Source: Elsinoe ampelina
Taxonomy: Eukaryota
Length of the DNA: 64,000 nt
Assembly: GCA_010093995.1 (NCBI GenBank)
Contig: ML992522.1
Span: 1 to 64,000, forward strand
Direction: 5' to 3'
Both the position numbers and the translations under genes were made by a program. The first letter of the stretch is position 1. Each line of letters starts with the position of its first letter. The notes below the pieces were generated by a model. The model ran no database searches. It had not been told where the DNA came from and was given only the letters and a program-made list of their open reading frames with translations. Positions 1-64,000 of the stretch are shown piece after piece.

Positions 1-427
1 TAATAAAGGAAAGAGAAATTATAAAGAGGCTAGTTAGATACTTATATCTCTTTAATTAAGACTTATAAGCTAGTCTATTTATATAAACAATAGCTGCCTA
101 GCTATTGTTAATAGTTACTATTGTTGCTAGTAATTATAAGCTAAACTAATAGTAAATTCTTACTAATAATTAGCTAACACTAACAATTATAAGCAATTAT
201 AAAGAGATAAAGTAATAAGCTAATTACTTTACTTACATATAACAGGACAGTTCTCTAGCTTTAATAATCTATACCAGAGGGAGAGTGTTATAATAGAAGG
301 CTAGTATAGCTTCTCTAGTACTAAAGAACTGGTACTAATGAGTTAGCGTACGCACAGTAGATAAATCGGTTATTGTAACTCTCTAAATGAAACACACGTC
401 TCTCGATCCGATTTGCTAGTTACAACA
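1..427 (+). mobile_element. RIP-degraded 3' end of an LTR retrotransposon (internal remnant, polypurine tract and 3' LTR)
   Basis: 1-~340 is very AT-rich and TpA-saturated with almost no CpG/CpA and no ORFs. Purine tract AGAGGGAGAG (276-285) is directly followed by TGTTATAAT (286); the segment ends GTTACAACA (419-427), whose reverse complement TGTTGTAAC matches the start with two transitions. Confidence 0.7.
286..427 (+). repeat. Putative 142-bp long terminal repeat (TG...CA, Copia-like TGTTG/CAACA termini)
   Basis: Terminal inverted repeat TGTT(A/G)TAA(T/C)...GTTACAACA, adjacent to a PPT. A second copy is not in the window. Confidence 0.6.
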
Positions 428-607
428 AGTGGGAGCGCCGCCCCGATCTTCGTTATGGAAACCTTAATCTCTAGTGTACTTAGCACGTTCTGTATTGACT
501 GACTGCTGCCGATATGCAATCCCTCGGAGACCGGTCCTTGCACGGTGCTACTGTATGATGGTCTAGCAATCGGCCCGCTTCTCTGCTTGCCAAAGCATCA
601 AGACCTT

Positions 608-677
608 GGCAGCGCCGATATCATGGCAGCGTCGTAATTATGGCAGCGTAGATACCACGGCAGCGTCGATAGTATGG
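608..677. repeat. Tandem minisatellite, 4 x 17 bp
   Basis: Units GGCAGCGCCGATATCAT / GGCAGCGTCGTAATTAT / GGCAGCGTAGATACCAC / GGCAGCGTCGATAGTAT at 608, 625, 642 and 659. Confidence 0.85.
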
Positions 678-1026
678 TAAGATCAAGCGGCGACACGTCA
701 AGCACTTTGAGGAGTGCTGCGAGCATCCTGTGTAAGACTCGTGACGAATACCGTATGTCGTCACACGGGAACCCATCTTGTTTTCATGCTCGTACTAACC
801 AACGGCACATGACGTCCCCTACTGTCTGCCGGGGATGATGAGCGTGCCATGATCATACTCGACAGTCACGCATTACGCAGATGTACGATTTGCAAATGAT
901 GGAGGATAGAGCTCAGATGGCCATGTCCCTACTACTAATCCTCTCGATTGAGTCGCGGACTCGCACAAACTATGTCAGTGTGACCGTTACATACGAAACC
1001 ACCCATCACGCATCTCGAATTTCGTC

Positions 1027-2823
1027 TCATGATGATCGACGTGTACAGCGAAGTCTCAAACCTTGTGGTTTTCGAAGAGCAAAGCCATTCCTATCTGTGA
1101 CTGGCAATCTCTTTATTTGCTCGCCTTGCAGATTGCAGACACTGTAATCAAACATCGAGATGAATGTGGCAATGATGACAGCATTTTCGATCTTTGCGAA
1201 CTAACATTCACGTCAGCAGGAAGATCGAACAACAATGACAGTCCCTTGTAGGACCTTCGGTAGACTGACCCGCATACCCACTACAATGAACAAGTCAGTC
1301 ACAAATGTACCATCAAACGGACGAGCGTAACACCGCAAGGTCTGGACTCACGACAAGGATGTCTACCATTTCCCCAGCCCCCGAAAGCATGAGGTACCCT
1401 CTTGTCTTCGGCTCGGTCTGGCAGATATCGTGCAGGGTCGTATTTTGTAGGATCAGAGTAAATGTCGGGATTCATGTGTATGTCGTCGATATGGAAAGCA
1501 GCATATGCACCCTTTGGGATGACATGTCCGGTACTTCCAATCTGTACGTCATGATCGCTGACATTCTTCCGAAACGCAGCTCCCACTGTCTGCAGGCGAA
1601 TAGATTCGTGTAGGCAAAGATTGGTGAGCGGGAACTCAGACTCCCAATCCTCAAGAGTCAGCGACTTGAGAACTTCGACGCTTGATTGAGAGGAGCTAGT
1701 GCGGTGTTTTGCCACTGCCGCATCTATCTCTACGTGAATCCTCTGCTGCCATTCCGGTTCTGTTGCAAGATAGCACAAGACCCAAGCGACGTTCATGCCA
1801 GAGTTCAGCAGAGCCGCAAGCAGTGCATTGATGACGTACTGAATCGCTGTCAGCGAACGATCAAGTTATACAGGTTTGGTTGGCTTGACTCAGGGAGATG
1901 GCCTCACGTACCAATACAGTCCTCATGATAGATTCACCGTCATCGATCAGCGTCTGCAATGTATCATCCTCGCGCCTGCCTGTCCGCTTCCGATCACGTA
2001 CAATGCGATTGATCAGTAGAAAGAAACGTGTTGACGCTAACAATCGTTTGATATGCTTTGTCGCAGGAAACCAGGGTATGATGATCTTCGCAGTGCTGTT
2101 ATTATCGTCAATGACTTCAACCAGACGAAGTGAATAGTCGAGAAGATCTGGAGCATCCGCTAGCTCCTTGACGCCCACCGTACGAAGGGTAAGAAGATAT
2201 ACTATACGATTCATCTCTACGAAAGGGTCCAGATAACCGACTGTACCGTCGTTGCATGCCAAAGACCTTTTCAGCGCTTGTTCAGTATCTGAGACTAAGT
2301 GTCGGAGGCTTCTGACAAGATTGTCTTTCTTCATGGTCTTGGTGATTTTCCTAGCGAACCAGGAGTCGAACTTGACACCATTCTCGGAGATATTAACTCC
2401 TGGTGTAGCGGTAAGGAGAGCCGCGTAGCTGGATCACCAGTAGGTAAGCGACTATTTCATGCCTCGGTATGACTTTGAAAGTCGTACGTACCCTTCGAAA
2501 AGGCTCAGCTCTTTGCTATCATAGAAAGCCTTGCGGCCTTCTGACCCGGAAAGACCAACGACCAGATACGGACCAACATAGAAGCTGTAGTTGCCAGTCT
2601 TCGATGCCTTCGAATTATCCTTGCAGAAGTCTGCCCGTGCAGAGAAGAATCGAAGGGCGCCAAAGATGGGAGTTTCCTCATTGATTCGAGGAGGAGCAAA
2701 CTTCGAAAGCGAAGACCTCGGGATTGTGCGAACCACCAGTCCGAAAATTGAAGCACACAGGAGTACCCATAGACTAGTCTCCCATCTAGGATACTGCACG
2801 AGAGTGTTGAAAGATGTGTCCAT
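1027..2823 (-). CDS. Cytochrome P450 (cluster tailoring enzyme, resembles the TenB/LepD type), ~506 aa, 5 exons
   Basis: Exons 2823-2492, 2428-1912, 1838-1352, 1280-1270, 1200-1027 splice in frame via GT-AG introns. N-terminal TM anchor, ExxR (ESIR), PxRY, heme motif WGNGRHPCLGMRFAKIE. The subfamily is a recollection-based inference. Confidence 0.92.
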
Positions 2824-3152
2824 GGTTCTGGATGCTGCTCCTTGCATCTCGCGAAGTGTTCGGATCTTAGGAGCGGTGTATTCTCCGCAAGTTGCGTAAT
2901 AGATGATAGGGGATATACAGATAGTGTTGGTGGTGATGACCGAGGTACTACAACTCCCGGTCATTGATTGCGTAGTGTTCTAGGGCAGATGTTGTTATCA
3001 TGACCCACATCTCGATGAGCTTGAGTCGTGGCAGATTCCCAAAAGGAGAATAATCATCCTCGCGCCGACTTAAAAGGTGGAAACTTGGCAACACATTTCT
3101 GGGACGTGCTTCGGATAAACAATACGAAATGAGAATCATCTGAGATGGTACA

Positions 3153-4300
3153 CTATGCAGTGATACGTCCAACAAGCTTCTTTCCAGAGACAGTGCCGCT
3201 CTTCAAGAGTCTCACTCCATTTGCAATACCATCAAGACCACTATCAAGAACCTGCAACGGATGGGGGCGCAATTTCCCTTGATCCAAGAGTTGCTGGAAG
3301 ATTTTGTACCAACGCACTGCGAAGTCGTGTGTCTCCGGGCTGGCTTTCCTTTCGTATCCGTTCCATAACGGGATCGGCTCTCCGAAGACATCCAATGCGA
3401 ATATCCAGTCGTGTTTGACCGCACGTCGCTTGGGCCTCATATCAGCTGGGCACAGTTCGAGAGTAGTGTAACGGCCTCCGGTCCGTGCAATGGTTGCGTA
3501 ACAGCATGCCACAGATAGATTGTCTGTCACGCAGTCAAGTGCGTATTCAAGCTTGTTGTTGGTGACTTGCCGGATAGCATCTGCGGTCTTATCATCTGCA
3601 TAATCGAAGACGTAAGAAGCGCCGTACTCCTTGACTAAGGAGAAGTTCTTGGGCGAACACGTGGCGATGGCTGTGTATCCGGAACTACGAGGGTCAGTGA
3701 TGTGTCCACGACTCGGACGGGATATACTGACAGCTTCAGTAGCTGTAGTACCATCGTGCCCGATGATGTGCTCGCTCCATAGACAAGTACATATTTCGGA
3801 ACACTTCCGGGATCTACAGAGTCATACGGTGTATGCGGTAGTCGCAGGGTGTACCACAGTGATAACGCGGCCGTCTGCAAGCTGACGCCAATCGCTGCAG
3901 CCTCCAACACATCCATATGCTTGGGTACCTTGTAGGTCAGTTGAGCATGAGCCCGCACATACTCGCCGAAGCCACCGTTTCCCGGATCGGAAGGGTTGGA
4001 GCCATGAACATATCCACAGACCAAGTCGCCGATGGCCAAGTCGGATCGTAGCTCGGCCACTGATATGTCAAGACTGACAATCCTGCCAACAAAGTCCGAG
4101 CCGATGATGGCACCAGGAGTGGGGAAGTTGCTGCCCATCTTGAAATCGCAAGGATTCACCGCGTTGGCGATGGTCTTGACGAGGACAGTCTTGGGACGCA
4201 GTTCGGGAACTCGAACGCTGTGATTCAGGACAGGTTGACCTGCATCGTCTTGAACGACTGCGGATTGGGTGTGGGGGATGGTCGCCGAGAGAGCTGGCAT
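3153..4300 (-). CDS. Trans-acting enoyl reductase (LovC/TenC-like MDR family), ~366 aa, 2 exons
   Basis: Exons 4300-3732 and 3684-3153. Motifs AVNPCDFK, GSDFVG, VLVYGASTSSG, ATCSPKNF, VSGKKLV. Lies beside a PKS-NRPS with no functional cis ER. Confidence 0.95.
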
Positions 4301-4973
4301 TTTCTGTCAACAATGGGACTCGCTAAGCAGCAGAGGTGAGTTTTAGCTGAGCGCGAGTGGCGGCAAGCGATGAAGAGGCGGTTCCCGGGCGAGCCTGTCA
4401 AGAAGGTGTACGTTGTCGTATTTCCTGCGTTTCTTTTATGTTCGAGATTCTGCAAGCATACGAGGTCAGTGGATGAGCTCGAACTGCCTTAGCATCGTCT
4501 TCGGCATCCTGGGCCCACATCGAATAGAATCATCCATTGCGATCCGAATTCGGAGAAACCCATCCATGCACGACAGAGTCTTGTGTGCTGCATTGTCTGG
4601 GCGACTCGACATTGTGTTTGCCACAGAGTCGAAGATGAAGCAGCCAGGAGTCAGGGTGGCCCTAACTTGCCCCGCCTTCAAGGTGACGTGGAGGATGCAT
4701 TGTATTAGATCAACGCTAACGGATCGATTCGACTGATCATTAAATTCCATCCATGACTCAAGTACACCCAAGGTAGGTTTGAAGTGAAGACGACCAAGGT
4801 GGGGCCGGTGGGCTCGGAAAACCCCGGAGGACCCCCTGGAATCTGCCGAAGTGGAGACGATCTTGACTTCGAGTCTTCTATCAAATGGCCCCGACAGCCT
4901 CAAGGCACTTGGAAGCATGTTTGATGAGTAGGGCATCATTGTTACATTATCGTTCAACGCGCCAACTCATCTT

Positions 4974-6849
4974 CTAAGCGAGAATGACCCTTTTGAGCCT
5001 GACGTAAGTGTCTTTTGGCTTGGTAGTGACGCCCATTTTGCAGCTGTAGCCGGAAAGGTCTTTTGGACAAGGCAGAAGCTCGAAATTCCACACAATCAAT
5101 GCGAAGATGATTTTGAGCTCCAAATAGCCGAGTCGTCTGCCGAAACACCCACGAATACCAAGCCCGAATGCAAGCATCGGTCCAGCGCCGCTGTCGAACT
5201 CACCATCCTGATGTAGACCAACTTTGCCGTCACCCAGTGGTACGAGCCATCTTTCTGGTCGGAAGGAGTCAATGTCGCGATTGTCCCATTCATTTCGCGT
5301 CTTTCCCTGTCGCTTGGCACCCTGGCAGCTCTCGCTTCGACGCGCTTCGTCAATCTCGAATCCGGGGCTTCTGAGACTGGGCCCTCCAGTTAGCATCAAC
5401 AACAAGGTGCCCTTTGGTATGGGATAGCCAAGCACTGTAGTGTCCACTACAGCTTGACGATCGAGTGCCGGGGTGGTGCCACTGTGACGCAGAATCTCTT
5501 CGATGACTGCATCAAGGTATGGAATGTTAGTTGTTGTGATCTCATCCACGGAGGGACCCCGATTCTCGGACCTAGCCCGCGTATAGCAACGTTGTAGGGC
5601 CGACCGAAGCAGGCTCTGAGACTCTTGGTTATCGGCGAGTTTCTTCAAGCCCCACAGCACGGTGGTGCTGGTTGTGTCGTGACCACCAATGACAAAACCA
5701 AAAGTCTATATCGAGTCAGCGCACCATGTCACATCCTGGCTGCACATCCGAGTAGCTCACCTCTACCATCATCTTTGACGAGAAGAACTGGGGCTCGCGA
5801 TTCTCCTTGGTGGCCAAATCCTTTTCCCGCTGTACCATGTGGTCGATAGCAGACCGAACACGTGGATCTCCCTCAGCGTTGCGTTCCTGATCGCAGGTCT
5901 CCTCCCTCTTCATATGTTCCAGGGCCTGCGATAGCTCCTTGCGTATATATTTGTCTTTGATAGTCAAAGCTTTTCGAAGATGCGGCCGAAGCTTGACAAG
6001 AATCCACTTCAGCCAGACTACTGGTGATCCCTGAACTTCCTCCACAGCTGCTGTCAGATCGAGCGTTGCCCTAATCACCTCAGGGAGCTCTGCCTCGGGA
6101 AAATCCATGGCCTCTTCAACGTTCTCCGAGGCTGCAGCATCCAGCATGGGATCGACAGAGTCTTGTGCGATCGATTGCAGCACCTCTAGTTTCGGACGCG
6201 TTGCATTATACTCGAACTCGCTGCCAAATGCGAAGGCATTAACGCCATCTAGAGCAGTCGTGTAGATATCGTCCTGGGCGCTGAAAGGTTTCCCGGCCGC
6301 CAACTTGGCTTTGAGTATCCAGAGACTTATGAGGACAGAAACCGCTCTATGCACCCCTGGCGCGGCGACGTTGTTCAGGAATCCTGGAGACATCAAGTTG
6401 TGTAGGAGGTTCCGATGAGCCTTCCAAGTGGCATTGGTAGGTTGGCCGAGGTGATGATCTGGGAGTAATCCATTCATGACCTCTCCAAGCATGTCCGATC
6501 TATCCCAGTCCTTGCTCCGCATCAAGATGTCCTGAGATTCGCGAAAGTCCCCCAAGATGATGACCGGTTTAGAGAAAGGACGTATGAATACTTGCATGAT
6601 GGGAGTTTGGAGCTCCCTCATTTGCTCCTGGATCCATTGCATGTAGGTCTTGCCTGACCTGGATGTGCCATCAAGTAGATCAGGAATATCGCCAAAGATG
6701 TTGCGAACGGCTGCGCTTCGGTATGGAATGCCTGGAATGGGTTTTGGGAGCAGCTTTTGACGGAGTAGACGAACAAAAAAGATCAATGGTACCAGGACCA
6801 TGAGAAATGTTTTCCAAAATGGAATTAAGTGTAGAGTTGTCGGGACCAT
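4974..6849 (-). CDS. Cytochrome P450 (resembles the TenA/ApdE type), ~606 aa, 2 exons
   Basis: Exons 6849-5761 and 5705-4974. TM anchor then LPKPIPGIPY, I-helix GGHDTT, EEILR, FRPERW, heme motif FGLGIRGCFG. The subfamily is a recollection-based inference. Confidence 0.93.
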
Positions 6850-7255
6850 CTCTGGTTGAGTAGAAGCCAGAATTCCACTGCGTGACTGAAGAAACTGACA
6901 AGATAGATGTAAGGGACGAACAGTCTCAAGGATGGACACCGACTGAAACTACCGATAGAAGAGCCATTTTGTTGTTTGCAAGTGAGCCTCCATTAACTTG
7001 GTCAGATCTGACGAAGCAGAGCGGGTCCACGCTTGGAAGCCCTGACCTTGACAGATGGTGCAACATGTCACTATGCATGACGGTGACTCGTGACATAGCT
7101 TTGATCAGGAACTGATTGATTGACTTTCTCTTGCGTGGGTATTGGCTCAAGGCCACGAAATAACAACAAGAGAGAACCCTTTGGTATGTAATTGCTTAAG
7201 TAGTGAGTGTTTGTCTTGAAACTCGATCTCACCTCAACATCATCATACTCGCAAA
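6850..7255. promoter_or_regulatory. Putative bidirectional promoter between the P450 and the PKS-NRPS
   Basis: 406-bp gap between head-to-head start codons. No specific motif identified. Confidence 0.55.
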
Positions 7256-10200
7256 ATGACTGCTCAGAACCAAGAAGCCATCGCAATCATTGGCAGTGGG
7301 TGTCGCTTTCCAGGTGACACAACCACCCCTTCCAAGCTCTGGCAGTTACTGCAGGACCCAAAAGATCTTCGGATTCCAGTTCCGCCGTCACGTTTCAATG
7401 CTGCTGGATTCTACCACAAGATTGCGTCCCATCACGGGCATAGCAACGTCAAGGATATGAAGTCATACTACCTATCAAACGATCCCGTGGAACGTTGGTT
7501 CGATGCGCCTTTCTTTGGTATCAACGCAGCAGAAGCCAACGTGCTCGATCCCCAACTTCGACTTCTTATGGAGACTACTTACGAGGCCCTTGAGTCTGCT
7601 GGCCTGCCCATGGAAAGTCTCCAAGGATCCGACACCGGGTGCTATGTCGGTTTGATGATAGGTGAATATGAGCAGTTCATGATGCGGGATCCCGAGAGTG
7701 TTGGGCAGTATCATGTCATGGGCACTGCTCGGAGCTTGATGGCGAATCGATTGTCTTACTTTTTCGACTGGCACGGCCCATCCATGACGATTGACACTGC
7801 TTGTAGTTCAAGCCTCGTTGCCATTCACCAATGTGTGCAGCTGCTCAGATCCGGACAATCTAGGGTAGCTATCGCAGCTGGATCGAATATGATCTTGGAC
7901 CCCATCACCCACATCAGTGAGAGCAAATTATCAATGCTCTCACCAGATGGTCAGAGCCGGATGTGGGACGCTGGTGCCAATGGTTATGCTCGAGGCGAAG
8001 GTGTTGCAACCATCGTTCTGAAACGTCTTAGCGATGCCCTAGTCGACGGAGATCAGATCGAATCAATCATTCGAGAAACAGGACTGAACCAGGATGGAAA
8101 GACTCGAGGTATCACGCTGTAAGTGTAGATGCAAAGGACCACGTGCAAAGAGAAACGCTGAAAGTATACCAGGCCCAGTGCGACAGCACAGACAGCCCTG
8201 ATACAATCCACCTATAGCAGAGCCGGATTAGGCGTCACGAATCCTCTGCAGAGACCGCATTATTTCGAAGCTCATGGGACGGGAACACCAGCAGGCGATC
8301 CAATTGAAGCTGAGGCCATCCATGCAGCCTTCTTTGACAGACCGTCAGGGACTCTTGATACCGACCATGAACCGCTCTACGTGGGCAGTATCAAGACTGT
8401 CTGTGGGCATACTGAGGGCACGGCAGGTATAGCCGCCGTTCTCAAAGCATCTTTGGCCATTCAGAACGCGGTCGTGCCGCCCAATTTACTGTTCGAGAAG
8501 ATGAACCCCCGAATCGAGCGCTTCAGCGAACATCTTCGTGTACCCACGTCACTCCTACCCTGGCCCTCTACGCACGGTCAGCCCCGTCGCGCAAGTATCA
8601 ACAGGTGAGGATATAGGCCCAGTAGGCGAAACAATCTACTTACAAATTGGCCAGTTTTGGTTTTGGAGGCGCAAACGCTCATGTCATTCTCGAGTCTTGT
8701 GCAGAGCAAGCACCAGTCCCAAAAGTGGATCATCGACCAGTACCGGTACCTTTCGTCTTCTCCGCTGCTTCTGGCAAGTCCTTGCAAAGCTATCTCAAGA
8801 AATTCGCGGAATATGTGGCCATCAATAGGGAGGACGTTAACCTTGATGACGTCGCTTTCACTCTGCACAGCCGCCGAAGCCGTCTACCACTTGCCACATC
8901 TGTGGTTGCTTCCGGAGTCGATGATCTATTGTCTACCCTTCACGAAAGGATTGAAGTGGGGGCTCTTGCACATGCCTTTTTGCAGCCTAACGACACGCCT
9001 GGTAGCGTCATCGGTGTCTTCACTGGTCAGGGCGCGCAATGGCCAAGGATGGGTGTCGAGCTCTTGACCAGATGTCCAGCGGCAACAGACATGTTTGCGA
9101 CTCTGGAAAGCCGTCTGGACCGATTGCCGATCGCTGACAAACCTTCTTGGTCGTTGAGAGATGAGTTGGAGCGCACTGCCGCTGCGGGGTCTCGTGTTGG
9201 AGAAGCCGAGCTGTCTCAACCTCTTTGCACGGCAGTCCAACTCGTCCTCGTCCATCTCCTCCGTTCCGCAGGCATCACATTCGATGCAGTGGTTGGTCAT
9301 TCTTCTGGAGAAATTGCGGCCGCTTATGCCGCCGGGATAATATCTGCCGAGGATGCCATCTGCATCGCCTACTACCGCGGATTGCATGGCAAGCTTGCCG
9401 CCGGCGAAGATGGCTGGGAAGGTGCCATGTTGGCCGCCGGCATCACTCCAGATGATGCAGCGGAGCTTCTAGAATCCGATGTATTTCGCGATCGTGCGAA
9501 CATCGCGGCATACAATTCGTCCAACAGTCTGACACTGTCTGGTGATGCTGATGCCATTGAGGAGCTCAAGGAGATTCTGGAAGATGAAGACAAGTTCGCC
9601 CGTACCCTCAAGGTCGAGAAAGCGTATCACTCTCATCACATGAGACCCTGTGCAGTCCCGTATGCTACATCTCTCAAAGCCTTGGAGATCCAGCTTCATG
9701 CACCCAAGTGCACTTGGATCTCGAGCGTCTCAGGCAGAAACATTGTCGATCACGGCCTGGAAAACATCAAGGATCAGTATTGGGTGGACAATGCCACCAA
9801 ACCAGTTCTTTTTATGCAGGCATTGCAACAACTATGTCGCACCAATGACGCTTTCGACTGCAATCTTGCTATTGAGATTGGACCCCACCCAGCATTACAA
9901 GCGCCTGCGACACAAACTCTCAAAGAGACAACCGGTAGGTCCGTACCATATACCGGCCTTCTCAAGAGAGGGACCTCAGATACTCTCTCCGTTGCTGCGG
10001 GACTGGGATTTGCTTGGATGCATCTCCCTCGAGGGACAATTGATCTCAATGCTTATCATCACTTTTGCTCCGATGGGACATCTCCTCGATTAGTCAAGGA
10101 CCTTCCCACATACTCTTGGAATCATGAGAACGAATATTGGCACGAGTCGCGATACACAAAGTCTGTCATGACCAGGAGGAAACATCACGAGCTACTTGGA

Positions 10201-13200
10201 CATACTACTGCCGACGTTACTATGGACAACGAGTTGAGATGGCGGCAGATTTTATCGCCTTCGGAGATACCTTGGCTCAATGGACACCGTCTACAGAACC
10301 AGATTGTATTTCCCGCGGCTGGCTATGTGGTGTTGGCTGTCGAGGCTGCTCGAGAGCTCCTGAGCTTGAGGCCAGAATGCGGTCCCGCAGCATTGATACA
10401 TGTGTACGACATCAACATCAAGCAAGCCATGACTTTCGACAGTGAGGATTCTAGAGTGGAGGCCGTCTTCTCTCTTCTCGGTATCAAGCAACATGAGAAC
10501 ATCGTGTCTGCCAATTTCGGGTATTCTGCAGCTTCGATAGGTACGAATCACAAAGCAGAGAACAGCTCACCGCTACGTCCTCTAGTCACTGGGCATTTGG
10601 AGATCACACTTGGCAAACAAGATCCAGATGCTCTTCCGACTCGTAGCTGCCAACCAGATCTCTTGTTACCGGTCAAAGCCGAAGACTTCTACGAATCTCT
10701 TCAGAAGATGGAGTATGACTACACTGGGCCATTTCGAGCTTTATCGAATCTTCAACGCAAGCTGGGAACGGTTACTGGTTCGGTTTCAACCGAGGATGAT
10801 CCCGAATCTGAACTCCTCGTTCAACCCGGTATGTTGGATGCTGCGTTTCAGGCTGTCCTTTTGGCCAAAGCAGCACCATACGACGGCGCCCTGTGGAGTA
10901 TGCATGTTCCGAAGACCATTGACAGAGTTACGATTAATCCAATTGCATGGGAGCTGTACGAAACCAGAGGCAAGCTTCTTCCGCTTGAAGCCTATCAACG
11001 ACACGGATCGTCCTCCAGGAGCTTCAAGGGAGACGTGGATATTTATCCAGAAGCGCCACGTGCAGGTGGCAGTGCCTCTCATGCACTCATACAGGTCGAA
11101 GGACTTGATTGCGTACCATTCTCTCCAGCTACAGTCCAAGACGACAAGGAAATTCTGTCAACCATTGTTTGGAAACATGACTTCCCCGATGCTACGAAGG
11201 CGGCCCACGATCTCAGCTTCACCGCTGACCCAAGTGAGCTCGAGCTCGCATACTATCTTGAGAGGGTATCGTTCTACTATTTACGCAAGCTGGAAGAGTC
11301 AATTCCTCAGGATGACGTTGTCCGCCGTGCCGATCATCCCTTGAGCAATCTTTTCTCATTCGCAAGATATGTTGGGCTTCGAGTTCAAGACGGGAAACTT
11401 GCTTTCTGGAGGAACGAATGGTTTCAAGACACTCGAGAAACTCTTCTCGCTGCATCTGGACCCTTTGCCCATGTCGCCGACTACAAACTCTTGACAAGGA
11501 TCGGCGAGAACCTACCAGACATCGTGAAAGGGAGACTGACAGCAATTGAGGCTGCACGAAAAGATGATCTCCTCAACGAATTTTACCCGGTTGCTCTCGG
11601 CATGGCATATCACACGACCTATCTCGCAAGGACGGTCAAGCAACTCACACACAGATTCCCACACCTCAGAATACTTGAGCTGGGAGCAGGAACGGGCAGC
11701 GCCACCAAAGCCACTCTGGGTCTAATTGGGGACGACTTTGCATCCTACACTTTCACTGACATCTCTTCTGGTTTCTTTCCGAAAGCGAAAGAGTTCTTCG
11801 ATAGTACGCCGTCGTCCTCCAGAATATCCTACAAGATCCTCGACATAAGCAAGGACCCAGAGAAGCAGGGCTTTGTGCCGCAAGCTTACGACCTTGTCAT
11901 TGCTTCGCAAGTTCTACATGCCACTCCCGTGATGGAAAACTCCATCAGGAATGTACGAAGCCTGCTCAAGCCTGGCGGGTTCCTGGTCGTCAACGAAGGC
12001 ATCAATAATGAGACTGCACGACTGGGCACCATATTTGGTGCATTTCCTGGCTGGTGGCTTGGAGCTGAGAACGATGGTCGACATCTGGGTCCCAATCTCG
12101 CTGTCTCCGAATGGGACAAACTTCTGCGTTCAACGGGCTTCAGTGGGGTGGAATCTTCGGTGCCCGTGGTCGACCCACTCCTGACACCGAATACCGTCTT
12201 TGTGTCGCAAGCTATTGATCGGCGCATACAATTCATCCGCGAGCCTCTGGGGCAATCTAAAAACATTGATGCGGCATCTGAAACCGCACTGCAAAACGTC
12301 CTGCAAGAGCTGATCATCATCGGGGGAAGTACACCCATGACTTTGAACGCCATAAACGGCCTGAAACCACTTCTCCGAGATCATTGTGGTGCATTAATTC
12401 ACTACAACACTCTGGCTGAGCTTGAACACTCTGGTACCCGAATGTCTCAAGGCACAACAATCTTGAGTCTTTCTGATATTGATGAACCTCTTTTCGAGAA
12501 TCTCACCGACCAGTCTTTACAAGCATTCAAAGATATCCTTCACGCCGCCGGGTCAGTATTTTGGGTGACGCAGGGAAGATATGCTGCCAATCCAACAGCT
12601 AATAGTGAGTGATACTATCTGAGTCTTTCACGGAACACAAATGCTTCAGGCAAGTGAAACGGCGCTGACATTTATCTACAGTAACCATTGGAGCCGTCCG
12701 CACCGCAATGCTGGAGATCCCAACTCTGTCATTCCAGTCACTGGATTACGAGGATACAAACGACGTCGATTCTGCCCGTATTGCAGAAAGCTTTCTTCGA
12801 TTTGTGGCTGGCGTGGCTTGGATGCCCCGCAAAGGAGACCAAGAGAGCATGTTCCCTATGCTTTGGACTGTGGAGCGAGAAATCATCCAAGACCAGACTG
12901 GCCAATCGCTAATCCCACGGGTGATTCCTGAGAAGAACATGAATGACCGGTACAATTCGGCGAGACGTAGCATTCTCCGCGACGTCCCCATAGAAGATGG
13001 AGACGATGAAGTCTGTATTGCTGTTGCATCAGCTGGAGACAATGAACACGTTTCGCTGGAGCAAGTTGAGTTGCAAGCTTCGTCAAGCATGCTCCGGCTA
13101 TCCTGTTCAATTTTACTGGCTCAGCGGATCCACGGTCTCGGTCACGTCTACCTCTGCCTAGCCAAAGACACAGACGGCGAGTTGCGAGTCATCCTCTCGG

Positions 13201-16200
13201 ACAAGGTCACATCGGTCATACATGCTCACGATAGCCTATCGGCGGTCAGCATTGATCAAAGAAGCTTTGGACTCGATGGCTTGGGGGCAGGTCCTCGCTT
13301 CCTCCATCTGGTGTCCACCAACTTGCTGGCAATCGAAATAGTCAACGAGCTTGCTCCTGGTGATCATCTTGTTGCATACGAACCCGATCTCGAGTTTGCG
13401 AATATCCTCAAGAGAGCGGCCAGATGCTCACAAGTGAATATCACGATTGTGACAGCAGCATTGAGTCAAGAACGTTGTCAGCGTCTTGGATGGCACCGGA
13501 TTCATCCTCAATCATCCACTCGTAGCATTCAGACATACCTCCCCGACCAAGTCTCCCTCTTTCTGGAATGCGGACATTCGCAACCATCGACCTCTCCAAC
13601 CTTTTCAGCACGCATCCGCTCGGCCCTCGGCACTGAATGTAGGGTCGCTATGATGACTGACTGGCTCGCGACGATTGCCACGAAGAGAAAGCTTGCATCA
13701 GCCACAGATGATAATGCTATTGGCGATCGACTGCGACTAGCTGTCGACCGAGCTCAGCACGATCGCTTTAGTTCAAAAGTGGATATCCAGACAGTTTCTG
13801 TTGGCCGGGTGAACGCTCTCTCGGCCACATACGATGAGATCGCAAGAAACTGGTGCAAAGCCCCGGTAGTCATGGAGTGGGAAGGTGTTCTCCAGGCTTC
13901 GGTCAATGTACGACCTATCGACCATCGGAATCTTTTCTCGCGGCAAAAAACATACTGGCTTGCTGGACTCACCGGCAGTCTCGGTGCGTCACTTTGCGAA
14001 TGGATGCTCAGCCACGGTGCTGAAACCATCATCCTGACCAGTCGTACTCCAAAGATGCCATCTACTTGGTTGGAAAGAATGTCCCGACTTGGAGGATCAA
14101 TTCACGTGCATTCAGTGGACTTGACGAATTTCGAACAGACCGAGGCCTTCTACAGAGACATGTCCTCTGTCCTACCTCCCATTGGGGGTGTAGCTTCTGG
14201 TGCCATGGTTTTGAGAGATACAACATTGAGGAATATGACTCTCGATGATATGCAGCAGGTCTGTCGGCCAAAGGTGTTAGGGACTTCAAACCTTGACAGG
14301 CTCTTCTACGGCCAGAACCTCGACTTTTTCATCGCTTTCTCTTCCCTCACAGCAGTGACCGGGAACCCCGGCCAATCCAATTACTCGGCTGCGAACCTGT
14401 TCATGTGCAGTCTTGTCGAACAGCGTCGGCGGCGTGGACTTGCTGCTTCAGTCATTCACATTGCCCCCATCTTGGGCGTTGGCTATGTCTCGGAGAAAAG
14501 CGACAGAACTAAGACAAATTTCCCTCGCACATCTGGCTACTCTCTCACTGCGGAGCAAGACTTCAGGCAGCTCTTCGCAGAAGCCGTGGTCGCTGGTAAA
14601 GATTTGAACAGATCTTCAGGACCTGTTGAGATTGTTCTAGGTCTGCTCAAAGTAAGTCCGAACCCGGAAAAGTTGCCTTACTGGTTCGAAGATCCCATGG
14701 CTTCCCATTACATACGCAACGGTGATACCGCGGACGTCTCCAAGACGTCCGCCGCAAAGACCTCCACCAAGGCAATGCTTGCATCTGTTGCGACCCGCGA
14801 GCAGGCGGTCAAAGTTCTGACAGATGCCATTAAGCCTTTCATAGCTTCCATGTTCCAACTTCAGGGCGGCTCTGATCTCGATGATGCCGACTTTCTTGGT
14901 CTCGAACTGGATGATATCGGCCTCGACTCCCTTTTGGCAGTGGAGACCAGGACCTGGTGGCTGAAGACTGTTCAAGTCAACATTCCCGTGATGAAACTAT
15001 TGAGTGGAATCTCAATAGGGCAGCTGATATCTATAGCAATAGACAGCTTACCTCCCGATCTCGTACCCCATCTAAGCAACAAGGCTTGCCCGACTGATCA
15101 GACACCCGAGCCCTCGAAGCAGGTAGTACAGATGACGGACAGCAATGCCAGTACCTCAGATGACAGCAGCTTGAAAAGTAGCAGTCACACAAGTCTCCAT
15201 GATCCGACGGCAGAATCCACCCCCATATCTATCGGGACACCTGATTCTGAGCCTAGAATCGACCCAGACTCCAGCGTGCCCAGTCTCAGTATCTCGAAGA
15301 GCCCGGATTTGAGCGTCAGCAGAGTCCAGAAACTACTACCAGAGCCGGAAGTGGAGCGATGGGTGGACTTATCATTTGGACAAATGACGTTCTGGTTTGT
15401 GTTGACGTTCCTGGACGATAAAGCTGGACTGAATCATACGGGGTTGTTCCGCTTGACCGGGGCGCTCGATGTGACAAAGCTAGAGCGATCGGTGAAACTA
15501 TTGGGACAACGCCATGAAATACTGCGCACTTGTTTCGCAGACATGGATGGCCGTGTGAAACAAGGTGTGATGCGGGACAGTCGACTCGCTCTGGAATGCC
15601 GGACCATCTTGCATGAGAGGGATGCATTTGCTGCCGCGGAGGACTTACAGAGCTACAAGTGGGACTTTGCTCAAGGAGAATCCCTACGCATTATTCTGTT
15701 GGAGTTTGGTCCGCGGGACTACTTTCTCCTTTACGGAACCCACTCACTCGTATTGGACGGAATATCAGGTACAGTGCTGACTCGAGAGCTTTCGCGGCTA
15801 TACACAGAAGAATCGTCGTCTGAGGAGGGTCTCACTTTGATCCAGTATCCCACATACGCAGAATCACAGATCAAGGCACTGGAATCCGGCAAATTCGAGG
15901 CGAGTCTACGTTTCTGGAGGGAAGAGCTTGCATCATGTCCACCTCCTTTGCCGGTACTTCGCATTGTCGATGTCATCAATCGTCCAGTACAGAGACGATA
16001 TGATAACCAAAGGGTTGATGCGTGGATCGACGGAGCGACAAAGGCTCGTATTTGGGCTATCTGCCGACAGCAGAAGATTCGACCATTCCATTTCTTCCTC
16101 ACCGTTTTCCGTGCTTTACTATCCCGACTGGCTGCCACAGAAGAGCTTTGCATAGGAATCGTGGATGCTAACAGATCTCACGAGGGAGCCTTGCAGAGCT

Positions 16201-19200
16201 TGGGTCCGTTCATCAACCTCTTGCCTCTCCGATTCTCAAACAGCGCACAGCAGAACTTTGGCGCAGCTCTCAAGCAAACCAAGAGCAAGAGCGATTTGGC
16301 ATTAACACACTCAGATGTACCATTCGAAGCGATCCTCAATGAGTAAGTTCACTCACTCCTCCGACTCCCCCAGAGGCTGATCTTCAGTAGTCTTGCTATT
16401 GCCCGTTCTTCTACCCATGCCCCCATCTTCCAAACTTTCTTCGATTATCGCCAGGGCATGAGCAAAAAGCAGCAATTTGACGACTGCGAACTCGAATTGC
16501 TGTCTTTCCAGGCTTCCAATGTGCCATACGATGTCTCCATGGACATCAGCGATGACTCCATCAACGGAGAATGCCACTTGATGCTTATTGTCCGGGAGGA
16601 TATGTATTCGAAGAAACATGCGGAGCTTTTGCTCGGTTGTTATGTCAACCTCGTCGCATCTTTCACCGAAACTCCGACTTCCTCGTTCGGTGATGCACAG
16701 ATCTATGACCCCCGCGACATCGAACGTGCGCTAGCGTTTGGCATAAGTAAGTGAGCACGGAGAAACCGCCATGCGATGATCTGAGAAGTCTGACCATAGA
16801 TTACCACTAGATGACGCCGTACCCTCAAAATGGCCATATGAGTCAGTCCTCGATCGCATACTCGACATCGCAAAATCCAGCCCACAAGAAGTTGCAATCA
16901 AATTGCCTTTCAATGGCGATTCGATGACTTACCAAGAGATGTCTGACAAGGCTATGGGCATCGCCTGCGCTCTTCGAGAACAGGGATGTATCAAGGGATC
17001 CGTCGTGGCAACGTTTCAAGAAGCAACTCCTGACTGGCTTGCATCCTTACTTGGTATTTTCAGTGTTGGCGCTTCTTACGCACCTTTCGATGGTAGCACT
17101 CCAACGAAAAGGCTGCTGGACATGGTCGAGGATTGCAAGGCCTGCATTGTTCTTGTGGACAATAAAGTCAGTCAGGAGACAGTCAAGGCTTTGGATTCTG
17201 GATCGCGGCGCAAGCTCATCAACGTGGCTCACATTCGATCCAAAACAACATCCTCTGGGACGACTCCAGTATCTCTGTCTGCAGAGGATCCAGCCATGAT
17301 ACTGTACTCCAGCGGATCTACAGGAGTACCCAAGGGAATCGTCCTCAAACATGGTGGACTACGAAACTGGGCAGAATTCATGCCAGATCTCTACAGGTCA
17401 GGGCAACGGGATACAGTACTCACACAAAGCTCTTGCGGCTTCGACATGTCGTACTTGCAGGCTTTCTTTGCACTTTGTCATGGAGGAACGGTGTGTATCT
17501 GTCCTAGGACCTTGCGAGTCGACGCCAAAGCCATCACGAACATCATCGCAGACGAGGGAGTGACTGTCACGTGTGCAGTACCCTCCGAGTATACCAACTG
17601 GTTGAGATTTGGGGACCCCGAGGCACTCGCCCGTTGTACGAAGTGGAGGACTGCCATGTGCGGTGGTGAGCCAGGTACGAATGTGGTACTGGAATTGCAA
17701 GCATCCCTCGGTCCTCAGCCCAGATCAAGATTCTTCCACATCTATGGCCCAACCGAGATTACATTCATCACGACTGGTATGGAACTGTCGTACGGGAGTG
17801 GTGAAGAAAGTCCTGCTGTTGGAGGACCATTCCCTAACTACTCGGTTTACGTCCTTGACGAACAGCTCAAGCCTGTACCACCGGGCGTTCAGGGCGAGAT
17901 CTATGTGGGCGGAGCCGGCGTCGCAACCGGCTACCTTGAGAATGCCAATCTCACCGCCGAAAAGTTCTTCTCCGATCCTTTTGCGCCACCTTCGTTCGTG
18001 GCAAATGGATGGACTACCATGCACCAGACCGGAGATAACGGTCGGTGGCGAGAAGACGGTGGTCTCTTGATCGAAGGCCGCAAGGCTGGGGACACACAGC
18101 ATAAGCTCCGGGGCCTTCGTATTGATCTGCAGGAGATCGAGCATGTCATCTTACAGGAGTCGCAAGGACTGTTGAGCGATGCTGTTGTATCGGTCCTTCG
18201 TCCATCCGCTCAAAGACCCGAATTTCTTGTAGCGCACGTCCGATTCGATCCCACGCTCAATCTACTTGACGCTCCACGGAAGCAGCTTCTGGACAAGCTA
18301 TCATCGGGACTTCCACTACCACAATACATGTGGCCAGCTGTGATCGTTCCTATCAATGAATTACCATTCACGGCCTCTGGAAAGCTCGATCGAAGAGCAG
18401 TCGCAGCTTTGCCGCTTCCGGATTCATTGCAGCGTGACAATAAGCCGAGTGATGACGATTTGATCACTTTGACGGAGACCGAGTCTCAACTCAAGCAGCT
18501 GTGGGAAGAGATCATCTCTAGGGATATCACGAAGCTTCATCGCATCGGACCAGACACAGACTTCTTTCGAGTAGGCGGGACCTCGCTACTTCTCCTACGA
18601 TTGCAAGCACAGATCAGGCAGAAATTCGGCCTCGTCATCCCTTTCGTAGAGCTATTCGAATCGTCCACACTCAGCGCCCTATCCCTTCGGATCGAGAACA
18701 AGGGCAAAGCCCCAGAGGCGAAGACGTTCAGCTGGGACCGCGAAACTTCAATCCCCGAGCCCATCCTCGACCATCTCGCCAGCGCGAGTGCCCCTCCTCC
18801 TGACGCCTCCTCCAGGACAGTCATCTTGACCGGTAGTACTGGTGTTGTAGGACGCGCTCTCCTTGCCTCTCTCATCGCGGACCCTGCAATCCACACTATC
18901 CACTGCATCGCCATTCGCGACCTCTCCTCGCGCCGAGCTCAACTACCGACGCACGCAAAGGTCAAACTCCACGAAGGCGATTTGACTCGGCCTCTTCTCG
19001 GTCTGCCCCAATCGGCAGCCGAGTCTATCTTCTCCTCGGCCGATCGCATCATCCACAACGGAGCCGACACCTCCCATCTCAAAACCTACCATTCCCTCCA
19101 AGCTGTGAACCTCGGAGCCACAAAAGAAGTCGTTTCGCTCTGTGTTCGCTTCGGGAGGCTGATTCCCCTGCACTACGTCTCTACGGCAAGCGTGTTACAA

Positions 19201-19800
19201 TATTCCGGTCTCGAAGAGTTCGGGGAGGAGTCGGCGGCCAAGTATCCCCCTCCCGTCGATGGTTTGGACGGTTACTCTGCCTCGAAGTGGGCGAGCGAAG
19301 TGTTCCTCGAGAAGCTGAAGGACAGTCCCGGCGGCGAGGCGTGGGGGTTATGGGTGCACAGGCTGAGTTCCGTGCAAGGAGCCGAGGGTGATGAGATGGG
19401 TGCCTTGGAAGTCATACCTAACTTGTTGAAGTACTCGAGGGCGGCAAAGGCGGTGCCCAGCACGGGGAATCTGAAGGGGTGGATCAATCTCGTGCCGCTG
19501 CGACAAGCGGTCGTGGGGTTACAAGGGGCTTTGCGGGAAGAGCCTTGGACGGAAGCGGTGAGGTTCAAGCATGAGATTGGGGACGTCAATGTCCGCATGG
19601 ATGGGATCAAGGACTATATTGAACGGGAGACGGGATCAGAGGCGAAGGTCCTGGAGATGGATCAGTGGGCGAGGTTAGTCCAGGGATTGGGAATGGATCC
19701 GTTGCTGGTGGAATTCTTCCTGAGTCTAGTCAAGTCTCCGAACATGGTTTGGCCACTGTTGAGCAAGAGACGGGAGCAGGGGCAAAGACCTGAAAGGTAG
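7256..19800 (+). CDS. Hybrid highly reducing PKS-NRPS (KS-AT-DH-cMT-ER0-KR-ACP-C-A-T-R), ~4083 aa, 6 exons
   Basis: Exons 7256-8118, 8173-8604, 8655-12604, 12682-16342, 16391-16746, 16811-19800 total 12252 nt in frame. [60 protein letters not shown] and [59 protein letters not shown] and YSASK. Confidence 0.97.
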
Positions 19801-19954
19801 ATGAGTAGACGAGTTTTGGACTGGGTTCGGTAGAGTTCTTCTTGGGTATCGTAAATCCTCTGAATGTACTCCAGCAACCGTCAAGGCAAGGTAATCATTA
19901 TCCCGATGACACAGAATGTGATATGATTGGCCGGTGTGAGGTTGCCTAACACAG

Positions 19955-20240
19955 ACGGGAGAGGTACATCCATCCATTGACATTGTTCGTGCTGGGCCAG
20001 GCATCGAATTCGAATACATTGCCATCCGGCAAAATGGCAGACTGCCGGTTACCACGGTGGGAAGAAACGGACTCTTCGAGCTCAATCCTTCCAAAGTCGA
20101 CGATGCTGAACGGATTGCGAATATCTCGTGAGTGGTATCCTTCACCGGCATCATCGAAGTCTCTCGAGACTTGTTCGCGGTCGTCGGGGCGACTATACTC
20201 ACTTTTCTTGCTGATAAACATGGAACAATGGTCATTCATT
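19955..20240 (+). pseudogene. Remnant of a fungal six-bladed beta-propeller gene (SMP-30/TolB-like; AsR5/EupF-type family)
   Basis: One frame reads GPGIEFEYIAIRQNGRLPVTT...LFELNP...IANIS*VVSFTGIIEVSRDLFAVVG, with an in-frame TGA at 20129-20131. This resembles the family pattern ENIAVRxNGxLLVT...GIxExxPDxFAV. Similarity is lost after ~20240. Confidence 0.5.
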
Positions 20241-20673
20241 CAAGGCATCAATCTTCTCCCATCAAAAGCAATCCAAACAACGTACAAAGGCGGCTCAATT
20301 GCCTCGTCGCACATCTTCTGTCGTCTCCCACCAAAGCCCAAAGCCCGTTTCAACTCGATGACCAGCCTTTCCAGAGCTTGTTGTTGCATTTCGCGTGCAT
20401 CATGACGCGCCGTCCGATCGCTGCTCTTGCGAGTCTCTCCATTTGCCCATTATGCGCCACGTGTCAGAGCATCCGCAAGCCGAAGCAACTCCCAAAAACC
20501 GAGGCATGAAGCCTAACGTATGTACAAGAACCCAACGTCTCTTTATCCTCGTCCACTGCCATAGACGCCACATCTCCCTCATAGTTCGTGCCTGTTGACA
20601 TCGTGTCTCATTGATTCGTTTCGGCATGCGTTGCTGGTGGAGAACTGCTGGCACCACCATGTGACGCTGCAGG

Positions 20674-23505
20674 TCACATGGTGTTGACACTCAGTTCATT
20701 ACCCATGTAATCGTGGCTGTGAGTATTCGAGAGTCCAAATTTGGCAAACATGTCTTCGTCATCGTTGAATGTCATGCAGATACCAGAGTCGTCAACGTCT
20801 CCCTTCTGTTGTGACTGGGAGAAGTCGGTCTGATTCTCCTTGGCTGGTGAGATGTCAAAGTTGAACGAAGGAGGAGATTGGAAGAGCGTCTGCTGCGGTA
20901 GCTGCTGATGTTGCTGGATCGGCGTCTGCTGCGGCTTTGATTGAGGCTGCGGAACTTGCTGCTGTGCTTGATGGTAAGAATTCTGCCTGCTCAGTGGCTG
21001 ACGAGTGCTGGCTTGGCTCAGTTGACTTCCATTGATCGATGTCTCGAAGGATTGCTGGAATCCCTGGACTGAGTGGACCGAGTGAGTGGAGTGAGTTCGA
21101 GACACTGCAGGATCGTTAGCAAAAGCATAATGAAAAGGGCTACTAGTCATACATAGCGGAGCATTTGCATGGTTGTGCTGCTCGGTCTGGCCATTGTTGG
21201 CATTTTGAGGAAGACTGTTGTCACCGTCGATACTGCTCATTCTACTGGCAGTTGCGCTGCGGGAGCTGTTGCTGCGCTGCATTTCACCACTGGTGATGGC
21301 CGAAGGTGCTTTTGTCGAGATCGCAGAGTTCTTGGACTCTCCAGGGACTCGCTCGAGAAAGCCGCCCATTCCGGCAAGCCACAGCGACATCTCGTCGACA
21401 AAGATCTTCATGACCCACCAGGTCTGATAGGAAGCACCGCCCATGATGGTAATGTCCCGCAATGCTGCAGTGCCGACAGACGAAATGCAATGAAGCAATG
21501 TGCGAGTGTTGGCTTGTGGAAACCGAGAGGGTAGGGTGCCGAGGAAGGAAGCCCATCTGTCGAGAACATTCTCGGTCGAGATGGACTCGCCATGTTCGTT
21601 TGTGGTTGTGGATCCCGCAGGACCAAAGCTATTCTGGCTGACGCTATAGGCCTGATTGTCGAACGAGAACATCGGGTTGTCGGGGAATGGCGGCGCCTGA
21701 AGCGGCTCGAGCAAGCTTCTGATATCGCACGTCAGGATTTTGTAGACCTCGTCGTATCCACAGTCCGGCAGCTCAGCCTCCATGACTCTTTTCGGGTTGA
21801 CCATTGTCACCCACTCTCTCCACATCTGTTCGCGGTTCTGGTCGATGGTGAGCAGATTTGCTGCGGCGTGAGCAGCAGCGTTGACGCGGATGAGTCGGTG
21901 CAGCAGACTGGCAAATGTGGCAGCTGGCTTTAGCTTGGCTTGCAATACATGCTGAGGATGTGCTTGAAATGTCTTTGAGATGTGAGCGTGAAGATTGGTC
22001 GAGATGTTGTTCAAAATGGTGATGACGATAGGCGGCGCAGCTTGAAGCGTGAGCCTCGAGACGAACCGCACCATCTTCTGGTACATGAGATAGTCGCATT
22101 CCTGGATCCATTGTGCGAGATCGGGATGACTGAAAAGCTTCTGGACTGGGACGGTGAGAGTACCGTGGAAAGATGTGAAGAGGCGGAAGAACTGCTTCTC
22201 CTTGCAGAAGCGAATACAGTCGATGAGTGAAGTACAGTGTGTTCGGTACAAAGCGAGAAGCGCATCGGCAGTATCAGTGTCCGTTTTGGGTGGGCAGTGC
22301 GGGTGGATGTTTGGTAGAGCAATCGAATCATCCCCATCGATGTCGCCAATTGGTCGCAGCGGGAAGCGGAGCGCTTGCTCGTACATCAGTGAGCCATCGT
22401 TGTCCTGTTGCATGCCTCGACTGTCAGGGTAAGCAAACAGTCTGCCTTGCGATGGTGGGCCTCGATTATCTGGAATGGGTGCGGGATCAAAGTCGAGGGA
22501 TACATCTGCCGCAGGGAAAGCAGCACTGTCGGCATTGAAACGTGGACCAGATCTACATGACTGTCAGCAGGAATTGTGATCATCATCGACAAATGAGTGC
22601 TTACGCAAAGTCTGCAGGTACGCTTGCAGACGCGCTCCGTCTGAAGTCGTGTAGGGAGTCACCCATGATGCTCTGGCTCCCTCCTTGTGGGGCAGACTCC
22701 TCCTCATCGCAAAGGGCAAGGTCGACATAGTGGTACTTTGACTCCCCACGGACCCCAAGTCGGCGAGTCTGAATGCCAGGGAAGATGACACGTACAAGCT
22801 TGCCGAAAGATGCTGGGTTGAGAGGGACGACTCGCTCAGTGCCGCACCTAGTCGCATAGTGAGAGTAGACTCTGTTTCTGGGAACAGATGTCTTGGCCGG
22901 TTTGCAAACCTTGCGAAGCCTTTGTTGTGGTCAGCATAACAAGACTGCAAACAGCTCCAGCACACCTACCAGAGCATCGCAAACAGCTGCTTCGTTTTCT
23001 CTGCCTGAGGCGTCCTCTCCTTCTGTATGACCTCTTGCGCCACTTCTTTGAGGCCTCTAGTCTCATTCCTTGCGAGCAATTCCCTCAACTCCTTGTCGTT
23101 GGTCGCAGTGGCAGCAGAGTTCTTCCTTCGTCGATCTTCGTGTTCGATACCGGGTGCCATGGCATGTGCAAATTGCATTTGAGCAAAAGCTGGATCCTGC
23201 ATCATGAATTGTCCCTCTTGTGGGGTGAATGGTCGTGGAGCAAATTGATCCATGTTTGCTTGCATCTGCTGGGCGGCAAGATGCTGTTGCATGACTGGAT
23301 CCATGGTCATACCGTTCTGTGCTCCAGCATATTGCAAGAGGGCCGCCTCGGGACCTGATGTCATAAAGTTCTGCTGCGCGTACATCTCTTGAGGAATCAT
23401 CTCTGGTGCTGGCGAGGCGGCGCTCGTTGTCGATGCTCGCGAGTCTGGTCTGTGCATGCTTCGTATCGAATGGCTCGATCTGCTGCGGTTCATGTGGAAA
23501 GCCAT
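20674..23505 (-). CDS. RFX1: RFX-family winged-helix transcription factor (Sak1/CPCR1/RfxA-like), multi-exon
   Basis: Spliced DNA-binding domain VPRNRVYSHYATRCG...LNPASFGKLVRVIFPGIQTRRLGVRGESKYHYVDL; conserved ALYRTHCTSLIDC region; Q-rich C terminus. Confidence 0.93.
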
Positions 23506-24809
23506 GCTCGGTGTGGCCTGGTCTTGGCTTTGATGTTTATTGTTGTTCTGGCGCAGTCAGCGACTGTGTCCTGCATGTCAATGCCGGCTCCAGATACAGC
23601 GATACATACAGTAGAGAATGTTCAGTGTTAGCAGAAAGACTGCATTACTGTCGAATCGTGGTCAGGGATTGGTAGAAGGTAGTGAGGTGATCGAGTCCTT
23701 GTCGCCAGAATCGTATTTGTTATGCCCACAACAGCAAAGTCGCGACGGTCGGCGGGCGCAAATGGATGATCGATGTAGTATCCAGATGGTGTCCAGCTAT
23801 GCTTGAGTCAGTGATGAAGCAATCCGAAGTCCCAAGGTGAAAGTTATTGGTCGTGTCAAGGACTTTTTGGTGAAGCTAAGTGAGATTGTTGTCACGAATA
23901 AACATGGTCGCTAGCGAGGGAGATGCCGAAATTCCTTGGCGGGCCCACAGGTCGAACGACGTCACTTTTTGCTTCCCAATAAGGTAATTACTAGGTAAGT
24001 TGTTGCTCGACCTCGACCTCGACAACAAACCTCAGCCCTCTCAATTTCGTCCGTCATATGAATCGACGGGTAGCTGTGGCGGTCTGCTTCCTCTCATCCG
24101 CTCACTGTGGCGGTCTAATTTGATGCGCAGGAAATTTGTCGTCGTTGAACGTTTCTCGGAGCCGCTGAGCAATGACCTTGGTATGCGTTCAAGCCATCAG
24201 CAATTGGCCAGATCATTCCGTGCACGCTGATTAAGACTGTAGTCAATTTTGACATTGATTATGGATCTCGATCTGCGTGGTAAAAATGTGCTATTTGATG
24301 TCACCAACAAGGATGCCCAGCTGAGATCTATTTTGCCATTTCTACCCACAATGCTTCATTTGTTTGGCCTGAGAATGAAGCCCAGGAAATGATATCAATA
24401 TCCCTGCTCAATCATCTACCGACTCAACGACACGGACAGACCACCCCAAGCCAGGCCCCTCATCCATTCCTGAAGATCCACATATCAAACGGCACACGTG
24501 CACTCGCAGACCCTGCAGTATGGCGAAGACATTACCTGGAGAAATCCGATATCATTTCCCTACCTGTCAAATTCCCCTGCACCCCAGCCCTATCGAAACT
24601 TACCTATCACAGACCTCTAATCTAGACGCCTGCGGTAACGTCGCAAGCCTCGCTGTGACCGTACAGCTGTACCTTCCACCTAGAATCCGAAGCGAAATGA
24701 AGCTGCGAGCTGGTCCAGGGACGATTCGATACTCGTATAATTGGTTGAATACACGCTCATGCGGAAACAGCAAACTGTCTAGTCTACTTGTGCGATACAG
24801 TTACAATCA

Positions 24810-27609
24810 TCATAACATAATCAGGCCAACCGCTAGACCCATGCCCGTCAGCCACGACGTACACTTCCCTCCCATCCTACCAGCAGCTCCGATCACTTCC
24901 GTCTGGGAAGCACTGGCGGGTTCCGTAGCCGCCTTCCGAGCTGTATACCCATCCAGTCCCGCCGTGTAAGCACTCCTCATGGCTGCCCTCGTCTCCGTGG
25001 CCGACCAAGTCGTCGACCCCTTCCCCGTCCCGCTCATCTTCGCTACCATCATCACCCTCCCTCCGATCGTCATCGCTCCTCCACGGACATCGGCCATCTC
25101 TAATGTCCTCGAACCCACAATCAGCCCGGAAGAACCGTAAGCCACTCTCACCCCATCCACCTCCCTTTGCTCCCCGAACCGCACCATCACACCATCGACC
25201 ATTATAGCCTCCGGCAAATCCCCGTCCGGGCCCTTCGCCGCGCCCTCCCCAGCACGCACGTCCGCGCCAGTCTCACCACCAGGGCTAGTCGAGGAAGGAC
25301 GCACAACTAGCTCTCCCCCATCAGGAAGACGAATCAGGCTCAAGCCCTCACCTCGCAAGGGCACACGGTACACCTGACCTCCAATCTGGATCCCAGCAGG
25401 CGTGTAGGCTACCTGCACACTACCTCGTCCAGAGAGCAGAGGGACCGCGACACTGGAATGGAGCGGAATGAGGTGGCCGTTGATCACCAGTGCAGGTGGA
25501 GTGCCGGGACGGCCTGCGGTGTCCACATCACCAGGTCGAGCGGGGGATGCGGGATCGTCCGCGGTACCGGACTGTCCCGGTCGATCGGCAGGGTTTGCGG
25601 CTGCGTTTGATCCTGAAGAGCCGGGTGTGATGATGACTGGAAGAATGGGAAGGGAGGAGATTGGGATCCCCTCTGAGGCCGCTGGATCGAAGACAGCAGG
25701 GTCAGTGTTGGATGATGTGGGACCTGGGGATGGTGCAGCGTTGATCATGGAGACGATCAGACCGCTGATATTTGGTGACTGGTGGACATCTGGCACTGTA
25801 TCTTGGTGGGACCCGGAGTTGAAGCCGGGTCAGCTCCGGAGCCCGGAGAAGCATGAGAGTCAGCATTCGATCCGGATCCTGGTAGGGGGTCTGCATTGGA
25901 ATGCCCGTCGCTGGAGGAATCGTGAACACCCTGATCGCTGGAGTCAGAGCTACCGGTTCCATGACTTCCTTTGCCAGATCCAGTCCCACCCTCTCCAGGT
26001 AAATATGTTGGCACAGTTACCGCCTGGGGTTTTCCGGTCCGTGTGGCTGGCGTCTGCGGTCGCGGCGAAGGCGAAGCAGGATCCAGAGTGACAGCTGCAG
26101 GGATAGTCATGACCGGCTTCGGGGCAGCAGCTGGGGTAGTCAAGACAGGTGCTCTGGTCAGCAGCTGTGGCGGGTCGTATATGCCACCGTTGTACATGCC
26201 AAAGTCGCAGTCGTACTCTGGTTCCTTGCCTGGGTACAGGCTCGACAAGACTGTCGAGAAGTACTCCGGCCAAGCGAGTATCGGCCTGTATTGATATCTC
26301 AATTCATCGACTGCGCGGCACTTGTCGTCGTCATAGGCCGATTGGAAGATTTTGGTGTAAGTCCTTGTTGCATTGCCAGTGAGGAGGGAAGAGCACCCAT
26401 GGGCACAAGCCCAGGCTGACCATGGAAGTTCACCATACAGATCTCGGAAATTGTATGGCACGGTCGTGGCACCGACTCGACAGACACTGTGAACATCTTC
26501 CTTCTTGAACGTAAGATAGGTGGTCTCTTTCGCCCAGGTGCTGGATACGGTACCTGAGCCGTAGTTAAAGGTCAGATTATTGTACATCACGTAGGCTGAG
26601 GGCGCAATGAATGTTTGCCCGTTGATTATGACACTGCTAGGCTCTTCTGGTAGCACGGGTGCGACAGTCGTAGGAGGATGTGAGCCAGAAGGAGCACATA
26701 TCGCTGCATTCTCATCTGCCTGGTCCTGAACTGCAATGTTTAGGTCAACACAAGTCCTCTACTTCTCCCTCCTGGAGCAGACTCACAGTAGTACAGATGG
26801 GCGGTCCCAATGTTGAAGGTACAGCTGGGCAGCCGCGGATTCGATCGCCCATACACATAGAGACATGCGGACCGTGCGTCCCATGGCAACACCTCCTGTG
26901 GCGGTTGGTACGGTAAGGCTTTGACGAAATCGTTATACTGCGTTCCGCGTCTTGAGTATGAGTTATACATCCTGTCATATTCGTCGTAAATCGAGCGTAC
27001 CGGCTCGCAACTCTGGGCCAATGCGGTCCAGTCGAGAGAGCAAGACGCTGAGCCAGCAGTCAAGTACCGTCCCAGACTCCGGGTATTGCCATGCACGGTG
27101 ATCCGGTCCATGGTGAGGCTACTATTACCAGGTACGCCGCCGGAGAATGTTCGACGAGGCATACCGTCACAGCCAGTGGTGGTGAACTCATTTGCATAAT
27201 AAGTGGAGTATAGGCCTGATTCTCCGGTATAGTCAGTCCATGTCACCGATGGGATGAACGTTGAGTTAGCAGTCCGGTCGAAAGATCCCGAGGCAGCAGC
27301 GCAGTTGAAGAGAGACAGTATCTTCTCGCGATCCTGTGGTGGCACCTGAGGTAGCAAAGAAGCCAGGTCCATGCTGTATGGACCCCATGTGGTGGTTATG
27401 GATGGCGGTGGCCGAATCCTTGCGTTAACCTGTGATGTCGTGGTCGTCGTGATTCGCTCTTCCTCTAGACCAGAAGTCAGCGGAAAAGGGAGCGGAGCCT
27501 TGTCGCTGGCTTGTCTCTCTTCCAGGGCGACTGGAGCGTGTAACCATTTTTGCTGCTCCCCTGTCACACGTCTAGCCGCAAGCAACCACAACACATGATG
27601 CAGGAACAT
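24810..27609 (-). CDS. Putative secreted/GPI-anchored Cys-containing protein with Pro/Gly/Ser/Thr-rich C-terminal half
   Basis: Signal-peptide-like N terminus; intron 26786-26731 joins ORFs in frame; hydrophobic C-terminal tail (GMGLAVGLIML). A frame change near 25800-25950 needs either an intron or a 1-nt indel. Confidence 0.65.
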
Positions 27610-28452
27610 GTCGATCGAATCTCACAAAATATGAAAGGTCCCATACCTATCCTGGTGCCGACGATGAACTATAAAGGTCAAAGCAGCTGCTGCACGCGTC
27701 TTGGATCATCGGTTACCAGGCAGAATAGAGCCAATTCCAGCTGGAATTTAGACTGCGGAAATGTTGGCGTGCAATCTTATCAAGTGCTTGTATTATACAA
27801 AGATGCGTGGGTTTGGTGTGCGGGTGGCGCCATAGCCGCCCACGCCGCTTTATTCACAAATCGCCCTCCAATTTAGGCTGCGATGAGATCCAATCATGAT
27901 TCGAAGAGAGAGATGAGAGTCAGATCCATCTGGGGACGAATGTGTCTCCCGGTGAACTACAGACTAGCGTCCCTTTCGGCTGTAGGTAGTCTGGTGTAAA
28001 TTAGATTGAAGCTGAACAAGGTCCAGACTGCGCTTGTCAAGATCGGCAAGAGTTATAGATGTGATAAGTCCAACATTTTTAGATGCTAGATGAAGAGGTT
28101 GTGCGGCATCGCTCCTAGACATGAGTGACTTGGAAGATGCCTTTTAGCCTATTCAGCTTGCGATTGGAGCCTCACAATTTCGCATCACGTGACATCATTT
28201 GTTTTTGTAGCGCTGTTTGAAGAAGGACAACCTTTAAAGATTGGTCATAACAGTAGAACCTGTATAGTCTTCCTAGAAGCCCTCCCTCGCAAGGTATCCC
28301 ATCGTGAAAGCTTCCCAAATCCCCACCTTGAACACCAACCCATGACGCCGAGCCATCTAATTCTCCCATGAACAGTAGACATTACAAATGGGCGACCCAG
28401 TACTCATAATCATGATCATCCTCGTCCAAGTCATCAAGCGTCCAACCGATCT

Positions 28453-30614
28453 CTACAACCCAGAATCGATCTGATCAACCACATTATGATTGGTCCACTT
28501 CCACCAATCCCTACAAGTCTGCGCCATGACCATGGGGATCTCCCGCTCGCTGATATCCTTCGGCCTCTCCATGATATTGACATACAGTCCACCCTGGAAC
28601 ACATGTTAGCACTTTTCTCTCCACGACTACTTTCCCACAAAGAACTCACCGAAACATGCCACGCAATATGGCAATGCAGCGGCCACACACCCGGGTTGTC
28701 CGCCCTGATCTGCAACACGATGTAAGCCGGCTCGACCTCCCCCGGCTGACCACCAGGCAATGCCCTCGCGGCCTGCACAAGCTGCGTGTCTCTCCTCTGC
28801 GGGTTGCCTGCGTTCACCACATGGCCGTCCCACTTCCCGTATCCTTCTGCCAGCACGAATACATTGTGTCCATGCATGTGCATGGGGTGGGGACCGAATC
28901 GGAAGTAATTGTAGATGACCAGTCGGATGGAACTGTTGCTGCCGAAGTTGTACACGTTACGTTCGGCGGCGAATTTGGTCTTGCCGAGTTTGGCTTCGAG
29001 CAGGACGGGGTCGTTGAAGTCGCCGCGGAAGGTTTGGTTGTTCATGGTCCATAGTGAGAAGCCGGTCGCGTTGGTTTGGAGGGCGATGTTGATGTCTTGA
29101 GTGGTTGGGGGCGAGGGGTCGGGGGTATACTTGAAGTATGGCTTGGTCAAGGAGAGATCGTCGTTGCCGCAGTGTGCCTTCTGCTCGGGAGTGACGGAGG
29201 TGTTGGTTGTAGGGAGGGCGGAGGTGTTGGCGCGGTCGTAGTATACAACCGCTGCGGCGCCGGTCACGAGGGTAGGCGAGCAGATGATGTCGGCCCGCAT
29301 ATAGACGGCCGAGTTGGAGGGCAGCTTGGCTTCCACGATGATGTCGGTGCGTTGGCCGACGCCGAGAGTGATGACGTTGGTGGTGTAAGGCTCGATCTGG
29401 ACAAAGTCGTTGGCGATGACGGTAAGGGTGTGGTTGTCAATAGAGAACTTGTAGGTGGCGTCGGCAGAAGAATTGATGATTCGCAGGCGGTGCTTCTTGC
29501 CGGTGCGGAATTTGAACTTTGAGACACCAGCATTGGGGGTGCAGCGGCCTTTACCTTTGCAGGCGTAGTTCATCTTGCCGTTGATGAGGACGTTGTCGGA
29601 GACTGGTGGACCAGCGCCAGGAGTCATGACCTGCTTGACGAGGTCGCGGTAGTCGGCGTGGTACCAGTCCTGGAGCATGACTGGGCCAAGATCGTAATCG
29701 TAGCGAGCATTGTTGGGGCCGTGGATGATCATGGGACCAAGAGCACCGCCGGCGTATTGACCGGAGTAGTGGGAGTGATACCAGGATGAGCCGTAGAGAT
29801 CGGCGCGGAAGCGGTAAGTGAACGAGCTACCCGGAGCAATTGGACATTGCATGACTGAAGGCACACCATCGTAGTACGGAGTATCCTTTTGCAGAAACCC
29901 ATGCCAGTGGAGAGCAGTACCTTCTGCGAGCCTGTTGATGACCTTGACCTCGATCCAGTCACCCCAGTTGGCCTCGATCATGGGCCCTGGAAACTGACCA
30001 TTGATGACGATACCCGGCTTGGAGACACCATCAGGAGCAATGATCTTCTCATCTACGACAAAGGTGTAATGGCGAGTACGTCCAGTGTTGGGTACTCCTC
30101 CGTCCAGATCATAATAATTTGTTGTTCGTGCATTGCGATCACCCCACGGTGTGCCAGCGACGATAGGGGTGCCGTCACCGCTGATGAACTCGGCAAAGGT
30201 AGGAGCGTCCAGTGTTCCCCATGTAGATTCTCCGTTGGTAACTTGTTGCGGGAGGGCGGGGTCTGTAGTGTTGGTGTTCTGTGCAACGACCACAGGGGTA
30301 TCGAAGTTGGCCCTTGCTTCGGCAACCGCAATTGGCGTCACAATGGGTGGCACAACTGCAAGGTCGGCCGGATCTGGTGGGGTCGTATCGATGACAAGGG
30401 TGGGAGTCTTTGGAGGGTCTACGACAGTTTCGATACCCGCTTCGCTGAAGGCAGCTTTCGCGTCACCAACATTTGTGAACTCGGCGGCAAGGGCGTCTGT
30501 GCTAGGTGTGTCTTGACGACGGCGGAGGGTGTCGGCCTGGGGGACTGCAGCCACCGAAGGCACGGCGAGAAGGATCGACAAGGCCCCTACGAGCCATGCT
30601 TGTCTGGAGAACAT
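28453..30614 (-). CDS. Laccase-like multicopper oxidase (AA1), secreted, 2 exons
   Basis: Signal peptide; copper motifs [29 protein letters not shown]; intron 28649-28594; C-terminal DSGL typical of ascomycete laccases. Confidence 0.95.
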
Positions 30615-32368
30615 GTTGGTAACTGCCTCAAAGAACCGCAGTCACGACAAGTCGAGAAGTGATCTTGGGGGAATGATGAGAAGGAAAACGAGACATGGAA
30701 GGAAACGTGCTCAAATATACGTCCACGATACACCGCCGCATCTCAAAATAGCAAATTGTAGTCCCATGGCCGTCAGCAGCAAATTCGGGATCAAGGTGGC
30801 TCGGGATGAAGGCAATAGTCAAGGTGTTGCTGATCAGAAGGCACAGGTCACAACTATCGAATCCATCTCGTGAGAATGGTTCCGACGAATGAAGAGCGCA
30901 GAAGCGTGGTTGGAGAGCATTGACCGCATCTGATGGAATGGGGTAGTCAGAAATGTACTGTAGCAATATTGCGCCTGACATGATGAGTTTGGCGTTCCAT
31001 AGGGGCCTATCCATTGCCTAGGGGTCCGCAAATCTGGTAGTCATCTTCGGTCGACGGTGGTAGCCGCTTAGTCGACCCAAGAAAAAAGACGAGTACGAGA
31101 TGCGGGACGAGAGGCGAGCGGGAGGATGAGTCTGCCCGTGCTCGGTATGCCCACCGACGTGCAGGGCGAAGGACCCAATGGTATGTCGGCGCAGTTATCG
31201 TCCAAGAGATGCCATGGTGCAGCATCTCGTCTATCCGACCATAGTGCTGTATCCTATCGAACGCCCGCTTGGTGCACGAGAAATGTCACAACATGGCGTC
31301 GGGACGTGCTAGACCCCAATCAGGTGTCTTGTGCAACACGGGCAGCATGGCAGGGTGTGTAGGGCAAGCCGCGCGCTTGTTAGGCAGGTGATCGTATGCC
31401 GAATGAAGTCAGATGATGTTGCGCGCCCGCAACTGCCGCCTGGCAGTGGAGTACTGTAAGCTCTTCGGTGAGATGATGATAAATGACAGAGCAAGCATGG
31501 GTCGTGTGCTGTCAACCCACCGGCGGTGCTGGCGGCGCCGGTATGAACCGAGTGTGGAACCACGGTAGGGCAAACAAAGCCCAGCCACCGCGGGAAAGGC
31601 GTGTCATCCACGCGTGAGCTTAGGTACGAAATGAGAAAGGCATGGTCTGGTCAGAATTTTAAAGATAGTAGTGTCGGATCGAAAAGGAAGAATAGAACGA
31701 GCTGCAGCCCGAGTCAGCAATTCTCGTCCATCACTGCACCTGGTCAGCCGCACGCCGAAAATGGCAATGTAGGATTCGATTGGACAGAGCTTGACTCGGC
31801 AATACGAACAGAGGAGTCTTCATCTTTGCCTGTGTTGGTTCGTTAGGGATCCAGCAGTCTGGTACACAAGGACGTGCAGTCGCATCATGCCTGCATCTTC
31901 GCTTCGTGAGCCGAAAGCATGTCGCGTGTCGTGTGGCGGTGAAGGTGAGCCAAAGCACCCATCGATAACGGAGAAATCAACATTCCATTATCGTGCGGAA
32001 GGAGACGCACTGCAGCCCAATAAGATTGACAGCATGGCAAAGAGGAAAATTCGCCAAGTCATGCGTTCTCGTTGGAAATTTATCGGAGAGTGACAGGACT
32101 TGTGGAAGTCGTGTACAGGCAGCTAAGATTCTCACAAGCATCCTACCTTCTGGTAAGATTATCTTTGTCCTCGAGCCTAGAACCCAAGCAGTCGTGACAA
32201 TCCCCGTTGAGGTCGGGGTCGATGCCGTAAGCCACCGATTACTATTCTTGGTTCAAAACTCGCCGCCTGTAAGGTCGACTGCCTTTGCACATAGTGGTAA
32301 GCCAGGCAATCTATTGCTTTTCTTCTAGACTACCACTCTCCAGTCTGCCTGCTGCAGGATCACCATTG

Positions 32369-35016
32369 TTATCTCGTAAACACCTTGACCACACCGTCGC
32401 CGCCAGCGCTCACTACATAACGGCCATCTTGGCTCCATACTACGCTGCAGACGCCTTCTCCGCGCATGGGTCGATGGCTCGTAATGTCCTGCGTGCATAT
32501 CCGTTTGTCCAATGACCAGAATCGGATACTAGCATCGTGACCTGCCGAGACTGCTTCGTGACCGTCAGGCGACAATGATAGCGATGAGATGGCAGAAGGA
32601 TGGGCAAGCATGGTGTAAGTACATTGTCCTGCTCGTCGTCAGTATTTTGTACCCAAGTGCTATTAGGCAATTACACTCACCACTGTTGGCATCGAAGAAG
32701 CGGATGTATCTGTCTTCGTGCCCAGAGACAATAACCCCTTCCACGCCTTGCGCACTGCCCGTTGGGCCTGCGCCTACGGGCTCCTCCTGCTCTTCTGACC
32801 AGGAATTGGTACCTTCGTTACCATGTCCTGCAGTGCTAGTCGCCACAATCGTGTTGATGCTGGTAGCCAACGTTCCGTCATATGTCTCATTACTAGCCAT
32901 TCCAATGACTTCCTCGCCCGTCCGCGTGTCGTATATTAGTATACAAGAATCTGTGTAGGACACGACAAATTTGTCCCCATTGGGACTCAGAGGGCATATA
33001 CAAGTCGGTGTGGTGAGCGTTTCTGTGTTCCGCGAGATGCTGTGGACAAGCGTGTAATTGAATGGTGTATTCGTGGCCGTGTTTGGCTGAGGCGAGCTGG
33101 GATGGTTGGATCCAGAAGTCACTGAATGGCGACGACTTCCACCGACGCCTCGCCGACTGGCTTGTTGTGGTGCTGCTAGATGTGGAGGAGCGCTAACGGC
33201 CCAGACCTTGACCGTCCCGTCTGCTGAGCCTGAGACGAGAAGGATCCTGTCAGATCCGCCAAATTGTGAGCTTTGTTGGCCAAAGACGTTGCCGCAAGTA
33301 CCCGGTAAGACGCACACACTCCATACTGCGTCTGTATGGCCATCGAGGGTCGCCTTGGGATCTACTCGACCTCGCTCCCAAACTCGAACAGTGGCATCTT
33401 GACCACCTGACAAAATCCATCCGTCTCCAGAGGCTCGCCCGCCGGTTGAAAACGAGCTGGAAGGGCAAGCAGCAAGAGAAGTGATGATGCCTTCGTGGCC
33501 GCGATGGGTGAAGTATGACGAGATGTCCAGATCGTTGAGTACATGCGTGTTCTGCACGTGACCATAACTTGCAGGAATGATCCATCTTTTGATCATGCCG
33601 TCATCTCCGGTAGTGCAGATCTCGGGTTCTGAAGGGCTACCTCCACCTGTGAAAATGACAGATCTCACCACATCGAGGTGACCTCGGAGAGCGAACTTGA
33701 CCTTGAAAATTGATGGGTCTTGCCTGTTAGACACGTCAACACCGCTATCGTGCGTCTCTTGCGATCCAGTGCTTCTACGTCTACCAGAATTGGAGGCACC
33801 CGATGATCGTCTCCGATGCGACCCGGGTCCAGCTCGCGGAGGTGATTTAGCAGCGAGAGCACCAGCACTGGGGAATGCATCGGTGTCCGGGCGTCGTGGT
33901 ATTGGTGCTTCCACATTTGGTTGCTCAGACACGACTTGAGGATCGCTAAAGTTCCACCCACCACTTTCTTCTGCCTGTCGCGCGGGAGATTGTGGTTCCT
34001 CAGCACCGACTGGTCTGCTCATCGGGTCGTACATCTGATTGGTCTTCTCTTGGGAATGCTCGTTTGATTGAGGATGAGAATTAGGTAGGCGAGGGAGCGC
34101 TTCTGGTTGGGACACGCTCACGCGAGGTATTTGCTGCGCGTATTGGTTCTCTTGCGCGCCATACCCATGGTCCATATTCGGCATAGAGTTGGGCATTGTA
34201 TCAGCACCCCGCTGTACTGGCATATTCTGGTGATTGTGGAACTCGGTTTGGGCGGCAAGATTATTTTGGGCGTTCTGCATGTTCTGTCGTTGTCGAGCAT
34301 AGTGCTCCTGTAGAACTGCAGCTGGTGGTTCGAGTATACCAGGTAGTTGGCCGTTTGGCAATGTGGCTTGCGGCGGCGCATGGGTCGCAGGGGTCAAGAG
34401 ATATTGTATCTCCTGCATACATTTCTCAAGGTATTTTCTTGACTTGTCTCGTTCTTGATCTCGTTCCTCCGGGGTCAATTCAGGTTGGACCAAGTTCTCA
34501 AGGATTGCCGTCGGATCAGGCACTGGAAGTATCATAAGCGTCCATACAGAGATGGAGCCTCTTGAGATGCTATGCTTACCTTTTGTGTCCTTCTTGTTGT
34601 CTGAAGCATCTTTGTCTGTCGCTTTCGAGGGTGTCTTCGCTGGCGACAAGGCTACATTATCTGCAGCTTTGTCCTTGTTGCGTACCCGCTCGTTCTTCAA
34701 GGCGAGCTCTAGCATCTTGATCTGTCGTTCTAATTGTTCATTGAGTCGTCTAGAGTGCCGCAGCTCGCCTTCTTGTTTAGCAATTTTTGACTTCATCTCT
34801 GCCCTTTCAATGTCCCACGCATTTCTGGCGCGCTCGTGACTGTGCCATTCCAGCTGGAGAAATCGCATGACCCCTGCGCATTTAGATCAGCACAATGTCC
34901 CCTCTGTGTCGCGCCAAATGGTGCCTACCTTGAAGTGTATACTCGGTTCCCTGAGGTACATGGTCGGGTCCTCCTGGTGGACCTCCTCCCATCCCACCCA
35001 CCTGCTGGTATGCCAT
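32369..35016 (-). CDS. pro11: Striatin (STRIPAK scaffold; PRO11/StrA), WD40 C terminus, multi-exon
   Basis: [33 protein letters not shown] striatin N domain and coiled coil; WD repeats ([29 protein letters not shown]). Confidence 0.95.
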
Positions 35017-35528
35017 GACGGCGCCAACAATGGGCCTTTATTGCACCGCTGTATGGCCTTCTTATCGCATATCGATCCGTGTTGGGTTACCAGGTGTGTG
35101 GCCGTTTGCGCGACCTCGTGTGCCGGCGGTCTCGTGGCATGCGATCCGCGGCTGTCGATTGGGCCAAAGCGCTGATCTTCTTTGTGGTCAGGAATTGAGC
35201 AAAAGAAGGCAAGGATTGCGCAGAGGGTGAATAGTACAGGTCTTGGAGCAGCGTTGGTGATGGTTTCGGGTCTTGTCGAGTTGCTTGGGATTGACTGTTT
35301 GACACTTCTGACGGCTGGCCTAGCCGCAAAAGTCGGAGCTTTGACCACATTCGAATTGATTGGTCCATCAGGTACACATCGACTTCTTCACATGATTGTC
35401 ATGACATGGGAAACTTGCTGCAGCACCCTGGCATCTTCATACGCGGACTTCATGAACATCTGATATCATTCGAGATATGCATCTTAGAATACTGTGCGAC
35501 GGAGCACTGACGACTGTGGGTCTGTGCG

Positions 35529-36368
35529 ATGGCAAAGTCAAGTAGAAGGAAAAGTCTGTCATCTGGTCGCCCCGGTATCTCAAAGCCAACGCCGCCAAAG
35601 CTGTCGGCCAAAGCTGGGAGGACGATCATTCGATCGCATCACCAGTTGAACAAAGCTTTGGATGTAGCTCTCAGGACAGGCGACAGTGCAAAAGCCGAGC
35701 AGCTCAGAAGACAGATCAATGAGCAAGGTGGACTCTCGTCCTACCAACATGCGAGTCTCATGGGCCAGAGTGATGAGCGTGGAGGTGACAGCTCGAAGGT
35801 TTTGGTCGATTGGGTGAAGACACGAATCAAGGAACGGATGTCTCCTCTCAAGGTTCTGGAAGTGGGCGCCCTCTCGACATCCAATGCTTGTTCGCGGTGG
35901 AAGATGATGGATGTGACTCGCATTGACCTGCACTCTCAGCAACCAGGAATCAAACAACAAGACTTTATGGATCGCCCCTTACCAGCAACCAGTGAGGACA
36001 GATTCGATATCATCTCTCTCTCGCTTGTACTGAACTATGTACCAGACAAGGAAGGCCGAGGGCGGATGTTACAGAGGTCATGCGAATTTCTCCACGACGC
36101 AGCGACGAACCAGGCGCATGAGTGGCAACCGTGTCTGTTCTTGGTCTTGCCTGCACCTTGTATCCTGAATTCGCGATACATGACCGAGCAACATCTCACT
36201 GCCATCATGCGCGCACTGGGCTATGAATTGCTTGAGCAGAAGACAACGTCAAAGCTGCACTACTCGCTCTGGACGCTCCCCTCAAAATCACATGGTCAAC
36301 AAATCCACATCAGGCGCAAAGAGTTGAATCCAGGCGCAAGCAGAAACAACTTTTCAATCGTCTTATGA
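35529..36368 (+). CDS. BMT2: 25S rRNA adenine-N1 methyltransferase
   Basis: GGLSSYQHAS, RGGDSSKVLV, LEVGALS, QQDFM, SLSLVLNYVP, RNNFSIVL; single 279-aa ORF. Confidence 0.92.
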   Translation: MAKSSRRKSLSSGRPGISKPTPPKLSAKAGRTIIRSHHQLNKALDVALRTGDSAKAEQLRRQINEQGGLSSYQHASLMGQSDERGGDSSKVLVDWVKTRIKERMSPLKVLEVGALSTSNACSRWKMMDVTRIDLHSQQPGIKQQDFMDRPLPATSEDRFDIISLSLVLNYVPDKEGRGRMLQRSCEFLHDAATNQAHEWQPCLFLVLPAPCILNSRYMTEQHLTAIMRALGYELLEQKTTSKLHYSLWTLPSKSHGQQIHIRRKELNPGASRNNFSIVL

Positions 36369-38467
36369 ACGGAGAACAGATGACTTGGAATTTTGGCCGC
36401 AAAGGAACGTGTCCGCCATCCTTCATGCCGACAGAGAGACCAGGCAAAAGTCGGTTGATAGTGGATGATCTGGCAAGGCCGCGAGTGACGAATCTGATAT
36501 GATGGAGTTCCTATCATCTCCTTGCCCCGTGGTCTGTTTCATGTTGATTCGGGGGACGCGGGTGCCAAGATGAGGATTTGCATAGTCAAAATGACCACAT
36601 CTCCCCAACATCACCTGTTGGCGACTCAGGTCTCTGATATCGGATAACAGGAATATGTACGCGGGCAACACAGTTCCATCAGCATGACCGCTGATTTAGG
36701 TTGCCGTGGCGGCTTCCCTGTACGTGCAATCGGTGTGGCATGATGTAGTCGTGCAAGCCCGGAATTGGTCTAAATCTTGACGCAGTAGGGCCTTTGTCAA
36801 ATTTTAAAATAGCATACGCTTCCCGACTACAGATTGCAACACGCGTTAGACACATGCTCGCCAGCAATGGTGTGTCACAGGAAGAGTGATTCGAGGTCGC
36901 ACCAAGGACTTCACTTTTGGTCGGGCTACAGCTCGTCTCGCACCATCACCCATCTGCTTGCATTTCTGGGTGAAAAATTATCATCGGCACAGAAACGAGA
37001 TAGCGGGACTGGTGGAGCCATGCCTGGGACCCATCAGAAGCTCCGGATAGGATGGAACGGACCAAGCGGACTAGCGCTAGAAGACCTCGTGGCAGGTCGT
37101 GAGAAAAAGTGGAGAGCCCGGTCGTTTGGAAGACCAAAAAGATCTGCCTTGGACCTTTGACAGTGGTTCTGCACAAGGTAGAACAGACAGTATTGGTGTA
37201 CAGCGAGCATAGCACGAGGACAAGGACAACAAGCTGATGTCGGACAGAGACGTCGCCTGACCACAATCAGCAGACAACGACATACTGTATTCACAGAGGG
37301 CAGAGCGGGCGTGTCGTCGCGGATAAAAATAATAAAGCCCGGGGAGAACGAAATGAGATGACCACGACGGCCAAGGGGGCCCTTCCTTGTGGGCTTCAAC
37401 TGTAAATTGCACTTTTTTGGCTTCGAAATGATGGCAAGGCTCAAGCGTCTTGTGGTGTGTGAGAGTCTGCAAAGTGCTTGTCCCCGTGTCTGTGCGCCTT
37501 GCTCCTGACCATCACTGCTGCATGAAGAATAGAGAAGAAAGAGCTGGTGCTGTAACTTGAACTTAGCCCGCTCTCGTCGACAAGCTCATGAGGCTTTTTT
37601 TCTCACCGAGCAGCCACCCATGATCCATATTGCTTCTGATCCACAAACGTCTCTCGGTCAAGCCCATCGTCTACTCGTCTGCTCGTCTAACTTGTCTCTC
37701 CCTACCCGCGTGTCTCGAACGACTTTGTGTCGACTGCTGGTCGCGATATTCGCCCTTGAGTCAGCTTCATAAGAGTCAGTGCGCTGCTCAGTCGAATGCC
37801 GGATAGCGGATCTCGTCGTGGTCATTAGTCTCCCGTAAAAAACCACTTTCGACCCTCGCACCACGCTCGAACCAAGCAAAGCACGCTCGCACGCTCGCAC
37901 CACATTTCAGAACGCCCGCGTCCGCAACGGTCTTGTCCTCTCTCTTCTCACCGCCAACAATCTCGCACGATTGCTGTAAGTATCCATCCCACCTGCTTGA
38001 CCCCGTAGACGGTCGCGCTGACTTTTCTCTCCGTCGGCAGTGATAACCACAAGACCTTCTCGCCGGCCGCGACTCGCTCAATCACGCGCTGGCTTCCATT
38101 CCTTTGTCGCCCGTCCCCTAACGAGAAACACGCCCCTCGACGACATTCTTGAAGCTTGACAAAAGTTTCTGAAAGAGAAGAATCACGACCAGACGATCCG
38201 CATTTGCACATACACTCCACCCACGACCACTCTCCCATCATACACGGCCGTTTGCAGATTGTTCTTCCCCGGCAATACATTTGGTCCACAGAAGAAGCTG
38301 CAGCAGGAAAAACGCTTCCACCGGCGACTGTTGCATTCACACGAGACACTGCTGACCCAGTCTCGCGACTCGACTCGGCTGCCGTAACGTCCTTGGTCTG
38401 CTCGACCTAGCTTCATCCCCACGACAACTCGACTTCATACTCTACCCATCTCTATTTCCACAGAGTC

Positions 38468-40367
38468 ATGAATTTCCATCGCCAGGACATGTTTTATGAC
38501 AACCCCCCTTCTTATTCCCCTAATCCAAATCGCCTTCAATCTCAAGGTATCCATCAGTCTCCGCGTCCTGTCGATTCAGCTGCCAATTCCATCTCAGGCT
38601 TTTATCAACCTGACGACCAATCCTCACGATTCGACAATCCACGTTTTAACGATAGAATGACGGCCGCGACTAGGCACGGAAACTTTGCTCCTTACGACAT
38701 GGGAGCTCAGACGTGGAATGGAGGTGCTTTCGGTGGTAATGGTATCGGCTCCATGGGCGGAACACGTAGCATGAAGCCTCCATCGCGCGGCAGGAGTGCT
38801 CTCCCGACGGTATGTCAGATCAACAAATACCGCATGGCGATCGAATACTGATGCAAATTAGGGCTGGATGGACCAAGCACCACCTATGCCTGGCGTCCCA
38901 CCTTTTATGGGATTGGGTGGACACGGTATGGGCATCTCCCCTCATCGCGGTGATACACTCGGTTCCGACCTTGACGAAGAACTCATCCCGACTGCTATTG
39001 TCATCAAGAATATCCCATTTGCAGTCAAGAAGGAGCAGCTCGTTGGCATCATGACAGAACTCGGTCTTCCCCTTCCTTATGCCTTCAACTACCACTTTGA
39101 CAACGGCATCTTCAGAGGCCTGGCTTTTGCAAACTTCACATCCGCAGACGAGACTGCCAGCGTCATCGACATGCTCAACCACTACGAGCTTCAGGGCAGG
39201 AAGTTGCGCGTCGAGTACAAGAAGATGCTCCCTGCCGCAGAGAGGGAGCGCATCGAGCGCGAGAAGAGGGAGCGAAGAGGACAGCTTGAAGAACAACACA
39301 GACCCATGGCTGCTCCTACACTCAACACCCAGCCTTCTCTGTCATCCTTGTCTAATATCCCCGCAACTTCTCCATCTCCCGTGTCTGCTCGGGGACAAGT
39401 TTCTGGTATGCAATTCACTCTCTGTACCAGAGACGTTCGCTAACATATTCTAGCCGTCGACATGAATGACCCAGAGACTCTCGAGTTCTACACAAAGCTT
39501 GCCGTCTTCAAGAACACGCCGGATGAGGTTCTCATCCTTCCCCCTAATCTTACACCCCAGCAGCGCCGCATTGTGCACACTCTCGCCCACCACATGGGAC
39601 TTGCGCACATGTCCAAGGGTGTTGGCGAGTCACGTGCTGTTCATGTGTTCAAGTCGGCACCTGTCGAGCGTCTCAGCCCACCTGTTCCACAGCTGTCCGC
39701 CATCGGAAACGACCAGAGAAGGACCTTGAGCCGCGCTGCCACGACTGACTTCCACGATGTTCGCAACCAAGACAACGGCTTGTACGGTCTTCGTCAGCAA
39801 GGTTCGACTGGATTTCTGCCCCCATCCTTTCAGAACCCGAACAGCAACTTGTCTGCAAGCCAAAACCTTCGAGCAGCAAAGTCTTTCGCTGACCTGCGCT
39901 CTTACACACCTTCACCAGTCCCGTCGACTGCTAGCTTCCCGACAAGCCTGACCAATAATGTTCAGCGCATCCAGGAACAAGGCCGCGAGGCAGTCTCTGC
40001 TACCACTCCCACCATGCCTCAGTCGGCTGGTGGCTTCGGTGGTCGCGACGAAGGTCTCCTAGTCAACGGTCTCGGTAACCTCAACCTCGGAAACGGCTTT
40101 GGAAACAGCCCAAGGACTCTCCGAGGTATGGCCTCCTGGGATCGCGGCCACAACGATGGTCTCGGTACAATCGGTGGCCACCGCTCCTTTACAGCCAGCG
40201 CCACTGATGTTTCCACTGGCGGACAGAACATGCCCAGCAGGCAGCCTCGCGGTCCTGGTCTCGAACGTGGCACCGGCTTCTCTCGCCCCCGCCAGAACGG
40301 TCACATGACACGCGGCAGTGATGAGCTCTCTCAGCAATCTGCCAACATCGAATCTGCAACCGAGTAG
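38468..40367 (+). CDS. PIN4: RNA-binding protein with RRM and R3H domains (Cip2/PIN4-like), 3 exons
   Basis: IPTAIVIKNIPFAVKKEQL...YAFNYHFDNGIFRGLAFANF RRM; QQRRIVHTLAHHMGLAH R3H; introns near 38810-38861 and 39406-39453. Confidence 0.92.
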
Positions 40368-41165
40368 TTCTCCGTTGCAAACCTTGATGGAAACAACCTC
40401 GAATGGCTATGCATACGACACCTGCAGAACTCGCCCATCTGTACAAACCCGTCACGCCCACGAAGTAGACGAAGAATGACAACGACTACGACGCTACGAA
40501 AGTAGATCTCAACAAAGAGCATTTTGAGGGGTTCGATGTCCCCACCATCCTCAGCATTACATGTACTATTTTACGCGGAAAGATCATGCTGATATTTTTG
40601 GATACCTGTTTTCAACTCTCCTCCCTCCCCCGATTCGAAACGTACGATACCTGGACATTTGCAGACGGCGGACGCAAGACGTTTGTGGTGTAATGACGCC
40701 CGCCTTTGGGTCCGCTCTAATGCACCCCGATGCGACCCAAGGCCCATGGACGACAAAGATTGGCATATGAGATCAAGGAAAAGAAAAACATGGACATTGT
40801 CAATTTTGGTTTCGAGCACACTCAAAGACGAGATATCCACACCTGCACTAATCATATCCCAATGTATTGAATGTTTCTGAGCTTGTTTCCACATTGTTGA
40901 CCCCAGGATTTCTTCTTGTTCTTCTGCAGATACTCACAAACAGCCGAATCCATACCCTATTATGTATTGCTTGACATCCATGTCCTCAATTTTCCAGGCA
41001 TGCACAAAAACGTCACAACCATTTATCTCCGCGAATCTCCGAACGTGGATCTTCATCGCCAAGCTTCGACTTCAACTTTTCTGACCAGCCAGTCTTGACC
41101 AGACCACCTCCGCCTCCACACACACATACACTCTCCCTGTCAGAGCATAACATCACCTCTTCATC

Positions 41166-41539
41166 ATGGAGTCCCTCACCCAAACCTCTGCCCTCGACAA
41201 CCTCGACCCCACCAAGCTCTCCAACGCCGAGAAGCAAGACCTACAACAATTCGCCGTCTCCGAGAGCCAAAAGGCAAGATTACAATCATGTCAGTCACCC
41301 CTTCTTCCCTTTGCCCTCCCTTCCTCTCTCCCCATTTCGAGTCCATCAGCCACTGACCTCGACCGACAGCGATCCACAACCTCACCGATACTTGTTTCAA
41401 GAAATGCGTCACGGGCAAGATCACCCAGGGTCAATTGGACCGGTACGAGCAGCCTTGCATGCAGAACTGCGTGGATAGGTTCATGGATGCGAATTTGACG
41501 GTTCTGAGGCATTTGGAGACTATGAGGGGGAGGTCGTAG
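41166..41539 (+). CDS. TIM8: Mitochondrial intermembrane-space chaperone Tim8, 2 exons
   Basis: ELQQF-like ...ESQKARLQS|SIHNLTDTCFKKC...CMQNCVDRFMDAN twin CX3C; intron 41290-41369. Confidence 0.9.
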
Positions 41540-42025
41540 TGATCAAGGGAGGTAGAAGCGGGGGGGAAGGACGGTTGCGTCGGGAGAGGGGAGAGGGAGG
41601 AGGGGATAGGGGATGGAAGAGGTGGTGTACGATAGGATTGGATGGGTGAGGAGGTCGTGGAAGGACATGCTTGAGAGCAAACCAGTACTTCGGCACACGT
41701 GGACTGTCACGGCACTGCATCGGATCTCGACCTCTGCCATGCGAGCCGCGTGGGAGGTCTGACCACTTGGATGGTTCGCAGCTTCGAACGAGTATCACAT
41801 CGTGTACAGGAATGCATTTAGGACTTCTCAGCTTTAACAACCCTCCTTGCTCATCAAACGCTCATGGCCATGGACCCCGTAAAATTAGAATGCACACTTT
41901 CTTGAATGTCCGCCTGAGCAAACGCCAACAATGCTTCCATGATGCGATGGGTATCTGCACACAATGCTACTCCTCCCTCTGCTCCTTCCCCACCTGCCCC
42001 CTGACCCTCACTCACAACCAAGCCT

Positions 42026-44044
42026 TCACTCATACTCGGCCCTCACCTTCTTCGCCGCCCTCTTATTCGCCTTGAAATGCTTCTTCCCCCCACCCATGGC
42101 CATCTTCACATCCTCCGGATCCATATCCTTATCCAACGCAATCATCGTCCTCGCTTTCCTCCCGCTCAACTGCTTCCCGCCAATCGGTCCCACAGATTCC
42201 ACGTCCACTTGCCCTTGCTCCGTGTACTTGTGGTGGAACGGCATGTTCATCTGTCCTTTCCCCTGGCCAGGCGCGAAGAAGCGCTTGTCCAGCGCTTGCG
42301 TCTTGCGACCTTGCGGGATGACCGAGGGGAGGGGGACGACGTCGTCGCCGCCGGGAAGGGAGGATTCGACGCCTTCTGTTTCGGCATCCGAAAAGTCATC
42401 TTCTTCGACCTGCTTGCCTTTGCGGGGGACGCGGCCTTCGTAGAGACCAGCGTTGAAGTCGTGGCCGTCCCAGTCCGGTGGAGCTTCGCAGTAAAGCAGC
42501 TTGCCTTTGACAAAGTCCTTGAGGACGACGCGGGCTGCTCGTGACATGTCTGCTGCACCGCCTGCGCCGCCGGCTCGATAGCCTCGTGCTTCACCCAGCG
42601 CTCTGGCCACTTCTTCGCCGGTGGGGATGCCGGTGCCGCCTTCTTCTTCTGGTCGGACGTCGATCTTCATGCCGTATGTGCCTTCGAGCCAGAATTGAGG
42701 GACTCGTTGGGCGACGAGACCCATCGGTCCGGTCCATTCACGGAGCTGATCAATGGGTAGGACGCCGTTAACGACGAGTTCGGCTTTTGTGCTGGCAAAG
42801 TTGGGGAAGACGAGACCGGGGCAATCGCAGAGGACGATCCGTGATGATAAGTGGATGGTCTGAAAGTGCTTGGTCTTTCCTGGCGTGCTCGATACCGAAA
42901 CTCGTTTTGCGCCGAGGAGAGAGTTAATGGTGGAGGATTTACCGACGTTGGGATAACCGACAAGACCAATCTGAATCTTTCTGTCGGCCGGTTCGGCGAT
43001 GCGAGGAGCGTGGGCGAGGAAAAGTGCTTCGAGGTCGTCTGTCGTAAGAATGCGTGTTTGCTCGTCCATGGACAAGGGGATGCCAGCGTCCGAGTCCGAG
43101 TCGGAGACAGGTTCTGCGTCTTCGATATTGAGCTTCTCCGCCCGTTCTGCCACATGGCCGTCCTCATCCACCTCTTCATCCTGCTCAGCCAGATTGTCCG
43201 CTTCCACCTGCGCAGCAATATCCTTCTCCGGTATCTCCTCGTCGAGTCCTCTTGCCTCGTTTGCTTCCTTTGCCAGCTCCGCCGAGAAGAATCTGAACCT
43301 GATGCCAACTTTTGTGAAATACTCTGCCCATACCTTTCTCTGCTCGATGGTCATCATGTCTGCCTTATTGACCAGCAGTAAATTCCTCTTCCTCTTGTCT
43401 CCTTCCTTGACGTATGTCTCCAGATCCTCGCTGCGGAATAGCAGCGGGTTCCTTGCATCCACAATCTGCACCACCAGATCACTCCTCTCAATGACTCTCC
43501 ACAACTGTCTCCACACCTCCAAGTTCCTCTCGAATGGCGTCATGAGTAAATCCTGATTCTCTTGTACCTCGGCCAATCCTCTCCGCCACTCCAGTAAGCT
43601 CTCCCTCTCCATGCGGTCCAGTTCATCTCTCGTCGTGCCTTTGTCCCAGGGCGGCCGTCTCGGGATAGTCAGCCGCCCTCGATTCCGCTCTTGCTTCCTC
43701 ACTACTGCCCTCTCCTCGGCCGCTGAGAGTAGGTACGGATTCTTCTGATCCCTGTGGATAATCTTTACATTGTTCATCTTCTCCGCGGTGAAGTCTGTGC
43801 CTGCCAGCTCTGCCGTTGACAAGAACTCGTCGAGAGCAGCTTGCTCGGTGACGGAGCGCATCTTCATGTAAGCCGCATCTTTCTTGTTGTTGGTGATGTA
43901 GCGCTGGCCGTCTTCGCCTACACGGGCGATGCTACCGTTGGGAGTCGTGGTTTGGCGGTGCATCGAGGAACGACCTTTGCCGAAGCGGTCGTTCATGAGC
44001 GAGTTGCCCAGGCCGACCGAGTTTTTGGATTTGGCGAGCACCAT
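42026..44044 (-). CDS. LSG1: Large ribosomal subunit GTPase Lsg1
   Basis: TPFERNLEVWRQLWRVIERSDLVVQIVDARNP, NKAD, GYPNVGKSS, TPGKTKHFQT, DCPG (circularly permuted GTPase). Confidence 0.96.
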   Translation of the reverse strand: MVLAKSKNSVGLGNSLMNDRFGKGRSSMHRQTTTPNGSIARVGEDGQRYITNNKKDAAYMKMRSVTEQAALDEFLSTAELAGTDFTAEKMNNVKIIHRDQKNPYLLSAAEERAVVRKQERNRGRLTIPRRPPWDKGTTRDELDRMERESLLEWRRGLAEVQENQDLLMTPFERNLEVWRQLWRVIERSDLVVQIVDARNPLLFRSEDLETYVKEGDKRKRNLLLVNKADMMTIEQRKVWAEYFTKVGIRFRFFSAELAKEANEARGLDEEIPEKDIAAQVEADNLAEQDEEVDEDGHVAERAEKLNIEDAEPVSDSDSDAGIPLSMDEQTRILTTDDLEALFLAHAPRIAEPADRKIQIGLVGYPNVGKSSTINSLLGAKRVSVSSTPGKTKHFQTIHLSSRIVLCDCPGLVFPNFASTKAELVVNGVLPIDQLREWTGPMGLVAQRVPQFWLEGTYGMKIDVRPEEEGGTGIPTGEEVARALGEARGYRAGGAGGAADMSRAARVVLKDFVKGKLLYCEAPPDWDGHDFNAGLYEGRVPRKGKQVEEDDFSDAETEGVESSLPGGDDVVPLPSVIPQGRKTQALDKRFFAPGQGKGQMNMPFHHKYTEQGQVDVESVGPIGGKQLSGRKARTMIALDKDMDPEDVKMAMGGGKKHFKANKRAAKKVRAEYE

Positions 44045-44341
44045 GATTGCGACGGTAGAGGGAGTGGATTGCCGCGATTGGCAGTTTGGTAAAGAGGTGA
44101 AGTTTCGAGGATTGGAAATTCATGCAGAGCAGGCGGCGGGGCAATTCCGAAGTTTCACACCCGGCAGACGTCAGAGAAGCGTGAATGCTTGGCAAGGGTT
44201 CGCCCCTTCTGGTCCTTGTTAGTGCTGACGGGTTAACAACTTCAGAGTCACAATCTTCTCATGAAGCTGATTTGCATATGTACATTTTGATGATGATGAT
44301 TGAAATGTCTAGACAAGAAATCGCTGGCCACCCAATGCACG

Positions 44342-46178
44342 CTATGAACCGGCAACGTAAAGCTTTCCGTCATCACCTTGAGTAAAGGTCTCGAAACCCA
44401 CGCAGGGGTTGCACCAGAAGACGTTGGTGGGATCGTACTTCTTCTTGATGCTCAACAGTCTGTTGTACCTGAGCTCGCCGCCCCAGAAGGTCTTCTTCGG
44501 GTTGGGCTCTTGGTAGTTGGCCTCGTTCAGGTAGGCACCGGAGTTGACACTGAGTGGGTCGACCACGGGATTGATGACATTGACAATACGCTTGTGTGCG
44601 GCCTTGATGGCGACAGTATCGAGAGAGAAGCGGGCGGCACCTAGATCGACAAAGATAAAGTGCATGATGGCCGTTCTCCAGGCTGGGTTGAGACCAAAGT
44701 CGAGAGTGGTCAAGGCGTTCTTGGTGACCTGACCACCAAGAACAGGGTAGGGAAGGGCGTAGAATCCATTGCTGAAGAGAGTCTTGAGCAAGTTGGTGAG
44801 AGTTGCCTCATCCGAGAGACCCTTGCGGGAAAGGAGACGTGAGCCGAAGATGACATTACTAGGTTGAGTTTGGTTAGTGCCGACATTCCCATCGGTATTG
44901 GGCACGGCCAGGTCTGAAGGGTCAGAGATTACCACTGGTGTGACAGTGATGGAGGCGCCACGAGCTTTGACACCTTCGATGACGGGGGCGAGGAATGCAA
45001 GAATCTCGTCATTCGTTTTGCCAGCAGCAGTGAATGGACCAGAGAAGCTGTTTGGGAACAGGTTGGGGTACCCAGTAAGACCAAAGTCGACGAATTTGCC
45101 AGACTGTGTCAAGAAATAGGCCATCGCTTCAGCAAACCCTCCGGTGGTCGCGTTGGGGTTGGGAGTGACGGCAATGTTGGCGCAGCCCACGACAGAGAAT
45201 CGAGGGTAGGTCTTGATGGTGATCTTGGTAGTCACGCCGAATGTGCCGCCTCCACCACCGAGAAGAGCGCTGAAGAGGTCGGAGTAGCTGTTCTTATTCG
45301 CAGTCACGATGCGACCGTCTGGTAGAACAACCTCGTACTCCAGCACCTGATCGACACCCATACCAAAGTTGTTCGAGAGACGGCCGTGGCCTCCGCCTTG
45401 TATCCAACCACCACCTGCACCAACAGTCTGCCGTGTATCAGCTTGACTCATTCCGCTCTGGAAGTACTGGCACTCACACTGTCCGCGCCGCCAACGACTG
45501 TCACACCTCCCTTTCGTGCTGCGTCGTAGAGCTGCCCAAACTGGATCGCTGCGCCATACTGAGCCACCTTTTGCCCTTTGGCGCCGTAGCCCTGAGGGCC
45601 CGCGGGGAACCAGTTGTCGATGATCTGCACACCTTGCAGGCCATATGTCCAGATGCTAAGGGAGCCAGCTCCAAGGTTTCTATTTGGCATTAGATACTAC
45701 CAGACAATGTCTCCCAGTCTACCCACCTCCCCAAGAAGTCGTGACCCGTGTTCTTCACACTCAGCCGGAGGTTGAATTTCTTTGCGAACTTGATGCCCTC
45801 GCTGACGTGCTGCGCAGTCTTGGCCGCTACCACAAAGTTGGGATAAGCTCCAAGCTCACAAGTGCCACTGTCCGAAAGACTCGCGACACACTTGTTGCCA
45901 GACCACCAAGGTGCTTGGACCAGTAGAGGATCCTGTGGGACAAGAATGTCGTCGTTACTGAAGGAGGCGGCGGCCTTGCATGCTACCGGGTCGGAGATGG
46001 GAGGGTAGCATGCGCTGGCAATGAGCTTGCCGGCGACGAGGTTGCCCCCAATGGTAGCGTTGAGGGCATCCCAGTCGGCCTGTTTTGGGTAGGCGGCATC
46101 ACCCGGGTAGGTTTTTGCTACCTTTTGAGCAAGGGCTGGGGCCGTGAGAGGCAGTAATGACAGAAGTATAGAACGCAT
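44342..46178 (-). CDS. Secreted FAD-linked oxidoreductase (VAO/berberine-bridge-enzyme-like), 3 exons
   Basis: Signal peptide; KNTGHDFLGR flavinylation His; GGGHG, GGGGGTFGV; C-terminal GAYLNEA...RLLSIKKKYDP...CVG BBE motif. Confidence 0.92.
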
Positions 46179-47203
46179 CGTGGTAGTATCTGACCAGAGG
46201 ATGGAAAGCAGAATTCTCGGAGGGCCTCCCGATCATATATAAGAATCTGCCCACGCCTTACCTACCTGTAATATAGACGGCCTACGCCATCAAGTATCGT
46301 CGAGCAACCGAAAGGCACGACTCTGACAAACAAGCGGTACGGCCAATGGATGGCGAAACACGTCAAATGGGATGCGCAAATTGCGGCACTGTTCGGCGGC
46401 GCCGCTAGGGATTGACATGCGTGGAAGACTAGTAGAAAGTCGGCTCCGAGCCTCGGGCCAAAGAGGGAAGGAAGGGAAGGACGGTGCCTGTGATCTCCAA
46501 ATGATCTCCAGGCACGTCCAAGGGTCCATGCGCTGATACGGGAAACGAGACTACGCCGCATGCAATTTGTGGTTGCGACGACATTTTCAAGCCTCTTGTG
46601 GCAGGATGAGCAGCAACCAGTGGAGAGACTATTGGGCCTGCATGAGCTTGATCTCGGTGCCTCGGTACAGTATCCTGGAATCAAGCGAGGCTAGACCAGT
46701 CGGTCTGGTGATGGATTGCTTGACAGAGCTTGGAAGACGATACCAGCGCCAGGAAAGTTTAACCAAGAGGCACAGCTATACCCTGAAGAAGTACAGTACA
46801 GCAGTGGCTGCTGATACTAGCTGCTGGTAGGGTCGCATGCGCTGGCGGATCCAATATTGCATCCACCGGAGAAATGAGGCGAGCAACACATCTTTTTCCG
46901 AGCAGAGTAGTCTGAAGCGACAAGGCAACCTGCGGAACCTGGGGAATAGACATGCGTATTCACGCTCAGAGTCCAAAAAAACAAGGTCATGGCAAATTGC
47001 AAATGGCGGTGCTGGGACATTGATCTGCGCCGGTTGACCTGAATCAAGATTTTGTTTTCGCAGCATGTGGAATCTTGGCATTTTTCCCTCGCAATCACAT
47101 TTCGTCACGCTAGTCCCAATCAGGATCTCGGGCCTGTTCCTTGAATACCACATATCACGATCCATATATCTCCGTCTCGCAGAGCATATACCGAGGTTTG
47201 GCG

Positions 47204-49317
47204 ATGCGATTTGCTCTCTCGGTAGCTGCAAGACATACTGTCGCGCATGCATCGCGAGTGCAGCGCTCGACGGTTCTGAGACGGACCTTTGCCACCGTCT
47301 CTGACCACAGCACAAGGTTTGTTCAAAGGAGTATGCGTCTAAGCAAGACATCAGCTGACAGCAGCACAGTCCATACGATGTAGTCGTGATAGGTGGCGGC
47401 CATGCTGGCTGCGAGGCTTCAGCTGCAGCTGCCCGGACTGGAGCCAGGACAGCACTTGTAACACCATCTGTCGACAACCTCGGCGTGTGCTCATGCAATC
47501 CTTCATTCGGTGGCATCGGAAAGGGGACTATGCTTCGTGAGGTAGATGCGCTGGATGGAGTCGTCGGACGGATTGTCGACAAAGCTGGAGTGCAATTCCG
47601 TGTGCTGAACAGTCGAAAAGGTCCAGCTGTCTGGGGACCTCGGGCTCAGATCGACCGTGAACTCTACAAGAAACACATGCGCGAGGAGATCACCACCTAT
47701 CCTGGACTGAGTGTGCTGGAGGGTAAAGTTGCAGACATTATCGTCGACCACGAAGCGACCGGCGATGGATCACATGGTCAGATCAAAGGTGTACGTCTCG
47801 AAGGTGGTCAGGTCATCCCAACCAACAACGTTGTCATCACGACCGGCACCTTTCTGGGTGGCGAGATCCATATCGGTCTGGATGTGTTTCCGTCTGGACG
47901 AATGGGCGAAGCTGCCACCTTCGGACTGAGCAATTCTTTAAGAACAGCAGGCTTCAAGATGGGCAGATTAAAGACTGGTACGCCGCCACGACTATCTGCC
48001 AAAACTATAGACTTTTCACCCCTCGATGTCCAACCTGGCGACGATCCACCTACTCCGTTCAGCTACCTCAACTCCACTGTAGCTGTAAAGGACCAACTGA
48101 ATTGCTGGTCAACACATACCAACTCCGCCACCCACGATATCATTCGAGCCAACCTCGACAAATCCATCCACATCCGCGAAACTGTCAAAGGTCCTCGCTA
48201 CTGTCCCTCCATCGAATCCAAAGTCATCCGCTTCACCTCCAAACACTCCCACATCGTCTGGCTCGAACCCGAAGGCTTCTCCACCGACGTCATCTACCCG
48301 AACGGCATCTCCATGACCGTCCCAGCCGATGCCCAAGAAGCCATGCTTCGAACCATCCGCGGTCTCGAGAACGTCACCATGCTCCAACCCGGCTACGGCG
48401 TCGAATACGACTACATCGACCCGCGCTCCCTCCGCTCCACCCTCGAAACCAAACTCATCACGGGCCTCTTCCTCGCCGGCCAAATCAACGGCACCACAGG
48501 CTACGAAGAAGCCGCAGCCCAAGGCATCATCGCCGGCATCAACGCGGGTCTCTCCTCCCTCTCCCGGCCCCCACTCACCCTCACCCGAAGCGACGGCTAC
48601 ATCGGCATCATGATCGACGACCTCATCACAAAGGGCGTCTCGGAACCCTACCGCATGTTCACCTCGCGGAGCGAATACCGCATGTCCGCCCGCGCCGACA
48701 ACGCCGACACCCGGCTGACGCCCCTGGGTCAAGCGGCAGGAATCGTCTCCCCGGACCGGTGGTCCAGCTTCCTCTCCACCCAATCGCAGATGTCCGCGTT
48801 GAAAGAGACGCTGCAATCCCACCGCCTCTCGTCCCAGGCTTGGTCCTCCCACTCGTTCCCCGTGCGAGTCGACACGACGAAACGTTCGGCGTTCGACATC
48901 CTCCGTCTCCCGTCCGCGTCTCCTGCGCAACTCCTCCCCCTCATCCCCTCGCTCGCCCACTACTCCCCTGACATCCAACGCAGGGTGCACGTAGAAGCCA
49001 TCTACGCCCCGTACGTGGCTGCGCAGGAGGCAAGCATCCGCGCTTTCCTCAGGGATGAGGAGCTGGAGTTGCCGCGTGATCTGGACTATGAACGGGTGGT
49101 GGGATTGAGTTTCGAGGAGAAGAAGGTGCTTAGTGAGACGAGGCCGGAGAGTCTGGGCCAGGCGAGGAGGGTGGAGGGGGTGACGCCGAATGGGGCGTTG
49201 AGGTTGTTGGGGTGGGTGAGGAGGAGGAGGGGGAAGGAGGGGAAGAGGATTTGGGTGAAGGGGTTGGATGAGGTGGATGACGTTGGTGGGGTGAGGACTG
49301 GGGAAGTGGCGGTATGA
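47204..49317 (+). CDS. MTO1: Mitochondrial tRNA modification enzyme (MnmG/GidA family), 2 exons
   Basis: Arg/Ser/Ala-rich presequence; [60 protein letters not shown]. Confidence 0.96.
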
Positions 49318-49502
49318 GCACTTTGCATATTGACATGGGAAGCGGGGTGATTGTACTTTTAGAAAGCGCATACAGCGCGAGGATATCTCTGAGGAGACTA
49401 TTGTAGCATAAGCGACGAACGCCGCTCTGTCCATGACCAGTGCTTGTCATGTCCCACAACCCGAATTTTATTGCCATCACCACGAATTCCTGAGCCCTAT
49501 CT

Positions 49503-52345
49503 TTACAAGACTTCATCCTCCCCATCCCCACCACCCCTCATCTCCACCCTCCCCCTCCCATCATCCCTCTCCGCTTCACGTTCTTCAAACCTCTTCCTCC
49601 TCTCATCATCCCTCTTCGCCCTCCCCTCCTCCCTCTTCCTCTTCTCCTCTTCCTCATCCGCCCGAATCTCCTTCTCCACCTCTCCCACCTCTCTCAAAAC
49701 AGTAATCAACCCTTCGACACCCGCCTCACCACTCCTCGCCTCCTCCACCACCTTCTTCCTCCCCCACAGTCGCAGCCACTTTTCACCCCACAAACGAAGC
49801 AACGCCTCGTCCCCATCACTGACACCATCTTCTTGCATCCCTGACCCTGCGCCTTGGGAGACACCCCTCGCCGCGTCCTCAATCATGGTGAAGAGATCCA
49901 TCATGACCCCGCGCTCTCGCACCAGCGTATCCTGAATGACAGTCACGTGCGACTCGACGCCTTCCTGCGCCAAAAGTTCCGGGTTGGCTCGCGCGGCGGC
50001 AATGTCCCCCACTCGGCGAGCGACTTTGCCCATTGTGCCCCAAACCATTTCGAAGATCGAGTGCCGCGCGAGTCCTTTGCCGGCGTCGAGGTTGTCTTGG
50101 AGTGCCCATTCGACAACGCTTTGTGGTGTGACGATGGTGTAGTTGAGGAGTTTGTCGATGATGTTCACTGCCTGACCGGGCTGATAGGTCCAGTACGTGG
50201 CGACGGAGGAGATGATCTGTCGGCGGGCGGCATCGCTTTGGGGTCCGATGGCGAGGAGACGTTCTTGGTTCTTTTGAATCGAGGAGAGGATGTGGGAGAG
50301 AGACTTGGAGCCAATGTGGCAGATCGAGGTGATGAGGACGTCAGTGGAGGTGATTAGGCCATCCGCGCCTTGCTCTGCAGCAAGGGCAGAAACTTCATCG
50401 AGGATGGCTGCGATCTCGGCGTCACCAGCAGACTTGTCCTTGAGGACCGTCAGAAGCTTGGTACCCTGCTTGGAGTATGGTACGGAGGGGTCGGTAAACT
50501 TGAAGTCCGGCTGATCGTTGTATTGACCTTTGGCGATGGTGCTGGCGAAATCGGGAGGGAGGGAGTCGGCGATACGCTTGGGGAAGGACAGACGGATCTC
50601 CTTGTCGATGGCTGCAGTGATAAATGCCCGTCTGGGGTGAAGCAGCGAGGATGACAGCTCTGGCAACCATTCGGTCCACTTCCAGCGAAACTCGAAATTC
50701 GAGACGTGATGTGCAAACCAGTCTGTGAAGCGGTACACCAGCTCGAGATCGAGTTCTGGCAAAGTGCGAAAGGTAAAGCGGATAGCTCGACCGAGAGATG
50801 GGGCGATGGCACTGGGTGCAAGCTTGCAAGCCTCGGTGACGATTCCGTGGTAGAAGACCTGTTTGTGGGCAACATTCGGTAGAAGCATCAATTGAGAGAA
50901 GATGGCATCCACAGCGACATCCTCCGGCTTCCAGGTTGAACGACCTTGAGGGATCTCCTTGAGCTTGTCGAACGGCGTTGAACGCTTGACAAAGGTGTCT
51001 CGAGCCCAGTAATTGTCAAGATCAATAATAAACTTGCCGACATGGTTGCGGTTGAAGTCCAGTGCGTTGACCGTGTCGACCACAGCATCTCGAATGAGCA
51101 CCGAGGCAATGTTGGATGTGGGTGGGACAGATTCAACCTCTTGGTCTGCAAACACCGAGTAGTAGAGCTCCGGGTACAACGCCTTCTTGCCAGGAATGAC
51201 GATATCGGGAATGTTGATCGTCGGGAACGGATGTCTTGTGGGCTCTTCAGCCATGGCCGCATCCACATTTGCATCTCCATTGCCATTCGCGTCACCGTTC
51301 GAATTCCCATTCGAAGTACCATTGGCACCAGCCAAGACCGTCTCCATGTTGATCCTCGGCAAGCAAGCCAGAGGCCATCCATTCGCCGCCTCTTCTTGCA
51401 ACTGCTTCTGCAATATGCTCATAACATTCGGGCAAGGCATGACCTTTGGCTCGCCGTCCTTGCTCGGGTAAGGGTCGACCAGCGTCTCCAGATTATGGGG
51501 TGTCGAAGCCACGACTTCCGTCTTTTCCAACATCTCGTCCATCTTCCCAGCCAGTCCCTGCGCTTCATCCCCAACCATTAGGTACGGGATCGTCAGCAGG
51601 ATGACCTTGACCAGCTCCGGACCCAGCGTCTACCAACATCAGCACAATCCCTCACAACCATCATGACAAACTCACCTCCTCTGGGTTTGTACTCTGCAAA
51701 TCCACCGCTTTGTTAAAAAGATCCTCCAAAACAGCCACCACTCCCTCCTCAACCACCCCACCAATCGCCCCCAAAAACCTCAACCCCAACTTCACCCCCT
51801 TCCAATCCCCCCTCCTTATCGCCCTCTCAACCACCACCCCCGCCCTCTCGACCAAATCCGCCACCACCTCGGGCCTCTTCGCATTCACCCCCCTGACAGC
51901 GGCCGCAACATGCAGCACCTTGCACGGCTGCTCCACGACCAGACTAAGCGCGAGATCGCAAAACGTGTCGCGCACAAAGTCATCCCCGCTGTTCTGCACG
52001 ACGATGGATACGATCTCGCTGATCTCGGTTTCGGGAGCGACAAAGGCCGCGTCGGCGAGGGTGAGGAGCTTTTTCCGCAGGCGCGTGCCGGGGGGGTCGA
52101 AGCGGCGGCGTTGTGGCGGGCGGGAGGGGGCGTCGTCGTCTACGAGGTGATGTCAGTCACGGGGGAATCAAGGTGATGGGATATGCGGGCGAATGCGTGT
52201 CGGGCTTTGCGAAGAGCAGTGAGGTCGCGGACTGGGGAGGTAGTGAGGGCTGCGTGGACGTACCATTGAAGCGGCGCTTGCGGTTACCGCCTCCGCCGTG
52301 GTAGGGACGGCCGCCGCCGTGGTACTGTCGGTCTGTGTCGCCCAT
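49503..52345 (-). CDS. STO1: Nuclear cap-binding complex large subunit (CBP80/Sto1), 3 exons
   Basis: N-terminal RKRR NLS; MIF4G-like region; IAPSLGRAIRF, DWFAHHVSNFEFRWKWTEW, KEIRLSF. Confidence 0.92.
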
Positions 52346-53383
52346 TGTGAGGTGCTTGACGTTGTACTGAATGAATGAGTGAATGCTGAGATGAAGCAGC
52401 CAAAAGTGCAGAGAAAGTCGCGGCGACGTTTGGGACGAGCTTGCGGCTCAACTCGAGCTGTTGTCGGATTGACCAATCAGATCGACCACTCAGGACTGTA
52501 GCTCAAGCTCTTGAAAACAGGCACAGAGGACAACATTGAGACGAGCAGCTCAAATAATCATCAAAGGAAACATTGATTGACTCTATAATTATCCAGTCAC
52601 AACCGTGCATTCGCCCCATGATCATGACCAGACAGCAGGAAACAGACCTCCATCTGCCTGCCATTCAGCAACGCGGTTTCGTCCTCAGAAACCCCTTTTT
52701 AGATGATCCGTCCACAAGGAAAAGAGTCAGTCTGACCAGGGATAGCTTGAATAAAGACCGTGTGCTCGTCACCATATCAGAAGCGATGACGACGTGCTTT
52801 CTCGTTTGTGGCATCCTACGCTCGTCGATGCCATGCTCGCCTTCGTACAGAGAGTGTAGATCGATTGGTATCTTGTAGTCCATTCACAGTCTTCATCCGA
52901 GTCGTTCAGGCCAGATAGGAAGTAGCCGTCCACCCCGTATTCCACACCCACAAACCGCACCAGCCCCACCAGGGCAGCTTTTCTCATCGTGTCTGTGTTC
53001 GAGACAGACACCAATGACGCATAAATCAACTGAAAAAAAAAAGACAAGAGAGACAAGGTTGTGAGCAATCCGTATGCTGTCCTTGAAGATATCATGGCTG
53101 AGAAGCCTTCCCTCCCCATGTTCCGTAGAAGACCGAGATGGGAGAACGCCTATGACGCATGAGTCGCGGACAGCAAGAAAGAGGTCGGCAGAGTCGGGAG
53201 AGCAAGAGTGTGATCGAGTTCATCAAGGTCGTGCGTCCGTGGTCAAAAGACGAGTCTTCTAACAAAGATCCAGATGCGCCGCTAGTATCACATGGTCACA
53301 TATACTTTTTTTGTTTTTCTTTTGCCGGTGGTGTAACGGATGTGCTGGTAATGAGGATACTTGGTCGAGTGGACTGGACCCGC

Positions 53384-54916
53384 TCAGTCCAGACGGGCCA
53401 TCATCTCGTCCTTTGAGAGAGGGGTGAGACTGTCGAGATTGAGGCCCTTTGCCGCCAACACCGGACGCATGTGCTGAGGGACAAGCTGCTGGTTGAGCTG
53501 AGTGGCGATAGACAGTTCTGAGCGGGTTAGCTGGATTGTTCAGACATGAAGAAGAATGCTTAGCTCACCATGAAGGGTAAAGTTGAAGAGCTCTGGAAGA
53601 TCCTTGCTGCCACCATTGGAGTGACGTGAATCCGGGAGACGGGTGTTCGGATCCCGCAGCTCATCGAAGAAGGGGTGAACCATGGCCTCGATCGCTGACA
53701 GACGCTGAGTGGGGGTATACTCGAGCAGTTTCGAGATCAGGTCGATGGCATTGGCATCAGCCTTACGGAATACCTGAGACGGATCAGCAATTGCGAAGTT
53801 AAACGTGACACGGTCACTGACCTTGTTGAAGGGGTGTGGCTTGATCTGAGGAAACTTGTGCTCCATGTAATTCGGGTTCATAGTCCTGATTTGTTCCCTC
53901 GTGGGCGTTCCGAGAACTTTTATGATCTCGACAAGCTGATCAATACCCGACTCTCCTGGGAAGAGTGGTTGACCCAACATCAACTCTGCCATGACGCATC
54001 CTGTCGACCACACGTCTGTTTTATTTGTCAGCCCAGCTCAATTCGCTCAAGCACTATTCCTTACCAATCTTTGTGGTGTAGTTGGTGGCCCCGAAGATCA
54101 GCTCGGGGGCACGGTAGTATCGCGAGCAGATGTATGACACGTTCGGCTCATTCTCGACCAGAATTTTTGCACTTCCGAAATCGCACAATTTGAGGATACC
54201 GCTGTTGGGGTCGAGCAAGAGGTTCTGGGGCTTGATGTCACGGTGGCAGATCCCTTGCGAGTGGATGTATGCGAGTGAGCGGAAGAGCTGGTAGATGTAG
54301 AGCTTGACCTCGAGGATGGGCATGGTTGTCTTCATCTTGTTGAAATAGCGGGAGGCGCGGTAGACGGTCTCTGGGACGAACTCAAGGACCAAGTTGAGGT
54401 AGACCTCATCCTTCTGCGGTAGTGTCAGCCAGCAAATCGGTCGAGGAGGGTGAATTTATACGCACGCGCTCTCCGTTGGAATAGTAAAAGGCCTTGAGCT
54501 CGACAATGTTGGGATGACGGACGATGCGCATGATCTGCAGCTCACGATTCTGTATATGTGTCAGGCCGGCCGTATTGCGCTTCTCTCTGCCAACACAATC
54601 ATACCTTGAAGCGCTTGTCCTGAAGCACACGCTTGATGGCAGCATCTTCGCCCGAGGGAGACAGCTTGGTCTGAAAGACAACGCCAAATGAGCCATTGCC
54701 TACAATCTTGCACTGAGTGTATTGCATCTCTTTTGTCTCCCCCGTGACGCCATCCTGCACCTTTTCGCGGACTACCTCTGTATTGTTGTCAGCTGGTGGG
54801 GAGATGGTAGAAGAGTGATGGTCAATGGCAGGTTCGTTAACCCCATCGCCATCACCCGGGTGAGTCATACCACCCATGCGTAAGTTTGAGAAGCCAGAAG
54901 GTCTATTCTGCGACAT
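53384..54916 (-). CDS. gsk3: Glycogen synthase kinase 3, multi-exon
   Basis: [58 protein letters not shown]. Confidence 0.97.
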
Positions 54917-57360
54917 GCTTGAGCTGCAGTGGTTGGAGTATCAAGCCAGCTTGGTGGGAGCTGGTTGGTGAGCTGTGGGGAGGTCGGTGTGAAGTCGGCG
55001 GCGGTGAATGTGAGGATTGCTTGGTTGGTGCACTCGACCCGTCCGTGGCGGGCAGATGTTTGTCCCACGGTCTGTCGACCGTCTAGAGCTCTTGAGAGGG
55101 GCTGTTAGTGATGAAACAAGTTGTCGAGGCGCAGGGTTCAGGGCAGCGACAAGCAGCGAGAGCAGCAGCGCAGCAGCAGCAGAAACGGAGCGGATGTGCG
55201 GATGAGCAATGTCGAAAAGTCGTCTCGGAGCAGCAACAGCGACAATGTGAAGTCGCAAAGTTGGTCAGGTGGGATGTGACGACAGAGGTGGGGGGTTGCT
55301 GAGTGAGGAAAGTGAGGTCCGGCCGGTGTCGTGTGGATTGTTGATCGGGTTGAGCGAAGAGGTTGAGAAGGCGGTGCGCACAAGGCAACTCGTCTAGGAG
55401 AATTGAACAATGCAATTGGACGAAGCCGAGAGGGGAGGAGATGAGAGCAGTCGAGTCGATGAGATGTCGAACACTTGGGAGAGCTTGGAAGTGCAAGTAT
55501 GGACGAGAAGGTGTGTGTGCGAAGTGTGAAGCACCAGTTCGACCAGACCCCCGCAGCGTCGTTTGTGTGTGAGACTCTGGTCGAGAGACGAGAGACGAAA
55601 GAGATCAGCTGCCTCGACTCGATTGGCTAGTCTCCGTTCGCCTCACAGGCCCGGAGCTTGGACCCACTCACGGCTACGCCTCGATGCTCTTCCTGTCTTG
55701 TTTTTGGCCGTAGAGGTCGAAAGAGTGGTAGAGGCACCTGCAGCTGGAAAAGTCGCCGCTTCAGATGGGGCAAAGGTAAATACCTAATCAGATGTGTGCG
55801 GCTCTGGTTGTAGATGTGGATCTCAAAGATGAAGGTGAATTGGGTCTTATCCCGCTCTAGACAGATCTCTGCAACAGTCCAATGGGTGGCATGTGTCACA
55901 AGAACAATAGACAGAAGGCAGCAGACAGGCAGACAGGTGTCAGCGGTTTCCACTAGAGTGGTGGCCTCTCGTTCTTCGTTGGACAATAACGTGGCATGTG
56001 CCTGTCCGGCCATGGTATTTCCTTCTCGACCCTGGCTGGTGTCTCACCCTGCGCACCTCGACCTCGCGTAGCTATGTAAATACTGGACGTAGTGCACAAC
56101 CACTCTGCCCTGAACCGTTCGTCGTCGGGTCTCAGCTGCAGGTGCACGACGAGAATCTGATATGACCGCGTCAACGTGTGGACACGTGAGGGTACGGAGC
56201 TGGTAGCATGTTTCAGCTGGGCTGACGTCGCCAGTGAGGGAGAGCAGGGGAGTGAGTCTATCGACATTAAACTTCTTCGTGGTCATCTTATGCCGTCAAC
56301 GAGCTTTCATTTGCCCATGGCATTGTCGCATCAACGAATCTCCGCTATCGATCTGACAATTCCACGCCATGATGTTGCTTGTCTACCGTCAGCGGCTCTC
56401 ATTTCGATACGGCGGCAGCGGAAATGCGCATCAAATACCCCTCTTTGAAGCTGTCATGTATTGGGACGGGTGGAGCCTCTGGAGGCTAGTGGCTGTGGGA
56501 CTACCAGATGTCGACAGCTTCATGTTGAAGGGGAACAGTCAGTGGATTTCTTCATATGTTATCAAACGTGCCATATAGCTGGAGCCTGTTCAGGAACCCT
56601 CTCGTGCACTCGTCAATCACTCCCAATCACCTCCAATTGCAGAGGATGCATCTCTTCATCTCGTCTCTCCCTTTTGACCCGTTACGTCGGGCTCTCTCCT
56701 CGTGACCATGGCCCGCTCCACCCAAAACGCCAAACCAAACGGGTCCAATCAACGACTCCAGTCCAGTCAGGCCCAAAAATGCGCCGGCAATCCACAGCAA
56801 ACATGTCGTGCCCATGACAGGCGTGCAGACATGTCCAAGCAGGTCCTATCATTTTGAAAATCAAGGAGGTCACACGCAGCCATCCTCCCGCAGCCATCCT
56901 GAAGCTGTATGCAAACTCTCTCAGCCGAACTCCTCCATGCCTCCCACTTCCTCCTAGCACACGACATGCAGGAACATACCAAAACAAGGTTGGAAATCCA
57001 GATCTGTTCAACCAATGGCAGTTCCGATGTTACGAAGCGTCCCAAAGGCGGCTGAAAATCGTGTCGGGCACCTGACCTTTTTTTACTGTACTTGCATTTT
57101 ATGACTAAGCATCAATTCATCGCTTAGTCGTCCTACAACAGCATTGACCAGCAGAAGCAACCATTGAACCACCTCCTTTGAGATCGTCGATTCAACAATT
57201 CTTGCATGATCGGGAAATAGCAAGATCTGCAAGATCAGTCTTTTCTAGTGCAGGAAGCAAGACGGCGGACAAACAGTGCTTGATTCATTGATCTGTTCTG
57301 CACGTCCAAGCGGTCTTCATATACCCAATGACACGAACGAGAATCCAGTGACCCAATCTT

Positions 57361-58300
57361 CTACAGCTTCTTCAAAATCCTCTGCCTGTTCTTCTCGTAC
57401 GCCATGGTCACGGAATGCGTTGGCAGAAGGGCATCGAAACCGTGCGGCAGGCCTGGATGGACATGGCTTTCGACTTCGATACCTGCATCGACGAACCTTT
57501 GCACGTACCGAAGGTTCTCCCTGACGAATAGGTCGAATTGACTAGTATCAAGGTACAACGGTGGTAAGCCTGCCACATCGCGGACCCGCGCTGGGGCGGC
57601 AGTAGCAGGCACATTGTCGCCTTCCGGTGGCTTACCGAGATACGCCGTCCACCCTGTAAGATTATCCTCTTCGTCCCAGAGTTTGAAGTCGCCCGGCACA
57701 TCCCCAGTGGTGCGGTCGTCCAGCATAGGGGAGCACAGGATCTGCCGGGCGATGGGGGGGGATACCCTGGAGGCGGCCGTGAATGGCCAGTGCAGCAGCG
57801 AGGCCACCACCTGCGCTCTCGCCCATCACTGCAATTCGAGCCAAGTCGACGTTGAGGATGGAGGCGTTCTTATGGATCCACGCCAATGTTGCGCAACCAT
57901 CATTGAATGCCGCCGGATATGGATGCTCGGGAGCAAGGCGGTAGTCGACCGAGAACACCTGCACGCCGGTTTCCAGAACGATACCAGCCAGTCTCTGGGT
58001 ATTTATGTCCGCTGACAAGGTAATGAAGCCTCCTCCATGGAAATGTATGACGGCCGCTGAGGGACCACTCTGGGCCTTGGTCTTGAAATGATGTATTCGG
58101 ACCTGCTGTCCATGCGGGCCGGGGATGGACAATATTTCAAAGGCGACGCCATCCGGTATCGTCGGTTTGACGCCGCCCATGGACTCATAGCGTGCCCTTC
58201 GTCCTTTGACGTCGTGCAGCTTTGGTCTCTCAACGCCGATCTGGCTTTCGAGAAATGGCGCTAAAGCTGTGACAAACTCTTGGTCGACTACGAGCACCAT
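57361..58300 (-). CDS. HSL-family alpha/beta hydrolase (esterase/lactonase); frameshifted in this sequence
   Basis: HFHGGGF, VDYRLAPEHPYP, GESAGG in one frame; PMLDDR, D..E and HGF catalytic region in another. The frames meet at the G8 run 57754-57761. No intron apparent. Confidence 0.88.
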
Positions 58301-58440
58301 GTTGACGTCCGGTGGCGTGTTGTTACTTCAGTAGGGACGACTGGCGCTAGGAGATTGAGAGCTGTGCGCGAAGATTGAATCAAGACAGTACAATATAAGT
58401 TCCAGGGCACTTGGCCGCGCCTACTGATCGGCGCTGATTT

Positions 58441-58668
58441 CCGGACGTCCGGCCCATGGTGGGCATCACTCGTACAGCATACCGGAAATACGAGGCGGCT
58501 GAAAAACTGGCCTTGACCTAGCAAACATCATCCCAGAGATCGACCTGGTGATCTCCAACGGGATGGACTGCTTCAAAGCAACGATCTGTACCGCAATCCG
58601 AGCCCACGGATGGTGGGCGTACTATGGATAATCGTTCGGCCTTTTGTGAGCCCCGGACGTCCGGCCCA
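58441..58668. promoter_or_regulatory. Two exact copies of CCGGACGTCCGGCCCA (12-bp palindrome core, CGG-N4-CCG); candidate Zn2Cys6 sites
   Basis: Copies at 58441-58456 and 58653-58668, plus partial GACGTCCGG at 58304-58312, in the esterase/BVMO divergent intergenic region. Confidence 0.65.
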
Positions 58669-58946
58669 CAAAGGGTCTGCATCGTATAGAGACATGTAAG
58701 AGGCGCCTAATTGTGTGTGATACCATCCGGGTTTTCGGAGGCTTGGCGTGATGAAGCTCCGTCGAGTCGATTGCCTTCAGCGCCATGCTACGGACGACCA
58801 AATGAGTTGCCCAGTGCGAATACAGTACCAGTACAAAGACTCTTCAGATGAAGAATATAAGTTCCGTGTTTGCGGACTGCTTGTGGATCGCCCACTTACA
58901 GGTATGCCTTTGTCGTAAGTCCAGCATTGTTCGATACTTCCACGAC

Positions 58947-60618
58947 ATGGCTTCGTCATTCCCAAACGCCGTCAACGTGATTGGTGGTACCCAGCGCATC
59001 TCCGTCGATGTCGTCGTCATTGGCGGTGGGTTCGGCGGCTGCTACGCACTCCACACGCTGCGCAAAGCTGGATACAAGGTCCGACTAATCGAGGCCGGCG
59101 GCGACTTTGGAGGGGTATGGCATTTCAACAGATATCCAGGAGCCCGTGTCGACTCTGAGGTGCCCCTCTATCAATTGAGCCAAGCCGATACGTGGAGCTC
59201 ATTCAACTTTCCCGAGCGCTTTCCGGATCATGTTGCGCTTCGGCAATACTTCTCGCACATGACAAAGGTCCTGGACTTACACAAGGATGCTGTATTTAAA
59301 TGCCAGAGTGGTCGAGGCAAGGTACAATCCTGAGTCGAGCCAATGGACACTCAAGACGGACAACGGCATAGAGAGCACTTCGTCTTATGTCGTCTTTGCT
59401 ACCGGTACTACTAATGAACCGTTCATCCCTCAATTCACCGGCTTGGATCAATTCGCGGGACAGATCATTCACCCTTGTCGTTGGCCAAATGATCTTCAAC
59501 TTCGTGGAAAGAAGGTGGGCATTGTAGGTCAGGGCGCATCCGGCTTGCAAATACTCCAAGAGCTGGCAACTGAGAAGGTTGGAGCTGATCTCACAGTCTT
59601 CGTTCGCAATCCTCCCACAGCACTTCCAATGGTGCAACGCAAGATCTCACGCACCGAGTCAGAAATCCAGAAAAATGCCACCCGCCTCCTGTTCGAGCAT
59701 GCCAAATACAAAGATCAGTCTGGCTACGGTTACGACCTACCAAGTCAATCGTTCTATAAAACTAGTCCGGAGGAAAGGCAGAAGCATTACGATGCCCTCT
59801 GGGCTCGAGGCAGTTATGCCATCTTGACATGTAACTACCCGGAGATCACATACGACAAGGAAGCAAACGCCGAGCTGTATCAGTACTGGGCCACATCTGT
59901 CCGAGCCCGCATTCACGACGCCAGAAAGAGAGAGATCATGGCTCCACTCAAACAGTTCCAGTGGATCGGTACCAAGAGGCCGAACTTGGAAATGGATTAC
60001 TATGAAATGATCGATCGACCTAACGTCAAACTTGTCAATCTGAAGGAAGAAGCCATCGATAGCTTCACAACGACGGGGCTCATCACAAGACGCATTGGGC
60101 AAGACAAAGGTGTTACCACTGAACACAAGCTCGACGCCGTCATCATGGCTACAGGGTACGACTCTGTTACCGGGAGTCTGTACGAGATGAACATTATCGG
60201 CAAGGACGGGAAGAAGCTGCAGGAACACTGGAGCCAGGGCATCAGAACATACCTCGGGATGATGGCGCCCAGCTTTCCCAACATGTTCATGCTGTACGGC
60301 CCTCAAGCGCCGTCTGGGTTGGCGAATGGCCCTCCTTTTCTTGAGCTGCAGGTGGACTGGATCCTTCGTTTCATGGAGAGACTCAAGGCCGAGGGGTCCA
60401 CCACCTTCGAGGTGAAGCTAGCCGCCGCCCAGGCGTATGTGCAGAAGAACCTCGACGTCTACAGCCAGTCTCTGGCAAAGGATACGCCGTCATGGTGGAA
60501 CGGAGCCAACATTCCCGGGAAAACAAGGGAGCCCTTGTTCTGGGTTTGCGGGCTACAAGCTTGGAGGCGGGAGACGGAAGAGGCGCTGGAGAAGTGGTCG
60601 GCCTTTGAATTGAAGTGA
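58947..60618 (+). CDS. Type I Baeyer-Villiger monooxygenase (cyclohexanone/steroid monooxygenase-like); frameshifted in this sequence
   Basis: VIGGGFGG, GGVWHFNRYPGARVDS, fingerprint FAGQIIHPCRWP, VGQGASG, ATGYD. One extra base at TTTAAA (59295-59300) separates the two ORFs. Confidence 0.92.
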
Positions 60619-60893
60619 AACAGCGTAGCATGCCGCTTCTGCAGACATTTCCTACTACGTCGCACCCGACGACATCTACTGTATAGGCTCTTTTCGTCAT
60701 TTGAGACGTGCTAGTGCTCAGCTCAACCCTCTCCAGTGATTCGACCACGGATATCTGTTGTCAGCGAACTGTTTGCTACAACAGGCAGTCGTTAATCACA
60801 TGGCTAGCAACTTCCGGACTGAAGTGGTCTCTTTTAGCAGTACATTACGACTATAGATCTCGCCACCAGGCTCGAATACAACCGACGTCTCGA

Positions 60894-61655
60894 TCAAGCC
60901 CAGCCCCCGTTGACCTCGATAATTTGGCCAGCGATCGAGGATGATCCTGGGCCGAGAAGAAAGATGGCTGTATCCGCAATCTCCTCTGGCTCCGACATGG
61001 TCTTATATGCCCCCGTGTATTTGCCGTCGACAGGTGCTTGGTACCGGTTGGCGATCATGGGAGTATTGACCTGCCCTGGCCCAATTGTATTCACTCTGAA
61101 CCCTGCAGGACCCAGTTCTTGTGCCAACGCCCTGGTGATGCCGTGGACCGCATGTTTGCTGGCCACATAGGCGGTCATGTATGGAATCCCTCTGACAGAA
61201 GCCATGGATCCGATATTGACAATGCTTGTTGTGGTCTTGCCGTACCGAGCAGCGTCTTTAGCTCGGAGTGCGAGAAGATAGGCATGATACTCGGTGATCA
61301 TGTTCCATACCCCCATGACGTTGACTTGCCAGCACGCGGCAAAGTTCTCGTCGCCCTTGGAGTCCGTGGTGCAGGCTCCGTCTCGAAGAAGGCCTGCGCA
61401 GTTGACGAGTCCATCCAGCCATATGTCGCGCTGCTGCTCGGCCACAGCTTTGAAGACGGCCGCCACCGCGGATCGAGAGCTGACATCCACTTTGGAGTGA
61501 GAGACGTGCTTGCCGGGATGGTCGTCAAGAGGTGGTATCTCCGAAAGGTCTATGCTGTGGACAGTAGCAGATTGATCCAACAGCTTGACGACAAGAGCTC
61601 TGCCAATGCCTGACGCAGCTCCCGTCACTACGAAGACTTTGTTGTTAAGGGACAT
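60894..61655 (-). CDS. Classical short-chain dehydrogenase/reductase, ~253 aa, intronless
   Basis: TGAASGIG, VNCAG, IVNIGS, YVASK, RVNTIGPG, EVNGGW. Confidence 0.93.
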   Translation of the reverse strand: MSLNNKVFVVTGAASGIGRALVVKLLDQSATVHSIDLSEIPPLDDHPGKHVSHSKVDVSSRSAVAAVFKAVAEQQRDIWLDGLVNCAGLLRDGACTTDSKGDENFAACWQVNVMGVWNMITEYHAYLLALRAKDAARYGKTTTSIVNIGSMASVRGIPYMTAYVASKHAVHGITRALAQELGPAGFRVNTIGPGQVNTPMIANRYQAPVDGKYTGAYKTMSEPEEIADTAIFLLGPGSSSIAGQIIEVNGGWA

Positions 61656-61860
61656 GTTTCGAAAAATGGGTGCCGCACGGCTGCCAAAACACATGGAAGA
61701 GTGACGGACTTAAGTCGAAGAGCAGACCATATTGTTCGAGAAAGGCTCACTGCCAATACCTCGGGGTTCCATGACCGACATGGCATGCACGGCGCGTGTA
61801 TAAGCGGTGATGGACGAATGTGGTCTTTCCATGCCCTTCACTACCAAGGGTCGCTTGAGT

Positions 61861-61984
61861 CGGGGTTTCGGCTTTCCGGAGTACGCCGGCGACACCCACA
61901 ACGCCACCCTCTCTCCATACAGTAAAAGCCTGTCGACCTCCCTTCCCCGGGACCGACCATCATAACCAAAGCCCGAAAATCCGG
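61861..61984. promoter_or_regulatory. CGG-N5-CGG motifs (CGGRKTTTCGG) in the SDR/TF divergent promoter
   Basis: CGGGGTTTCGG at 61861-61871 (+) and CCGGATTTTCGG at 61973-61984 (-); a matching CCGGGTTTTCGG lies at 58727-58738. Confidence 0.55.
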
Positions 61985-61996
61985 TGCGTCCTAACA

Positions 61997-64000
61997 ATGC
62001 AGGGTCCTCACACTGACTTAGCGGCGAAGGCTGTAAGTCAAACCCCCTCTTTCTCCAGTCCATCAATCATGCCCAGAAATACTGACAACCTGATCCGCTA
62101 GTGCGATCGATGTCGCGTCAAAAAGGTAATCTACTGTAGCACTTGCCATCTGCTTGTCCGCCGCTTGGTCGGGCGTGTTCGTCAACGACTGATCACTTCG
62201 AACAGCTCAAGTGCGACCGCGGATCGCCATGTTCTATATGCCGGGAGCGAGACCTGACTTGCACAAAGTCGCCTAGAGTGGCAAGACCAAGGCGTCGACA
62301 TCAGCCGGTATCAGCAAGGAAGTCGGTAGTCCCGCTCCTCAGGTCTATCAGGCCAATCTGACAGCTTTACTGACTATCGTGAAGCACGGGTGGGACGACT
62401 TCTCCGAGACCACAATGGGAAGCCGCGCATGGCGCCGGTTCGCTTCCAACACCATCAGGTGCGACTACATGTCAGGGTTTCGAGCCAGCAGTGGCTCGTC
62501 GCACGTCCTCGTCAGCAGCAAGACCATCCATCTCGGGGTTCACGGGTGCTTGCACCGATGGGGATGAACGAACGTCTCCACGACGGCAAAGCCCCTGGAA
62601 TGCCAACCGAACAGTCAATTCCCTGGCCTTCGTAGAAGGCCCAACTTCGTTGAGTGCACATTCTACCATGGCCATGAGCTTCCTAGACAGGGTGGTGGTC
62701 AATGACAGGCAACAAGGTCATGACATCGACACCCGATCTTTATTACACGGCCTTGAACAGATGGTCCAGGCGATCAGGATGCACAAAGTTTTGACAGATG
62801 AGTTTTCCGATATGACCAGGCAGACACCTTCCAGCGATCGCAGAGGCTCAATGCCGCCCATCGAGGCTTCTGTGGCCGCTATAGGAAAGGCACAAGGTAG
62901 GATCTCAATCATCGAAGCCAATTGAATTCAAAGTATATTGATCGAGGCTGAAATATGAATAGCCACCGAAGCTGTCGTCCTGTCATTCATCGAAACCCTT
63001 CTGTCTGGCCGTGGATTATCAGATCTTTGCTTGCGAGTCTACTTTTCTAATGATCATTCCGAAGCAGACTACATCATCTTAAACGCTGCTCTGAGGTGTG
63101 AGTATTCCACCATGGCTATTCCTCACCTGAGACTGCCGGCTGAGGATTATAGTCTTTTTTGACAAATCTATGACCAGCGACGACGATACTGCTGCGACCA
63201 AAATTGCAGGAGAGCATCAAGCGAGGTGTCAAAAGAATCTTGAGATGGCAATTCTCGCTCTGCCGCTACACATCGTGCCAACACACGAGATAGTCTTGGC
63301 TCTTGTTCTTGGGGTTAGTTGACTCAGACATCTGGCTTGGAACGTATAATGGCTGACTGTTTCGAAGGCGGTACATGCAGTTGATGTACTCAAGCCGCAC
63401 TGGGCATGGACGCTTATAACAACGGCATATCAGGCTGCTTTCTCTTTAGGATGCCATCTGCGCAAAGGTCCATCGTCGACCTTCTCGGAAAATGCGAATC
63501 CTGCTGGCCTCCTGTTCTGGGTGATATACTTTATCGAAAAGAACTTGTGTTTGAGGCTCGGACGGCATTCAATCATACCCGACGGGGAGATCACAGTCAC
63601 ATTACCGGGCGGTAGTCCTGGCATGGAATATGCCAGAACGGTCATTCAGCTGGCCGGTGTGGCGGGAAAGATCTACAAACAGTTGTATGGACCCGAGGCG
63701 CAGGAAGCCCTCCAACAACAGCAGCAACTTCCTGTGCAGGAGCTATCTCAAGAGCTACAAGACGTGTCCGCAAGATCTCAGGAAGCTCTGGTGAGTACTC
63801 CGTCATGCATCTCGATACGTCAAAGCCAGATCCATTGCCCCATTTCGTTGATTAATCCATCTGCCATATCGACCGACTGTATGTTTATCCGAGCAGTGTG
63901 CTGACTTTCAGGTAGCGAGTATGGCTTCGATTCAACAAGAGTCCTGGATGGAAGGACACGATTGAGTTCTTATCCTATTCAGATACCGTGCTCCTGCATT
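61997..64000 (+). CDS. Zn(II)2Cys6 transcription factor with fungal-specific TF domain; runs off the window end
   Basis: Exons 61997-62032, 62102-62125 and 62206 onward splice to KA-CDRCRVKKLKCDRGSPCSICRERDLTC (C-x2-C-x6-C-x5-C-x2-C-x6-C). Later EGPTSLSAHS and IYFIEKNLCLRLGRHSIIPDGEIT segments. Confidence 0.9.

Follow-up and report, generated by a model that had tools for sequence, protein, structure and literature searches.

The stretch of Elsinoe ampelina DNA analysed here, a 64,000-bp window, contains at 1027-19800 a genuine four-gene secondary-metabolite cluster of this grapevine anthracnose fungus. Along the window the gene order is P450-A, ER, P450-B and PKS-NRPS, with the first three genes on the minus strand and the synthetase on the plus strand. 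A first-pass annotation had proposed a P450, a trans-ER, a second P450 and a PKS-NRPS at these positions, and Pfam matches, gene models and contig joints show all four to be there and intact:

1..428, no strand: AT-rich, RIP-like repeat block, GC 0.26-0.32; the window starts inside it
2823..1027, minus: P450-A, 4 introns, 506 aa; Pfam p450 in 1299-1865
2823-2492, 2428-1912, 1838-1352, 1280-1270 (an 11-nt micro-exon) and 1200-1027, minus: exons of P450-A (gene model)
4300..3153, minus: ER (trans-acting enoyl reductase), 1 intron (3731-3685), 366 aa; ADH_N 3635-4306, ADH_zinc_N 3153-3821
6849..4974, minus: P450-B, 1 intron (5760-5706), 606 aa; Pfam p450 in 4974-5705
6850..7255, no strand: divergent P450-B/PKS-NRPS intergenic region, 406 bp between two start codons
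7256..19800, plus: PKS-NRPS, 5 introns, 4083 aa; Pfam matches across 7220-19800
7256-8118, 8173-8604, 8655-12604, 12682-16342, 16391-16746 and 16811-19800, plus: exons of PKS-NRPS (gene model)
7274-8494, 9016-9984, 10186-11046 and 11674-11985, plus: KS, AT, DH and cMT (Pfam)
13950-14471, 14898-15050 and from 15363, plus: KR, ACP and C (Pfam)
16870-17937 (Pfam core), 18487-18684 and 18826-19497, plus: A, T and R (Pfam)
15738..15761, plus: C3 motif THSLVLDG (residues 2768-2775), in which Ser2770 replaces the second His of HHxxxDG
17776..17805, plus: 30-nt segment, coding here and cut as an intron in the NCBI model
18829-18852, plus: NADPH motif TGSTGVVG, an R-domain signature
19273-19287, plus: YSASK, the R-domain Tyr/Lys pair
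20674..23556, minus: RFX-family gene, the right border; Pfam BCD_RFX, E 4e-24, in 20674-22563

The predicted splicing was checked against contigs from four public runs of three studies, which we guess to be RNA runs, and these contigs show that all four cluster genes are transcribed and spliced. Eight of the ten predicted introns are exactly removed, including those beside the 11-nt micro-exon. For P450-A, the joints 1838|1912 and 2428|2492 were found in all four runs, as was 1201|1352 with 10 letters, the micro-exon, between its two sides; all four introns are out and the micro-exon letters are kept inside the joint. The ER joint (3684|3732) was likewise present in every run and that of P450-B (5705|5761) in two. 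Joints for synthetase introns 3 (12604|12682), 4 (16342|16391) and 5 (16746|16811) appeared in one, two and three of the four runs, respectively, and a single 10,180-nt contig from run X1 lacks all three introns. No contig joint was seen in any of the four runs for the first two synthetase introns (8119-8172 and 8605-8654), which we accept because their removal restores the frame, agrees with the NCBI model and leaves the KS alignment unbroken. Apart from gene-model choices, the resulting protein is the NCBI E. ampelina protein P0001. Ten of the 16 positions at which the two differ belong to the segment 17776..17805; these 30 nt are coding, contrary to the NCBI intron call, as they can be aligned in each of the 13 homologues compared, the closest of which have similar residues, and the X1 contig crosses them without a joint. 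The 406-bp region 6850..7255 is presumed to be a promoter common to P450-B and the synthetase.

Within one spliced ORF, the Pfam matches give the order KS-AT-DH-cMT-(no ER)-KR-ACP-C-A-T-R of an HR-PKS-NRPS, an iterative, highly reducing PKS joined to a single NRPS module. The families matched are ketoacyl-synt N and C, Acyl_transf_1, PS-DH/PKS_DH_N, Methyltransf_12, KR and ACP, followed in the NRPS half by Condensation, AMP-binding, PP-binding and NAD_binding_4; between cMT and KR, Pfam gave no match to an ER family. The separate ER gene carries ADH_N and ADH_zinc_N, has LovC (3b6z, E 8e-23) as its best solved relative and encodes a LovC-type trans-acting enoyl reductase beside an ER-less HR-PKS. 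Active-site residues of the synthetase KS, AT, ACP, A and T domains are all present, with motifs including KS DTACSS, AT GHSSGE, FDMS and GGTSL; the A domain has its core motifs, with Asp235 and Lys517, and the T domain its Ser, all intact. The A pocket is hydrophobic, approximately D-M-L-?-M-G-I-F-I-K (nine positions read via motif anchors, with code position 278 left out), and differs from the pockets of CcsA, FfsA and PhmA, the three with which it was compared.

The heme motif of P450-A is FGGWGNGRHPCLGMRFA, its Cys codon being split by the first of the two introns beside the micro-exon. A homologue in Sphaceloma murrayae, PNS19185, is 68% identical, and its accession is three below that of the PKS-NRPS PNS19188, in keeping with P450-A, ER, P450-B and PKS-NRPS following one another in the order seen here. 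P450-B has the heme motif FGLGIRGCFG, and its orthologue adjoins that of the PKS-NRPS in six other species or formae (EFQ35224/EFQ35223, KAK1959952/51, KAK2053095/96, EXK77810/11, FOVG_18234/18233 and PSK38493/95).

The borders had been described as a RIPed element and a housekeeping RFX gene; base ratios and contig divergence agree with the former, and Pfam identifies the latter as an RFX gene. On the left, bases 1-300 are RIP-like (GC 0.26, TpA/ApT 1.71, (CpA+TpG)/(ApC+GpT) 0.50), and the contigs of all four runs part from the window sequence at 427-430 and continue into flanks of three kinds, X2 and X3 having one in common, which is the behaviour of a dispersed repeat; run X1 has high depth in the bin 1-667. 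On the right, ORFs neighbouring the RFX gene gave no family matches, and beyond it lie genes of housekeeping type (striatin, Bmt2, GidA/MTO1, MIF4G and a kinase). The first-pass annotation also held that the window contains no transcription factor or hydrolase. Taken literally, this is incorrect, as there is an Abhydrolase_3 gene, the window's one hydrolase, at 57364-58327 and a Fungal_trans gene at 63350-63901, but it holds for the vicinity of the cluster, from which both are ~38-44 kb away behind the housekeeping-type genes. Neither an alpha/beta-hydrolase (CcsE/PyiE-like) nor a Diels-Alderase gene, as expected of a cytochalasan-type cluster, was found in 1-24000.

The C domain had been singled out for an atypical motif, and the feature is real: the C3 motif reads THSLVLDG, with Ser where the second His of the canonical HHxxxDG normally stands, versus YHHINMDG in aligned CcsA, FfsA and PhmA and YHHIIMDG in PsoA (PDB 9x2c; HMMER alignment). 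The second His is likewise replaced in nine of nine members of the core clade (support 1.0, 9 tips) and is missing in 39 of the 58 sampled members of a well-supported superclade (support 1.0), all 58 of which keep the Asp-Gly. The best solved match to this C domain is that of the pseurotin PKS-NRPS PsoA (PDB 9x2c and 9x29; E 2.9e-48 over 323 residues), which differs in its canonical motif and belongs to clade II-D, a clade that has the Knoevenagelase (Minami et al. 2020); MokA and LovB are also among the best solved matches. Replacement of the second His of HHxxxD is shared with TwmB and PfaA-C2 (HP) and with the CON domains of LovB and MokA (HR), although here the replacement is Ser and sits in a complete and canonical C-A-T-R module rather than in a truncated hybrid or tandem-C enzyme. 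As the second His is usually regarded as catalytic (PMC11731387), condensation is not assured; the same source cites TwmB, whose C domain lacks the second His, as an active exception.

Among the best 120 full-length relatives of the synthetase, the only named, characterised ones are CcsA (A1CLY8; 40% identity), FfsA (39%) and PhmA (41% over 63% of the query). The cluster had been called an orphan, and identities of at most ~40-41% to every named, characterised protein support that status, as does the outcome of a literature query with four orthologue accessions, which returned no paper text mentioning them. The synthetase shares with the cytochalasan enzymes CcsA, FfsA and PhmA its domain order, its dependence on a trans-ER and the R-domain NADPH motif with Tyr and Lys. 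In the tree, however, the midpoint root separates these enzymes from the 58-member superclade; they have a canonical C3 motif and other A pockets, and, unlike in their clusters, the window has neither a hydrolase nor a Diels-Alderase gene next to the synthetase. The cluster is of an ordinary kind, and the clade of its synthetase is uncharacterised and patchy among plant-associated Dothideomycetes and Sordariomycetes.

Dieckmann-type terminal domains are described as lacking the Tyr, and we take FfsA and PhmA to release their products reductively, like CcsA. The Tyr and Lys of the R domain are kept in 124 of 125 aligned sequences. The NADPH motif together with Tyr and Lys serves in the literature to tell a reducing R domain from a Dieckmann cyclase, and reductive release is predicted for CcsA (PMC5667575); by this rationale the terminal domain, with its TGSTGVVG and YSASK, is read as probably reducing. 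We favour reductive release over tetramate or pyridone formation on these sequence signatures.

The best explanation of the whole, to which we assign a probability of about one half, is an orphan trans-ER HR-PKS-NRPS cluster with reductive release and two P450 oxidations. The PKS and trans-ER would build a C-methylated, partly reduced polyketide chain, and the A domain, which keeps Asp235 and Lys517, would activate an alpha-amino acid. The C domain would couple the two despite its missing second His, and the terminal domain would free the product reductively as an amino-aldehyde or amino-alcohol amide that may cyclise to a pyrrolin-2-one; both P450s would then oxidise the released product.

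A tenellin-like logic, with Dieckmann release of an acyl-tetramic acid, expansion to a 2-pyridone by one P450 and N-hydroxylation by the other, appears improbable. The tenellin cluster (TenS, TenC, TenA, TenB) has the same four gene types, a cMT and the same need for a trans-ER, and this content equals the tenellin core as the first-pass annotation had given it. In a phylogeny of 884 hybrids, TenS defines the pyridone clade Ia-D, and the orthologues PNS19188, EFQ35223, EXK77811 and TDZ13320 are filed as 'Clade Ib, not classified' (Minami et al. 2020, Table S3); the characterised members of clade Ib form tetramic acids. The same table has no hydrolase ('Knoevenagelase') beside two Colletotrichum orthologues, which in its authors' scheme suggests Dieckmann release rather than a pyrrolinone. 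Against this stands the terminal domain, which retains the reducing-type TGxTGxxG and Tyr/Lys; TenA-type ring expansion requires a tetramate substrate (PMC7421883). Of the tenellin gene content, the same source documents only trans-ER and P450 expandase for the pyridone clade. The synthetase orthologues lie outside that clade, on the basis of the published table (our own tree contains no pyridone synthetases), and the 'TenA like expandase' flag, used elsewhere in Table S3, is not set for the clusters of EFQ35223 and TDZ13320. The P450s had been likened to TenA and TenB; no protein so named occurs among the 120 listed relatives of P450-B or, by name, among the best 10 of P450-A. These results bear out the first-pass annotation in calling the synthetase non-tenellin but do not support the tenellin-like chemistry it suggested, and its N-hydroxylated, iron-chelating product is unsupported.

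That the C domain is dead, so that the NRPS module adds no amino acid and a plain polyketide is released otherwise, we consider highly improbable. The Ser in place of the second His would suit such a loss, as would the LovB/MokA-type CON domains (HR for HH), which rank directly behind PsoA among the solved matches. However, across seven orthologues the identities of C (53-64%), A (55-72%) and R (47-53%) compare with 53-69% for DH and 36-44% for the linker region; the NRPS module, T domain included, is as conserved as the PKS domains and not decaying, and the intact A and T residues and the invariant C3 Asp-Gly likewise speak against it. A bolder and doubtful idea is that the entire superclade gave up the 'catalytic' second His, that its still-condensing enzymes use a His-independent C mechanism and that the compact Elsinoe cluster, which has no hydrolase, cyclase or regulator close by, makes an undescribed class of hybrid scaffold; if true, the product might matter in grapevine anthracnose. 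It is also rather unlikely, to a similar degree, that the cluster is not compact and extends, in cytochalasan-like fashion, past the AT-rich block and the left edge of the window to more pathway genes (hydrolase, Diels-Alderase, transporter, regulator). The window does open within the repeat block, the NCBI contig measures 117,773 bp versus the 64,000 bp of the window, and the closest named relatives of the synthetase belong to large clusters, but AT-rich RIP-like blocks frequently border clusters. In addition, two Colletotrichum orthologues with sufficient flanking sequence have no hydrolase or DA gene in Table S3, and the order of the S. murrayae accessions is consistent with this set of four genes.

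The preferred reading, with reductive release followed by P450 oxidation, resembles the pnlt cluster of Penicillium citrinum (PMC12076214), where PnltA is the PKS-NRPS, PnltB the trans-ER, PnltC a P450 and PnltD a regulator, and scalusamide A gives penicilactam A. The two would share hydrolase-free reductive release and subsequent P450 tailoring, although pnlt has a single P450 and includes a pathway regulator; homologues of PnltC are reported to be rare and found mainly in Penicillium.

A Pfam scan of stop-to-stop open reading frames placed KS, AT, DH, C-methyltransferase (cMT), KR, ACP, Condensation, AMP-binding, PP-binding and NAD_binding_4 domains on the plus strand at ~7.2-19.8 kb of the window, and a medium-chain dehydrogenase between two P450s on the minus strand at 1.0-6.9 kb. 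Joined by canonical GT..AG introns, the pieces yield four open genes, as the first-pass annotation had proposed when it described an intact P450, trans-enoyl reductase (ER), second P450 and PKS-NRPS.

Genes of the cluster (window coordinates)
2823..1027, minus strand: P450-A, 506 aa, four introns, with an 11-nt micro-exon
1270-1280, minus strand: P450-A micro-exon, 11 nt, last base of the heme-ligand Cys codon plus LGMR; confirmed in all four sequencing runs
4300..3153, minus strand: ER, 366 aa
6849..4974, minus strand: P450-B, 606 aa
7256..19800, plus strand: PKS-NRPS (the synthetase), 4083 aa, five introns

The heme signature of P450-A, FGGWGNGRHPC/LGMR/FA, is interrupted by two introns (slashes), the first of which splits the Cys codon, so that the micro-exon supplies the last base of the Cys and the LGMR codons. 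LovC is the closest solved relative of the ER (E 8e-23), and the Pfam scan found no ER family match between the cMT and KR of the synthetase; an ER-less synthetase together with a trans-ER is the usual pairing. The four genes occupy ~19 kb.

Contigs from four public runs (three studies), which by their records are only guessed to be RNA runs, were aligned to positions 1-20000 of the window. As these contigs are without exactly the predicted introns, the cluster is transcribed and is spliced as modelled. The ER intron and the four introns of P450-A are spliced out in every run, and the micro-exon letters are found between the two sides of the P450-A joint. For P450-B the intron is spliced out in two runs, and for the PKS-NRPS introns 3, 4 and 5 are spliced out in one, two and three runs, respectively; a single 10,180-nt contig of run X1 spans 9267-19635 with introns 3-5 removed. 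No joint for PKS-NRPS introns 1 and 2 was seen in any of the four runs, and these two are modelled from the restored frame, the uninterrupted KS alignment and agreement with the NCBI model. Contig depths are unfit for ranking expression.

Models of the cluster genes are already in NCBI, and two of them, those of the synthetase and P450-B, are imperfect. Our A-T-R exon is 99% identical to the NCBI E. ampelina synthetase (P0001), and the full-length models differ at only 16 positions, all of them gene-model choices: six at the start, and ten encoded by a 30-nt stretch (17776-17805) that NCBI splices out. Since this stretch has aligned residues in every one of the 13 homologues compared and an X1 contig passes through it, the NCBI model is wrong here. 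For P450-B (4974-6849), our model has 606 aa and the NCBI model P0259 has 593, with 96% identity between the two over exon 1.

Among the best 120 relatives in a full-length search with the synthetase, the closest are from Melanomma pulvis-pyrius (63% identity), Sphaceloma (Elsinoe) murrayae (60%), E. australis (69% over a truncated model), Bogoriella (56%), Biscogniauxia (55%), Fusarium oxysporum f. sp. raphani (54%), Diaporthe eres (53%), Colletotrichum sublineola (51%) and C. orbiculare (50%). The only named, characterised proteins among these 120 are CcsA (A1CLY8), FfsA and PhmA, at 39-41%. KAF2797429 of Melanomma and KAI1506098 of Biscogniauxia are among the orthologues of the synthetase. 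We built a midpoint-rooted tree (FastTree, LG+gamma, 3784 trimmed columns) of the window protein and 112 matches, leaving out P0001 (the same protein), models that lack the KS motif or have fewer than 3600 aa (such as that of E. australis) and members from cluster look-ups. The synthetase falls in a core clade of nine tips (support 1.0) and a superclade of 58 tips (support 1.0); CcsA, FfsA and PhmA lie across the midpoint root, among remaining sequences whose grouping is weak (0.39). The phylogeny of 884 hybrids in Minami et al. (2020) lists the orthologues PNS19188 (S. murrayae), EFQ35223 (C. graminicola), EXK77811 (F. oxysporum) and TDZ13320 (C. orbiculare) as 'Clade Ib, not classified', and defines the pyridone clade Ia-D by TenS, ApdA, LepA and IccA (PMC7421883). 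With its orthologues thus listed in clade Ib, outside Ia-D, the synthetase is indeed of a non-tenellin type, as had been suggested at first pass.

The condensation domain of the synthetase has the motif that the same annotation had called atypical. The C3 motif, THSLVLDG, aligns with YHHINMDG of CcsA, FfsA and PhmA and with YHHIIMDG of the solved PsoA, so that the second His of HHxxxDG, generally regarded as catalytic (PMC11731387), is replaced by Ser2770. This replacement is not peculiar to E. ampelina: in the tree set, 39 of the 58 superclade members lack the second His (HS in 25, HP in five, LP in two and seven other variants once each), all 58 keep the Asp-Gly, and all 55 tree sequences outside the superclade keep the His. 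In the redundant set (n=125), the counts are HH 62, HS 37 and other 26. The NRPS module is not decaying: it has the A3 and A10 motifs, Asp235, Lys517 and the Ser of the T domain, and in comparisons with seven orthologues its C, A and R domains show 53-64%, 55-72% and 47-53% identity, respectively, against 53-69% for DH and only 36-44% for the linker. The A-domain pocket, read from motif anchors as approximately D-M-L-?-M-G-I-F-I-K (position 278 left blank), varies little within the core clade and differs from those of CcsA (D-M-S-?-V-G-C-F-C) and FfsA/PhmA (D-I-S-?-M-G-A-L-A).

The terminal domain keeps TGSTGVVG and YSASK, and its Tyr and Lys are found in 124 of 125 aligned sequences; Dieckmann domains are not known to have the Tyr. 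According to Song et al. (2015), an intact NADPH motif with a Ser-Tyr-Lys triad marks a reducing R domain and not a Dieckmann cyclase (PMC5667575). Alongside the genes, their splicing and transcription, the motifs and the clade, all of which are observed, the scheme that we consider most likely, each chemical step of which we infer, combines a trans-ER-aided PKS, a non-canonical C domain, reductive release and P450 oxidation. A C-methylated, partly reduced polyketide would be built with the trans-ER and linked as an amide to a hydrophobic alpha-amino acid by the non-canonical C domain; the product would be released reductively as an aldehyde or alcohol, which may close to a pyrrolinone, and the two P450s would then oxidise it.

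The main evidence counter to reductive release comes from the clade and the neighbouring genes. In the scheme of Minami et al. (2020), both placement in clade Ib and the lack of a hydrolase, as in the orthologous clusters, go with Dieckmann release (PMC7421883). Reductive release without a hydrolase has a compact precedent, likened here by description, in the pnlt cluster of a PKS-NRPS, a trans-ER, a P450 and a regulator (PMC12076214), and it is the release to which the motifs of the terminal domain point. The gene content is tenellin-like in its gene types, as first noted, but the likeness does not extend to the synthetase, which lies outside the pyridone clade, or to its release domain, which looks reducing, whereas the ring expansion of the tenellin pathway needs a tetramate (PMC7421883). 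The proposed resemblance of the P450s to TenA and TenB found no support: no relative so named is among the P450 relatives seen, and the nearest solved relatives are generic. In PDB searches both P450s have only distant matches, P450-B lying near CYP2, CYP21 and CYP17 and P450-A near CYP51 and CYP120, and the protein atlas names P450-B only 'Cytochrome P450'. Its F. oxysporum orthologues P0267 and P0544 carry the UniRef name 'Cytochrome P450 monooxygenase TRI13', an automatic name given by similarity.

Synteny was read indirectly, from the order of accessions and locus tags. A P450-B orthologue (51-76% identical) immediately adjoins the synthetase in five species or formae, and in E. australis the two are two accessions apart.

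P450-B orthologues and neighbouring synthetases (P450-B / synthetase)
C. graminicola: EFQ35224 / EFQ35223
C. sublineola: KAK1959952 / KAK1959951
C. caudatum: KAK2053095 / KAK2053096
F. oxysporum f. sp. raphani: FOQG_17496 / FOQG_17497
F. oxysporum f. sp. pisi: FOVG_18234 / FOVG_18233
E. australis, two accessions apart: PSK38493 / PSK38495

The best full-length relative of P450-A, S. murrayae PNS19185 (68% identical), precedes the synthetase PNS19188 by three accessions, in keeping with the gene order in the window. Beside EFQ35223 and TDZ13320, Table S3 of the hybrid survey lists a trans-ER and no hydrolase, Diels-Alderase, aldolase, transaminase or Ib-type P450 (PMC7421883). The gene set may vary between species, as the only P450-B relative seen in Melanomma is 33% identical and on another contig. 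A metagenome scan with P450-B exon 1 gave no match, and one with a 12-sequence alignment gave 80 loci, only four of which (L002, L005, L010 and L022) have a PKS-like match near the P450 (26-49% identity). In these four, P450-B family members 36-44% identical lie within ~4-6 kb of the PKS-like genes, and the KS of L010 is 49% identical to that of the synthetase. None has the ER or a convincing P450-A, and thus no orthologous cluster was obtained; the P450-B family seems to be broadly tied to polyketide clusters.

At the left edge, bases 1-300 have a GC content of 0.26, a TpA/ApT ratio of 1.71 and a (CpA+TpG)/(ApC+GpT) ratio of 0.50, and at 427-430 contigs of all four runs pass out of the window into flanking sequence of three kinds, one of them common to runs X2 and X3. 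On the basis of this composition and these differing flanks, the block fits a RIP-degraded dispersed repeat. To the right lie an RFX gene and then housekeeping-type genes. The borders first proposed, the RFX gene and what is probably a RIPed element, are both present, but the window starts inside the repeat block, and the left border is thus described only from within the window. The statement that the window holds no transcription factor or hydrolase is true of the neighbourhood of the cluster, but not of 57-64 kb: genes at 57364-63901 encode an Abhydrolase_3 protein, a flavin or Baeyer-Villiger-type monooxygenase-like protein, an SDR and a Fungal_trans regulator. To the left of this second group of metabolic genes lie those for a BBE-type FAD oxidase (44345-45655) and a multicopper oxidase (28437-30641). 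No link between the cluster and the metabolic genes at these three places was seen.

Elsinoe ampelina causes grapevine anthracnose, and the elsinochrome pigments are Elsinoe products. Our literature search, a weak one in that the name printed with a diaeresis escapes it, found no PKS-NRPS product ascribed to Elsinoe; with the same blindness, and covering journals other than those on subscription, it found no paper on the cluster or the orthologue accessions. Where PMC4936691 names E. ampelina, it is only as a tblastn match to another PKS, with no discussion of the cluster. The cluster is of a known kind, belongs to an uncharacterised clade and is otherwise one of many orphan fungal clusters. 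What merits specialist attention is that the second His has been lost across the clade although the module is complete and conserved and, in the E. ampelina member, transcribed; the clade is a natural test of whether a complete fungal hybrid needs this His to form the amide. Because the cluster is small, and hence easy to express, is transcribed and has RNA-checked gene models, it offers a convenient entry by heterologous expression into a clade left unclassified by the survey of 884 hybrids.

Further observations concern the sister branch and the synthetase gene. Kinship of the Pyrenophora sister branch with the triticone/curvupallide synthetase TtcA was weighed and dropped on the published description, which gives TtcA no cMT domain and places it in a 20-gene, 52-kb cluster (PMC6915911). 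Within that branch, the P. teres f. teres synthetase entries P0121/P0246 and P0252/P0256 have neighbouring accessions or locus tags (CFE70_002795/002796; PTNB73_10222/10223), suggestive of tandem duplication or of one model split in two, and P0123 of Pseudocercospora eumusae (44%), which also falls there, may represent the uncharacterised 'Hybrid8-3' synthetase family of banana Sigatoka fungi named in PMC4936691. Finally, a 771-nt X1 contig skips 76 nt at 8568-8643, with ends CT..AC on the plus strand. Read on the minus strand, the skipped stretch forms a canonical GTAAGT..TAG intron; it lies inside the KS-coding region, where its removal would break the sense frame, and it points to spliced antisense transcription across the 5' part of the gene for the synthetase.
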